Assembly: GCA_022824665.1 (NCBI GenBank)
Contig: JAJDZL010000014.1
Coordinates: forward strand, 1 to 51,676
From: Gammaproteobacteria bacterium
GTDB lineage: Bacteria > Pseudomonadota > Gammaproteobacteria > Arenicellales > JAJDZL01
Reading direction: 5' to 3'
DNA length: 51,676 nucleotides
The position numbers were made by a program, and so were the translations under genes. The notes below the pieces were generated by a model that was not told the origin of the DNA, did no database searches, and saw only the letters and a list, made by a program, of their open reading frames with translations. Below, piece after piece: positions 1 to 51,676 of this stretch. Numbering within the stretch: position 1 is the stretch's first letter; each line of letters starts with the position of its first letter.

Positions 1-2
1 AA

Positions 3-800
3 TCAGTCGACGTTGCTGGCTTCCTGACGCATCATGTGCAGAATCTCGCGTTCGATTTCAACGTACCCCGGCATTTCGATCAGCTCTTCCTTACTCGGGA
101 TACGGCGGCCCTGTTTGAAGTCCATTTTGAATATATGCCGGATTTGGCCCGGATGACTCGACAAAAATACAATGCGATCGGCAAGAAACAGTGCTTCGGG
201 GATATCGTGCGTTACCAGCACTACGGTCATTTGCGTTTCGTCGATGATGTCCAGCAGCAGTTCCTGCATGTGCCAACGCGTTTCTGCATCCAGTGCACCA
301 AAGGGTTCATCCATCAGAGAAACTTCCGGTTGGTTTGCGAGCATGCGGGCAATTGCAACGCGCTGTTTCATGCCACCGGATAACTGCTTGGGGTAAGCGT
401 CACGAAAGCGGGTCAGTTTGACTTTGCCAATAAAGAAATCCACACGCGCGCGCCGCTCTTGCTCTGGCACCTTGTTTAAACGCATGCCATACTCGATATT
501 TTTCTCGACAGTCAGCCACGGAAACGAGGTGTAGCTTTGAAAAACCATGCCGCGGTCCCGGTTTGGCCCGACAATTTGCCGGCCATCAAGAGTGAGCGAA
601 CCCGTAGTCGGATGTTCGAGTCCGGCCATCAGGTGCAATATCGTTGACTTGCCGCAGCCTGAAGGTCCGAGCAACACGCAAACTTCACTGCTGATGACAT
701 CAAAGCTGATATCGCGAATTGCAACGACGCTATCGCCGCCCTTCACCGCAAACTGCTTGGAAACATTTTGCAGCACCAGTTTGCTTGCATGGTCCGACAT
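3..800 (-). CDS. ABC transporter ATP-binding subunit (NitT/TauT nitrate/sulfonate/taurine-type)
   Basis: 265-aa ORF with Walker A GPSGCGKST, ABC signature LSGGMKQR and Walker B VSLMDEPF. It is the last gene of a same-strand ABC cluster. Confidence 0.9.
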   Translation of the reverse strand: MSDHASKLVLQNVSKQFAVKGGDSVVAIRDISFDVISSEVCVLLGPSGCGKSTILHLMAGLEHPTTGSLTLDGRQIVGPNRDRGMVFQSYTSFPWLTVEKNIEYGMRLNKVPEQERRARVDFFIGKVKLTRFRDAYPKQLSGGMKQRVAIARMLANQPEVSLMDEPFGALDAETRWHMQELLLDIIDETQMTVVLVTHDIPEALFLADRIVFLSSHPGQIRHIFKMDFKQGRRIPSKEELIEMPGYVEIEREILHMMRQEASNVD

Positions 801-836
801 GTGAGAATCTTAAATCCAGGTGGCAGGCTTCGGTTG

Positions 837-878
837 GTGTTCAAAGAGCAGCGCGCGATGAGCTGCTCTTGAACACCA
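837..878 (-). other. Intercistronic stem-loop between the binding-protein and ATPase genes
   Basis: GGTGTTCAAAGAGCAGC (837-853) pairs with GCTGCTCTTGAACACC (863-878), giving about 16 bp with one bulged base and a 9-nt loop. No T-tract follows on the transcribed strand. Confidence 0.5.
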
Positions 879-893
879 TACCCATTTGCAAAA

Positions 894-1946
894 TTAGCCG
901 CGGTAGCCGCCGTCGTACAGCTCTTTAAGCAATGTACAGTTCACGCCTTTTTCGTACGGATTACGGGTTTCCAGAAAGCCAAACTTCAACCACCACTCAG
1001 ACATTAGGTCGTAGTGTTCGCGCATTTGACCATTTGTCTGATTGAACGGCGGGTCGCCGGGAGCCGCACCACAAAAACGAGCGGCTTCCATGAAGTCGTA
1101 AATGTAAAGACCGCCATCGAGGCTGGTACCGTCTTTACCGATGACCAGTTCGACATCCTCAATGCTCATTTTCATGCCCTTGGCAATAATTTCGTTACCT
1201 TCGGCCGGGTTTTGTTTCCACCACGCGATCGCATCGTAAAGCGCACGCAGGGTATCAAGGGCGACATCATGTCGCTCTTCGATGAACTTCGCGTTCATAT
1301 ACAGGCCATCGGCAATAACCGCCTTTGAGGTCCAGTAGTCTTCACGAGACTGCGATAGTACCTTGGAGCCGTCGAGCGCTTTGAGCACATTGCTGCCGTA
1401 GGGTTCCCAGAACTCTGATGCAACCACATCACCGCCAATCATGGCAGCAAATGCGTCGTCAGCAATAATATTGGAATATTGGACTGAGTCGAAGGCAAAG
1501 CCGTTGCGCTCCAACCACATTGCAACATAGATTTGTGCCAGTCCGCCTTCAACGACGGCAACCTTTTTTCCGGCGAGGTCCGCAGGACCTTCAATGCCGG
1601 GGGCAACGACAATCTTGTCGGTGCCATAGGACAGGTTGGCGAAAGCAACCAGCTTGAGCGGCATGTTTCGCTCTGCAGCAATTGGCGAGAACTCGACCGT
1701 GCTCGAGACCACATCCATCTGATCAGCCGTTACGAGATTGTAGCTTTCGTAGGGGTCTTCAATGGTCTGGTAGTTTATCTCCAGATTAGGTGCCAGATTT
1801 TTGTCTTTAGCGATATACCAAAAACCATAACCTGGCCAGGTAAAGCCGGAAATTTTTACTTCTTCAGCCGCTTGAGCAGTGCATACAAATGCAAACAAGA
1901 GTGCGCATGACAGTGTGATGCTCTGTATGATCTTATTGATTTTCAT
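894..1946 (-). CDS. ABC transporter periplasmic substrate-binding protein (NMT1/SsuA/TauA-like)
   Basis: 350-aa ORF with an N-terminal signal peptide (MKINKIIQSITLSCALLFAFVCTAQA). It lies between the permease and ATPase genes. The family call is by overall resemblance only. Confidence 0.75.
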   Translation of the reverse strand: MKINKIIQSITLSCALLFAFVCTAQAAEEVKISGFTWPGYGFWYIAKDKNLAPNLEINYQTIEDPYESYNLVTADQMDVVSSTVEFSPIAAERNMPLKLVAFANLSYGTDKIVVAPGIEGPADLAGKKVAVVEGGLAQIYVAMWLERNGFAFDSVQYSNIIADDAFAAMIGGDVVASEFWEPYGSNVLKALDGSKVLSQSREDYWTSKAVIADGLYMNAKFIEERHDVALDTLRALYDAIAWWKQNPAEGNEIIAKGMKMSIEDVELVIGKDGTSLDGGLYIYDFMEAARFCGAAPGDPPFNQTNGQMREHYDLMSEWWLKFGFLETRNPYEKGVNCTLLKELYDGGYRG

Positions 1947-2049
1947 TTTTTAAGATACCTCATCTAAGTTTATAGTGTTTTGTCAGCAACCTGCCTGAGG
2001 CCGCGGACTTTAATTGAATTGAGTTAATTTTATTCATGGTACTTTGGTG

Positions 2050-2841
2050 TTAGTACAGGTAAGGAAACAGCAATCGACGCAGGCGCCTTAGCAGGATATC
2101 AAAAATCAGTCCCAGCAGACCGATGGTAATAATGCCCGCCATGATTTCATCGATGTGAACGAATCGCTTGGCGCGCATCATCATTGCACCAATTCCGGAC
2201 TCGGCCGCGATGATTTCTGCGATGACCAGATAAGTCCAGCTCACTGCGAGCATTTGCCGCATTGCAGTCATGATATTCGGCAGCATTGCAGGGACTACGA
2301 TGGTCCACAGAATTTGTCTGCGATTGCCGCCCAGAGTTAATGCCGAGTTGATGAAATCAGCGCTCAGCGATTTAGCGTAATCCATAATCAGTGTGATCAG
2401 GAACCATACAACCCCAAGGAACAGCAACGCCAATTTCTGCGACTCGCCAGCGCCAAGCCACATCAGCAGCAAGGGAATAAACGAAGGTGCGGGGAGGTAT
2501 CGAAACGCAGAGACCAGCGGATTGAAAAACGCCTCGACGCGGCTGAATGTGCCCATCAGAATGCCGAGCGGCACCGCCAGCGTACACGCCAGCAGGAAAC
2601 TCGTGACGATACGGAAAAGGCTCATTGCGATGTCGTAAAGGTAATTCTTTTCGCCGAACAGTACGGCAAAACTGCCAATCACCTTGACTGGACCGGGCAG
2701 TAGCACTGCATTGGTCAATTCCATGAAAACGGCCAGCTCCCAAATTCCGAAAAAAATGAGCCATGCCGAAAACGCCAGCACTAGCGAACTGGCCAGAGAA
2801 ACCGGCCGGTTAAACTCAAACAGGCGCGCTTTATATTCCAT
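2050..2841 (-). CDS. ABC transporter permease (TauC/SsuC-type)
   Basis: 263-aa ORF that is hydrophobic throughout with multiple predicted TM helices. Its position in the ABC cluster supports the call. Confidence 0.85.
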   Translation of the reverse strand: MEYKARLFEFNRPVSLASSLVLAFSAWLIFFGIWELAVFMELTNAVLLPGPVKVIGSFAVLFGEKNYLYDIAMSLFRIVTSFLLACTLAVPLGILMGTFSRVEAFFNPLVSAFRYLPAPSFIPLLLMWLGAGESQKLALLFLGVVWFLITLIMDYAKSLSADFINSALTLGGNRRQILWTIVVPAMLPNIMTAMRQMLAVSWTYLVIAEIIAAESGIGAMMMRAKRFVHIDEIMAGIITIGLLGLIFDILLRRLRRLLFPYLY

Positions 2842-2933
2842 GGATTAACCTATCGACTGTGCTGCAGCTAGCTGATCATCACACATCGCCTTGCAGTCTC
2901 CTGGCACTTAAGAGTTCCGTCATTCAGTTCTCT

Positions 2934-2973
2934 GAGCTACCGCCTCATCAATTAAACTCGAGGCGGTTAGCTC
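2934..2973 (-). other. Intercistronic stem-loop between the GS-like ligase and the permease gene
   Basis: GAGCTACCGCCTC (2934-2946) pairs with GAGGCGGTTAGCTC (2960-2973), giving 13 bp with one bulge and a 13-nt loop. No T-tract follows. Confidence 0.5.
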
Positions 2974-3023
2974 AACTTGTTCCTTGTGACGGATATTCAT
3001 TTTCCTCGCTTGCCGTTCGACCA

Positions 3024-4439
3024 TCAGAAAAGTCGCAGGTACTCCTGGACTTCCCAGTCGGTAACGGTCTGGTGGTATCGTTCCCATTCGTCGACTTTGT
3101 AGGCGATATAGGACTTGCGCATGCCTTCGCCCATCACTTCACCTGCAAGATCGTCTGCAGCCAGCGCCTCAATGGCGGCGCTTAAGTTGCGCGGCAGGCG
3201 GCGAATGCCGGCTTCGTGCAATTCCGCGTCAGTCATCTGGTACAGATCGCGGTCGGTCGGGGCGCCGGGGTCAATCTTGTTTGCGATGCCCTTGACGGCA
3301 GCCTTGAGCGTCATTGCAAGCCCGAGATAAACATTCATGCACATGTCCGCGGCGCGATTTTCGATACAGAAACGACTTTGCGGCAGGCGAAACTGGGCAG
3401 AACGATTGTTGTGACCGTAGGTGATATTGGTGGGTGCCCAGGTGACAGTGCCACCCTCGAAGCCACCAACCTTCGGTACTAACCCGTTATAGGAATTGAC
3501 TGTCGAGCAGGTAATTGCAGTCAGTGCATCGGCGTGCGCCATTAATCCGCCCACCGCGTGATGCACGGTATCCGTCCAGCCGCTTTTATCCGAACCAAAC
3601 AGATTCTCGTCTGGCCGGTCAACTGCCTGCAATGAAAAATTGATGTGTGCGCCTGAGCGCCAGTCGCCGGTCGTCGGTTTAGGCATGAAAGTAATGAACA
3701 TATTGTGTTTTTTTGCAACTTCCTTAAGCAGGATTCGCAAAAAGACCAGCCGGTCGGCCATTTCAACAAGATTTGTATAGTGAAAATCGAGTTCAAACTG
3801 CGAATAGGCGCCTTCCGCCACGACATCGTGCAGATTCCAGCCGAGATCTTCAAGAATGTCAATCATGTCTTTGAAAAAATGCATGGAATCAAGAGAGTAC
3901 TCGACATCGTATCCAAATGCCTGTCGACGTGGACGCAGACCGTACAATGGATCGTCATCAATTGCCTTGACCGGATTGCCATCTTCATCGTAGCGCATGG
4001 CAATGAACTCCGGCTCAATACCGGCATAACCGACGTATCCGGCTTGCTCAGCATCCCGGCACGCCCGTTTCAGCGCCTGCCTGGGACAGTGATCGTAAGG
4101 CTTGCCTTCCCAGAAAAGATCGGCAAAGATGATCGCCATGCTGGTGTCCCAGGGACACACGTATACCGCATCAAGGTCCGGCACCATGATCTGATCAGAG
4201 TCGGCGGGCGTCAATTCCGGTACGAACGAGATTGAGTGCACTGCGAACTGCGGCCCCCTGCCTTTGCACAAGAGCTCAAAGTCGCTCATCGGTACGGGCT
4301 TGGTTTTTGGAATTCCAAACAGATCGATCCAACTTGACAGCACGTACTTGACACCGGCGGCTTCGAGTTGCTTGCGTACCTCAGCGATACGCTCGTCACT
4401 TGGCAGCGCGTCGTCGAAACTTTCTATGTACTTGTTCAT
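3024..4439 (-). CDS. Glutamine synthetase-family ligase (type III GS / gamma-glutamyl-amine synthetase-like)
   Basis: 471-aa ORF. Its length and sequence resemble the GlnA-family catalytic domain. The substrate cannot be assigned from sequence. Confidence 0.75.
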   Translation of the reverse strand: MNKYIESFDDALPSDERIAEVRKQLEAAGVKYVLSSWIDLFGIPKTKPVPMSDFELLCKGRGPQFAVHSISFVPELTPADSDQIMVPDLDAVYVCPWDTSMAIIFADLFWEGKPYDHCPRQALKRACRDAEQAGYVGYAGIEPEFIAMRYDEDGNPVKAIDDDPLYGLRPRRQAFGYDVEYSLDSMHFFKDMIDILEDLGWNLHDVVAEGAYSQFELDFHYTNLVEMADRLVFLRILLKEVAKKHNMFITFMPKPTTGDWRSGAHINFSLQAVDRPDENLFGSDKSGWTDTVHHAVGGLMAHADALTAITCSTVNSYNGLVPKVGGFEGGTVTWAPTNITYGHNNRSAQFRLPQSRFCIENRAADMCMNVYLGLAMTLKAAVKGIANKIDPGAPTDRDLYQMTDAELHEAGIRRLPRNLSAAIEALAADDLAGEVMGEGMRKSYIAYKVDEWERYHQTVTDWEVQEYLRLF

Positions 4440-4488
4440 AAATTATTCTCCAGACAATTGTTGAGTTTTGATAATGTTGAATACAGTT

Positions 4489-4992
4489 TCATTCGAACTT
4501 GAGTAAGAATTGATTCTTGAAATTTCTAAGCCCAGACATGGTTTCGCTTGAGGCGATGTCTAGCTGGCCGTGAATCTCTCTTTCCAGGAAATCGTGCAAT
4601 TCACTGGCGCTGTTGGTCACGATTTCAATCAGCAAATCATAGCGCCCGGTTACCCACAGGATGTAAACCACATTGCGCGACTCGCCCAGACGTTTTGATA
4701 CCTGTCTCACAGTGCGCCCGGGAGCGACTTTGATTCCGATCATTGCGTCGGCTTCATAGCGAACCTCAGTCGGGTCGACCACCGCGACAATGCGAAGTGC
4801 GCCTGCCTCTTTCATCAATCGCACTCTGTTGCGCACTGTGCCCTCAGAAATATCCAGCTCTCTGGCAATATCCTTGAATGGTCGTCGGCCATCGTGCTGC
4901 AACATCCTCACAATTTTTTGATTCAGGCCGTCATCGAGTGAATTAAGGTTGCTCGACTTCATACTGGCGCTGGTTTTTGACTTCAAGATCAT
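4489..4992 (-). CDS. Lrp/AsnC family transcriptional regulator
   Basis: 167-aa ORF with an N-terminal HTH (FKDIARELDISEGTVRNRVRLM) followed by an AsnC-type ligand-binding region. It sits directly upstream of the GS-like gene. Confidence 0.85.
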   Translation of the reverse strand: MILKSKTSASMKSSNLNSLDDGLNQKIVRMLQHDGRRPFKDIARELDISEGTVRNRVRLMKEAGALRIVAVVDPTEVRYEADAMIGIKVAPGRTVRQVSKRLGESRNVVYILWVTGRYDLLIEIVTNSASELHDFLEREIHGQLDIASSETMSGLRNFKNQFLLKFE

Positions 4993-5464
4993 GAATACGC
5001 ATAGATTAGATGGATTGTTTAATTATTAACAAAAAAAAGAAAAAAATCAATTGAAATTACATAATGGGCAAATCGATAAGGGTATATTTACGAAAAACGC
5101 AATTAAATGAATCCTGACTGTTGCCTGATAGTGACAATTGACCCGTCTGCTTCGGTATATCGTCGAAATGTATTCGGGATCCGGCCATTTGCTACGATCG
5201 CCAGTCCTGTACTTGTTTCATTGGGGTATAAATTCGCGGGAATATCACCGCCGAATTAGATTTGTAAAATTTTGGCAGGTCCCTTACGTCTTGATTGCAG
5301 CCTTTGCCTTATAGGTTTAACGAGACGTGCCTGAGACTAACATTTCGGAGGTTGGTGTGGCGATAACGCGAACGCAAGTGACTAAGAGTCCGATTTGTCA
5401 CCGAAGTTTGCTGTATTTTTATGGGTGTGGTTAGAATCAGTGCAATCTACGCAGTCAACAAAGC

Positions 5465-6589
5465 TTGCAGTCCATGGACCGATTAATTCAATACATTCGT
5501 ATTTTGCTCATCCTGACATGTTCGATATCTGTTTGGGGGTTGGACGCGATGGCTGAGCAGACCGTACTTGGCAAGAGAGTTCCTGCTGAATGGGAGCCTC
5601 AGGAAGCGATGTGGCTGCAGTGGCCCGGTCCATACGAAAAATCTTTTGAAGTCGCATTCGTCGCAATGACGGGTGTAATCGTGCAGTATCAAACCTTGCA
5701 TGTGCTTTGTAATTCGGTTCAAATTCTCAAGCAGGCTCAAGCCGCGCTCGAAAATGCGGGCATTAATCGGAACCACGAAAATCTGGTGTGGCACATGATC
5801 CGAAATGACAATGCGTGGATGCGGGACAACGGACCTGTGTATGTCATTGTCGGGGATGAAATGAGGATTCAGAATTGGCAATTTGATGCATGGGGCGGTG
5901 CTTTTGGCCGAGATGTTCCGTTCGCGAAGGATAACCTCGTTCCGATAGAAGTAGCCAGGTATCTGGATATGCCGGTTGAACAGGTAGACATCGTTCATGA
6001 GCGCGGCAACCTGGAATTCAATGGCTCGGATACTTTGATTCTGAACTGGAGCGTACTTGGCGACCCGGCGAGAAATCCGGGTTATACAAAACAAAGCGCT
6101 GAATCTGACTTGCAACATCACTTTGGCGTATCTCGAATCATTTTTATCGAAGGCATTCCTGAGAATGACTTAACCAAAGGCCATGTTGACGGGATCGCGC
6201 GGTTTATCAACCAAAATACCGTGGTGGTGCCGAAGTGTACCAGCAATTCACGCTGCAAACCAGGCGATGGGCGTGATGACACCGTCTATGAGCGCGCGGC
6301 AGCCAGAATATCGGAAGCTGGACTGACTGTTATCCGGGATCCCATCGAGGCGGCGGTGAAATTTGGCGGCAAAACGTTTGATACCAACTACACGAACTGG
6401 GTTGTTGGCAACGGCTTCGTCATTTTGGTTGGTTTCGATAATCCGGCGACAGATTCAGCTGCTAAATCACGGGTGGAATCATATTTTCCGGGACGCGATG
6501 TACACGTCATTCAGATGCTGGATTCGTGGGCATCGGGTGGTGGTGCACATTGTCATCTCAACGACCAGCCCGCCTTGGTCGAGGATTGA
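5465..6589 (+). CDS. Agmatine deiminase-family (Porphyromonas-type PAD) enzyme with predicted signal peptide
   Basis: 374-aa ORF with AWMRDNGP and a C-terminal GGGAHCHLNDQP containing the catalytic Cys. The N-terminus is hydrophobic and ends in an A-M-A cleavage-like site. The ORF track start is TTG at 5465; an ATG at 5474 is an alternative. Confidence 0.8.
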   Translation: MQSMDRLIQYIRILLILTCSISVWGLDAMAEQTVLGKRVPAEWEPQEAMWLQWPGPYEKSFEVAFVAMTGVIVQYQTLHVLCNSVQILKQAQAALENAGINRNHENLVWHMIRNDNAWMRDNGPVYVIVGDEMRIQNWQFDAWGGAFGRDVPFAKDNLVPIEVARYLDMPVEQVDIVHERGNLEFNGSDTLILNWSVLGDPARNPGYTKQSAESDLQHHFGVSRIIFIEGIPENDLTKGHVDGIARFINQNTVVVPKCTSNSRCKPGDGRDDTVYERAAARISEAGLTVIRDPIEAAVKFGGKTFDTNYTNWVVGNGFVILVGFDNPATDSAAKSRVESYFPGRDVHVIQMLDSWASGGGAHCHLNDQPALVED

Positions 6590-6832
6590 AATGCGCGAAA
6601 AGTCCGTCGTCGAATTAAGGTGCGGTGAGACCTCCTTGCCTGTTCGGCTCAAATGACCGCGTCGGGGTAGGACGGCGTCTACAAAATGGTCTGGTAGCTA
6701 ACATTCCCGGCTCAATAGAAGTACATCTTGCGCCTGGAGACTCGGTTCTACGCTGGCGTTTGGGTCAGCAATATTTTGGTCGGAGCGTAATTTACAGCAA
6801 GCGAATTTAGTGATGAATCTGACTGTTCAAAT

Positions 6833-9214
6833 TCAGTTTGTTGCTCGTTTCATTGCGTTTTTGATTTTGGATTCATATTCGACTTTATTCTGAAAATTCG
6901 GCGTGATTGGTACGGTTTGAAGTTGTAACCCAAAAATTTTGATGTCGTCTGCATATTCGTTCAATCGTCGTTTATAGCTGGCTTGATTCTTTGTCAGAAC
7001 CAATTTGTGCGGGCTTCCGGTTCTTTCCGTTCTGCAGTCAATGTCCAATTTGTCAGTTTCAATGGTATCGCGCACGTGGCCGCGCAAATCTCGCCGTATG
7101 GCAAAAACGGTTGTTTTTTTGTTTCGATTATCACAGAAAGCACTCAATTCGCAGCATAACTCACAATCACAGGAGACGCGACTTGGCCGCCGCCAGTCTT
7201 TTGGTCCTTCGGGAAAGGAATCACTGCGCTGCAAAAGTAATTTTGTTGAAGACTTCCAAAGTGCAGCGTATGCGATCGAACAAAAAATTTCGGGCACAGC
7301 CTGCAGCTTAACGAGTGCTCGCGGTATGACTCTATATGCCAAGTCGCCTGATGTGTGTTTCGTTAATATCTCAGCCGCGGACAAAGCAATATCCGCAGCA
7401 TCCGCACGCAGTAAGAACATAAACAGGCATTTAACCGTCTTTGGCTGAATTTCACATTCTTCATGCTTATCTTTCGGCCAGTACGATTTCGGCCGATCCT
7501 GCATCTGTGCCAGGCAAGCTGGAAGCTTTGCCAAAATTACTTCAGCACATTGAAACAAGAACCGGTGATTCTCCTTGTCCGATTTTTTAAATCTTGATTC
7601 GATCCTCAAAAGCAAATCAAGCACACGTTGTGGATGACGGACAAATTTCTCCTCCAGCAGTGAAATAAGCGTTTCATGCATATCCGTCGAATTAAGCAAC
7701 CGTACCACCTTGATAAATTGAGAGTTGTCGCTCCCCTGGTACTCGGGGATGGCAACCTGGTGGAGAAACGACTTCGCAAGTTGTCGGTCCTTGATCATGC
7801 CTAGTGCGCGCAGCATACCCTGTCTGGCAGAGTTGTTAATTGAATAACGAGGCGTTTGCCAGTTGTCAATCAGTGATTTAGCCAGACCAACGATGCTGTC
7901 TGACGATTTCCCATTATTTTGTCTGATCTCCTCATTAATCCAGGCGACTGCGGGATCACAGCCTCTTTCAGTAAGCATGCTGATCATTTGCTCCCGTTTA
8001 AACAAAACCAACGCGCTCAAGTTGTAAAGCAAGTCAACTGTCGCGCCTGCATTACCGGTGTAACCCTCGAAATTTTCTTCATTGGGTTCAAGGTCGTCTA
8101 AGGCGCCTTGTGGCATGACCTCACCGTCTGAAATCGAGAAGCTGCCAAAGTTTGGTTTGCTGCCACTGACAGATACCCAGTTGTTCAGGTCTATGTCTCC
8201 TTCAATAAACTCATCAATTTCGAAATCTGAGCCACTACTCCCGTAGCTGTCATAGTGGTAGCCATCGTTGTCATAGGCGTAATATTGTTCCTGAATTTCC
8301 AGATTGGCGGCATAGATTTCGCATTCGGGCACTTGTGCGACGGCTTCGGAAAGCGCGCTTGCGACGGCAAGGTCGCCATTTTTCATGGTGTTGAACGAAA
8401 GGCCTGATTCGCTGTATTGGTGTTCAAGAATCCAGATAAGTTTGTCGGTGGCTTGATCGTTGTTGCACCACTTCGCAAGTTCATCTGCGAGTGCGTCGAC
8501 TGATTGAGTGTAGTCGGGTGATTGTCGTGCAGTGACCGAATCGTCTGCTGTTATACAGAGGTTATAGACAATAGACACTCGATTTCCCGAGCTTACTTTT
8601 TTGATTTCGTGTTCACAGTCTGAATAGAATGCAGCATACATGAGCTGTGACGGTTCTGCAGTACTCAGGTCAATCGTTTTTTCTTTGCTTTTCTGGCGAA
8701 CAACCAGTTCGCCACCCGTTCCGACGACCGGCAATGACACCGTCAAAGTGGCAATCATACCGTCCGATTTCTCCGTGTCGCGATGCGGCAGAAAAAAGCC
8801 TCCCGGTTCGTAGATGAGAATCTTGTACAACTCTGCACTCAGGCGGTCTGCTTCGCATCCCAAACCAGCTGCAGCCGCCGAAACCAGCTCACTTAAAGTT
8901 TTATTCCAACCCTTTCCACCGACGGAAATCTGGTGAGGATTGATTTCCAGGCAATTGCGGACCGAAATATCGACAATCGTGTCAGCTCCTTTACCGTAAG
9001 GTGCCTGGTCTGCTACAGCAATCAATTGGTCTATCTGAAATTCCGGGATGGGGAAGGATAAAATGCCGACTCCGTCAACTCTCAGCGTTGGCATTGGACA
9101 GGTTATGGCGCCATTCGTACAAAACTCTCCAGGCCGGTCGATGGAACTGACCAGTTTTTCCAGATTAGGGCTGTGTTTTTGGTAATTGAAAGTTAATTCC
9201 ATAGATTTTTTCAC
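6833..9214 (-). CDS. Large multidomain protein with an N-terminal 2OG-Fe(II) oxygenase domain
   Basis: 793-aa ORF with an HxD...H...RxS facial triad (PHRDTE with H144/D146, CEHEI with H202, NRVSI with R212). This is followed by an acidic Tyr/Asp-rich linker, a long helical region and a Cys cluster CDCELCCELSAFC about 110 aa from the C-terminus. Confidence 0.75.
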   Translation of the reverse strand: MKKSMELTFNYQKHSPNLEKLVSSIDRPGEFCTNGAITCPMPTLRVDGVGILSFPIPEFQIDQLIAVADQAPYGKGADTIVDISVRNCLEINPHQISVGGKGWNKTLSELVSAAAAGLGCEADRLSAELYKILIYEPGGFFLPHRDTEKSDGMIATLTVSLPVVGTGGELVVRQKSKEKTIDLSTAEPSQLMYAAFYSDCEHEIKKVSSGNRVSIVYNLCITADDSVTARQSPDYTQSVDALADELAKWCNNDQATDKLIWILEHQYSESGLSFNTMKNGDLAVASALSEAVAQVPECEIYAANLEIQEQYYAYDNDGYHYDSYGSSGSDFEIDEFIEGDIDLNNWVSVSGSKPNFGSFSISDGEVMPQGALDDLEPNEENFEGYTGNAGATVDLLYNLSALVLFKREQMISMLTERGCDPAVAWINEEIRQNNGKSSDSIVGLAKSLIDNWQTPRYSINNSARQGMLRALGMIKDRQLAKSFLHQVAIPEYQGSDNSQFIKVVRLLNSTDMHETLISLLEEKFVRHPQRVLDLLLRIESRFKKSDKENHRFLFQCAEVILAKLPACLAQMQDRPKSYWPKDKHEECEIQPKTVKCLFMFLLRADAADIALSAAEILTKHTSGDLAYRVIPRALVKLQAVPEIFCSIAYAALWKSSTKLLLQRSDSFPEGPKDWRRPSRVSCDCELCCELSAFCDNRNKKTTVFAIRRDLRGHVRDTIETDKLDIDCRTERTGSPHKLVLTKNQASYKRRLNEYADDIKIFGLQLQTVPITPNFQNKVEYESKIKNAMKRATN

Positions 9215-9334
9215 TCCGGACGGTCTGTTCGCGCCATAATGTGCAAAACCAAATTGCAGATAAAAGATACCTGCCGTAAACGGTCGTTGCGGTAAATTTA
9301 TTGCGTGTCTAATTTAACATTTTTATTGTGCAAA

Positions 9335-11539
9335 ATGTCAAAGGATAACCGATACATTTCCACTGGTGAACTTCAGGTTAGCCAGTGTCTCTATAAATTG
9401 ATTGCTGACGAAGTCTTGCCCGGGACCGGAATTGATTCTGAGCATTTCTGGGCGTCTCTAGCAAATATCGTCACCGACTACGGTGCCAAGAATAGCCGCC
9501 TGCTGGCTAAGCGAGACCGATTGCAGACGAGTATTGATGACTGGTACGCGTCCGATGAAGGCAAAAGCGCGAATGCTGAAAAGACCCGTAAGTTTCTCAC
9601 CGATATTGGTTACCTGGTCAAGGAGGGTCCGACTTTCAAGGTGGAAGTCGAAGACGTCGATCGCGAGATTTCCGATGTCAGTGCGCCGCAGTTGGTCGTA
9701 CCAGTTGATAATGCCCGCTATGCCTTGAATGCAGCCAATGCCCGCTGGGGCAGTCTTTACGACGCACTTTATACATCTGGCGTGGCGGAAACCGAAGATG
9801 AACCGCCCCCACCGCCGGCAAAATTTGACTGGCAGCGCGCGCGACGCGTCATTCAGTGGACGCGCAAGTTCCTTGACCGGGTGGTGCCGCTTGAGGAGGG
9901 CAGTCATGCAGATGTAACCGCCTATACCGTTGTCCCTGCAGGTCGGCGGACCCTCAGAGTACACGCAACTTTGAAAAGCGGTGACAGCACCACACTCAAG
10001 TCACAGGGTCAGTTTGCCGGTTTCAGGGGCTTGATGTATTCGCCTTCTGAGATATTGCTTTACAACAACGGGCTGTTTATGCGACTTTTGTGTGATCGCA
10101 AATCCAGGATCGGCAAAACTGATGATGCAGGCATTAGCGATGTGATGATGGAGGCTGCCGTAACCACCATTCAGGATTTTGAAGATGCGATATCAGCAGT
10201 GGATGCCGAAGACAAAACCCACGCTTATCGAAACTGGCTCGGCCTGATGAAAGGTACGCTGAGCACTGAATTCAAAAAAGGTGATAAAACGCTCAAGCGC
10301 GCCCTCAATCTGGACATGGAGTTTACCAATCCTTACGGTATGCTGACGACGGTATCGGCAAGGAGCATGATGCTGGTTCGCCATACCGGTATTCATATGT
10401 ATACAGATGCAGTTCTGACTAAATCCGGTGAGCAAATTCCTGAAGGATTTCTTGATGCACTGGTCATCTCACTTTGCGCGATACACAATTTGACAGGTGA
10501 GCCGGCGAAAACGCTTCCCAACAGTCGCTGTGGCAGTGTCTATGTTGTTAAACCCAAGTTGCACGGGCCTGAAGAAGTTGCCGCAACTGTCGAGCTTTTC
10601 TCCCGGGTTGAAGATGTGCTGGACTTGCCGCGCAACACGCTCAAAATCGGCATTATGGACGAAGAGCGGCGAACCACCGTCAACCTTAAAGAATGTATTC
10701 GGGAAGCCCGTAACCGGGTGATATTTATCAACACCGGTTTCCTGGACCGTACCGGGGATGAAATTCATACCATGATGAATCTCGGCCCGTCCATCACCAA
10801 GGATCGCATGAAGCAGGCCGGTTGGCTGCACGCCTATGAGGACTGGAATGTCGAGGTTGGCGTGAATACCGGTGTCTACAGTGTTGGACAGATCGGCAAG
10901 GGTATGTGGACCATGCCCGACCTGATGAAGGCCATGTACAAGAACAAGACTGTACACCCCAAGGCCGGTGCCAATACTGCCTGGGTGCCCTCACCAACGC
11001 TGGCAGTCCTGCACGCACTGCATTACCACGAAATTAACGTACTTTCGATACAAAGGGCCAAGTTGACCGATCAGAAGACCAGTCTGAAAACGATTCTGGA
11101 ACCTCCGGTATTGCGCGAAGAGCTGTCGGCTGAGGAGATCACCGCAGAGCTTGAGAACAATGCCCAAAGTATCCTCGGATACGTCGTTCACTGGGTCGAA
11201 GAAGGGATTGGCTGTTCAAAAATTCCTGATATTAATGAAGTCCATCTCATGGAGGATCGGGCCACGCTGCGTATTTCGAGCCAGTTGATTGCAAGCTGGC
11301 TCAGACACGGTCTCACCAGCCGCGAACAGGTGCTGGAAATTTTCCAACGAGTTGCCGTGATCGTTGACAATCAGAACGCGAATACACAAGGCTATCGACC
11401 GATGGCGCAGGATTACGATGCCAGTGTTGGCTTTCAGGCAGCTTTGGAGCTGGTGTTTCAGGGCGTTGAATCACCAAATGGTTATACCGAACCGTTGCTG
11501 CACAAGAATCGCCGGATCGCGAAAGCGAAGTACGCGTAA
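9335..11539 (+). CDS. glcB: Malate synthase G
   Basis: The N-terminus (MSKDNRY...ADEVLPGTGID..FW) aligns by eye with enterobacterial GlcB, and the length of about 734 aa fits. The ATG at 9335 is preferred over the upstream in-frame GTG at 9305. Confidence 0.9.
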   Translation: MSKDNRYISTGELQVSQCLYKLIADEVLPGTGIDSEHFWASLANIVTDYGAKNSRLLAKRDRLQTSIDDWYASDEGKSANAEKTRKFLTDIGYLVKEGPTFKVEVEDVDREISDVSAPQLVVPVDNARYALNAANARWGSLYDALYTSGVAETEDEPPPPPAKFDWQRARRVIQWTRKFLDRVVPLEEGSHADVTAYTVVPAGRRTLRVHATLKSGDSTTLKSQGQFAGFRGLMYSPSEILLYNNGLFMRLLCDRKSRIGKTDDAGISDVMMEAAVTTIQDFEDAISAVDAEDKTHAYRNWLGLMKGTLSTEFKKGDKTLKRALNLDMEFTNPYGMLTTVSARSMMLVRHTGIHMYTDAVLTKSGEQIPEGFLDALVISLCAIHNLTGEPAKTLPNSRCGSVYVVKPKLHGPEEVAATVELFSRVEDVLDLPRNTLKIGIMDEERRTTVNLKECIREARNRVIFINTGFLDRTGDEIHTMMNLGPSITKDRMKQAGWLHAYEDWNVEVGVNTGVYSVGQIGKGMWTMPDLMKAMYKNKTVHPKAGANTAWVPSPTLAVLHALHYHEINVLSIQRAKLTDQKTSLKTILEPPVLREELSAEEITAELENNAQSILGYVVHWVEEGIGCSKIPDINEVHLMEDRATLRISSQLIASWLRHGLTSREQVLEIFQRVAVIVDNQNANTQGYRPMAQDYDASVGFQAALELVFQGVESPNGYTEPLLHKNRRIAKAKYA

Positions 11540-11554
11540 TTTGCCTGAAGCCGA

Positions 11555-12580
11555 TCAATCGGGCAGCCGAATTGAATCTTTGATTTCCCGCAGGGTGTTG
11601 ATTAATACCTTTGGTCTGACGACTTCAATGATGCCACCCCAGGTAATAACGTGCCACGCCATTTCATAGAGTCCGCATGCCTTGAAGCGGACCTCGATCC
11701 GACCGTCTCTGCGTTTTTTGACTTGTTGTGATGGATGAAATATCCACTGCTCGACGACCTCAGCATATTCGGCATCGAAGCGCCAGCACACGTTGTATGC
11801 TCTGCGCTCTTTGAATACTCCGAAACAATTTTTCAAATAGTTTTCCACTGAGTGTTCAGGCTGTTTTTCGAAGAACTGATCACCGTAGACTTCCAGCATT
11901 GATATCTTTGATAGCGTAAAGGTTCGCAACGCATTGATTTTGGGGTGGTCAACAAACGCGAGCAGGTAGCTTCGGGTATTGTTACCGTGCAAAAAACCAT
12001 AGGGGTGAAGATCAAACCAGCGCATTGTTTTACCGCTGCTGGATGTGTAATCGAAGCTGACGACATTAAAGCCTTTAACTGCCTCACGCAACCCTTCAAG
12101 CACACCGCTTTCGATGACCTGGACCGGACCTGGTCGGTAACTGAACCCTTCGGCGTCTTTCAGCGTTGCAAGATCAGCGTCGATCCGGGTCAGTCTGCTG
12201 TGATCCATATTCACTTTCAAAAACCGGTTCAATGCCTCGATATCTTTGCGATACTCCTGCATACCGCGGTTCTTAAACAGTTTTGCGGCTGCGTCCAGTG
12301 CGGCTAGCTGCTGCAAGGTTGGACTGGGTGCGGCAATGGCATTTTTGATACGCCAGCGCTTGGGTCTTTGTCGAACGATTTCGACATCCGGGTTTGATTC
12401 AAGAATCGCCCTTATCATTCGTTCAGCTGTTCTGCGGGAAACACCATATTTTGCCTGAATGTCCTCGTAGGAGACACCATCGTTTGATGCCTGCATTTCA
12501 TAGATCAGATTCAGCAAATTCAGGTACCGGCGGTACATGCTGTGTTGATCGCTTGATTCTTCGTGTTGGGTTTCGAACAT
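11555..12580 (-). CDS. HTH-WYL domain transcriptional regulator (YafY/DriD/PafBC-like architecture)
   Basis: 341-aa ORF with an N-terminal wHTH (YEDIQAKYGVSRRTAERMI) and a central WYL-like segment (RWFDLHPYGFLHGNNTRSYLLAF) followed by a C-terminal extension. Confidence 0.7.
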   Translation of the reverse strand: MFETQHEESSDQHSMYRRYLNLLNLIYEMQASNDGVSYEDIQAKYGVSRRTAERMIRAILESNPDVEIVRQRPKRWRIKNAIAAPSPTLQQLAALDAAAKLFKNRGMQEYRKDIEALNRFLKVNMDHSRLTRIDADLATLKDAEGFSYRPGPVQVIESGVLEGLREAVKGFNVVSFDYTSSSGKTMRWFDLHPYGFLHGNNTRSYLLAFVDHPKINALRTFTLSKISMLEVYGDQFFEKQPEHSVENYLKNCFGVFKERRAYNVCWRFDAEYAEVVEQWIFHPSQQVKKRRDGRIEVRFKACGLYEMAWHVITWGGIIEVVRPKVLINTLREIKDSIRLPD

Positions 12581-12622
12581 AATATTGGGATTGGCTCCGA
12601 AATCTGAGTTGAGACGGAATAA

Positions 12623-13249
12623 ATGAAAGCAAAGAAAATTCTGATTTTTACCTGTTTTATTTTAGCCTTTGGGGGCTGGAATTCTTTACTGGCTGACATT
12701 TCTGATGCCAGAAATATTGTGGTCCACACAATCGATAATATTTATCTTGATATTTCGACAGACTATGCATCCGAAGACGCACTGCGCACCAATGTCGAGC
12801 AAAGTGTACGCCGGCATCTGGAGCCGGTTTTGGACTTTAGTCGGTTTACCAAGCTTATCCTGGCATCGCACTGGAAGAAGGCATCCGTTGAGCAGCGGGA
12901 CCGATTTGCCGACATTCTCAGAACATTTCTGTACAGAACCCTGTCCAAGGCGATAGTTGAGCACAAGCAGATTATTCTGTCATACCAGGATGATCTTGTC
13001 GTACTGGAGCCAAGGCCGGGACGAACCGAGGACCGGGCAATTGTGTCGGTTGTGGTTGAAAACCACTCCAAAGGAAAAATTACCCTGGATTTCCGGATGG
13101 GTCAGAAAGACGGGCGCTGGTCTGCCTACGATGTGATTGTTCAGGACGTTAGTTTTGCAATCAACTATCGCGCCATTCTGAATTCAGAAATCAAGAAAAA
13201 TGGCCTCGACCGCGTGATTGAATCATTCACCTCGACACTCCAGCAATAG
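12623..13249 (+). CDS. MlaC/Ttg2D-family periplasmic lipid-binding protein
   Basis: 208-aa ORF with a signal peptide (MKAKKILIFTCFILAFGGWNSLLA). It resembles the toluene-tolerance Ttg2D/MlaC family. No other mla genes are adjacent. Confidence 0.65.
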   Translation: MKAKKILIFTCFILAFGGWNSLLADISDARNIVVHTIDNIYLDISTDYASEDALRTNVEQSVRRHLEPVLDFSRFTKLILASHWKKASVEQRDRFADILRTFLYRTLSKAIVEHKQIILSYQDDLVVLEPRPGRTEDRAIVSVVVENHSKGKITLDFRMGQKDGRWSAYDVIVQDVSFAINYRAILNSEIKKNGLDRVIESFTSTLQQ

Positions 13250-13308
13250 CGAGTTCAGTCAGCACACATGACCGGTTAATTGTCCGTCGATTGAAAGTTC
13301 CGGACAGC

Positions 13309-14604
13309 CTATGCGCCAAAAGTTTCTGCAACCCTTGCGAGTCGTGTGATTCCTGACAGCACCCGCGGAAACTTGATGATGTTTGGCCATGGCTTGAAGT
13401 CAAGCCGGTCCAGCGCAGTCTTGCCTTCACTCGTGCCCAGTACTTTTTGCCCGACTTTCATGCCGAAGTAGCTCGACAGCGTTATGCCGGACCCGCAATA
13501 GCCCATGGCAAAATACAAACCGTTATCCATACCGATGTGCGGGCTGATGTCGGTGGTGTAGGCGACAAATCCAACCCAGCCATAAGAAACCTTCACCCCG
13601 GCAAGTTGTGGATAGACTGTGAGCATCTGTTGATACAGGGTTTGTGTTCCGGATCTTGAACCTGCTTCCGTGAACGTAACGCGACCGCCGAAAATGAGTC
13701 TTTTCTGATCCGGTGAAAGCCTGAAATAGTTGCCGATTAATCGGGTATCAGAGATCACCCGGTTCTGCGGAATCAGTGTTCGACACAGCTCATCCGGCAG
13801 TACTTCGGTTGCGACCTGGAAACTTCCGATCGGTAAAATGCGCCGATTGTGCCATTCAAACTGTCTATCTGTATAACCATTTGTTGCCAGCACCACGTCC
13901 CTGGCATCCACTGTACCTCGTGCGGTATGCAGCCGAAAACCATTGGACTTGCGCTCTAGCGTGGTGACCTCACACTGATCTGCAACCATTGCACCGGCTT
14001 CGGTTGTCAGCCTCAGTAATTCCAGGTGATACTTGCCAGGATGAATACTGCCGTGCGCCGGCAGCACGCAGCCTCCCTTGAACAGTTGCGAGCCGATTTC
14101 AGTGTCCTGTTCAGATTTCGGCACCATGTGATATTCGAAGGCGATTTCACTGGGTGTTTTAGCGTAATTCCTGTTTAGTCTGTCGAATGCCTGCTTTGAA
14201 TGCACGCCGATAAACCGGCCAGATTGAGTCCAGTCGCAATCGATCCTCTCTTCGTCAACCAGTGTTTTCAGGTATGCCAGTGCCCGATGTCCTTCCTGCA
14301 CCATTTCGAGCGCGGTCTGGCGGCCAAATCGCTTGGCCAAACGATCGTATTTGGGCTTGTAGCTCGTGCCTGCCTGGCCGCCGTTTCGACTGCTGCAGCC
14401 GTAGCCGGCAAGGTCTTTTTCCAAAATGAGTGTTGACCTGCCCGCACGGGCTGTTTGAAGCGCTGCATTGAGTCCTGTATAGCCTGAACCGATCACCGCA
14501 ACGTCGACAGTTCGCGGCAAGTCTGGCTGGGTGAGCGGCTCGCGCGGTGCGGCCTCCCACCAGTAGGGCATATCCCGGTAATCATTTGCATAAATATTTG
14601 ACAT
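13309..14604 (-). CDS. FAD-dependent oxidoreductase (DAO family, PuuB/OrdL-like)
   Basis: Rossmann dinucleotide motif VAVIGSGYTGLNAAL. The ATG at 14604 (MSNIYANDY...) gives a typical 431 aa, and the longer ORF to 14751 would overlap the divergent gene. Confidence 0.8.
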   Translation of the reverse strand: MSNIYANDYRDMPYWWEAAPREPLTQPDLPRTVDVAVIGSGYTGLNAALQTARAGRSTLILEKDLAGYGCSSRNGGQAGTSYKPKYDRLAKRFGRQTALEMVQEGHRALAYLKTLVDEERIDCDWTQSGRFIGVHSKQAFDRLNRNYAKTPSEIAFEYHMVPKSEQDTEIGSQLFKGGCVLPAHGSIHPGKYHLELLRLTTEAGAMVADQCEVTTLERKSNGFRLHTARGTVDARDVVLATNGYTDRQFEWHNRRILPIGSFQVATEVLPDELCRTLIPQNRVISDTRLIGNYFRLSPDQKRLIFGGRVTFTEAGSRSGTQTLYQQMLTVYPQLAGVKVSYGWVGFVAYTTDISPHIGMDNGLYFAMGYCGSGITLSSYFGMKVGQKVLGTSEGKTALDRLDFKPWPNIIKFPRVLSGITRLARVAETFGA

Positions 14605-14789
14605 TCTGGACTCGATTGGCCTGATTAATGTGATGAACAATCCAAACGGATTATAGTGTTCACCCAGCGCAACATAGACCTCAGACCAGGTGCGCAGCGA
14701 CGGAATAGTCTGTTCGACATCGTTTGGCTGTGAAACAGAATCATAAATCAAATAACATTAGCGCATCTTTCGAAACTTGGATCATAAAA

Positions 14790-15650
14790 ATGAAAAGAAA
14801 CCTTGGTAGCACCGACATTGAAGTTTTTCCAATTGGACTAGGCGCAATGCCACTTGGAATACGCGGCACTTTGCCATTGCAGGACGCGATTGATGTTATT
14901 CACTCAGCTGTTGAGGCCGGTATCAGTTTTATTGATACCGCCAATGTCTATTGTACGGACAATCAGGATATTGGGCTCAATGAAAGAACGATCGCTCAGG
15001 CTCTTGGTTCAATCGACAGCAGCGGCATCATTGTTGCGACCAAGGGTGGACTGGTACGTCCCCAGGGGCGCTGGGAACGAAGAGGGTCTCCGCAACACTT
15101 AAGAAGTGCCTGTGAAAAGAGCCTGCAGGACCTCAGCGTTGAGGCGATCACCCTGTATCAGCTTCATGCTCCTGACCCGTTGGTACCGTTCTCTGACTCT
15201 GTTGGCGAGCTTGCAAGGCTTCAATCGGAAGGCAAGATTTTGCATGTCGGGCTGTCCAATGTCGGGCAGGATTTACTGGATGAGGCGATGGATATTACCA
15301 CGATTGTCTCAGTTCAGAACCGTTGCAATATCTACCATTCGGTCGACTTAAAAAGTGGCTTTGTTGATTATTGCCGGCAAAACAGCATTACCTATATCGC
15401 CTACAGCCCGATGGGTGGGGGCGGCAGGTACACCGAGCTTCGCGATGAAGCAGTGTTATCAGAGCTTGCGGCTTCGCACGAGTCGACGGTTTACCAGGTG
15501 ACCCTGGCGTGGCTGCTGAAAAAAGGTGACAATATCCTGCCAATTCCAGGTGCAGGTCGCATCTCGAGTGCAGTCAGCAGTGCTCATGCAGTCCATGTCG
15601 ATTTATCCGCGGACGAAGTCAGGCGTATTGACGGAATCGGCGCGCCCTGA
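14790..15650 (+). CDS. Aldo/keto reductase
   Basis: Typical AKR N-terminus (MKRNLGSTDIEVFPIGLGAM..) with FIDTANVY and LYQLHAPD motifs. The start is moved to the ATG at 14790. Confidence 0.85.
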   Translation: MKRNLGSTDIEVFPIGLGAMPLGIRGTLPLQDAIDVIHSAVEAGISFIDTANVYCTDNQDIGLNERTIAQALGSIDSSGIIVATKGGLVRPQGRWERRGSPQHLRSACEKSLQDLSVEAITLYQLHAPDPLVPFSDSVGELARLQSEGKILHVGLSNVGQDLLDEAMDITTIVSVQNRCNIYHSVDLKSGFVDYCRQNSITYIAYSPMGGGGRYTELRDEAVLSELAASHESTVYQVTLAWLLKKGDNILPIPGAGRISSAVSSAHAVHVDLSADEVRRIDGIGAP

Positions 15651-15669
15651 ATCAAGGCTGCGGGCGACT

Positions 15670-16110
15670 TCACGGCCATTTTCGGGTCGGCTGTGAGAGT
15701 GAAGTCCATGCGCGGATGCCGCCGACAGCATCATAAACCTGACTGTACCCCAATCGATCGGCAAGAAAGGTGCTGATCACCTTGGAGCGGTTACCGACAT
15801 CACAAATAATCGCAAGCGGCTTATCAGCCGTTGCCACTTCATTGAGTTTGCTGAGCCACGCATAAACATCGTAGTTGCCGTTGCGGTCAAAAAAAGTCAT
15901 CAGGTGACTTTCAGGTATGACGCCTGTCGCGCGCCACTCCTCAGGTGTACGCACATCGATCACGGGTACACCCTGCTCAATCAACTGCTGCAGTTCAGCC
16001 GGTGTGGCCTTGAGTGAATTTCCAAAGGCGGGACTTGCAGTGCTGAAAAGAAGCAGCAGCACCACTTTCCAGGCTGTCGAGAGCCTACTTTCGAAGCACG
16101 CTTTTTTCAT
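15670..16110 (-). CDS. Rhodanese-domain sulfurtransferase-like protein with signal peptide
   Basis: Active-site loop CDVGNRS (CX4R) and an N-terminal hydrophobic signal. The start is uncertain (16110 or 16140), and either one overlaps the stop of the upstream gene. Confidence 0.7.
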   Translation of the reverse strand: MKKACFESRLSTAWKVVLLLLFSTASPAFGNSLKATPAELQQLIEQGVPVIDVRTPEEWRATGVIPESHLMTFFDRNGNYDVYAWLSKLNEVATADKPLAIICDVGNRSKVISTFLADRLGYSQVYDAVGGIRAWTSLSQPTRKWP

Positions 16111-17437
16111 ACAGGTTGAGAAACTTGCCGTTTGGATCATAGCGGTCTTTTAGTGCCCAGTATTCATTACTTCGGTAAATCTGCCAAAACTCGTTTTCTT
16201 CATAGTAAGCATCCGAATAAAGAGACTTGATGCCGCCGAGCTCAGCGGTTTTCTTTTCAATTTTACGGTTAAGGTAGCCGACTGGGTGTTTAGTTCGGGA
16301 TTTGACAGCATCCCAAAATCCAAAATTGATATATGTTGCATTGGGATGCATCGAAAAGAGCGGAAATCGGCTGGCATTCTCACCGGTGCCAATCGGGCAA
16401 ATCCAGATTGGCAGCACCCCAATTTCGTTGAGCAGAAACGCCAGAAATTCCGCTGCGTGCTGAATTGGAATGTCAATGTCCTGAATGACTGATTCACAAT
16501 GAAAACCACCGATTCGGTTGAGGAATCTTGTTGCGCCCCACTTTGAGTTCCAGCGCATTACCCTGGTATAGGTTTGCGAATTCAGACGCTTCTTACCCAC
16601 CACTCTGCGCATCAGCCCATTTTGCACATAGAGATTTTTTGAACACCAGAACCAGTCAGTGTCCCATCGCCAGATATAGTCCTTGACGGTCAGGTAATCG
16701 GTTTCACGCGCTCGGACGGACTTGTAGTAAATGTTCAGATACGTGTAATCGCTGGTAAAAGGCGCCGTATCAACGAATCGTCCTGTCGTGATGTAATGTT
16801 CATTCGGACCATAGACACTGCCGTCTAAAAAATCGATATCCGAGTGTTGCAGTGCCGCGATCGCATCAAAAAACTCCTGCGCGTCCTGATACAGCGTGTG
16901 ATCAAGTCGCACAAAGGGTTTAACCGGCAAGGCAGGTGTTTTCAGTTTGAGAACATACCCCAGCGTGCCGTAAGAGTTGGGCAACCCGTAGTAAAGGTCA
17001 GCGTGCTCGTTATCGGGTGTGCAGCTGACCACTGAACCGTCAGCCAGCAACACTTCCATTTCAAGCACTGTCTCGTGCGGCAGACCATATCGAAATGAGG
17101 TCGACTCAATGCCGATGCCGGCGATCGCCCCGCCAATGGTAATGGTTTTGAGTTGCGGTACAACGAGCGGCATAAATCCGTACTCGAGACTCGCATCGAC
17201 CAGCTCGCCGTAGGGATTCATCCCTTCGGAGACCAGCGTGCGCTCAGCCGTGTCAATTTCAAGCAGGTGATTGAAATCGCGCACTGACAGCGCCTCGCCA
17301 GCTTCATCGAGCCGGTCTCGAAACAGATTAGAGGTGTCTTTTTGCAGACGAACTGAGGACTTGGCAGTGTGCTGCATTTGCCTGGCAAGTCGGTTTCGGC
17401 GACTTGGATAGGACTCAGCAAAGGCAGTTTGAATCAT
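16085..17437 (-). CDS. FAD-binding (PCMH/FAD_binding_4-type) oxidoreductase
   Basis: 450-aa ORF with a Gly-rich FAD-binding segment (TIGGAIAGIGIESTSFRYG). Overall it resembles bacterial homologues of DWARF1/24-dehydrocholesterol-reductase-like flavoproteins, from recall only. Confidence 0.65.
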   Translation of the reverse strand: MIQTAFAESYPSRRNRLARQMQHTAKSSVRLQKDTSNLFRDRLDEAGEALSVRDFNHLLEIDTAERTLVSEGMNPYGELVDASLEYGFMPLVVPQLKTITIGGAIAGIGIESTSFRYGLPHETVLEMEVLLADGSVVSCTPDNEHADLYYGLPNSYGTLGYVLKLKTPALPVKPFVRLDHTLYQDAQEFFDAIAALQHSDIDFLDGSVYGPNEHYITTGRFVDTAPFTSDYTYLNIYYKSVRARETDYLTVKDYIWRWDTDWFWCSKNLYVQNGLMRRVVGKKRLNSQTYTRVMRWNSKWGATRFLNRIGGFHCESVIQDIDIPIQHAAEFLAFLLNEIGVLPIWICPIGTGENASRFPLFSMHPNATYINFGFWDAVKSRTKHPVGYLNRKIEKKTAELGGIKSLYSDAYYEENEFWQIYRSNEYWALKDRYDPNGKFLNLYEKSVLRK

Positions 17438-17458
17438 GTTGGCAGGTCCGAATCAGAT

Positions 17459-18037
17459 TCAGTTCCGATGCAGGCTTTCAGTAACGCTAACCAGCTGTTC
17501 AACGACGCTGGCAACTTTTTGCCGCTCGGACTCGTCAGTTAATTTGCCATGCTCGTCGAATCGATGCGCGGCACCGCTCAAAGCAAATTGTCTGGGCAGC
17601 ACAATCATACCGAGCGTTCCAAGTATGGCGCGGACGCTTGCGAGTGTCCTAAGCCCCCCAAGCGCACCCGGGGAGGTCGCAAGCAGTGCGACCGTTTTGC
17701 CTGTGAATGCTGCCAGCGCGGGTTCACCTGCAACCGGGCGGGAGACCCAGTCGATCGCGTTTTTGAGAACTGCGCTGATTGCGCTGTTGTATTCGGGGCA
17801 GCTGAGCAGTATGCCATGGGCAGCGCACATGGCACCACGCAGTCGAAGTGCATTTTCAGGGACGCCTTCCAGTTGTTCGAGATCACCGTCATAAAGTGGC
17901 ATGGGGTAGTCCCGAAGATCGATGACAGTGACCTCAGCACCTTTTTTTTCAGCCAGTTGAGCTGCATTTCGAACCAGCATCTTGTTATACGAACCAACTC
18001 TTGTACTTCCGGCAAAGGCGAGGATTTTTATTGACAT
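17459..18037 (-). CDS. NAD(P)H-dependent FMN reductase family protein
   Basis: The MSIKILAFAGSTRVGSYN N-terminus and the SPEYN motif are typical of the family. The ATG at 18037 is preferred over the upstream extension. Confidence 0.8.
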   Translation of the reverse strand: MSIKILAFAGSTRVGSYNKMLVRNAAQLAEKKGAEVTVIDLRDYPMPLYDGDLEQLEGVPENALRLRGAMCAAHGILLSCPEYNSAISAVLKNAIDWVSRPVAGEPALAAFTGKTVALLATSPGALGGLRTLASVRAILGTLGMIVLPRQFALSGAAHRFDEHGKLTDESERQKVASVVEQLVSVTESLHRN

Positions 18038-18117
18038 CTGCTGGTTCCCGATGACGCGAATGAATAACAAACAAATAATATTGTAATGAAATTGCGCGCG
18101 CTCAGGATTTGACCTGG

Positions 18118-18160
18118 AAAAAGAGCGGGTCTGGTAGCTGAGCTATGCTTGCCAGACCCG
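18118..18160 (-). terminator. Rho-independent terminator after amtB
   Basis: On the minus strand, a 9-bp stem CGGGTCTGG/CCAGACCCG (18126-18134 / 18152-18160) with a 17-nt loop is followed by CTCTTTTT. Confidence 0.6.
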
Positions 18161-18213
18161 AATGGGGAAATCGTCAATTGCGAATTGCTTGCGTTCGTTC
18201 GTGTGAAATTGCT

Positions 18214-19503
18214 TCAGAAATGGTAGCCGCGTTCATCGTGTGTTGAAACATCAAGGCCCTGCACCTCACTTTCGCTATCTACGCGTATACCGCCGGCCAA
18301 CAGTCCGGCCAGTTTGAGTGCGATGTAGGTGGCCACTACGGTGTATATAACGGTGGCTACAACTGCGATCATCTGTATGCCAATTTGGCTGCCGATCGAA
18401 TTTTCCATTCCCTGACCACTAAACACGCCAAGTTTGGCTGATGCGAAAATGCCGGTCAATATTGTGCCAATGATGCCGGCAACGCCGTGGACTGGAAAAA
18501 CATCCAGCGAGTCATCGAGCCGCAGCCGCTGTTTGATCAGTTGCACAGAAAAGTAACAGACTGGACCGGTTATGACGCCAATGATCAGGGCTCCCGCAGG
18601 ACCGACAAAGCCGGAGGCCGGGGTGATCGCAACCAGCCCGGCAACCATGCCGGTCGCTGCCGCGAGTGCAGTTGCTGACTTGCGAATGAGATACTCAGTT
18701 ACCACGAATGACAGCGCGGCCGACGCCGCACAAACATGGGTAACCAGCATTGCCATACTGGCGTCCTGATTGGCTGCCACTGCACTGCCGCCATTAAATC
18801 CGAACCAGCCGATCCAAAGCATGCCCGCGCCAATCATGGTGAGCGTCATGTTGTGCGGGAGCATTGCACCGCTTGGAAAGCCTTTACGATTACCCAGCAC
18901 CCACGCGCCAACGAGTGCTGAAACGCCTGCTGTGATATGAACGACATTGCCACCGGCAAAATCAAGAACTCCGAGTGAGCTCAGCCAGCCGCCGCCCCAG
19001 ACCCAGTGGGCAATCGGTGCGTAGACCAGCAGGATCCAAAGAATGGCAAAAATGACAACTGCACCAAACTTGATTCGTTCTGCAAATCCTCCCACAACCA
19101 GCGCGGCGGCAATGATCGCAAAGGTAGCCTGAAACAGCGCGAACGCAGACTCCGGTACGTTGCCGACCATACTTTCTTCGTACACACCGGCGAACAGGAA
19201 TTTTCCTAGCCCACCAATGACACCGTTGCCCAGATCGTCAAACGCCAGGGAGTAGCCTGCCACCAGCCAGACGATGCTGACAACGCAGGTGATCGTAAAG
19301 CACTGCATTAGAATTGACAGTACGTTTTTACTTCTGACGAGTCCGGCATAGAACAGCGAAAGACCGGGAATGGTCATCATGAGAACCAGAGCCGTTGATG
19401 TCATCAGCCAGGAGGTGTCACCGGAATTAAGTGCGCCTTCAGCACCGGCAGCTGGGCTAAAGGCAAGCAGCGCCAAGCTGCCCAATCTCAATTTGTTTTT
19501 CAT
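18214..19503 (-). CDS. amtB: Ammonium transporter
   Basis: 429-aa polytopic membrane ORF with a signal peptide and Amt-family motifs (e.g. DFAGGNVVHITAG). It lies immediately downstream of glnK. Confidence 0.9.
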   Translation of the reverse strand: MKNKLRLGSLALLAFSPAAGAEGALNSGDTSWLMTSTALVLMMTIPGLSLFYAGLVRSKNVLSILMQCFTITCVVSIVWLVAGYSLAFDDLGNGVIGGLGKFLFAGVYEESMVGNVPESAFALFQATFAIIAAALVVGGFAERIKFGAVVIFAILWILLVYAPIAHWVWGGGWLSSLGVLDFAGGNVVHITAGVSALVGAWVLGNRKGFPSGAMLPHNMTLTMIGAGMLWIGWFGFNGGSAVAANQDASMAMLVTHVCAASAALSFVVTEYLIRKSATALAAATGMVAGLVAITPASGFVGPAGALIIGVITGPVCYFSVQLIKQRLRLDDSLDVFPVHGVAGIIGTILTGIFASAKLGVFSGQGMENSIGSQIGIQMIAVVATVIYTVVATYIALKLAGLLAGGIRVDSESEVQGLDVSTHDERGYHF

Positions 19504-19523
19504 AGCGACACCTGGATGAATGT

Positions 19524-19889
<366 letters not shown>

Positions 19890-19900
19890 CTATATTTACA

Positions 19901-19915
19901 GCAATTTTTGTGCCA
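19901..19915 (-). promoter_or_regulatory. sigma54 (-24/-12) promoter of glnK-amtB
   Basis: The minus strand reads TGGCACAAAAATTGC, a perfect match to TGGCAC-N5-TTGC. It lies about 40 nt upstream of the glnK ATG, which has an AGGAGAG ribosome-binding site. Confidence 0.75.
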
Positions 19916-19953
19916 GCTAATTCTGGCTGAATTTAAGCAAATTCAAGAAAGAA

Positions 19954-19970
19954 TGCACCAAAATGGTGCA
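19954..19970. promoter_or_regulatory. NtrC (NRI) enhancer-binding palindrome
   Basis: TGCACCAAAATGGTGCA is a perfect TGCACC-N5-GGTGCA dyad about 45 nt upstream of the sigma54 element. Confidence 0.7.
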
Positions 19971-20204
19971 TGAAGAATGTAGTTTATGCGCGATTGGCGC
20001 GCGAGTAGGGCGAGAATTCTGTTGAGAACCGGGCTATGGCAAAGGCCAGGATTGTTATTGTGTGTCGAACAGTGATCAATATTGCTTGCGAATTAAGTGG
20101 ATGAGTTCAGCGCCGGCAGATTGTTTGTATATTCGATATCACCATTCGTGGTGTACACAGATATATTACGCAGTATCAGAAAGCATTAGAAAAGGAGTGC
20201 AGGA

Positions 20205-20852
20205 ATGACCCGACTTTCGAACCTGACAACACTGTCGCGCGTCGCCGCAAGAGCCAGGCGACACGCTACCACCACGATCGCCGCGGCTGTTGTGATCGTC
20301 ACATCCTTGGCAACCGGAAGCGCGGCGCAGGCACCTGCCGCAACCTCGCTCTACGCTGGTCAGGAAAACCGACCGATCAAGAGTCTGTCGGCTGAAGATC
20401 TCGCCGAACTGAGGCGGGGCGGTGGATGGGGGCTTGCCAGAGCAGCTGAACTTAACGGCATGCCGGGTCCCGCCCACCTGCTAGAACTAAAAAACCAAAT
20501 TCCCCTGACCGCCGACCAGATAATGGCCATCTCCGCTATCTTCGAGGGCATGCGGACGACCGCGATTGCGGAAGGGGAACGGCTTATTTCCGGCGAGGAA
20601 GCCTTGGAGACAGCTTTCCGCAACGGCAGTATTACCAACAAGTCTCTGCAAGAGTTGCTGTCGGACATCGGACAAGCAAGGATAGCATTGCGCTATGTGC
20701 ATCTGGCTGCGCATTTGAAGACGCTGCCGTTGCTCACTCATGACCAGATTGCGCGCTACAACGTCCTGCGCGGTTATTCTGATGACCCGTGCGCGAACCC
20801 GCCTAAGGGGCATGACGTCAACATGTGGCGGAAGCACAATGGATGCGATTGA
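20205..20852 (+). CDS. Periplasmic Spy/CpxP-family (LTXXQ-motif) protein
   Basis: 215-aa ORF with a signal-like N-terminus and two LTxxQ motifs (LTADQ, LTHDQ). AAAGGAG lies upstream of the ATG. The gene is markedly GC-rich relative to its neighbours. Confidence 0.6.
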   Translation: MTRLSNLTTLSRVAARARRHATTTIAAAVVIVTSLATGSAAQAPAATSLYAGQENRPIKSLSAEDLAELRRGGGWGLARAAELNGMPGPAHLLELKNQIPLTADQIMAISAIFEGMRTTAIAEGERLISGEEALETAFRNGSITNKSLQELLSDIGQARIALRYVHLAAHLKTLPLLTHDQIARYNVLRGYSDDPCANPPKGHDVNMWRKHNGCD

Positions 20853-20866
20853 CGTGGCTACCGGCA

Positions 20867-20876
20867 GGTTAAGCGC
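20867..20876 (+). repeat. Direct repeat GGTTAAGCGC, copy 1, flanking the methyltransferase gene
   Basis: This is an exact 10-mer shared with 21949-21958. An extended gapped match exists: GCTA..CCGG..C(A/T)GGTTAAGCGC. Confidence 0.5.
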
Positions 20877-20954
20877 CTCATCATTCGCCTTATTTTGGTT
20901 AGCTTGTGGATTATCTAAGATGGAGACGGTAATCTTTTATTCTCAGTGCAATAT

Positions 20955-21932
20955 TCAAACAGCATCAAGGAATTTCCTTGCCATTGAGAATTCCATTCTT
21001 CGTCGGTAAAATCCATCCGCTCGAATACCCTTGAATGGCGTCAGAAAAATATCTTGGGTATCTTTTCTGAACGCGTCGATTTGTCTATTGAGTTGTGGAA
21101 TCAGATCCGAGACATCACCAAAGTCTCCGCTGATTCTGGTTATGAAACGCGATGAAACCTTAATTGGATAGTCTTTGATTTCGTCAATTTGGCAAAATCG
21201 AATGGACGGACAACTTGTGTTATCAAATGAGATGAAACCTAACTTTCCGGTCGGGTCATTAAACCTGAAATTTTTGGATTGCTTGGGAGATGGAATCTTC
21301 GCTTGAAGATCTTCAAGTAAGCCAATAAACACGTCATCATTGAATATTTCTACAGCGCCATTTGGCGACTCTGTAAACAGTGCAAGACAAACCGGGTTTT
21401 CGGTTTCCGCAAATAACAGTTGATGCAGCAGGATATAGGACTTTAGTCTTTCTCTGAACAATCCGCTCTGCAGAAAACTTGCTGGCAGCAATGCGGCGAC
21501 ATATTTGCAGTGTGTCAGGCATAATTCCAGGCACAACTTGTACACATCATCATATCGCCCGGCCGGGAATGGCAATCCTCGCCGAGTCGCAGAGTTGCGT
21601 GCCAGCCACGGCGGATTGGTAATGCAAACGTCGTAGCCTCGGGGGAACGAATGAATCGTATCGCGCTGCTTGACGTCACGGTTCGCAGGGGTAATGTCGA
21701 ACGAAACAAACTCACGGCACCAGTCAACGTCCTGCAGTGATTTGATGATGTTGTTTGCACCGGCAAAGGGTTCCAGAACAGTTTGATTCGGTAAACCGGC
21801 AGCCGTTGCCCAATTTGTGAACGCGATCGAATCAAACGGGTTTTTATGCACCGTAAAATACTGCCCGCGTGATCGCTTGGTACGTTCGTGCAAGCCTAAT
21901 CCTCCACGAATAGATGGCGTATTGTCAGACAA
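20955..21932 (-). CDS. Orphan N6-adenine DNA methyltransferase (gamma-class motif order)
   Basis: 325-aa ORF with GQYFT (motif X), EPFAGAN (motif I), SFD (motif II) and NPPW (motif IV), followed by about 200 aa that could be a target-recognition domain. The start is TTG with a TAG stop two codons upstream. No nuclease gene is adjacent. Confidence 0.75.
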   Translation of the reverse strand: MSDNTPSIRGGLGLHERTKRSRGQYFTVHKNPFDSIAFTNWATAAGLPNQTVLEPFAGANNIIKSLQDVDWCREFVSFDITPANRDVKQRDTIHSFPRGYDVCITNPPWLARNSATRRGLPFPAGRYDDVYKLCLELCLTHCKYVAALLPASFLQSGLFRERLKSYILLHQLLFAETENPVCLALFTESPNGAVEIFNDDVFIGLLEDLQAKIPSPKQSKNFRFNDPTGKLGFISFDNTSCPSIRFCQIDEIKDYPIKVSSRFITRISGDFGDVSDLIPQLNRQIDAFRKDTQDIFLTPFKGIRADGFYRRRMEFSMARKFLDAV

Positions 21933-21948
21933 ACGCTAAGCCGGGTCT

Positions 21949-21958
21949 GGTTAAGCGC
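21949..21958 (+). repeat. Direct repeat GGTTAAGCGC, copy 2, flanking the methyltransferase gene
   Basis: This is an exact 10-mer shared with 20867-20876. It lies 17 nt upstream of the methyltransferase start. Confidence 0.5.
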
Positions 21959-22041
21959 GTCTGGATCTGTTAGAGTTTTTGACATTAAACTCAAGCCATT
22001 CAAATTGGCGATGTCGACGTTCTTCGGCGTTTTGTAGCAAC

Positions 22042-22860
22042 TCAAACTGAGCGCAAGAAACTCATCAGTGACCGGTTGAAGTCTTGAGACTTTTCAACGT
22101 TCGACAAATGCGCTGCCCCTTTGATGACTTCCATGCTTGAACCGGAAATCTGTTCGTGCATCACTCGGGACTCAGCAGCAGGTGTCGCCAAATCCTGATC
22201 ACCTGCAATGATGTGAGTCGGCATGTCGATACGGCTTAGCTGATCAACATAGTTCAAATTGTAAATTGCGTGGCAGCACCCTACGTAGCCATAAACCGGT
22301 GTCGCGAGAAACTGATCACGAATCTCAAGATACGCACTTGGCTCACCTGCCCGGTAGCTTTCAGTAAACCATCGCTCCATGGCAAAGTCAACCAGATGCT
22401 GCATGCCGAATCGTTCACCCGACCTGATCCGGCTACGCCACATTTCCCTGGTATCTTCGCGAACGACCGACATTGTGTTGCACAATACCAGGCTTTTCAG
22501 CCGCGCCGGTGCCTTGAGTGCGAGACCCTGCCCGATCATACCGCCCATCGAGAGCCCGACCCAATGCACCTGCTCGATTTCGAGTGCGTCGAGCATCGAA
22601 ATCGCATCGCTGACCAAAAGATCCATGGAATAGGACCCCGGCGGTGCATCAGATCCACCATGGCCGCGGGTGTCATAACGCAATACCCGGTAATTGTCGC
22701 TCAGCAGTTTGATTTGCGGATTCCACATGATTGAACTGGAGCCCAGCGAGTGGCCGAGGACAATCACATCACCGGCCGGATTGCCACTCAGTTCGTATTG
22801 GACAAGGATGTCATTTGTGCTGATTTTCATTCCGTTCACTGTCAATTTCTGAGAAAACAT
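22042..22860 (-). CDS. Alpha/beta hydrolase (3-oxoadipate enol-lactonase-like)
   Basis: 272-aa ORF with HG motif LGHSLGSS and nucleophile elbow GLSMGG. The start may instead be at 22830 (MKIST). Confidence 0.75.
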   Translation of the reverse strand: MFSQKLTVNGMKISTNDILVQYELSGNPAGDVIVLGHSLGSSSIMWNPQIKLLSDNYRVLRYDTRGHGGSDAPPGSYSMDLLVSDAISMLDALEIEQVHWVGLSMGGMIGQGLALKAPARLKSLVLCNTMSVVREDTREMWRSRIRSGERFGMQHLVDFAMERWFTESYRAGEPSAYLEIRDQFLATPVYGYVGCCHAIYNLNYVDQLSRIDMPTHIIAGDQDLATPAAESRVMHEQISGSSMEVIKGAAHLSNVEKSQDFNRSLMSFLRSV

Positions 22861-23323
22861 AGAGTTGGTGGTAAAGGCGTTGATCTTCGTCGTTTTGCAG
22901 TTTGGGCTGAGCGCACCAGTGCGTCCAGTCTATCGCCGGAAATCGGATTGAGTTCTTGTGATCAATGGTATCGGGGACATGGGTAACATCTATTGAGTCG
23001 CAGTAGTCAATGGCTTCCCTGTAGAGTTCAGCACCACCAATAAACCATATATTGTCATGCTGTGCGCTCCGAATTGCTTGCTCCAGCGAGGCACAATGGT
23101 CGGTTTTGGGGCGACTGGTTCGGGTAACCACAATATTTTGCCGTTCCGGCAGCGGGCGGTTTGGTAAAGACTCCCAGGTTTTGCGGCCCATGATAACGGT
23201 TGAGCCCAAAGTCAACCGTTTGAACCGTTTCAAGTCGGCGGAGTAGTGCCAGGGAATGGTGCCGTCCAGTCCAATGACCCCATCGACAGTCATTGCAACA
23301 ATAATTGTCCCGCGGCGTTTCAC
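22811..23323 (-). CDS. folA: Dihydrofolate reductase
   Basis: 170-aa ORF with IVAMTVDGVIGLDGTIPW, LKRFKRLT and VIMGRKTWESLP motifs. It lies directly downstream of thyA. Confidence 0.9.
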   Translation of the reverse strand: MKRRGTIIVAMTVDGVIGLDGTIPWHYSADLKRFKRLTLGSTVIMGRKTWESLPNRPLPERQNIVVTRTSRPKTDHCASLEQAIRSAQHDNIWFIGGAELYREAIDYCDSIDVTHVPDTIDHKNSIRFPAIDWTHWCAQPKLQNDEDQRLYHQLYVFSEIDSERNENQHK

Positions 23324-23333
23324 TGATTCGCGT

Positions 23334-24212
23334 TCAGACCGCTACGCGGAATTTGATTGCATCATGGGGCGTGTAGTCTGCTATGCGAAATGTGTCGAGT
23401 ATCTGGTCAGTCGTTGCATCCAGAATCTCATCAATATCCTCCAGCGACTGAATCGATTCGGAAATAGTCAAGCGGGGCAGCGTACGCGGTTGACGTTGAA
23501 TCTGTTCAAGCAGACCAGGTACATGATCGAATTCCGCATCTGAGCCATCGGGCTTACAGGTGTAGACGTGCGCGTCAACCAGAGTGTGTGCAAATACGCC
23601 AGCCTGAAGTCCGGTCAGGTGGGCAAACAGTTCCAGAATGAGCGCGTAACCGGCGATGTTGTACGGTACACCAAGTGCAACATCGGCGCTTCGCTGCGTC
23701 AGGTGCAGACACAATACCGGTTCGCCCGCATCGTTGTTTTGAACATTCATGACCCAGAATGCATGACAGGGCGGTAGAAAACTGTTTTGTGCATTGGACG
23801 GTGCCCAGGCTGAAACGACATGTCTGCGGCTCATGGGATTCGTTTTGATTTGATCCAGAACCCAGGCAATCTGATCATTGGCGCAGGAATTTGAACCGTC
23901 GGTTACCGGAAAAGAACGCCAGAAGTTTCCGTAGGCACTTGGTACGTAGCCTTCTTCATCTGCCCAGGGATCCCAGAATTTACAGTTATGCTTGCGCAAA
24001 AGTTCAATGTTGGTACTGCCAGACAAGAACCACAGGTTTTCAATGACGATGTTCTTCCAGGAAATCTCCTTGGTCGTTAATAGTGGAAAACCATCCTGAA
24101 GGTCGATCTGATAGTTGTAGTTGAACGTTGACAGGGTATCAACGCCGGTGCGATTTTCTTTGCGCCGGCCATATTCCAGCACGTGTCGTACGACGTCCAG
24201 ATACTGTTTCAT
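23334..24212 (-). CDS. thyA: Thymidylate synthase
   Basis: 292-aa ORF starting MKQYLDVVRHVLEYG, with RTGVDTLS and the PPCHAF active-site Cys. Confidence 0.92.
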   Translation of the reverse strand: MKQYLDVVRHVLEYGRRKENRTGVDTLSTFNYNYQIDLQDGFPLLTTKEISWKNIVIENLWFLSGSTNIELLRKHNCKFWDPWADEEGYVPSAYGNFWRSFPVTDGSNSCANDQIAWVLDQIKTNPMSRRHVVSAWAPSNAQNSFLPPCHAFWVMNVQNNDAGEPVLCLHLTQRSADVALGVPYNIAGYALILELFAHLTGLQAGVFAHTLVDAHVYTCKPDGSDAEFDHVPGLLEQIQRQPRTLPRLTISESIQSLEDIDEILDATTDQILDTFRIADYTPHDAIKFRVAV

Positions 24213-24347
24213 CGCTGCTCAATGGCTAAGTGGCGAAATTGCATATTCACGTACACCAAAGCAGGAGAAGCGATACTTACCTCTTCGCCGAGTACGACAA
24301 AGTCCGGGCAAAAGCGAGAATTGGGTCGATCACATCAGGTGCCGCGC

Positions 24348-25700
24348 TCAGCCCTTGGATGATGCCGGTTTGAAGTACTCTTCAAGAATCTTGCGAGCCA
24401 GATAAGCCGGCTTCACCCGCCATTTTTCTTTACTCACGGTGACGGTCGCGATTGCAAGTTTGTCGTCACCTGAATCGCCGTAGCCGACAAACCATTCGGT
24501 TTTCCCCTTTGGATTTTCGCCCGTAAGCGTACCGGTCTTTCCTCCAACATCAAGGTCAGCATAAGTGCCTTTGAAAAATTTGCGAAAGTGTTTGCGGGCG
24601 GAGCCGCGTTTTACGGTGGCCCTCATCAATACTCGCAAGTCGTCTGCGGTGTCCTTATCCAACACCTCAATAGAGCTTGGCTCGGACTGATAGAGCAGCG
24701 GACCGGCAGCATCAACGGCAAAGTCAACCAGATTGGGTTCAACCATAACGCCATCATTCGCAATGATTGCCGGCAGCAATGCTGCGTGTATCGGAGATAT
24801 TGTCGTGTCGCGCGTGTAGCCGGAGGCTGCCTCAGCAATTGACCATTCATCGTCGGAGCTGAAGCCGGTTTTGCTGGGTTCGATTGTAATGTCAACAGGA
24901 ACCGGCTGGTTAAATCCGAACCGGTCAGCATAGGTCTGTAATTTTTCGGCACCGACGTCAAATACACCAATGCGGCCAAAAACAGTATTGATAGAAAGCG
25001 CAAATGCGCGCGTCAATGATGTATTTCGGGTCCACTTATTGGTCTTGTGTCGAAGCACATTGGACTTGTATAAAGAGGTGTCTTTTCCGTTATACAAATA
25101 TGTGGAACTCGGCTTTGCAATGCCGGAATCGATTGCTGCGGCTGCCGTAACAATCTTGAATACCGAAGCGGCCGGAAACCCGGAATGAACTGTCATGTTT
25201 TGTTCATCGCTGCTGGCGCGAACGTAACTCGACATGGCCAAAATTCGACCCGTATGGGGCTGCATTGCGACAATCGCTGTGTAGTCGGGTTTGTAGCGCA
25301 GAATCAACTCGTCAATATACTTGTTCAACTCCGGTTCAATGTTGTAATGCACAATGGCATCAAAGTCATAATCGTCGGCCATCAGCCTGACAAAACTTGG
25401 ATATTCATTCGTGAGAACATCGTTGGTGATCGATTGCGCAATGTGGTGCTTTTCAATGCCCCAAACCTGTTCGTGGGTACGGCTCGTCTCAACCGGTGAT
25501 TCGGGGTAAAACTGAAACGCGATAAAAACCACAACAGCCAAGGTTGCCTTGAAAAACCATGAGAGTAGCTTGGCGAGAAAGAACCGAGTCTCAGCTTTTC
25601 TTCTGTTGTTCTCAAACTGTGAAGAAACGCCCTGCTGGCGGCGCGCTCGGCTGTTTTTTCTCAACAACCCAGATGAGTGAGAATTGTCTCTACGCGGCAT
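24348..25700 (-). CDS. Membrane-anchored penicillin-binding transpeptidase-domain protein
   Basis: 450-aa ORF with an N-terminal TM helix, SxxK (SVFK), SxN (SIN) and KTG (KTGT) motifs. Confidence 0.75.
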   Translation of the reverse strand: MPRRDNSHSSGLLRKNSRARRQQGVSSQFENNRRKAETRFFLAKLLSWFFKATLAVVVFIAFQFYPESPVETSRTHEQVWGIEKHHIAQSITNDVLTNEYPSFVRLMADDYDFDAIVHYNIEPELNKYIDELILRYKPDYTAIVAMQPHTGRILAMSSYVRASSDEQNMTVHSGFPAASVFKIVTAAAAIDSGIAKPSSTYLYNGKDTSLYKSNVLRHKTNKWTRNTSLTRAFALSINTVFGRIGVFDVGAEKLQTYADRFGFNQPVPVDITIEPSKTGFSSDDEWSIAEAASGYTRDTTISPIHAALLPAIIANDGVMVEPNLVDFAVDAAGPLLYQSEPSSIEVLDKDTADDLRVLMRATVKRGSARKHFRKFFKGTYADLDVGGKTGTLTGENPKGKTEWFVGYGDSGDDKLAIATVTVSKEKWRVKPAYLARKILEEYFKPASSKG

Positions 25701-25771
25701 TTAGAATACTGGATTGATTGAATCGAACATTACTCCTTGAAGTCTAGTGTAATGTTTTCCCACTTTAAATT

Positions 25772-26671
25772 TTACTTTGAGAAGTTTACTTGTTCAACTG
25801 TAAATTTTACCTTGCCATCCGAAAAATCAGCCACGATGAAGCCGGTCTCGGGACGGCAGCTGGAATTGGCATCGCGATCGTCTGGCCAAACAGCATCCAA
25901 GATATTGTAAATATGGGAGTTTTCGACAATACGAAGCGGTAGATTCGTGCCTGAATAGGCGCGCGCAAGTGCATAGCTTACGCGTGAGCTCATTTGGCGA
26001 TCGATCAGACAGTCGTCGTCACACGGTTGCGGATGCCAGGTCGACTGGTGTGCTTGCTGCGGGTAGCTTACCCAATTCGCGGGCGCTGTATTCAAGAGCG
26101 TTTCCAGGCCGGCAATCGCGCCTTCAATCAACATTGATTCAATCTCGCAGAGCCGCATGTCGACATGGTAGGGCAGTGCTTCGAACATGAGAATGGCACC
26201 GCCATCGATGTGTTCGGACACCTCGTGAAGTGTAACCCCGGTTTGAGTTTCACCAAACCGCAACTGCCAGAAAATGGGATTGGCCCCTTTGTATCCGGGC
26301 AGCTTTGACGGGTGAATATTGATACAGCGAAGTCTCGCAAGCTGAACGATAGAGCGCGGCAGTTTACGCGGGTAACATGACAATAAAAACAAGTCTGCTG
26401 GCAGATCACGCAGAAATTGTGCAAGCCGGTCTTCATCGCCTTCGGAAAAGTAAATTGAAAGGCCCTGCTGATTGCAAAGCTCAAAGATTTGGTGCTGCGT
26501 GGAACGAAATATGACATCATCTTTGCCGGCTGACTGCAACTCGGCAGGTGAATAGGCATCGAGAACGACTGCCAATAGCCGAAATTTTCGTTCGACCAGG
26601 TTTGCCAGCGTGAAATATGTGAACTGACTCAGTGAGCCAAAAAGAACGATGCTTGTATCACAGATCGCCAT
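25772..26671 (-). CDS. Formyltransferase family protein (Fmt-like, non-canonical N-terminus)
   Basis: 299-aa ORF with INIHPSKLPGYKGANP (Asn/His) and HIDGGAIL (Asp) catalytic-triad motifs. Confidence 0.7.
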   Translation of the reverse strand: MAICDTSIVLFGSLSQFTYFTLANLVERKFRLLAVVLDAYSPAELQSAGKDDVIFRSTQHQIFELCNQQGLSIYFSEGDEDRLAQFLRDLPADLFLLSCYPRKLPRSIVQLARLRCINIHPSKLPGYKGANPIFWQLRFGETQTGVTLHEVSEHIDGGAILMFEALPYHVDMRLCEIESMLIEGAIAGLETLLNTAPANWVSYPQQAHQSTWHPQPCDDDCLIDRQMSSRVSYALARAYSGTNLPLRIVENSHIYNILDAVWPDDRDANSSCRPETGFIVADFSDGKVKFTVEQVNFSK

Positions 26672-26684
26672 TGTCCATTGTTTA

Positions 26685-27320
26685 TCAGTTCAGAAACGGC
26701 ACCCTCATGCCGCGCTGTACTGCCGGCCGTTCAGACAGTGCATCAAACCACCGTTTGACGTTTGGGTAGGTGTTAAGATCAATTTCCTGCCACTCAAAGC
26801 GCGCGGCCCACGGATAAATTGCCATGTCAGCAATGGAATAGTCCCCGGCAACAAATTCATGCTCGGCAAAGCGTTTGTCCAGCACCTTGTAGACCTGGTC
26901 TGCGATCGTATCAAAACGGTTAATGGCGTACGGGACGGGCTGCTTGGCAAACCTGCGAAAATGGTGGAGCTGACCCAATGGAGGTCCAAAATTGCCAATT
27001 TGCCACATCAGCCACTGCATGATGACTGACTGCCCGGTTGAATCGGCACTCCAAAACTGGCCTGTTTTTTGCGCCAGATGAATCAGAATCGCACCTGACT
27101 CAAAAATAGACAGCGGTTTGCCGTGATCGCCAACGGGGTCGACAATCGCGGGAATTTTATTGCCAGGACTGATCAGGAGAAACGACTCGGCGAACTGTTC
27201 GCCCTTGGTGAAGTTGACCGTGTGAACGTCGTAGTCAAGGTTCATCTCTTCCAAAGCAATCGAGATTTTGCGCCCGTTCGGGGTCCCCCATGTGTAAAGC
27301 TGTATGTTTGTATCAGACAT
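26685..27320 (-). CDS. Glutathione S-transferase (YfcG-like)
   Basis: 211-aa ORF. The N-terminus (LYTWGTPNGRKISIALEE..ISPGNKIPAIVD) closely parallels E. coli YfcG by eye. Confidence 0.8.
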   Translation of the reverse strand: MSDTNIQLYTWGTPNGRKISIALEEMNLDYDVHTVNFTKGEQFAESFLLISPGNKIPAIVDPVGDHGKPLSIFESGAILIHLAQKTGQFWSADSTGQSVIMQWLMWQIGNFGPPLGQLHHFRRFAKQPVPYAINRFDTIADQVYKVLDKRFAEHEFVAGDYSIADMAIYPWAARFEWQEIDLNTYPNVKRWFDALSERPAVQRGMRVPFLN

Positions 27321-27343
27321 TGATGATGGCCTCGCATGGATGA

Positions 27344-28525
27344 TTAATTCTTGACAAACAGCTTGCGCGGGTAGTTGGCAAGCAATTCCGGTCCCGTTTC
27401 CTTAACGACAAAACTCTCAGTGATCTCAAATCCCCAATCTTCACCCCAAATTGCGGTCATGAAATGGAAGGTCATATTTTCCTTTAGCACACTGCGGTCG
27501 CCGAGACGCAGACTGATCGTGCGCTCACCCCAATCGGGTGGATAGCTGAGCCCGATCGGATATCCGGAACGGCCATCCTTGGATATGCCGTACTTGCTGA
27601 GTGCCTTGTTGAAGGCAATGATAATATCTTCGGCAACGTTGCCGGTACGGGCAGCCTCCAGACCTGCAGCCATGCCTTCCTTGACAGCTTTTTCGGTGTC
27701 GAGAAACTTCTTGGGTGGCTCACCTAAGTAAATCGTACGACACAGGGGGCAGTGATAACGTCGATGACAGCCGGCAATTTCAAAAAATGTACCTTCATCG
27801 CGTTGCAGCGGTCGGTCGTTCCAGGTCAGGTGCGCGGCCGATGCATCAGCACCTGACGGGACCATGGGCACAATCGCCGGGTAATCGCCGCCGTGGCCAT
27901 CTGCGCCTGTTATCGCGCTGTGGTAGATCTGCGCAACGAGATCGTTCTTTCGCATACCGGGTTCGATAATCTCAAAGATTTTTTTGTGCATTTCCTCCAC
28001 AATTCGTCCGGCGCGTTTCATATAGACCAATTCGCGCTCCGATTTAACCGTTCGCTGCCAGTTAACCAGTGTGTTTGCGTCGACAAATGTTGCATTCGGC
28101 AATCCTTTTTTTAAAGCAGCCAAGGTTGCTGCCGAAAAATAGTAATTGTCCATCTCAACGCCCACTCGCATGCTTCCCCAGCCGCGCTCGGCAACGATCT
28201 TGGCCAGCAAATCCATGGCATGACGTTTTGGCGTCATAACGTAGTCGTCCGGATAAGAGAGCACACATGAATCCGGCATGTATACAGTGCGTACCGCGCC
28301 CCTGGCATCCATCTCCCGTCCGTACCACACAGGGCTCTCCGAGTGCGTGATCAGTACACACTGCGGGGTATAAAACGACCAGCCATCATAACCGGTCAGC
28401 CACGCCATATTTGAAGGGTCGACCGTGATGAGCAGCTCAACACCCGCAGCTTCCATTGCGGCGCGGGTTTTTCTTAATCGTTCAGCGTATTCAGCAACTG
28501 TGAAGTCAGGGTGAGGATTTGGCAT
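27344..28525 (-). CDS. M24 family metallopeptidase (creatinase / Xaa-Pro peptidase / ectoine-hydrolase-like)
   Basis: 393-aa ORF with a creatinase-like N-domain plus a pita-bread C-domain, recognised by resemblance only. Confidence 0.7.
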   Translation of the reverse strand: MPNPHPDFTVAEYAERLRKTRAAMEAAGVELLITVDPSNMAWLTGYDGWSFYTPQCVLITHSESPVWYGREMDARGAVRTVYMPDSCVLSYPDDYVMTPKRHAMDLLAKIVAERGWGSMRVGVEMDNYYFSAATLAALKKGLPNATFVDANTLVNWQRTVKSERELVYMKRAGRIVEEMHKKIFEIIEPGMRKNDLVAQIYHSAITGADGHGGDYPAIVPMVPSGADASAAHLTWNDRPLQRDEGTFFEIAGCHRRYHCPLCRTIYLGEPPKKFLDTEKAVKEGMAAGLEAARTGNVAEDIIIAFNKALSKYGISKDGRSGYPIGLSYPPDWGERTISLRLGDRSVLKENMTFHFMTAIWGEDWGFEITESFVVKETGPELLANYPRKLFVKN

Positions 28526-28635
28526 ATTGGATTCCTTGAGTTAGTCGGTGTCGTGATGCAAAACGGATGCAGATGTGCTGTCTTTATGCGGGTTTGATTG
28601 AGTGGCTGACGGCTAAAGAAGCTGCTGAAAGATGC

Positions 28636-29847
28636 TTACTGAGTGGCTCTAAGTCTCATCAGCCCTTCGAAGTCACCGCCGTCGCTGGTAATATAGAGCC
28701 AGCCGTCAGGCCCGACTGCAACACCTGCGGGACGCGCCCACCGCTTGCCATCTTCAAACTGAAAACCGGTCACAATGGGTACAACGTCAATTGCGTTGCC
28801 GTCTTCGAATCGAACCAGCACCACGGCTGGCGCTCTGCGGCTCGCGCGGGAACCGGTAAATCCGCCATCAGGCTGTGTTGCCCAGGACCCATGCAGTGCA
28901 ACGGCTGCACTTAGCTCAAAGCGTTCATCCAGCGCGCCTTTTGGAATGAAAGTCATACCAAGCGGTGCATTGCGCGCGGGAAATGTAGCGACCGGGATTT
29001 CCACCTGTTCTTTCGGAAACGGCGGGTTCGAGTCGATGCAGTCATCGCGGACAATGCGCGTGCCATCGTACTGAAACCACGGCATGCCGTGAAAAGAGTC
29101 CGGTGCGACTTTGGCGAAATACTCCGGCGGCGATTCAAATCCGAGGTGGTCGGGGCCGTTATTTGTCGCATACATCACCTGCGAGGTGGGGTGCCAGTCA
29201 AAATCTACCGGATTTCTCAAGCCTGATGCAAAGGGCACAAGAATGGCCGGACTGACTGATTCGTCAACTTTGAAAATGCCACCCCGTCTGTGTCGAAAGG
29301 GATAAGTGTCTGAAATCAGCTGGTCGGTGCAGTTGCCGGAGATGCCAAGGCTGACATAAAGTGCTTGATCAGGCCCCAGCCGGACTGTGCGCGAGGAGTG
29401 TCCGAAACCGCCAGGCAGGGCAGTGACATACCGGAGCTTTGCCGGATCGCCGCGCGTTGCAGACGAATCATACGGCAGGCGGTAAAGATTGGAGATGGTT
29501 GCGACGAACAGCTCCTCGCCGCGAACCGCGACACTGTGGGGGTAAGTCTCCAGCCACATAAACTGATCCGCGGTGCTATAGGGTGGCGTCAATCGATAGA
29601 CCCGTTTCCCCGACCCGATGAACATATTGCCATCGGGTGCAAATTCGATCAACCTTGGGTGGTCCAACTCCGCACTCAGTATTTCAAGCTGGTAGCCATC
29701 CGGTACTTTGATTTCTACGCGCCCGATGCGCGGATGCTCCAACAGCTGTTCGCGAAGCGTTATTTCGGCTGCTTGTGCCGCAACATTGAACTGACTGGCG
29801 AGCAGCACCAGCACACCTAGCCCAGCAGCATTCAGGAAACGGATCAT
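28636..29847 (-). CDS. PQQ-dependent sugar/sorbosone dehydrogenase-like beta-propeller protein, secreted
   Basis: Signal peptide MIRFLNAAGLGVLVLLASQFNVAAQA and repeated propeller-like segments (PDGWLYITSDGG). The ATG at 29847 forms an ATGA overlap with the upstream stop. Confidence 0.6.
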   Translation of the reverse strand: MIRFLNAAGLGVLVLLASQFNVAAQAAEITLREQLLEHPRIGRVEIKVPDGYQLEILSAELDHPRLIEFAPDGNMFIGSGKRVYRLTPPYSTADQFMWLETYPHSVAVRGEELFVATISNLYRLPYDSSATRGDPAKLRYVTALPGGFGHSSRTVRLGPDQALYVSLGISGNCTDQLISDTYPFRHRRGGIFKVDESVSPAILVPFASGLRNPVDFDWHPTSQVMYATNNGPDHLGFESPPEYFAKVAPDSFHGMPWFQYDGTRIVRDDCIDSNPPFPKEQVEIPVATFPARNAPLGMTFIPKGALDERFELSAAVALHGSWATQPDGGFTGSRASRRAPAVVLVRFEDGNAIDVVPIVTGFQFEDGKRWARPAGVAVGPDGWLYITSDGGDFEGLMRLRATQ

Positions 29848-30578
29848 GTCAGCAGTATGTCCTTGGCGCGATTGATTCTGGCTGCCAGCCACGTGGAGCC
29901 ACCGCGGTCAGGGTGATTTCTCTGCATCAAAGTGCGGTGGGCTTCAATGATGTCCTTTTCGGTAGCTGATTCATCCAGCCCTAAAATCTGCAGTGCTTCA
30001 TCACGGGTCATCTCGTCGGGATCAGCACCGGGGGCATCATGCCCGGCGTGTTGACGAACGTACTCCTCCCAATCATCGGTTCGCATGCGGTCGAGATAGG
30101 TTTCGAGAATCGATGCTGACTGCGGGTCTTTTTGGCGGTAAACCTGCAACAGCTGAGCGAGCTGATTGATGTCGAGATCAGCCAGCGATTGCCCCTTGAA
30201 ATCACCGGCAAGCACGGTGCCCTCGATTGTTCCACTGTCGTGGTCCAGGATCATCTTCAGGAACTTTGTTTTTACATCGGAAGTCTGTCCTGGTTTGGAC
30301 CCGGGTACCGGACCGCCCTGCCAGGACTTAAACATGCTATAGGCACTTCGCAGCATGATAATGCGTTGAATCCACGGAACCGCCGCGGCTGCCAAAGCAA
30401 ATATTGCCGGCAGTTTACCGGTCAGAATCAGCGCCAGCAAGATTCCAGCCCCACCGTAGAGGAGTGCAATTTTGAAATATTTCTGACGGTTCAGGCGATT
30501 GGCCTTGTTGCCAATCTTGCTGACGATCCACATCAGTCCGATCACAAATGCGAGAATCAGAAAAAAGCGCACGAACAT
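29844..30578 (-). CDS. Membrane-anchored J-domain (DnaJ-like) protein
   Basis: 244-aa ORF with two N-terminal TM segments and a C-terminal J domain carrying the HPD motif (MQRNHPDRGG). Confidence 0.8.
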   Translation of the reverse strand: MFVRFFLILAFVIGLMWIVSKIGNKANRLNRQKYFKIALLYGGAGILLALILTGKLPAIFALAAAAVPWIQRIIMLRSAYSMFKSWQGGPVPGSKPGQTSDVKTKFLKMILDHDSGTIEGTVLAGDFKGQSLADLDINQLAQLLQVYRQKDPQSASILETYLDRMRTDDWEEYVRQHAGHDAPGADPDEMTRDEALQILGLDESATEKDIIEAHRTLMQRNHPDRGGSTWLAARINRAKDILLT

Positions 30579-30581
30579 TGC

Positions 30582-31295
30582 TTATTTGCCGGTGATCTGA
30601 TGGGTCAGCTGGGCGACAACGCCGCGCCGTTTACTGCTGAAATTTTCCAGCGCCCTGCGGCCACCGGACGCATATACTGCCACCGCGGCAAGTAAATCCT
30701 TAAGCTGCTGAGCGCTTGAGGCATCGAAGCGACAGTATGCACCTTTACTCAGCCGGGCGATGCCGCGAAAGCCTTTTTCGGCCGCGGGGTCATAGCCTTC
30801 GTGAAACATGAATGCAGGAACGCCGCTTATTCCCAGATGACCGGCTTTGTCAAACAGCTGATCGACCGATTCTTCCATCGCGTCGCCGACAAACACCATT
30901 GCATTGACATGCTGTTTTTCGTTCTCGCGCAAGGTATGATCGAGTAATCGTCCGACCTGCGTCAGCCCTCCAGAGCACTTGACACTGCTCATCAGCCGCT
31001 GCAGTGCAGTTGCTGAGCTCACCCACTTGCCGACGTAAAATTCACGAAATCCGCGGTAAAAACAAAGCTGCACATCAAGTCCACCGCTGACCGAGGCTGC
31101 ATTGAACATCTCTGACTGAATATGACAGGCCTGGTCCCACATCGGTTCGCGGCTGGCCGTGGCGTCCATGGCGAAAATAAGCCTGCCGCGGCTGGAACTT
31201 GCAACCGGACGCGGTGCGAGTTCTACTTTCTTGAGGAACTCGGCGACTTCGGAATTCGAAGAAGTTGTCAGCTGGTTTTTTTTCGATGCTGCCAT
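30582..31295 (-). CDS. von Willebrand factor A (VWA) domain protein
   Basis: 237-aa ORF with a MIDAS-like DATAS motif (LIFAMDATASRE). A 3-nt gap separates it from the J-domain gene. Confidence 0.7.
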   Translation of the reverse strand: MAASKKNQLTTSSNSEVAEFLKKVELAPRPVASSSRGRLIFAMDATASREPMWDQACHIQSEMFNAASVSGGLDVQLCFYRGFREFYVGKWVSSATALQRLMSSVKCSGGLTQVGRLLDHTLRENEKQHVNAMVFVGDAMEESVDQLFDKAGHLGISGVPAFMFHEGYDPAAEKGFRGIARLSKGAYCRFDASSAQQLKDLLAAVAVYASGGRRALENFSSKRRGVVAQLTHQITGK

Positions 31296-31331
31296 ATCGC
31301 ACCACTTTACACTTCAATCCGCATTACGGAT

Positions 31332-33989
31332 TCAGGTGGTGTGAAGATTTCTCGATGCAAGAATGCGATCGACGATTTCAAATGCATTGACAGAAATATT
31401 CTTGTTGGCGGCAATTTCCTCGAGTCTCTTATACATTGAATTTTGCCGGTCTTTGTCGTAGCGATGAATTTCCGAGAATGCTTCTGCCAGCTGCGCGGCC
31501 CCTTGTGGATTGTACTTGTCGATTCTGAGTACATTGTTTTTCAGAAACTCATAGCCGCTGCCGTCTGCTGCATGAAAGCAGTAGGGATTGGCGTGGCAGA
31601 ATGCTCCAATCAGAGAATATACTCGGTTTGGCGTATGGAAGCTGAACGACTGGTGTGACAACAGCCTGACAACGTTCTTCAGGGTGTCATCTCTCGGAAC
31701 AGTTGACTGAATGCGAAACCACTTGTCGATGACCCCGGATTCACTTTTCCACCGGTCATAGAATTGGTCCAGCGCACGCTTTTGCGACGGGCTGTCTGAG
31801 CTCACCAGGGCGGTCAGCGCGGCAGTCAGGTCAGTCATATTGATGCTGTGGCGGAACTGATCTTCTGCAAGTTGATGGACGGCTTCGGAATCGAGTTCAA
31901 TCAGCAGATTCAGGCACAAATTGCGCAAACTTCTTTGTCCGATTGCCGTGGCGCTCAGGTCCGGCGGTGGATTGAGTTCCTGATACAGGCTGATGAGCTG
32001 ATCAAAATATCGTTCGGCGATCATTCGAACCAAACATTTCCGGGCCCGATGAATCGCGACCGGGTCAATCACATCCATCGCCTGGGCGATGGCAATCTCA
32101 GACGGCGGCTCGAGGAGCAGAACGCTGAATTGTGGATCCTCCAGCGCGCAATCAAGAACCGAGTTGTAAGCGGCAAAAAACGCATCACTCACTTGCGGGT
32201 GCTGATTGTTTTGAATACTTACGACCAGTTCCAGCAGCTCGGTTTTCGAAATTCGCTGCCAGGCATCCCATCGACAAAAAGCGTCATCGTCATGAGACAG
32301 GATAAAGTGAAGTTCGTACTCAGAATTGGAATCTTCAATCAGAACGGGCGCGCTGAAGCCTCTAAGCAGCGAAGGAATCGGTTGACGGTCGATGTCGCTA
32401 AAGTTGAATGTCTGCTTGAGTTCTTTGAGTTCCAGCAGGAATTCATCGGCTTTTGCCCCTTGGCCATTATCCAAGGATGTCGTAATTCGCTCACCGTCTG
32501 CATCAAGCAGTGCGAACTGGATGGGTATATGCATGGGTTTTTTCGCCTTCCCGGTGGCCGCATCCGGCGGTGTCTGCTCAAGTGTTAGCTGAAATATCCG
32601 CGTGTCAGGGTCGTAGCTTCGTGTGACCTTAATTATTGGCGTGCCTGCTACGTGATACCAGCGGCGAAACTGTTGCAGGTCGCGCCCGCTTGCCTGTTCC
32701 ATAGACCGGATGAATTCCTCGACCGTTACTGCACAGCCATCGTATTGCTCAAAGTAAAGATCTGTTGCTGCGCGGTAGTGCTGTGCACCGAGCAGCAGAT
32801 AGAGCATGCGGATGAGTTCGGCGCCCTTGTTGTAGACCGTGATGTTATAAAAGTTGTCGATAGTGAGATAAGAGTCTGGCTGTACAGCATGTCGTTTAGG
32901 ACTTGCGTCCTCTCTGAACTGGTGGACCTTGATGAGGTTAACGTCATGAATTCGCTGCACCGCGGCTGACCCCATGTCGGCACTGAACTGCTGATCGCGA
33001 AAGATGGTAAATCCTTCCTTGAGACTGAGTTGAAACCAGTCTCGCAGGGTTACCCGGTTGCCTGACCAGTTGTGAAAGTACTCATGTGCAATGACGCTTT
33101 CTATTAGATGGAAGTCCCGGTCGGTTGCAGTCTCGGGCTTGGCAAAAACGTACTTGGAATTGAAGATGTTCAGACCCTTGTTCTCCATCGCGCCCATGTT
33201 GAAGTGTTCGACTGCGACAATCATGTAGCGATTCAGGTCGTATTCGCATCCGTATACCTCCTCGTCCCATTGCATAGCCCGTTTCAGACAGGACATGGCG
33301 TGACCGCATTTGTCAAGATGTTTTTCGGTCGCGTAAAACTCCAGCTTGACAACTTGATTCGACCGGGTCGTAAATTCATCCTCCAAAACCGCCAGATTGC
33401 CTGCAACCAGGGCAAACAGATAACATGGCTTCGGGTGCGGATCATGCCAGGTGACAAAGTGCCGTCCGCCGGCAAGATCCCCTTTATCAATCAGCTCTCC
33501 GTTCGACAGCAGAACCGGAAAGTCTTGTTTTTTTGCTTCAATCGTGACCGAATAATGGCTCAGAATATCGGGCCGGTCAGGGAAGTAGGTGATACTCCGG
33601 AAGCCTTCTGCCTCACACTGAGTGCATAGTATGTCTCCCGACTTGTACATGCCCGACAGTGCAAGGTTGCTGGACGGGTCAATGGTGTTTGAGATGTCAA
33701 GTACAAACTCATCCGGAGGATCCAAAATGCCAATACCGTGGTCGCCAACGATCAATTCGTCCTTTTTTGGTTCTGAACCGTTGAGTGCAATCGAGCCAAG
33801 TTCAAGATTGGAGCCATTCAGGAAAAAGGGATCGTAGGTCGTTGCGTGTGGATTTTTTTTAACCGTCAGCTTCGAGTGGACGCGGGTGGCACTTTCGTGC
33901 AGGTGAAAAACCAGGGCAACGTCCGGAACTGAATACGGCGGCGGTCGATAGTTCGCGAGATACGTAGATATCGCCCGTTTTTGTGACAT
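31332..33989 (-). CDS. pepN: Aminopeptidase N
   Basis: 885-aa ORF with GAMEN and HEYFHNWSGNRVT...LKEG zinc motifs. Confidence 0.92.
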   Translation of the reverse strand: MSQKRAISTYLANYRPPPYSVPDVALVFHLHESATRVHSKLTVKKNPHATTYDPFFLNGSNLELGSIALNGSEPKKDELIVGDHGIGILDPPDEFVLDISNTIDPSSNLALSGMYKSGDILCTQCEAEGFRSITYFPDRPDILSHYSVTIEAKKQDFPVLLSNGELIDKGDLAGGRHFVTWHDPHPKPCYLFALVAGNLAVLEDEFTTRSNQVVKLEFYATEKHLDKCGHAMSCLKRAMQWDEEVYGCEYDLNRYMIVAVEHFNMGAMENKGLNIFNSKYVFAKPETATDRDFHLIESVIAHEYFHNWSGNRVTLRDWFQLSLKEGFTIFRDQQFSADMGSAAVQRIHDVNLIKVHQFREDASPKRHAVQPDSYLTIDNFYNITVYNKGAELIRMLYLLLGAQHYRAATDLYFEQYDGCAVTVEEFIRSMEQASGRDLQQFRRWYHVAGTPIIKVTRSYDPDTRIFQLTLEQTPPDAATGKAKKPMHIPIQFALLDADGERITTSLDNGQGAKADEFLLELKELKQTFNFSDIDRQPIPSLLRGFSAPVLIEDSNSEYELHFILSHDDDAFCRWDAWQRISKTELLELVVSIQNNQHPQVSDAFFAAYNSVLDCALEDPQFSVLLLEPPSEIAIAQAMDVIDPVAIHRARKCLVRMIAERYFDQLISLYQELNPPPDLSATAIGQRSLRNLCLNLLIELDSEAVHQLAEDQFRHSINMTDLTAALTALVSSDSPSQKRALDQFYDRWKSESGVIDKWFRIQSTVPRDDTLKNVVRLLSHQSFSFHTPNRVYSLIGAFCHANPYCFHAADGSGYEFLKNNVLRIDKYNPQGAAQLAEAFSEIHRYDKDRQNSMYKRLEEIAANKNISVNAFEIVDRILASRNLHTT

Positions 33990-34034
33990 CAGGGAGACAG
34001 CTGTCAGCGGTTTAGCAATGGAATCCGGATCGGA

Positions 34035-34730
34035 TTACCAGGTGTCAATCCAACGGTCGACAAAGTTTTGGCACCAATTGCCCATATCAGTCCCATAGCG
34101 TGATTCGTCTGTCAGTTGCTGGTCAGCACCATGTGCACCATTGACGCTCAGCATATGGCCTGCACTCGACATCCAGTCCTGCATGATTGTGCGGGTAACT
34201 TCGGGGTGAAACTGAAATCCGTAGGTGTTATTGCCGTATCGATAGGCCTGATTTGGAAATTGTTCGCCTTCAGCGAGCAATTCACAGCCTTCCGGTAGCG
34301 TGAAGCCTTCGCCATGCCACTGGTAAAAATGGGCAGGGGCAGGCAAAAATTCATCTGCAGCAGCGGTTGGTGTGATTTTATGAAATCCGATTTCCATAAT
34401 GCCGTCCGGATGTTTGCCAACGGTCGCGCCCAGCGATTTAGCAACGAGCTGAGCGCCAAGACAAAGGCCAAGTGTTGGTCGACCGTCGTCAAGCCACTTT
34501 GAAATCCACTCGAGTTCATCTGCGATATAGGGCTTTTCGGGGCCGTCATTGGCACTTTGAATACCTCCGTAAATCAAAAGTGCGTCATATTCGTCGGGAT
34601 TGTCAGGCATTGGAATGCCGCGTGCCGGGTTGACGTTTTCCCGTTCAATTCCCCGGTCTCGCAACCGCATCGCGACATAATCGTTGCGTATGTCGTCCAT
34701 GTGTCTGACACAAATGATTTTCTTTGGCAT
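34035..34730 (-). CDS. Class I (type 1) glutamine amidotransferase
   Basis: 231-aa ORF with nucleophile elbow GLCLGAQL and FQFHPE His/Glu motif. Confidence 0.8.
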   Translation of the reverse strand: MPKKIICVRHMDDIRNDYVAMRLRDRGIERENVNPARGIPMPDNPDEYDALLIYGGIQSANDGPEKPYIADELEWISKWLDDGRPTLGLCLGAQLVAKSLGATVGKHPDGIMEIGFHKITPTAAADEFLPAPAHFYQWHGEGFTLPEGCELLAEGEQFPNQAYRYGNNTYGFQFHPEVTRTIMQDWMSSAGHMLSVNGAHGADQQLTDESRYGTDMGNWCQNFVDRWIDTW

Positions 34731-34798
34731 ACTTTGTTGTCTGAGATGTTTCGTAGTAGGGCAATTATTGCTTGAGCTTATTTGATATGCAGCAATGA

Positions 34799-34993
34799 TT
34801 ACACGATCATGATCAGCAATATGACGAACAGAATAACAGCACCTATGGGTAACAGAAACCCTGGCCAGTCCTTTTCAGCACTGCGGCTTCTGCGTGCCGC
34901 TTGCCGCAAACCTGGTACTGCAAAAAAGAGCAAGGCGATGACAATCGCGCCAAGCACGACCATTTCCCATGTCTGCAGTGCTTCACCCATCAA
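34799..34993 (-). CDS. Small two-TM membrane protein (hypothetical)
   Basis: 64-aa ORF with two hydrophobic segments separated by a basic loop (RQAARRSRSAEKD). There is no further evidence. Confidence 0.35.
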   Translation of the reverse strand: MMGEALQTWEMVVLGAIVIALLFFAVPGLRQAARRSRSAEKDWPGFLLPIGAVILFVILLIMIV

Positions 34994-35476
34994 ATTGTGC
35001 TCATCTAATTCGTATTGAGTCGATTATTTTAACTTGCTTGCGGAAGCCAGAAATTTCAAATTTCAAGGTGCCAGACCAAGTCTTCAGACTCTATGCTCGA
35101 AATCGGTGCACGTAACCGGGTGAACCGCTTACACAAAAGTCCGAGCCGCCTTCGATACGCTTGAAATTTATCGCGCTATGTGTCAATATATGTATTAGAT
35201 GTGCTGATGAAAGGCCGAGATGACACCATGCGACAAGTGGGCATGCCCACAGATCACCAAAATGGCCAGTTCTGTTCTCTCAGCGTCATCATTGGAGGCG
35301 AATTAAGCGACCTCCCACAATAGAGGCGGAATGATCAGCACATCGTGTATTTGCCGTTGGAACACGGGCTTGCCATTGCGGTGTGGAGTTTGCGTGCTTA
35401 GCCGGGAGTCAGGGGGTTGTCGAGCGAAGGGAGTCTTTTGTTGGACAAAGGTTCAGCAGATGCCCATATCAGCACT

Positions 35477-35974
35477 TCAAATTAGCTCACGCGGCACAAC
35501 GAAGTCAATGACTTCAGCCATTCCAGGCTGCAAATCAGTCCACTTGTCCACCGCGATATCGCAAACCAGTGTTGCTGCGGTTGGATACCGACTAAATTCG
35601 AAATGAAGCGGTTGGCTTTGCACGACTTCTTCGGCAAAATATCCAATTCCCGGATTGTGTCCCAGTATCAGTACCGGCGAGTCGTGCACCGTAGACAGTG
35701 TGTTAAAAATTTCTTGTGTGCTGCCGTGGTACAAATCTGGCTCCAGTCGGACATCGCAGCCATCGGGCATGAATCGCTCGATTCTTTGCCAGGTCTCACA
35801 GGTTCGCCTGGATGTAGAGCAAAGAACAATTTTTGGAATATACCCGTGCTCAGCAAGCCATTTGCCGATTGCACTGCCTGACTTTCGCCCCCGTTTTGAA
35901 AGTGGGCGGTCGTGATCTCTTAAATAGGGATCGTCCCAGCTCGATTTTGCGTGTCGTGTGACAATAAGCCGCAT
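35477..35974 (-). CDS. Histidine phosphatase family protein (SixA-like)
   Basis: 165-aa ORF with the RHAKS (RHG-type) motif at the N-terminus and a LGHNPG motif. Confidence 0.8.
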   Translation of the reverse strand: MRLIVTRHAKSSWDDPYLRDHDRPLSKRGRKSGSAIGKWLAEHGYIPKIVLCSTSRRTCETWQRIERFMPDGCDVRLEPDLYHGSTQEIFNTLSTVHDSPVLILGHNPGIGYFAEEVVQSQPLHFEFSRYPTAATLVCDIAVDKWTDLQPGMAEVIDFVVPRELI

Positions 35975-36193
35975 TTTTCACTCCTTCGAAGGTACTCGAT
36001 AACGCAGCCATTTTCTGGCAATCTGTCTGGCCGGCATCTCAATTTTGCAACGTCAATGTTTAGCAACTGCCGAAGCAGGAGTGGCGGTTTATGAAGAAAA
36101 GATCGTATTAGATGTGACTTCACTGACGATAATTTCCTGCGTTATTCATTCTTCTATTTTTAATTGCGATGGACCGGTCTCGTTACCATACCT

Positions 36194-36529
36194 TTACCGA
36201 CGCAATGGTGGCCTTTCAGTATCACCAAGTCCTTCAAGCACTACAGTCCCATGGCCAGGAAACTCAACTGTCAAGCTCAACTTACCACCCATAGCCTCAA
36301 CATAACTGCGCAAGGTAGACAGTAGCAGGTCGCTTCGTTTTTCCATGTTCGAAACCGTAGCTTGCCGTATATTGAGAACGTCAGCCAACTGCGCTTGAGT
36401 AAGTTTCTTGGCTTTACGTAGCTTTTGAAGTGTCAGGTATTCGGTTTCCAGTCGATTGGCTTCAGCAATAATTCGATTGCGTCGATCCTCGGGAAATTCA
36501 TTCATTAATTCATCAAAAGGGATGCTCAT
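36194..36529 (-). CDS. higA: XRE-family HTH antitoxin (HigA-like)
   Basis: 111-aa ORF with HTH LTQAQLADVLNIRQATVSNME. Its start overlaps the toxin stop (TAATG), and AGGAGG lies upstream. Confidence 0.8.
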   Translation of the reverse strand: MSIPFDELMNEFPEDRRNRIIAEANRLETEYLTLQKLRKAKKLTQAQLADVLNIRQATVSNMEKRSDLLLSTLRSYVEAMGGKLSLTVEFPGHGTVVLEGLGDTERPPLRR

Positions 36530-36885
36530 TATTTCCTCCTTTGCTGCGACATTAAGTGGTGTTCAAATCGTTCGTCAGCTTTAGCAATTAGCCGCTTGTA
36601 AAATCGCTTCTGATTGACTCCGACCTTATTTCCTGCAACTAGTAATATTGCTTTGCGGTCGGCATCGAATGCAAACGCGACTCGCCATTCACCATTGCTG
36701 ACTGAGCACCTCAATTCTTTCATTTTGGCGAATTTAGATCCACTCAAAGTGTCTGCGTACGGACGTCCCAGATTTGGTCCAAACTTCTCCAACAGTAAAA
36801 CTCTGACAGCAATAGCGTCTTGCGCCGCTATTTCAATTTCTCCAAATTCTGCTTTGAATTCGTCATGAATCTCAACTTTCCACAT
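36529..36885 (-). CDS. higB: RelE/ParE-superfamily toxin (HigB / Gp49-like)
   Basis: 118-aa ORF. The toxin-first gene order and the KELRCSVSNGEWRVAFAFD..AILLVAGNK segment are typical of the Gp49-like family. Confidence 0.75.
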   Translation of the reverse strand: MWKVEIHDEFKAEFGEIEIAAQDAIAVRVLLLEKFGPNLGRPYADTLSGSKFAKMKELRCSVSNGEWRVAFAFDADRKAILLVAGNKVGVNQKRFYKRLIAKADERFEHHLMSQQRRK

Positions 36886-37127
36886 TATGTGTGATTATAG
36901 TGTTGCATCTATATTTCGATTTCCTAATTTCAGATGTTAAACCGTTTGCGCCCAAAAGGCATCTATCCAAACCGTATCAGCAATCTCCCCTCAAATTGCG
37001 TTCTCCATTCTGAACAATTTCGGAAATTTGAGACTCGAATGTAACTTGAACCACCATACACCAAGCTAGTGAATCCTTTGTATATTAGATGGCTCAGAAC
37101 TTCAGTTTAGTCAAGTATATAACCCCC

Positions 37128-37158
37128 AAAAAAAAGGCGGATTATGAATAACCCGCCT
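37128..37158 (-). terminator. Rho-independent terminator after dnaE2
   Basis: The minus strand reads AGGCGGGTTATTCATAATCCGCCT followed by T8 (A8 at 37128-37135 on the plus strand). Confidence 0.7.
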
Positions 37159-37281
37159 AATACTGAAACTTCAAGACCCAAATGAGTCAATCATTCGAGC
37201 CTTGAGTCCCAAATGGAGACAAATGAGCTTTAATCAATTAGACATGTTGCCGGTACTTTAGTTTCACGGTTTGATGGTTTT

Positions 37282-40200
37282 CTAATGAAAATTTCGCGAT
37301 TTGAATTTGTTCCACAAAAGCAGGTCAACCGGCTCCCATACGTGATCAACAATCAGATGCACAACGTTGTTGGCAACCTGTAACTTACCCTCAATTCCCA
37401 ACAGCGAGAGTGTTTTCGCGAGCGTTGAATAGCGCTCAAAACACTGTGGCCAGAAAACCGCATTGACGAACCCTGTTTCATCTTCGAGCGTCATGAAGAC
37501 CACACTGGATGCACTGGCTGGTCTTTGCCTGCAGATAACAGCACCGACGTACCGCACCCTGCAGCCGTCCGGCATCTGGCTGACTGTTCTGGCACTTGGC
37601 AGACCCCGGGCATGCAACTGTTCCCGATAGTGCATCAGCATATGACCGCGGCTGCTCACCCCGGTGCTCTGATAATCCCAGGCAGTTGACTGTTCAGCAC
37701 TTAAGGTTTCAAATTCGACCGGATGTTTGGGTGTGGTGACAAGGTCCTGCTGAGCACTGACGCCATGGGCTTCCCACAGGGCTGTTCTTCGATTGGCCGA
37801 CAGTCCTCTGAGGGCGCCCGCCTCGGCGAGTTTTCGAACGGCTGCTTTGGATACCCCGGTTTTATGTGTGAAGTCCTGAACAGATTGAAAATCACTGGAT
37901 ATCGCTTCGATCGCCTGCAGGTCTTTGTCGCTGATTCCCTTGACATAATGAAGCCCTACTCGCATGGCGTAGCTGCCAACACTTTCAGAACACGGCTCCA
38001 AGGTACAGTCGCGCTGACTGAAACGCAAGTCAACCGGACGGATTCTGACACCGTGCCGGCGCGCATCTTCAATGATGGTGGACGGAGAGTAAAACCCCAT
38101 CGGCTGTGAATTCAAAAGCGAGCATGCGAACTCGGCAGGGTAGTGACACTTGAGCCAGGCCGCCGCATAAGCGATCAAGGCAAAACTGGCCGAATGAGAT
38201 TCCGGAAAGCCGTACTCACCAAATCCTCGAATCTGGTCGAACACCTGTTCGGCGAATTTTTGCGCAATGCCCTTTGCCATCATACGTTGAATCAGTTTTT
38301 CCCGGTGCCGTTCAAGGCGGTCGGCTCTGCGCCAGGCAGCCATGTCGCGCCGTAGCTGATCAGCTTCACCGGGCTGATAATCAGCTGCCACCATAGCCAG
38401 TTTTATCACCTGTTCCTGAAAAATGGGGATGCCGAGCGTTTTACCCAGAACGGAAACCAGCGAGGGGTGCGGATAGGTCACCGGTTCTTCACCGCTGCGT
38501 CTTCTGAGGTACGGGTGTACCATCCCGCCTGAAATCGGTCCGGGCCGAACGATCGCAATCTGCACAACCAGGTCATACCACTTTTCTGGCTTCAGCCTGG
38601 GCAGCATGCTCATTTGTGCGCGGCTTTCGATTTGAAAAACACCAGTCGTATCGGCCTTGTGCAGCATCGCGAAAACCTGTGCATCATCTTTTGGGATCGA
38701 ACTCATGTCCAACTCAATGCCACGATGATGCGAAATCATATCGAAGCACCGATGCAGTTGCGTGAGTGCGCCCAGCCCCAGCAGGTCAACTTTGAAAATC
38801 TTCATAGCCTGAATATCATCTTTCTCCCACTGAATCACGGTGCGGTTGGGCATGGTGGTATTTTCGACCGGCACCATTTCAGCGATGTTGCCGACGGAAA
38901 ATACAAAGCCGCCCGGATGGATCGACAGGTGGCGTGGAAAATCAATGATTGAATTGGCGAGCGTCATCAGCAGCCGGTACTTGTGAATCGAGGGGTCAAT
39001 CCCGGCTTTGACAAAGTCGGTTTCCTGCACTTGTGCGTGTGAATTGATTTGCTTGGAGAGTCGCTGCAGTTCAAGCTCCGGGAGCTCCAGTACTGCACCG
39101 ACATCGCGCAGTGCAGAGCGGCTGCGATACCGAATGACTACGGCAACCATCGCCGCGTAGTCCCTTCCATAATTCGAGTAGACATGCTGAATAACCTCTT
39201 CGCGCCGTTCGTGTTCGATATCGAGATCGATATCCGGTGGTTCGTTGCGTTCCCGGGACAAAAAACGTTCGAACAGAAGGTCCATGCTGACCGGATCAAT
39301 ATTCGTAATTCCCAGGCAGAAGCAGACGGCAGAATTCGCCGCTGAACCGCGTCCCTGACAGAGGATATTTTGCTGCTTGCACCAGTTGACAATACGCTGC
39401 ATGGTGAGAAAATAGCTGCCATATCGCAACTCTTCAATCAGCTTGAGTTCGCGTTCGAGCTGCCGGCTGACAGCTTGAGGTATGTTACCTGAGTAGCGCT
39501 TGAGTGCGCCGCTCAGGGTTGCCTCGCGCAGTGATTCAGCGACCGTCATCCCGTTGTCATTGGGTTCGTCCGGATAAACGTAGCGAAGCTCATCGAGTCG
39601 AAAACTGCAGTTCTCCGCAATCTGTTCAGTTGCCTCAACTGACGGCAGATCATCGGCAAACATACGGATAAAGTCGCCTGGTCCGATCAGCTTGTGCAGT
39701 GCATTGGGCTTGAGCAGGTTTTCGCAGGTTGTAAAACTTCGCTTGAGTCGGATGCAGCTGATGAGATCCTGTACCGGCCTTTGGCTGGTACAGTGATACA
39801 GGGTTTCCAGGGCTGCAACAGTACGAATGCCGTATTTTTTTGCTGTTTTTCTGGATTGGATTTCGAGCAAGGGGTCGCGGGGCTCCCGATGACGGCAGAC
39901 CATGATAAAAAGCCGCGCCCCAAAGGCCTGTTTCATCATGTCGAAAATATCATCTGTCGGGTATTCGTTGAGTATCGCATGGTTTTGTGGGGGCCATAGC
40001 GCATACAGTCCCCGGGCGTGAAGACACAGCTCCTGGAACATAACTGTGCTTTTGCCTTTTTCGCATCTTCGTCGACCGATTGTGATCAGTTTGCAAAGGT
40101 TCGCATAGCCCGTGGAGTTTTGAGCCAACAGTACAACACTGAAAGTCGGCCAGTCTGGTTCTGAGATGGTCAGCTCGGAGCCGATGATGAGATGGATGTT

Positions 40201-40383
40201 GTGTTCCAGTGCTGCCAGGTGGGCCTTGACGACCCCGTAGACTCCATCCCGGTCGGTCAGTGCGATGGCTCTTAGACCTAGCTCGGCCGCCCTGCCCACA
40301 TATTGTTCGGGAAAGCTCGCGCCTTCAAGGAATGAGTAGTTGCTCTTGCACCACAAGGGGGTATATAGAACAGGGGGAGGCAT
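37282..40383 (-). CDS. dnaE2: Error-prone DNA polymerase III alpha-like subunit
   Basis: About 1033 aa with a PHP-domain N-terminus (YTPLWCKSNYSFLEGAS). It is the last gene of the imuA-imuB-dnaE2 cassette. The ATG at 40383 lies 2 nt after the imuB stop. Confidence 0.9.
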   Translation of the reverse strand: MPPPVLYTPLWCKSNYSFLEGASFPEQYVGRAAELGLRAIALTDRDGVYGVVKAHLAALEHNIHLIIGSELTISEPDWPTFSVVLLAQNSTGYANLCKLITIGRRRCEKGKSTVMFQELCLHARGLYALWPPQNHAILNEYPTDDIFDMMKQAFGARLFIMVCRHREPRDPLLEIQSRKTAKKYGIRTVAALETLYHCTSQRPVQDLISCIRLKRSFTTCENLLKPNALHKLIGPGDFIRMFADDLPSVEATEQIAENCSFRLDELRYVYPDEPNDNGMTVAESLREATLSGALKRYSGNIPQAVSRQLERELKLIEELRYGSYFLTMQRIVNWCKQQNILCQGRGSAANSAVCFCLGITNIDPVSMDLLFERFLSRERNEPPDIDLDIEHERREEVIQHVYSNYGRDYAAMVAVVIRYRSRSALRDVGAVLELPELELQRLSKQINSHAQVQETDFVKAGIDPSIHKYRLLMTLANSIIDFPRHLSIHPGGFVFSVGNIAEMVPVENTTMPNRTVIQWEKDDIQAMKIFKVDLLGLGALTQLHRCFDMISHHRGIELDMSSIPKDDAQVFAMLHKADTTGVFQIESRAQMSMLPRLKPEKWYDLVVQIAIVRPGPISGGMVHPYLRRRSGEEPVTYPHPSLVSVLGKTLGIPIFQEQVIKLAMVAADYQPGEADQLRRDMAAWRRADRLERHREKLIQRMMAKGIAQKFAEQVFDQIRGFGEYGFPESHSASFALIAYAAAWLKCHYPAEFACSLLNSQPMGFYSPSTIIEDARRHGVRIRPVDLRFSQRDCTLEPCSESVGSYAMRVGLHYVKGISDKDLQAIEAISSDFQSVQDFTHKTGVSKAAVRKLAEAGALRGLSANRRTALWEAHGVSAQQDLVTTPKHPVEFETLSAEQSTAWDYQSTGVSSRGHMLMHYREQLHARGLPSARTVSQMPDGCRVRYVGAVICRQRPASASSVVFMTLEDETGFVNAVFWPQCFERYSTLAKTLSLLGIEGKLQVANNVVHLIVDHVWEPVDLLLWNKFKSRNFH

Positions 40384-40385
40384 GG

Positions 40386-41864
40386 TTACTGGATAAATCC
40401 CTGTGCATACCACGCGCGGCTGTTTTTGTCATAAAAAATCCATTGTGCATCGCCTGAGCCGGTTTCCACGAAATAATCATTACGCTGCACACTGTTCGTT
40501 CGCCACCAGAAGCCGGATGTTGTATAGGGCCCGAGAATTCGCTGCGCTGCGGTTTGTTCTGGCGTCGGTACGCGACGCGGCTGATCCAAAAAGCGGCGCA
40601 TCATGGAAGTGTGAACCTGCTGCCCCGGTGTGCTGGCTTGCAGCTGGTCAAAGTCCTCCCATTCAAAGGCGTCATGCGGCAGGTGCGCCTTGTGACATTT
40701 TGCCTTGAGAACCCGGCCGGTGCCGAATTCTGCAAGTACGCGGGCGATGGCGCGATTGGCCTTTAAAATGCTCTCATCAGACTTGACCAGAGCCGGGTGA
40801 AGGTTAAGCTGAGGGTCGGGCAATGCTCCGGGGATAAGGTGAACTGTCAGACCCGTGATACCTTCATCAAGTTTGATTGTGTGACAACGAAGCCGCACCA
40901 GGTCAGTGAGCGTTGGCATCGCCAGGGTCGGCTTGGCCGCTTGTATTTTCTCATCAAAAGTGCCGCCATAATCCCTGGCAAGGCGAATGCATATTGCGCT
41001 GACCCCCTGTCCCTGTAATTCGGTTTTCATCCTTTCCAGCAGGGGCGCGGACAACTTTACAATGACGTTGACAAGGCGTTCTGCATCATTTTCCGTATGC
41101 TCAAATTCCGCCCGGGCTGCATAAGGTTCCGGGAACTTGATGCCGCGCACCTGACCATCGCGTTCCTTTGCTTTTCGTACCAGATCAAACATCGGCTCAG
41201 CGAATCGGGAACGCACCTCCCAGTCGGGTAGCGCCATGAGGTCGCCGACGGTGAGAATGTTCAGCTTTTCGAGCTCTCGAAGCGGTCTTGCGGTCAGGTC
41301 GAGTTTTTTAAGCGGTGTCGAGCAGGCTGCATTGTGTTCGATTTCAACAGTTGAAAAAAGTGTGACACCTTTCGCTAAGGCGGCACTCGTGCGGGTGCCA
41401 AAGCGGGTAAAGCCGATGACAATGGCTGTTTGAAGGTGCTGTTCTTTCAGCAGGGCATCTTGCAGGCGCTGTCCCCAGGCGCAAAGGTCGGGCTCCAGGC
41501 GCGTCATGCCACTGACATCAAGGTAATAAGCACCGAAAAGTTCAGCAACAGGCTCGACAGCCGGGCTGAACAGACCAAGCTGTGTAATGATTCGCCTGTG
41601 AATCTGGTTGATCTGCCCTGAATGCGGGCAGGCTGCGTGCAACTGGGGACAAAGACCAATGGCATTGGCATAAGACAGTCCGGGATAAATGCCCTTTGCT
41701 GCAGCCCGCTCATCAACCGCCATCACGATTGCGCGGCTGTCACTGCGGTCAACCAGCGCAACAGGCGCCCGGAAATCCTGGGGCAGATTGTGAAGTGACA
41801 GTTGCAGCAGAAAATCCGGCACGTAGACACAGGCAATTCGGTTTGTTTGCGGCGTATGGGTCAT
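40386..41864 (-). CDS. imuB: Y-family polymerase-like protein ImuB
   Basis: About 492 aa with N-terminus MTHTPQTNRIACVYVPDFLLQ, typical of ImuB. The ATG at 41864 lies 17 nt downstream of the imuA stop, and the longer ORF to 42032 overlaps imuA. Confidence 0.8.
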   Translation of the reverse strand: MTHTPQTNRIACVYVPDFLLQLSLHNLPQDFRAPVALVDRSDSRAIVMAVDERAAAKGIYPGLSYANAIGLCPQLHAACPHSGQINQIHRRIITQLGLFSPAVEPVAELFGAYYLDVSGMTRLEPDLCAWGQRLQDALLKEQHLQTAIVIGFTRFGTRTSAALAKGVTLFSTVEIEHNAACSTPLKKLDLTARPLRELEKLNILTVGDLMALPDWEVRSRFAEPMFDLVRKAKERDGQVRGIKFPEPYAARAEFEHTENDAERLVNVIVKLSAPLLERMKTELQGQGVSAICIRLARDYGGTFDEKIQAAKPTLAMPTLTDLVRLRCHTIKLDEGITGLTVHLIPGALPDPQLNLHPALVKSDESILKANRAIARVLAEFGTGRVLKAKCHKAHLPHDAFEWEDFDQLQASTPGQQVHTSMMRRFLDQPRRVPTPEQTAAQRILGPYTTSGFWWRTNSVQRNDYFVETGSGDAQWIFYDKNSRAWYAQGFIQ

Positions 41865-41880
41865 CGTGATACTTCGCGCA

Positions 41881-42495
41881 TCAGTAGTATCCCCCGATAC
41901 CGGCAAGGTGTGTGCTCCAGTGCCAGTTACCCCCGCGCCGCTTGTCGCGCAGAACATGGATTTCGCACAGAAATTCATCAGCCCTGATACGTTTTCGAGT
42001 CGTGTGGGCGCGCAGTGAAACGAGCGATCCAAGCGAGGGCGCGCTAAGCGTTTTATGCGTCAGGAAAAGCGCGCAGGCATCGTGTTTGCGGGCGAGCGCG
42101 TGAAGTTGCGAGAGCCTGGCGGCTGCCAGCGTATGCCTTTCTCCAAGGTCGAGTATGACCAGTCGAAACGCGCCGCTTCGCAACAGTATCTCAGCCACTC
42201 TCCCGGTGTGCTGCATGTCGAGCATGCGCGACACCGGCAGATTGTCAAGATCAATGCCGTTTTTTTCAGCGTCAGGCGGATAGAAAACACTGTCGAGTGT
42301 TCCGACCCAGGCTGCGCACTCGCCGAGTGCCTGTGCTTCCCGTACCAGTAAAAATGCAAAGCTCAGTGCCGCAATTGGCCGGGGCTCTGAGACTTCGACC
42401 AGTCTGCCGGATACCTCCTGCAGGTTCCACTTTGGCTGTTCAGTCAGGATTGGCTGAGGCAGCTCAGAGAGTGTTTGCAGCGCAAGCTCAGCCAT
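41881..42495 (-). CDS. imuA: SulA/RecA-fold-like protein ImuA
   Basis: 204-aa ORF in the conserved position between lexA and imuB. It overlaps the lexA stop by 8 nt. Confidence 0.75.
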   Translation of the reverse strand: MAELALQTLSELPQPILTEQPKWNLQEVSGRLVEVSEPRPIAALSFAFLLVREAQALGECAAWVGTLDSVFYPPDAEKNGIDLDNLPVSRMLDMQHTGRVAEILLRSGAFRLVILDLGERHTLAAARLSQLHALARKHDACALFLTHKTLSAPSLGSLVSLRAHTTRKRIRADEFLCEIHVLRDKRRGGNWHWSTHLAGIGGYY

Positions 42496-43123
42496 TCAAT
42501 TGTTCTCCGATCAGGCTGATGCCTTCGAGGTAGCGCCGCACCTCAATTACCTTACCGACAATCGTGAGATCTTCGGGGGCGGGTGAAAGAATTGGGTAGG
42601 CGGTGTTCCGAGGCTGCAGCTGTACCTGGCCGTTGGCGCGGCGAAACTCCTTGACAGTTGTTTCGCCGTCGACCATTGCAACGACAATGTCGCCTGGATG
42701 AATTTCAGAGCTGGTGCGCACCAGCACGATATCTCCATCCATAATGCCTGCATCGGTCATGCTGTCGCCACTGACACGCAGTCCGAAGATGGTGTGCTCT
42801 TCAGTACTGGACTGAACCGGGATGTATCCTTCAATATCCTCAATGGCAATGTTAAAAGGTCCTGCCGGAACACGGCCAATGATGGGCGCCAGCTGGCTTG
42901 AGTGAATAGCTGCGGGCAGCCTGTAGCCGCGGGATTTACCGGGCACCTTGATCAGGCGGCCTTCCTTGACCAGCGCATCAAGGTGGCTTTTTGCAGACTG
43001 CACTGCCCGCATATGAAAGGCCGCCTGCACCTCACGCACGGTTGGCGGCTCACCGTCCAGGAGTCGTTTGCGCACAAACTGGTAAATTCGGTTGCGTGTT
43101 ACGCCAGGTTTTGTATATGCCAT
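42488..43123 (-). CDS. lexA: LexA repressor (cassette-associated)
   Basis: About 211 aa from the ATG at 43123, with an N-terminal wHTH, an Ala-Gly cleavage site (GRVPAGPF), catalytic Ser (SGDSM) and Lys (TTVKEF). Confidence 0.88.
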   Translation of the reverse strand: MAYTKPGVTRNRIYQFVRKRLLDGEPPTVREVQAAFHMRAVQSAKSHLDALVKEGRLIKVPGKSRGYRLPAAIHSSQLAPIIGRVPAGPFNIAIEDIEGYIPVQSSTEEHTIFGLRVSGDSMTDAGIMDGDIVLVRTSSEIHPGDIVVAMVDGETTVKEFRRANGQVQLQPRNTAYPILSPAPEDLTIVGKVIEVRRYLEGISLIGEQLNG

Positions 43124-43149
43124 ATTCGTGAACCAGGTTTGTTGTATTT

Positions 43150-43165
43150 CAGAATATGATAACAG
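43150..43165 (-). promoter_or_regulatory. Candidate degenerate SOS box upstream of lexA
   Basis: The minus strand reads CTGTTATCATATTCTG against the consensus CTGT-N8-ACAG. The right half-site has two mismatches. It lies about 27 nt upstream of the lexA ATG. Confidence 0.25.
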
Positions 43166-43288
43166 ACAAAAGTATGTTTTAAAAATTTTGTTTTGCGCGT
43201 GCTGACAGGCATCGGGTGACGCCTGGATCAATGCTGATAAGGGTGGGGTGAGTATTCGAGCGCCTGTTGGCGCTGTGGTACAAGCGGA

Positions 43289-43640
43289 TTAAGCCAGCCA
43301 GTGTTCCACTGGATTTGAAAGAAATCGGCTGACGCTGATGCCCTGGTCACCAATCAGCAGGACGCGCTCTGGGTTGAAAGCGGCAGAAAAAGCGCTGATG
43401 CCGGGGAGAGTGTTTCGGGTACGGCCACTTTTGACTTCGATTGCAACCAGGCTTGATCGCGTTTCGACGATGAAATCGACTTCCCGGTTATTTTCCCGCC
43501 AGTAGCTTAGCTTGATTTTTCCGCCTGCTGCACAGCATTGGCCAGATGTGCGCCAACGGCTGATTCCACCAGGCGTCCCCTGAATGAAGGATCATTCAGT
43601 ATGGTTGTCAACCATTCTATACAAGCCCCATGGGCTAAAA
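43289..43640 (-). pseudogene. Truncated, frameshifted remnant of an AAA+/DUF4143-type ATPase (C-terminal about 115 aa only)
   Basis: The minus strand translates as ..ILNDPSFRGRLVESAVGAHLANAVQQAEK. A frameshift in an A5 run (T-run at 43516-43520) is then followed by IKLSYWRENNREVDFIVETRSSLVAIEVKSGRT...HWLA and a stop. This matches the C-terminal E-V-D-F...E-V-K module of the three intact ATPases downstream. No P-loop region is present. Confidence 0.7.
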
Positions 43641-43680
43641 TAAATCCAGGTCAGTGAAAGTTACAGGGGGGAGACAGGTT

Positions 43681-44145
43681 GTGAGTGATTCGAGTTTAGC
43701 CAGTGCGGGGTTGCGTACGACTCTCCCTCGCAGATTAATTCTGAATATCCTGGAGAATTCTCCGGAACGGCACTTGGGCGCGGAAGATATATATCGAGCC
43801 CTGCATGAAGCAGGTGAGGAAGTAGGCATTGCAACCGTTTACCGGGTGCTGACGCAGTTCGAACAGTCCGGTATCGTTCTCAGACACCGGTTTGATGGGG
43901 ACAAAGCATTCTACGAGCTGAATGATGAAGATCATCACGACCACATGGTTTGCATTGAGTGCGGCCGAGTCTATGAATTTATTGATGAAGCGATCGAGCA
44001 GCGCCAGCGGGAAGTAGCCGATGCAGCGGGATTCGTGCTGCAGGACCATTCACTGCATTTGTATGGTGTATGTGAAGGAATGAAAACCACCGGCAAGTGT
44101 TCGATGCCGAAAGAAGGGGCCGCTGAGATTTATCAGGTAGAGTAA
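43681..44145 (+). CDS. fur: Ferric uptake regulator
   Basis: Aligns by eye with E. coli Fur (LPRRLILNIL.., GIATVYRVLTQF, HHDHMVCIECG, HSLHLYGVC). A GTG start at 43681 with GGAGA upstream is preferred; the ORF track start at 43654 is also GTG. Confidence 0.9.
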   Translation: MSDSSLASAGLRTTLPRRLILNILENSPERHLGAEDIYRALHEAGEEVGIATVYRVLTQFEQSGIVLRHRFDGDKAFYELNDEDHHDHMVCIECGRVYEFIDEAIEQRQREVADAAGFVLQDHSLHLYGVCEGMKTTGKCSMPKEGAAEIYQVE

Positions 44146-44293
44146 GACTGATTGAAAAAAGTCGTGCAGCCGAGACCGAATTTCGGATGTCTTTGTTGAT
44201 CAATCCAGGTTCGAATTATCTTTCGCCTGCTGGAGTTTCGTCGGCTTCTTGTGAACAATCTTAAGGTTGACGGGAATGTCAGCTGTCGAGCAG

Positions 44294-44797
44294 TTACTGG
44301 ACCAATTCGACCATGTAATCGACGGCTGCCTTGACCTCCTCATCGGATAGCAGCAGATTGCCACCTTTGGGCGGCATGATTCCTGTAGAGCCTTGGAATC
44401 CCTGAATGGAGTTGGTATAAAGCACTTCCAGACCTTTTTCGATTCTTGGCTGCCAGTTGTTTACATCGCCTGGTTTTGGAGCACCCGTGACACCGGTCGC
44501 GTGGCAAATAAAGCAAGCCTTGTCATAAACGCTTTTTCCGAGGTCACCTTCGGCGGTAGCAACCTGAACCGGCTGCTCGGTCGCAGCAGGCTCGTCAATT
44601 TCTCCAACATTCAGTGTGCCGACCGGTTCGGTTCGGCTTGCAATGACGCGCTGTGTATACTCTTCCGATTGCGCGTTGAGTTTGTCATCAATTGAACCAC
44701 CGATTACAACTCCTAAAGCGATCAAAACTACTGTCAAGACCACCAGGAAAGCAACCATCTTGGCAAATGTCCTTGCAAACTGACTGTCAGTCATCAT
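44294..44797 (-). CDS. Membrane-anchored cytochrome c5-family protein
   Basis: 167-aa ORF with an N-terminal TM helix, a CFICH haem-binding motif and a distal Met region. Confidence 0.8.
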   Translation of the reverse strand: MMTDSQFARTFAKMVAFLVVLTVVLIALGVVIGGSIDDKLNAQSEEYTQRVIASRTEPVGTLNVGEIDEPAATEQPVQVATAEGDLGKSVYDKACFICHATGVTGAPKPGDVNNWQPRIEKGLEVLYTNSIQGFQGSTGIMPPKGGNLLLSDEEVKAAVDYMVELVQ

Positions 44798-45349
44798 GGT
44801 ATGTTGTCTACCCTATTTCTTGAATTGTGATTGCTGTCAGCTGGAATCAGGACAGCATATTTGTTTGAATCCCGACGGGCGAAGAGATATTCAAACTGAT
44901 TCGTTGAATAATACCACATCGTCAACCGCGCAATATTTTACTACTTGCAGGTGGGGATTGGTCAGGCGATTTGCAGACTGTACCGATGATACGGAAGTTA
45001 CCTGGTTTCAAGTGGAGCGATCGAGTTGTTCAACGTATAGAACAATTTGTGTCACTCACGCTGCACATGTTGCATAAAATGCAACCGCTTCATCCGAATT
45101 TAGTGACCTCAATTGGCAGCTAAATCAGTGCATCAACCTCATCCATGATGGATAATGCTCGACCACTCGGATTAAGCGGGAAGAACCAAAAACAATACAC
45201 GGATACGTTGGAGCGGGGCGTGGTGTTTATGTTGCGCGACGAAAGACAAGTGCGGACCAAATTTTCGACGAAAGGCAGACTTGCCTGGATGTAACGGCTC
45301 TGCGCAGGATTGCAATAGCCTTTGATCAATATCAGATAGGACGCCGATT

Positions 45350-46687
45350 ATGAGCTCTATTCGATTGAATTACTTTCTTGACTCTGTAGCTGACGCAGGG
45401 ATGGAATTATTGCGCGGGCGCATTTATTCCAACCGGGGCAGGCGCAAGTCGGCAGCAAAACTTTGTCATGAATTACTGTCGACGCTGGGTGAAGCGTCGG
45501 GCACAGCCATCGCACGTGATATTGTTGACCGATTCAGTGCTATGGGTGAGGCCGAGCGGTTGGCTTTTTTTATCGCATTGAAAGAACAGTTTGATGTCGA
45601 CCGTAAGTCGCTGCTTAGTGCCGCCAAGAATTTTTGTGATCAAAAGGACGATGCATCGCTGGCCGAGCTGGCCAGGCTGGTTGAATCTGAGCGGCTGGAG
45701 CTCTTTCGACGAATCAATATGGCACCTGGCGGAACCCGCACGATTGTTGAGATGCGTCGTCAAGTGCTGCGGCTGAGCAAGGACCACCCGGAATTGCGGG
45801 CGATTGACGCTGATTTAAAACACCTGTTATCGTCCTGGTTCAATCGCGGATTTCTTGAGATGGAAAGAATTGACTGGGAGACTCCGGCAATCATTCTCGA
45901 AAAACTGATTGAGAATGAATCGGTCCACGAAATGCAGGGCTGGAACGATTTACGCGGCCGGCTTGCAGCTGACCGAAGATGCTTTGCTTTTTTCCATCGT
46001 GCGCTGCCCAATGAGCCCTTGATATTTGTTGAGGTGGCGCTTGTCAATGGTCTATCCGAATCAATCAGTCCGATCATTGATGATCAGCGGGAGATTTCCA
46101 ATCCGTTTAAGGCGGATACCGCAATTTTTTATTCAATTAATAACTGCTTGGAAGGATTGCAGGGCATCTCATTCGGCAATTTTCTAATCAAGCAAGTGGT
46201 TCAGGATTTGTCCCAGGAGTTTCCCAATCTCAAGCGGTATGCGACCCTGTCTCCGATTCCTGGATTCTGCAAGTGGCTAAAGAGTGCATTAAACGATCCG
46301 CAAAAACATGCAATCTCAAGGAGTCAGGTTAACACGCTTGCCGCCCTGGATTCGAATGCATGGCTGAAGGATCCTGAACTTGTCAAATCATTGAAGCCCC
46401 TGCTACTGAGGCTGGCAGCGCATTACTTTATCAATGTAAAGAGAAAGATCAGACCACTGGATCCGGTCGCACGATTTCACCTTAGAAACGGTGCAAAACT
46501 GGAACGCGTTAACTGGCTTGGAGATTGTTCACGAAACGGTATGCGGCAATCTGCTGGCATGCTGGCAAACTACGTGTATTCTCCAGATACCATTGTCGAG
46601 AATCATGAGCGTTATGTGAAAGACAATGTGCTGGCGGTTTCCAGGGATGTCATTGATTTGATACCGCGCAGATTGCGTAAGACCTGA
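45350..46687 (+). CDS. Malonyl-CoA decarboxylase family protein
   Basis: 445-aa ORF. The segment FYSINNCLEGLQGISFGNFLIKQVVQDL closely parallels the conserved MCD catalytic motif. Confidence 0.8.
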   Translation: MSSIRLNYFLDSVADAGMELLRGRIYSNRGRRKSAAKLCHELLSTLGEASGTAIARDIVDRFSAMGEAERLAFFIALKEQFDVDRKSLLSAAKNFCDQKDDASLAELARLVESERLELFRRINMAPGGTRTIVEMRRQVLRLSKDHPELRAIDADLKHLLSSWFNRGFLEMERIDWETPAIILEKLIENESVHEMQGWNDLRGRLAADRRCFAFFHRALPNEPLIFVEVALVNGLSESISPIIDDQREISNPFKADTAIFYSINNCLEGLQGISFGNFLIKQVVQDLSQEFPNLKRYATLSPIPGFCKWLKSALNDPQKHAISRSQVNTLAALDSNAWLKDPELVKSLKPLLLRLAAHYFINVKRKIRPLDPVARFHLRNGAKLERVNWLGDCSRNGMRQSAGMLANYVYSPDTIVENHERYVKDNVLAVSRDVIDLIPRRLRKT

Positions 46688-46712
46688 TCAATTCTGGATT
46701 ATCGGACGTACA

Positions 46713-46740
46713 CCCGCGTTGCGATTCGCGGGCATTTGCT
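46713..46740 (+). terminator. Possible terminator after the malonyl-CoA decarboxylase gene
   Basis: Stem CCCGCG (46713-18) / CGCGGG (46727-32) with an 8-nt loop, followed by CATTTGCT. The T-tract is weak. Confidence 0.35.
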
Positions 46741-47012
46741 ACGAGCCAATCGACAAGGGGTTGATGGGTACCCAGACACGGTGAATCTTGTAGTGCGCAA
46801 AGCTGAAAGCGTTGCTGCAGTCTTATGGATTTTTTGTGGTGACATTGAGTCTTTGTTTTGACCATTATTCAGCATGACCACAAAAACCATGCCGTTCATT
46901 CGACAATCAATCATGTAATTTCCGTTGGGATCATGATCTGATTCGTTCCAATCAAAAGCAACCCGGTTCATTGAATATTTTGTCGATTTTGAGTGGTAAT
47001 ATGACCCTATTG

Positions 47013-47061
47013 ATATAAATACAGTCATTATTAGTGACTGTATTTATATAATTACAGTCAC
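47013..47061 (+). promoter_or_regulatory. Operator-like palindrome plus third half-site, overlapping a perfect -10 box, upstream of ATPase 1
   Basis: ATATAAATACAGTCA (47013-27) and TGACTGTATTTATAT (47035-49) form perfect 15-bp arms with a 7-nt spacer. A third TACAGTCA lies at 47053-60. TATAAT at 47047-52 is 10 nt from the ATG, and no Shine-Dalgarno sequence is present. Confidence 0.6.
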
Positions 47062-47062
47062 T

Positions 47063-48220
47063 ATGAAAAGTGCTACCTACATACCTCAAACACAACTTCG
47101 ACACCTTAAGTCTGTTGTTGCTGCTGGCAAAGTTGTCGTCCTTTATGGACCCCGCCGGGTTGGAAAGACTACCTTGATCCAGCGTTATGTTCAACAGTAC
47201 GACCCGCACGCACTGGTGGTAACTGGCGAAGACATATTTGTCCGCGAGTTTCTGGAAAGCCAATCAATTTCGAAGCTAAAGGAATTTGTTGGAGCTCATC
47301 GAACACTCATCGTAGACGAAGCGCAGCATGTGAGAGAAGTCGGATTGAACCTGAAGCTACTGATCGATCATGTTGAAGGGCTGCGAATCATCGCCACCGG
47401 TTCATCGTCTTTCGATATAGCAAATCTTACCGGAGAACCCTTGACGGGACGCAGACACACACTTATTCTCCTTCCGCTCGCTCAATTTGAGCTTCAGAAC
47501 ATTGAAAAGACTCACGAAACAAGAGCCAATCTCGAAACCCGTATCATTTACGGCTCATACCCGGAAGTCATACTTATGGATTCGAATCAAGAACGTCAAA
47601 TTTACCTAAGGGAATTGATCACGTCGTACCTGTTTAAGGATGTTCTTCAAATTGAAGGGGTTAGATATACAGACAAATTGCTGCGGCTGCTTCAACTGGT
47701 GGCGTTTCAGATTGGTCAGGAAGTCTCGCTGGCTGAATTAGGTACTAAACTTGGGATGAGCAAGAATACGGTAGAACGATATCTCGATCTTTTGGAGAAG
47801 GCGTATGTCCTTTACAGTCGATTTGGGTTTAGTCGGAATTTACGTAAAGAAATCACAAAAAGCCGCCGGTACTATTTTTACGACAATGGGGTGCGAAATG
47901 GATTGATAAATAATTTCAATCCCATCGCGCTACGAGACGACGTGGGTTCTTTGTGGGAAAACTATGTCTGTGTTGAGCGAATGAAGTGTAATTTGTACTT
48001 TAAGCGTTTAGTAGACAGCTACTTCTGGCGAACACATGACCGACAGGAGATTGATTTGATAGAAGAGCGGGGCGGACACTTACATGCGACAGAACTAAAG
48101 TGGTCTTCCAAGTCCTCAAAAAGCCCACCACGCGGTTGGCGTCAAGCTTATCCTGACAGTTCGTTTCAGGTTATCAATCCAGATAACTATCTTGAATTTG
48201 TTGGCGTATCTGAACACTGA
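47063..48220 (+). CDS. AAA+ ATPase, AAA_14/DUF4143 (COG1373-type), paralogue 1
   Basis: 385-aa ORF with Walker A GPRRVGKTT, Walker B LIVDEAQ, RYYFYDNGV, and C-terminal EIDLIEE..ATELKWS. Confidence 0.85.
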   Translation: MKSATYIPQTQLRHLKSVVAAGKVVVLYGPRRVGKTTLIQRYVQQYDPHALVVTGEDIFVREFLESQSISKLKEFVGAHRTLIVDEAQHVREVGLNLKLLIDHVEGLRIIATGSSSFDIANLTGEPLTGRRHTLILLPLAQFELQNIEKTHETRANLETRIIYGSYPEVILMDSNQERQIYLRELITSYLFKDVLQIEGVRYTDKLLRLLQLVAFQIGQEVSLAELGTKLGMSKNTVERYLDLLEKAYVLYSRFGFSRNLRKEITKSRRYYFYDNGVRNGLINNFNPIALRDDVGSLWENYVCVERMKCNLYFKRLVDSYFWRTHDRQEIDLIEERGGHLHATELKWSSKSSKSPPRGWRQAYPDSSFQVINPDNYLEFVGVSEH

Positions 48221-48249
48221 GCAGAAAGAACAAGCTAGACTCATAAAGT

Positions 48250-48287
48250 CGAATATGTTAGAATATTCGGAGATAACCTCCGAATAA
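48250..48287 (+). promoter_or_regulatory. Repeat set CGAATAT / ATATTCG / CGAATAA upstream of ATPase 2
   Basis: A 7-bp inverted repeat (48250-56 / 48263-69) has a 6-nt spacer. An overlapping hairpin CGGAG-ATAAC-CTCCG lies at 48268-82. A third direct copy sits at 48281-87, 31 nt from the first. Confidence 0.45.
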
Positions 48288-48312
48288 TCACACATAATCA
48301 CGTAAATAACGA

Positions 48313-49476
48313 GTGATAAGCCGAACTGATTACATTAGTCGCTTGAATGTCGCGACCGCCAGATCACCGATTACTGCATTGCTGGGACCGAGGCAATCTG
48401 GTAAAACAACACTAGCTCGTCAATTTACAGAAGGACGTCAAGCCAGCTTTTTTGATCTCGAGTACGAAGCCGACCTTCGCACACTCGATAATCCAGAATT
48501 GGTGCTTGGCAGTTTGCGCGGTCTCGTTGTTCTTGACGAAATTCAATTGCTGCCTGGTCTATTTCAATATTTACGCGTTCTGGTCGACCGGGAAGTTCGC
48601 CAGGCACGTTTTCTAATATTGGGAAGTGCTTCACCGGAGTTGATTCGCGGTGTCTCGGAGTCGCTGGCCGGGCGAATTGAATTTGTTGACATTTCAGGTT
48701 TCGATGTGCGGGAAACGGGTAGTGAGATGCTTCTTACGCTGTGGCGTCGAGGCGGATTTCCACCGTCTTTCTTGGCAACATCCGAAACTGATAGTTTCGC
48801 GTGGAGAGATGGATTTATTCGTACTTTTCTAGAGCGCGATATTCCACAGCTTGGCATTAGAATTCCAACCGTTGCGATGCGCCGATTCTGGACGATGCTG
48901 GCTCACTGGCATGGGCAAATCTGGAACGCTTCAGAACTGGGCCGAGCACTGAGTGTATCAGACAAAACGGCTCGCAGTTATCTTGATCTACTGACTGGCG
49001 CATATATGGTACGCCAGCTGCAACCGTGGTATGTGAATGTTTCCAAACGACAAGTCAAGGCACCAAAAGTGTATTTTCGCGACACAGGACTACTGCACAC
49101 ACTTCTCGGCGTGACCGGCGAGCGGGAATTGTTGGGCAATCCACGCGTTGGTGCATCCTGGGAAGGATTCATTGTTGAGCAGATTCTATCTGTATTAAAT
49201 CAGCCACCGGCTTGGTTTTGGGCTGCTCACCGGGGCGGAGAAGTTGATTTGTTGGTGCAGTATGAAGGCAGGTGGCTGGGTTTCGAGATTAAATTTAATG
49301 AGGCACCGAAGATTTCAAAGTTGCTGCGCGATTCAGCTCAGCTGCTCAAGCTTGATCATCTTTTTGTTGTTTGTCTCGCAAATCGGGCCTATGCAGTCAG
49401 TGAAAACATCAGTATTTTGCCAGCATACAAAATTCACGAATTAGGCTCGCATATTGGAGAGCTGTTGGACAATTGA
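48313..49476 (+). CDS. AAA+ ATPase, AAA_14/DUF4143 (COG1373-type), paralogue 2
   Basis: 387-aa ORF with a GTG start, Walker A GPRQSGKTT, Walker B VVLDEIQ, KVYFRDTGL, and C-terminal EVDLLVQ..GFEIKFN. Confidence 0.85.
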   Translation: MISRTDYISRLNVATARSPITALLGPRQSGKTTLARQFTEGRQASFFDLEYEADLRTLDNPELVLGSLRGLVVLDEIQLLPGLFQYLRVLVDREVRQARFLILGSASPELIRGVSESLAGRIEFVDISGFDVRETGSEMLLTLWRRGGFPPSFLATSETDSFAWRDGFIRTFLERDIPQLGIRIPTVAMRRFWTMLAHWHGQIWNASELGRALSVSDKTARSYLDLLTGAYMVRQLQPWYVNVSKRQVKAPKVYFRDTGLLHTLLGVTGERELLGNPRVGASWEGFIVEQILSVLNQPPAWFWAAHRGGEVDLLVQYEGRWLGFEIKFNEAPKISKLLRDSAQLLKLDHLFVVCLANRAYAVSENISILPAYKIHELGSHIGELLDN

Positions 49477-49784
49477 ACAACTTGTCCGAACGTTACCGGA
49501 TGCAGAATTTCCGTCAATTTAATTTCGGGCCACATAACGGAAAAATAACTCCAATTTTGGCTCTTGAGAATTCGGTATTTCGCCAGCTGGGGTCTTCTGG
49601 CTACAGATCCGCTGAACCGTTATATGGCCCGCTGCCTGATTTTCTCCATTTTATTAATCCCATTGTTCAGGTCAAACCTGTGTAACCGACAGAGGCATTT
49701 GTTCGAAGTAAAACGGGAATCGTGCAATCGTGTAGCGATAGATTGCGGGTGAAGGCTCGGATTTGAGGTTAGTCTCTCAATATA

Positions 49785-49832
49785 ATGCGCATATAAATGT
49801 TAGTGATAGCATATATATGCGCATAAAAATGT
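49785..49832 (+). promoter_or_regulatory. Two 16-nt direct repeats, each with an ATGCGCAT palindrome, upstream of ATPase 3
   Basis: ATGCGCATATAAATGT (49785-800) and ATGCGCATAAAAATGT (49817-32) match at 15 of 16 positions and are spaced 32 nt apart. TATAAT lies at 49781-86. Confidence 0.5.
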
Positions 49833-49895
49833 AAAATCAATAACTGCAGATACAAAGAACGCATTTAACCACTAATGTCTGATTTTTGAAATGCA

Positions 49896-51206
49896 ATGCT
49901 TTTGCGCTTAAAAACCGACGATATTCACAAATGGATCAATCAATCGAGCCGTAAGCCTCTGTTGCTAGATGGTGCTCGACAGGTCGGCAAAACCTACTTG
50001 ATTGCTGAAGTGGTTGGAAAACAACATTTTCGACGTGTGCACCGGCTTGATTTTCGATTGGACTCGACGCTTGCGGACATTTTTGCAGAATCCCTTGACC
50101 CGAGAAAAATAGTTGAGTTAATCGAGCTACGACTCAATTCACCAATTGACTTGAGTCAAGACCTGATATTTTTTGATGAGATCGGAGATTGTCAAAATGC
50201 GGTTGATTCACTGAAGTATTTTTCGGAAGAACTTCCGTTTGCCTATGTGTGTGCAACCGGTTCCAATATAGGTTTGTTGAGGTCGTTTCCTGTCGGTTCG
50301 GTTCATTACCTGGAACTATTTCCTTTATGTTTTGAAGAATTCTTGCAGGCCAAAGGGCAATTTAAGCTTTTGGAATTTTTCCTGGAACGCCGCAACGACA
50401 AAACAGTCTTTGACCAACTTTGGCAGCTGTTGCTTGAATATTACTTCGTCGGGGGTATGCCAGAAGCTGTTTCACATTGGTTTGATGAACGAAAAAAACT
50501 CATAGAACGGGTGAACAGGGTAATGCAGGTTCATCGCGAGTTAACTGTCGGTTACCGCCAAGATTTCGGAAAGTATGCAGATAAACTGGACGCGTTGAAT
50601 ATTGACGCAGTCTTTTCAGCTGTGCCGCGGCAATTGGCGGCTTATCAGGACAATTCTGTCCAACGGTTCAAATTCAATGAAGTCGTAAAAAACAAGCAAA
50701 GGTACCAATACTTGCAGGGACCAATTGACTGGCTGGAAAAAAGCAAATTGGTACATAAGTGCTATCCGATTAGAAGCAGGCCAACCGTTCCGCTGCAATC
50801 ACAAATTAAGACAAATATCTTCAAGTTGTACCTTTTTGATGTCGGGTTGCTTGGGCATCTGCTCCAAATTCCGTTTCAACACCAGGTGTCCCAGAGCTAC
50901 CAGTACAAGGGTTACCTTGCGGAAAATTTTGTGCAAATGGAGCTTGCAGCCCGGGATAGCCGTTCGACGTATTCGTGGCAAATGGCCAGAGCTGAAATCG
51001 AGTTTATTCATCAAGGTCGCGATGGCAAAATCATTCCAGTGGAAGTGAAGAGCGGGTCACGCACCCGGGCTCGTAGTTTGCGTTCCTACATTGAACGATA
51101 TGATCCTTCTCGCGCCATCATACTTGCCGGAAGACAACGTGATCGCGCAAGTGGTCCAGTGGAAATTTGGCCGCTATATGACGCCCAGTTTATTTGCGAG
51201 TTGTAG
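49896..51206 (+). CDS. AAA+ ATPase, AAA_14/DUF4143 (COG1373-type), paralogue 3
   Basis: 436-aa ORF with Walker A GARQVGKTY, Walker B IFFDEIG, KLYLFDVGL, and C-terminal EIEFIHQ..PVEVKSG. Confidence 0.85.
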   Translation: MLLRLKTDDIHKWINQSSRKPLLLDGARQVGKTYLIAEVVGKQHFRRVHRLDFRLDSTLADIFAESLDPRKIVELIELRLNSPIDLSQDLIFFDEIGDCQNAVDSLKYFSEELPFAYVCATGSNIGLLRSFPVGSVHYLELFPLCFEEFLQAKGQFKLLEFFLERRNDKTVFDQLWQLLLEYYFVGGMPEAVSHWFDERKKLIERVNRVMQVHRELTVGYRQDFGKYADKLDALNIDAVFSAVPRQLAAYQDNSVQRFKFNEVVKNKQRYQYLQGPIDWLEKSKLVHKCYPIRSRPTVPLQSQIKTNIFKLYLFDVGLLGHLLQIPFQHQVSQSYQYKGYLAENFVQMELAARDSRSTYSWQMARAEIEFIHQGRDGKIIPVEVKSGSRTRARSLRSYIERYDPSRAIILAGRQRDRASGPVEIWPLYDAQFICEL

Positions 51207-51345
51207 TGCCATGTCATTCATCTAATTTGTTGATTACTGAAGACTCTGAATCGGTTTCAGTAAGCGTAGAATTTGTGAGGTAGGGTATCATCGCATATCG
51301 TCGGTGATCCGATACAGCAGCAAACAACGCTTCAACTGTTATTCA

Positions 51346-51676
51346 ATGGAAGACTACAAACTACACACGCCTTCAGGCAAGCCGCGCTCGCGCACCATCC
51401 CGATTGAATTTGAAGGGGTTCTCGGTAAGCATAATGCCATCACAGATGTCGATGGCGTATGTGTTGGTTACTGCACGCTGATTTCAGGTCAGGGTGCGAG
51501 AATCGTTGGTCAGGGTCCGGTCCGCACCGGTGTTACCGCAATCTTGCCTCGACCACGCGAAAAGTTGCATATACCGTGCAATGCGGGTTATTTCAGCTTC
51601 AACGGAAATGGTGAAATGACCGGAACGCATTGGATAGAAGAGTCAGGGTCGCTGCAATGGCCGATTGTTCTGACTA
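51346..51676 (+). CDS. P1/S58 (DmpA/BapA-like) aminopeptidase family protein, 5-prime partial
   Basis: An open frame runs from the ATG at 51346 to the window edge (MEDYKLHTPSG..ITDVDGVCVGY..VRTGVTAILPR..NGNGEMTGT). It is absent from the ORF track because no stop codon falls inside the window. Confidence 0.55.
   Translation, partial: MEDYKLHTPSGKPRSRTIPIEFEGVLGKHNAITDVDGVCVGYCTLISGQGARIVGQGPVRTGVTAILPRPREKLHIPCNAGYFSFNGNGEMTGTHWIEESGSLQWPIVLT

What the first reader, a model, noticed from the sequence alone, without database searches (positions are those of the whole stretch)
47063..51206. Tandem stack of three mutually divergent AAA+/DUF4143 ATPases with a nuclease-like C-terminal motif
Three consecutive same-strand genes (385, 387 and 436 aa) share one architecture:
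- P-loop: GPRRVGKTT / GPRQSGKTT / GARQVGKTY
- Walker B: LIVDEAQ / VVLDEIQ / IFFDEIG
- Central [KR]xY[FL]xDxG motif: RYYFYDNGV / KVYFRDTGL / KLYLFDVGL
- C-terminal E-[IV]-[DE]-[LF] ... E-[LIV]-K pair: EIDLIEE..ATELKWS / EVDLLVQ..GFEIKFN / EIEFIHQ..PVEVKSG

The C-terminal pair resembles a PD-(D/E)xK nuclease core. By eye the three proteins are highly divergent from each other, so they are not recent duplicates. Spot GC counts also differ: 31/60 for the line starting at 48601 in paralogue 2, and 23/60 for the line starting at 50101 in paralogue 3.

The AAA_14/DUF4143 (COG1373-type) family is widespread but has no experimentally defined role that I know of. An ATPase joined to a DNA-binding module and a nuclease-like module is the usual build of conflict or defence proteins.

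Three different subfamily members sit in about 4.2 kb between housekeeping-looking genes (malonyl-CoA decarboxylase and a DmpA-like peptidase). A decayed fourth copy lies 3.4 kb upstream. This looks like an accretion hotspot or multi-component accessory system rather than a metabolic operon.
Basis: partly seen in the sequence, partly recalled or inferred. Interest (0 to 1): 0.7.

Follow-up and report, generated by a model that had tools for sequence, protein, structure and literature searches.

The report
Three stacked PDC-S01 ATPase-nuclease genes
Three intact but very different copies, plus one decayed copy, of a widespread ATPase-nuclease gene already listed as an untested phage-defence candidate sit side by side in a marine gammaproteobacterial chromosome, each apparently under its own private on/off switch; this is a well-documented example of a known family, not a new system.

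Summary
Three same-strand ORFs (385, 387 and 436 aa), all quoted motifs, both GC spot counts and the decayed fourth copy (minus strand, 43292-43650) are present.

All three are AAA_14 + DUF4143 proteins. PADLOC already lists this family as the single-gene candidate PDC-S01, and the nuclease-like C-terminus was classified as PD-(D/E)xK in 2012. Neither the family nor the defence idea is new.

Findings added here:
- AlphaFold models show an ORC/Cdc6/STAND-like ATPase, lid and winged helix, followed by an alpha-beta3-alpha-beta nuclease core. Walker A/B and D/E...ExK residues are invariant within subfamilies.
- Each gene carries its own palindromic repeat over its promoter. It travels with the gene into other genomes and its arms covary, which suggests autorepression.
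- The genes are independent units, not one system. A3-type genes occur alone elsewhere. A2-A3-DmpA is shared with one related MAG; A1 is not.
- Divergence across the block is mosaic (dS 1.09, 0.17 and 0.2-0.4), and paralogues cluster far above background (7/16 versus 2/80 loci).

The defence function remains unproven: the one published PDC-S01 test was not among those reported as protective.

Verdict: new members of a known kind, of modest interest.

The parts
47063..48220 (+). A1: 385-aa AAA_14 + winged helix + DUF4143/PD-(D/E)xK protein (PADLOC PDC-S01, subfamily model PDLC04789)
   Evidence: Pfam AAA_14 1.9e-22 and DUF4143 1.4e-38. PADLOC 5.6e-145 over the full length. AF2 pLDDT 83.6. P-loop at nt 47147-47173, Walker B at 47306-47326, helix Glu (LWENY) at 47951-47965, EID at 48047-48067, ELK at 48086-48106. 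K35, D85, E86, E299 and D331 are invariant, and E344 and K346 are kept in at least 90%, of 117 sequences.
47002..47064 (+). A1 promoter/operator: two tandem 30-nt units, 33 bp apart. Unit 2 is the palindrome TGACTGTA-N10-TACAGTCA, which encloses a TATAAT and ends 2 nt before the ATG (leaderless-type layout).
   Evidence: Repeats reported. The same TGAC...(-10-like TAAAAT)...GTCA layout sits 0-5 nt before the ATG of A1 orthologues in unrelated contexts, and the arms covary. Nucleotide homology to orthologous loci starts 35-70 nt upstream of the ATG and ends at the ORF end. The exact pattern is expected 0.02 times per window.
48313..49476 (+). A2: 387-aa AAA_14 + DUF4143 protein (PDC-S01, model PDLC04790)
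   Evidence: Pfam AAA_14 5.9e-23 and DUF4143 6.4e-45. PADLOC 1.1e-80. 82% aa identity to the gene at the same position in L108. dN/dS 0.10.
48236..48299 (+). A2 promoter/operator: sigma-70-like TAGACT-17-TAGAAT overlapped by the palindromes CGAATAT-N6-ATATTCG and TTCGGAG-N5-CTCCGAA
   Evidence: The element is unique in the window, with 0.00 expected. It is conserved in L108 with a compensatory change (TCGGAG/CTCCGA to TCGGAA/TTCCGA) and marks the point where homology to L108 begins. It is partly conserved in L086.
49896..51206 (+). A3: 436-aa AAA_14 + DUF4143 protein (PDC-S01, model PDLC04786), with E in place of D in nuclease motif II
   Evidence: Pfam AAA_14 6.5e-20 and DUF4143 2.6e-22. PADLOC 1.4e-110. 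AF2 pLDDT 89.2. K32, D94, E95, E343, E369 and K385 are invariant in 109 sequences. 94% aa identity to P0121 in L108.
49778..49832 (+). A3 upstream repeats: two copies of ATGCGCATA(T/A)AAATGT, 32 bp apart, each with the 8-bp palindrome ATGCGCAT
   Evidence: The same pair, 32-33 bp apart, lies upstream of A3 orthologues in L108, L109 and L110, two of which are in a different genomic context. Exact copies occur only here in the window.
43292..43650 (-). Decayed fourth copy: the frameshifted C-terminal (nuclease-core) part of a DUF4143 gene, between lexA and fur. The ATPase and winged-helix parts are missing.
   Evidence: Hit by subfamily HMMs (E 1.4e-4). Pfam DUF4143 3.3e-7, 30.6 bits, above the gathering cutoff. 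Translations.
45350..46687 (+). Upstream flank: malonyl-CoA decarboxylase
   Evidence: Pfam MCD and MCD_N. The best relatives are Arenicellales MAGs at only 59-65% aa identity, without shared synteny.
51304..51676 (+). Downstream flank: 5' part of a Peptidase_S58 (DmpA-type) gene, which runs off the window
   Evidence: ORF in L083. Pfam Peptidase_S58 on the L108 orthologue. 83% aa and about 90% nt identity to L108.

Best explanation
The block is three independent, intact single-gene loci of the AAA_14/DUF4143 family (COG1373; PADLOC candidate PDC-S01). They come from three distant subfamilies. They have accumulated, together with a fourth copy now decayed, in a recombination-prone stretch of an Arenicellales-like gammaproteobacterial chromosome.

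Shown or well supported:
- Each protein has an ORC/Cdc6/STAND-type ATPase with lid and winged helix, joined to a C-terminal restriction-endonuclease-like (PD-(D/E)xK) domain.
- The ATPase and nuclease catalytic residues are intact and under purifying selection.

Inferred:
- Each gene carries its own palindromic or repeated site over its promoter. The encoded protein's winged helix most likely binds this site and represses its own, potentially toxic, expression. For A1-type genes the transcript is probably leaderless.
- On an unknown trigger, probably foreign DNA or a phage product, ATP-driven oligomerisation would activate DNA cleavage.
- On this reading the three genes are stand-alone conflict or defence nucleases with different specificities. 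They are stacked by horizontal transfer and homologous recombination, not because they work together.
For: Identity: Pfam and PADLOC give full-length hits for all three.

Fold:
- The AF2 models are confident.
- The best PDB matches are archaeal AAA+ SSO1545 (2fna, TMq 0.48), Apaf-1, CED-4, Orc1/Cdc6, RuvB, NLR resistosomes, Avs3 and MalT.
- The C-terminus has alpha-beta3-alpha-beta order. The helix Glu, D/E and ExK are invariant across subfamilies and are kept even in the remnant.

Selection: dN/dS is 0.06-0.17.

Private operators:
- Repeats lie at each promoter and are unique in the window.
- They are retained by orthologues in unrelated contexts, with compensatory arm changes.
- Palindromes are enriched upstream of family genes: 12/34 versus 3/48 neighbouring genes, p = 0.001. 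A second set gave 10/39.
- The transferred unit is the promoter plus the ORF only.

Independence:
- A3-type genes occur alone in L109 and L110.
- A1 occurs next to a truncated A2-like gene in L086, or with none in L089 and L090.

Accretion and exchange:
- A remnant copy is present.
- GC3 is 0.44-0.47 against 0.52-0.59 for neighbours.
- A1 is 73% identical to a Latescibacteria protein, while MCD's best hit is 65%.
- Compared with L108, homology starts at the A2 operator, and dS is 1.09 for A2, 0.17 for A3 and 0.22-0.37 for DmpA.
- A second family member lies nearby in 7/16 family loci against 2/80 MCD loci, p = 3e-5.
- The family occurs on 541 plasmids and about 80 IMG/VR contigs.
Against: - No member of the family has a demonstrated function.
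- In the one published test found, a PDC-S01 gene in E. coli B was challenged with T4, T5 and T7. It was not among the four candidates reported to protect.
- The window holds no other defence or mobile genes. A3-type genes sit stably between housekeeping genes.
- A1- and A3-type proteins are unusually conserved for arms-race genes: 70-85% and 55-94% identity across wide taxa, with a constant length of 436 aa for A3.
- Operator binding by the gene's own product is inferred only from position, privacy and covariation. A host factor or an RNA or DNA structural role is not excluded.
- The nuclease fold was not confirmed by a significant structural match. The full-length Foldseek search is dominated by the ATPase, and a profile of the C-terminal domain hit only Cas4 4r5q at E 0.36.
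- The loci used for the clustering statistic are partly related to one another, so they are not fully independent.
Confidence: 0.6

Rival explanations
1. The three genes are subunits of one multi-component system. A hetero-oligomeric AAA+ ring or a sensor/effector relay would need all three.
For: The genes are on the same strand and closely spaced, with 92 nt between A1 and A2. An A2-like gene lies within 3.2 kb of the three closest A1 orthologues. A2-A3 adjacency is kept in L108. AAA+ proteins commonly form mixed rings.
Against: Each gene has its own promoter and operator. The orientation and spacing of A1-like and A2-like genes vary: tandem, divergent, or convergent with two unrelated genes between them. 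In L086 the A2-like partner is a 103-aa stump while A1 is intact. A3-type genes are solitary in L109 and L110. L108 has A2-A3 without A1. PADLOC models the family as single-gene. The three genes have very different divergence histories.
Confidence: 0.08
2. They are selfish, self-regulated gene cassettes that persist through horizontal transfer. This could work by post-segregational or addiction-like toxicity, or by nuclease-stimulated recombination or homing next to resident paralogues. No net benefit to the host is required.
For: The compact transferable unit is the promoter/operator plus the ORF. Conservation across phyla is very high, consistent with frequent transfer. Paralogues cluster together. 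Divergence is mosaic, with the synteny break exactly at the A2 operator. Truncated copies are frequent. The family is carried on plasmids and virus-like contigs. The one published phage test gave no reported protection.
Against: There are no terminal repeats, target-site duplications, transposase or integrase. No antitoxin-like partner is present. Strong purifying selection and syntenic retention between genomes also fit a host-beneficial gene. No empty-site/filled-site pair was found to show precise insertion.
Confidence: 0.17
3. They are cellular DNA-transaction or regulatory proteins rather than conflict genes. Candidates are ATP-dependent transcription regulators or repair/recombination nucleases of the ORC/RuvB/MalT type.
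For: The fold matches ORC/Cdc6, RuvB, clamp loaders and MalT. Each gene has a specific operator-like site. The flanks are housekeeping genes. Sequence and length conservation are high. The remnant lies beside the lexA-imuA-imuB-dnaE2 SOS cassette.
Against: The operators are private to each gene, and no regulon-like copies occur in the window. Distribution is patchy and multi-copy, with decay, plasmid carriage and cross-phylum transfer. Published work finds the genes embedded in known defence systems and classes them as defence candidates. The neighbours of orthologues are not conserved.
Confidence: 0.15

Closest known systems
PADLOC phage-defence candidate PDC-S01 (= Pfam AAA_14 PF13173 + DUF4143 PF13635; COG1373)
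   Same: All three proteins match PDC-S01 models over their full length (E 1e-80 to 6e-145) and both Pfam domains above the gathering cutoffs. The published description, an ATPase fused to a PD-(D/E)xK domain in a single gene, fits.
   Different: Nothing structural differs. The particular points here are three distant subfamily members (models PDLC04789, PDLC04790 and PDLC04786) in tandem with a fourth decayed copy, and the private upstream operators, which I did not find described in the papers I read. PDC-S01 itself is unvalidated.
PD-(D/E)xK phosphodiesterase superfamily (Steczkiewicz et al. 2012, entry 100 'DUF4143'); Cas4/RecB-like D...ExK core
   Same: A helix Glu, a D/E at the end of beta-2 and ExK on beta-3, with predicted alpha-beta3-alpha-beta order. 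The weak profile match lies on the Cas4 motif VDLV...VEIK.
   Different: There is no significant sequence or structure match to a solved PD-(D/E)xK protein (E 0.36). A3-type proteins use Glu instead of Asp in motif II. Activity is untested.
Archaeal AAA+ ATPase SSO1545 (PDB 2fna; Pfam ATPase_2 type) and Orc1/Cdc6 initiators
   Same: SSO1545 is the best structural match over nearly the whole A1 model (359 aligned columns, TMq 0.48). Like Orc1/Cdc6, these proteins combine an AAA+ domain, a lid and a winged helix. From my own knowledge, archaeal orc1/cdc6 genes also have inverted-repeat boxes beside them.
   Different: Sequence identity is only 13-14%. Orc1/Cdc6 has no nuclease domain. Nothing suggests an origin function here.
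STAND-type antiviral ATPases (Avs) and NLR/Apaf-1/CED-4
   Same: The NBD-helical-winged-helix module is recovered by Foldseek (Apaf-1, CED-4, NRC4, Sr35 and Avs3). Avs proteins likewise combine this module with a nuclease effector.
   Different: These proteins have no C-terminal repeat (TPR/LRR/WD40) sensor domain. The nuclease is C-terminal rather than N-terminal. They are only 385-436 aa long.
McrBC-type NTP-dependent restriction (AAA+ motor plus PD-(D/E)xK nuclease)
   Same: The working logic is the same: an oligomerising AAA+ NTPase, a DNA-reading domain and a PD-(D/E)xK cleavage domain.
   Different: McrB belongs to a different AAA+ clade (AAA_5, a GTPase). The McrC nuclease is a separate subunit. 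No HMM similarity was found.

Membership tests
Pfam AAA_14 (PF13173) | HMM score above the gathering cutoff (27 bits) | tested here: met
   80.0, 81.7 and 71.9 bits for A1, A2 and A3.
Pfam DUF4143 (PF13635) | HMM score above the gathering cutoff (28.1 bits) | tested here: met
   132.6, 153.2 and 79.7 bits for A1, A2 and A3. The remnant scores 30.6 bits.
PADLOC PDC-S01 | Full-length match to a PDC-S01 protein model; single-gene system | tested here: met
   E 5.6e-145, 1.1e-80 and 1.4e-110, covering almost the whole model for A1 and A3. Family members occur as solitary genes elsewhere.
AAA+ ATPase | Conserved Walker A Lys, Walker B Asp-Glu, and sensor/Arg-finger positions | tested here: met
   A1 family: G29, G34, K35, T36, D85, E86, G113, S116 and R130 are invariant. 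A3 family: G26, G31, K32, D94, E95, S123 and N124 are invariant. The assignment of R130 as the Arg finger is inferred.
AAA+ ATPase | ATP hydrolysis and oligomerisation | not testable with these tools
   Needs biochemistry.
PD-(D/E)xK nuclease superfamily | Catalytic D/E ... (D/E)xK on consecutive beta strands, plus a helix Glu | tested here: met
   A1 has E299, D331, E344 and K346. A3 has E343, E369, E383 and K385. These are invariant or at least 90% conserved, and the helix Glu and ExK are invariant across subfamilies and the remnant.
PD-(D/E)xK nuclease superfamily | alpha-beta-beta-beta-alpha-beta core fold with a significant match to solved members | tested here: inconclusive
   The order of predicted secondary-structure elements fits. 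The full-length Foldseek search is dominated by the ATPase; VC1899 (1xmx) appears only at rank 27 with TM 0.17. The domain profile hits only Cas4 4r5q at E 0.36.
PD-(D/E)xK nuclease superfamily | Metal-dependent nucleic-acid cleavage | not testable with these tools
   Needs a nuclease assay.
Anti-phage defence system | Protection against phage or foreign DNA on expression | not testable with these tools
   In the literature, one PDC-S01 representative was not among the protective candidates against T4, T5 and T7.
Anti-phage defence system | Enrichment next to known defence or mobile genes | tested here: inconclusive
   The window has none besides the family itself. Related loci show scattered neighbours: McrBC, GmrSD_C, HipBA, DruA and IS elements within 0.3-8 kb. 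No statistical test was possible.
Multi-gene system (A1+A2+A3) | The same genes co-occur in a conserved order or operon across genomes | tested here: not met
   Only A2-A3 recurs, in one related MAG. A1 is absent there. A3-type genes are solitary in L109 and L110. The arrangements of A1-like and A2-like genes vary.
STAND NTPase (Avs/NLR type) | NBD-HD-WHD module plus a C-terminal repeat sensor domain | tested here: not met
   The module is recovered structurally, but there is no repeat domain. The protein ends with the nuclease domain.
Transposon or integrative mobile element | Terminal repeats, target duplication, and a transposase or integrase | tested here: not met
   Homology to orthologous loci covers only the promoter and ORF. 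No tRNA was found, and no integrase or transposase among the ORFs scanned.

The most novel reading that the evidence does not exclude
PDC-S01 genes may be autonomous 'promoter-operator-ORF' cassettes. On this reading, each protein's winged helix recognises a private palindrome that co-evolves with it, and A1-type genes are translated from leaderless mRNAs. That would let the cassette work in any host. The cassettes would accumulate next to one another because resident paralogues, or the nuclease's own cleavage at such sites, act as recombination anchors. Paralogue stacks would then be produced by a targeted capture mechanism rather than by passive defence-island accretion.
Probability: 0.12. 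Interest if true: 0.7.

Novelty: new member of a known kind. Interest (0 to 1): 0.35.

Why it matters
PDC-S01 is reported as the fourth most common 'defence' call across prokaryotes (PMC12988326), yet it has no validated function or mechanism.

This locus offers three intact, very different members with mapped candidate operators and catalytic residues. It also offers a natural comparison genome. That makes it a compact test bed for three questions:
- Are these ATPase-nucleases really defence genes?
- Are they self-repressed?
- Why do paralogues pile up next to each other?

The answers bear on how far automated 'defensome' counts that include PDC-S01 can be trusted.

Tried and rejected
- tblastn of A1-A3 against the window did not find the fourth copy. 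Subfamily HMMs and Pfam did.
- No MCD/DmpA 'empty site' was found. None of 80 MCD loci, the best being Arenicellales at 59-65% aa identity, carries DmpA, CobO, fur or cytochrome c nearby. MCD-DmpA adjacency is therefore not ancestral, and the proposed flank comparison cannot be made with this anchor.
- Exact-protein look-ups recovered only the source metagenome (short contigs L081-L083), so they gave no closely related strain for comparison.
- Phmmer against PDB sequences with A1 gave no hit. A profile of the C-terminal domain gave only Cas4 at E 0.36.
- Rfam found nothing credible in 44700-51676.
- The A2-A3 spacer (419 nt) has no conserved ORF and no family remnant.
- A LexA-box reading of the A1 palindrome was rejected. 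Its spacing is CTGT-N12-ACAG, not N8, and orthologues lack the CTGT.
- A terminator reading of the A1-A2 palindrome was rejected. It has no T tract, and the element is kept in L108, where no family gene lies upstream.
- A Shine-Dalgarno comparison with host genes was abandoned, because the mechanically called starts of other ORFs are unreliable.
- PHROGs has no family for these proteins. NCBIfam has none either.
- The first A3 homologue search timed out and was repeated.

Full report
**1. Observation**

The three ORFs exist exactly as described: A1 at 47063-48220 (385 aa), A2 at 48313-49476 (387 aa, GTG start) and A3 at 49896-51206 (436 aa), all on the + strand. Every quoted motif and both GC spot counts are correct.

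A1 and A2 share 26% identity. A3 is not significantly similar to either by BLASTP.

Upstream lies malonyl-CoA decarboxylase. Downstream lies a Peptidase_S58/DmpA-type gene that runs off the window.

The 'decayed fourth copy' is real:
- tblastn missed it, but subfamily HMMs found it and Pfam places it in DUF4143 above the gathering cutoff (E 3.3e-7, 30.6 bits).
- It lies on the minus strand at 43292-43591, between lexA and fur.
- It still reads REVDFIVE...VAIEVKSG. The preceding helix lies in another frame, and the whole ATPase and winged-helix part is missing.

**2. What the genes are**

All three carry Pfam AAA_14 plus DUF4143. They match three different models of the PADLOC candidate PDC-S01 over their full length (E 5.6e-145, 1.1e-80 and 1.4e-110). 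NCBIfam and PHROGs have no family for them.

- DUF4143/COG1373 is entry 100 in the 2012 PD-(D/E)xK census (PMC3424549).
- PDC-S01 is described as an ATPase fused to a PD-(D/E)xK domain. It is called the fourth most common defence call across prokaryotes, with repeated transfer between Archaea and Bacteria, and it is not validated (PMC12988326).
- One PDC-S01 gene was tested in E. coli B against T4, T5 and T7. It was not among the four candidates reported to protect.

The family is large. A single-sequence search with A1 finds 11,984 clusters at 50% identity with E up to 1e-3.

**3. Structure and catalytic residues**

The AlphaFold models are confident: A1 has pLDDT 83.6 and pTM 0.82, and A3 has 89.2 and 0.89.

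Foldseek against the PDB returns:
- the archaeal AAA+ protein SSO1545 as the best match (2fna; 359 aligned columns, TMq 0.48);
- then Apaf-1, CED-4, Orc1/Cdc6 and ORC subunits, RuvB, clamp loaders, MalT, plant NLR resistosomes and Avs3.

The N-terminal two-thirds is therefore an ORC/STAND-like ATPase, lid and winged-helix module. Pfam HTH_IclR and HTH_11 also hit A1 residues 204-247.

The C-terminal ~100 residues have the element order alpha, beta, beta, beta, alpha, beta. In alignments of 117 A1-type and 109 A3-type sequences, these residues are invariant or at least 90% conserved:
- the Walker A Lys and the Walker B Asp-Glu;
- a helix Glu (A1 E299, A3 E343);
- the motif-II acid (A1 D331, A3 E369);
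- ExK (A1 E344/K346, A3 E383/K385).

The helix Glu and ExK are invariant across subfamilies and in the remnant.

A significant structural match of the nuclease domain alone could not be obtained. The domain profile hits only Cas4 4r5q, on its VDL...VEIK motif, at E 0.36. The fold assignment therefore rests on motifs, topology and published classification.

dN/dS values of 0.06-0.17 show purifying selection on all three genes.

**4. A private operator for each gene (new here)**

Immediately upstream of each gene lies a distinct repeat:
- **A1:** two 30-nt units, 33 bp apart. The second is TGACTGTA-N10-TACAGTCA. It encloses TATAAT and ends 2 nt before the ATG.
- **A2:** CGAATAT/ATATTCG and TTCGGAG-N5-CTCCGAA, overlapping a TAGACT-17-TAGAAT promoter-like site.
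- **A3:** two copies of ATGCGCATA(T/A)AAATGT, 32 bp apart.

These sites are essentially unique in the window.

They travel with the genes:
- A1 orthologues at 67-85% identity, in unrelated contexts, keep TGAC...(TAAAAT-like hexamer)...GTCA 0-5 nt before the ATG. The arms covary: TGACT/AGTCA, TGACG/CGTCA, TGCC/GGCA and TGACCTAAT/ATTAGGTTA.
- A1-like genes at 50% identity keep the half-site as CAGTCAGT-ca-ACTGACTG, next to TATAAT-N6-ATG.
- The A2 site is kept in L108 with a compensatory change (TCGGAG/CTCCGA to TCGGAA/TTCCGA) and is partly kept in L086. More distant A2-like genes have different palindromes that abut the start codon.
- The A3 pair is kept in L108, L109 and L110.

Statistically:
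- 12 of 34 family genes have an upstream palindrome at p <= 0.05 against dinucleotide shuffles, compared with 3 of 48 neighbouring non-family genes (Fisher p = 0.001).
- An independent set of virus-contig relatives gives 10 of 39.

Nucleotide homology between A1 loci covers only 35-70 nt upstream plus the ORF.

I infer three things:
- The unit is 'promoter-operator-ORF'.
- The operator is bound by the gene's own winged helix, giving autorepression of a potentially toxic nuclease.
- A1-type mRNAs are leaderless, because the -10 hexamer lies about 6-10 nt before the ATG.

None of this is shown experimentally. A host factor or a structural role for the palindrome remains possible.

**5. Independent genes or one system?**

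- The closest A1 orthologues (85, 80 and 76% identity) sit between unrelated housekeeping genes. Each has an A2-like gene nearby, but the arrangements differ: convergent 3.2 kb away, divergent and adjacent, or as a 103-aa stump.
- A1 relatives at about 70% identity have no partner within 8 kb.
- A3 orthologues at 72-73% identity are solitary and syntenic in two other genomes.
- A related Arenicellales MAG (GCA_965243645.1, L108) has HipB-HipA, then A2' (82% aa), A3' (94% aa) and DmpA (83% aa), followed by cobalamin genes. It has no A1 and no MCD there.

A2-A3-DmpA is thus shared by two genomes and A1 is not. The three genes do not form an obligate set.

**6. Accretion and exchange**

The source is a metagenome (KELL22-1, SAMN22237346). 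The closest MCD relatives are Arenicellales MAGs at only 59-65% aa identity and without synteny. No MCD locus has DmpA nearby, so no empty site could be examined.

Signs of a dynamic locus:
- A remnant copy is present.
- GC3 is 0.44-0.47, against 0.52-0.59 in neighbours.
- A1 is 73% identical to a Latescibacteria protein, while MCD's best hit is 65%.
- Homology to L108 starts exactly at the A2 operator.
- Divergence from L108 is mosaic. A2 and the spacer are 63-85% nt identical (dS 1.09). The A3 ORF is 89-98% identical (dS 0.17). DmpA is 88-93% identical (dS 0.22-0.37).

Paralogue clusters recur elsewhere:
- a tandem triple in L102/L103;
- four family ORFs within 17 kb in L127;
- pairs in L084-L086, L092, L093, L108, L129 and L153.

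A second member lies within the fetched flanks in 7 of 16 non-redundant family loci, against 2 of 80 MCD-anchored loci (p = 3e-5). Some of these loci are related to one another, so they are not fully independent.

The family occurs on 541 PLSDB plasmids and on about 80 IMG/VR contigs.

The window itself otherwise holds only housekeeping genes. It has no tRNA, and no integrase or transposase among the ORFs scanned.

**7. Mechanism proposed**

- *Shown:* domain content, intact catalytic residues, purifying selection, private upstream repeats that covary, independence of the genes, and the mosaic history of the locus.
- *Inferred:* self-repression through the winged helix, ATP-driven oligomerisation that licenses the nuclease, DNA as the substrate, and a conflict or defence role with three specificities.

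The rivals are an obligate three-part system (unlikely), selfish self-regulated cassettes, and a cellular regulatory or repair role. They are weighed in the corresponding fields.

**8. Verdict**

The genes are new members of a known, abundant and still uncharacterised family.

The added value is the operator, autoregulation and leaderless hypothesis, together with the evidence that paralogues of this family cluster and recombine. Interest is modest (0.35).

Noticed in passing
window 37282-43231 (minus strand): A complete SOS mutagenesis cassette, lexA-imuA-imuB-dnaE2, lies directly next to the decayed DUF4143 copy. The ORFs are 247, 204, 548 and 1043 aa. The related contig shows Pfam IMS, LexA_DNA_bind and Peptidase_S24.
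   Followed up: partly
window 48413-48466; L081 and L083: The short-read assembly of the same metagenome breaks inside A2. Contig L081 ends at window 48466 and contig L083 starts at 48413, a 54-nt overlap. This is close to the point (about 48250-48329) where synteny with the related MAG L108 ends. It may reflect strain heterogeneity at the A1/A2 junction.
   Followed up: partly
L108 6548-8090: In the related MAG, a HipB/HipA toxin-antitoxin pair (HTH_3 plus Couple_hipA/HipA_C) occupies the position upstream of A2 that A1 holds in the window.
   Followed up: no
window 3497-3523: There is a second exact match to the A1 operator pattern TGACTG-N15-CAGTCA, against 0.02 expected per window. It lies inside the glutamine-synthetase-like ORF (3024-4439, minus strand) and has a GC-rich spacer with no -10-like hexamer. 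It is probably chance.
   Followed up: no
window 46688-47062: The 375-nt spacer between MCD and A1 has 41% GC. It holds a 109-aa minus-strand ORF (46699-47028) with no Pfam hit. Homology to other A1 loci starts only at 46992, so the rest of the spacer is unexplained.
   Followed up: partly
window 49477-49895: The 419-nt A2-A3 spacer has no conserved ORF, no Rfam hit and no family remnant. It nevertheless keeps well-conserved patches against L108, for example GTTCGAAGTA-AACGGGAATCGTGCAATCG.
   Followed up: partly
window 45350-46687 versus L008: MCD is only 59% identical to the MCD of the MAG whose A3 is 94% and DmpA 83% identical. In that genome MCD lies about 540 kb from the A2-A3-DmpA locus. 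Either MCD or the whole upstream segment of the window has a different history.
   Followed up: partly
L009 11371-12528 (minus strand): In another Arenicellales MAG, a different AAA_14/DUF4143 subfamily member (26% identical to A1 and A2) lies immediately downstream of MCD, convergent to it. The MCD-distal site is therefore occupied by a family member in a second lineage.
   Followed up: no
L127 (IMG/VR contig) 1-16771; L102/L103: There are further paralogue stacks. L127, a virus-labelled contig, has four same-strand family ORFs within 17 kb. L102/L103, from a metagenome, has three divergent members in tandem.
   Followed up: partly
L111, L131, L144, L159 (about 17-51 nt upstream of the estimated starts of the family genes): Very long perfect palindromes, with arms of 17-29 nt, lie upstream of distant family members on virus-labelled contigs. 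The one in L111 is flanked by A and T tracts, so it could instead be a bidirectional terminator.
   Followed up: no
window 28636-29892 and 6833-9214 (minus strand): Two large ORFs have little or no annotation. The 418-aa ORF has no Pfam hit at E up to 1e-5. The 793-aa ORF has only a short 2OG-Fe(II) oxygenase match.
   Followed up: no
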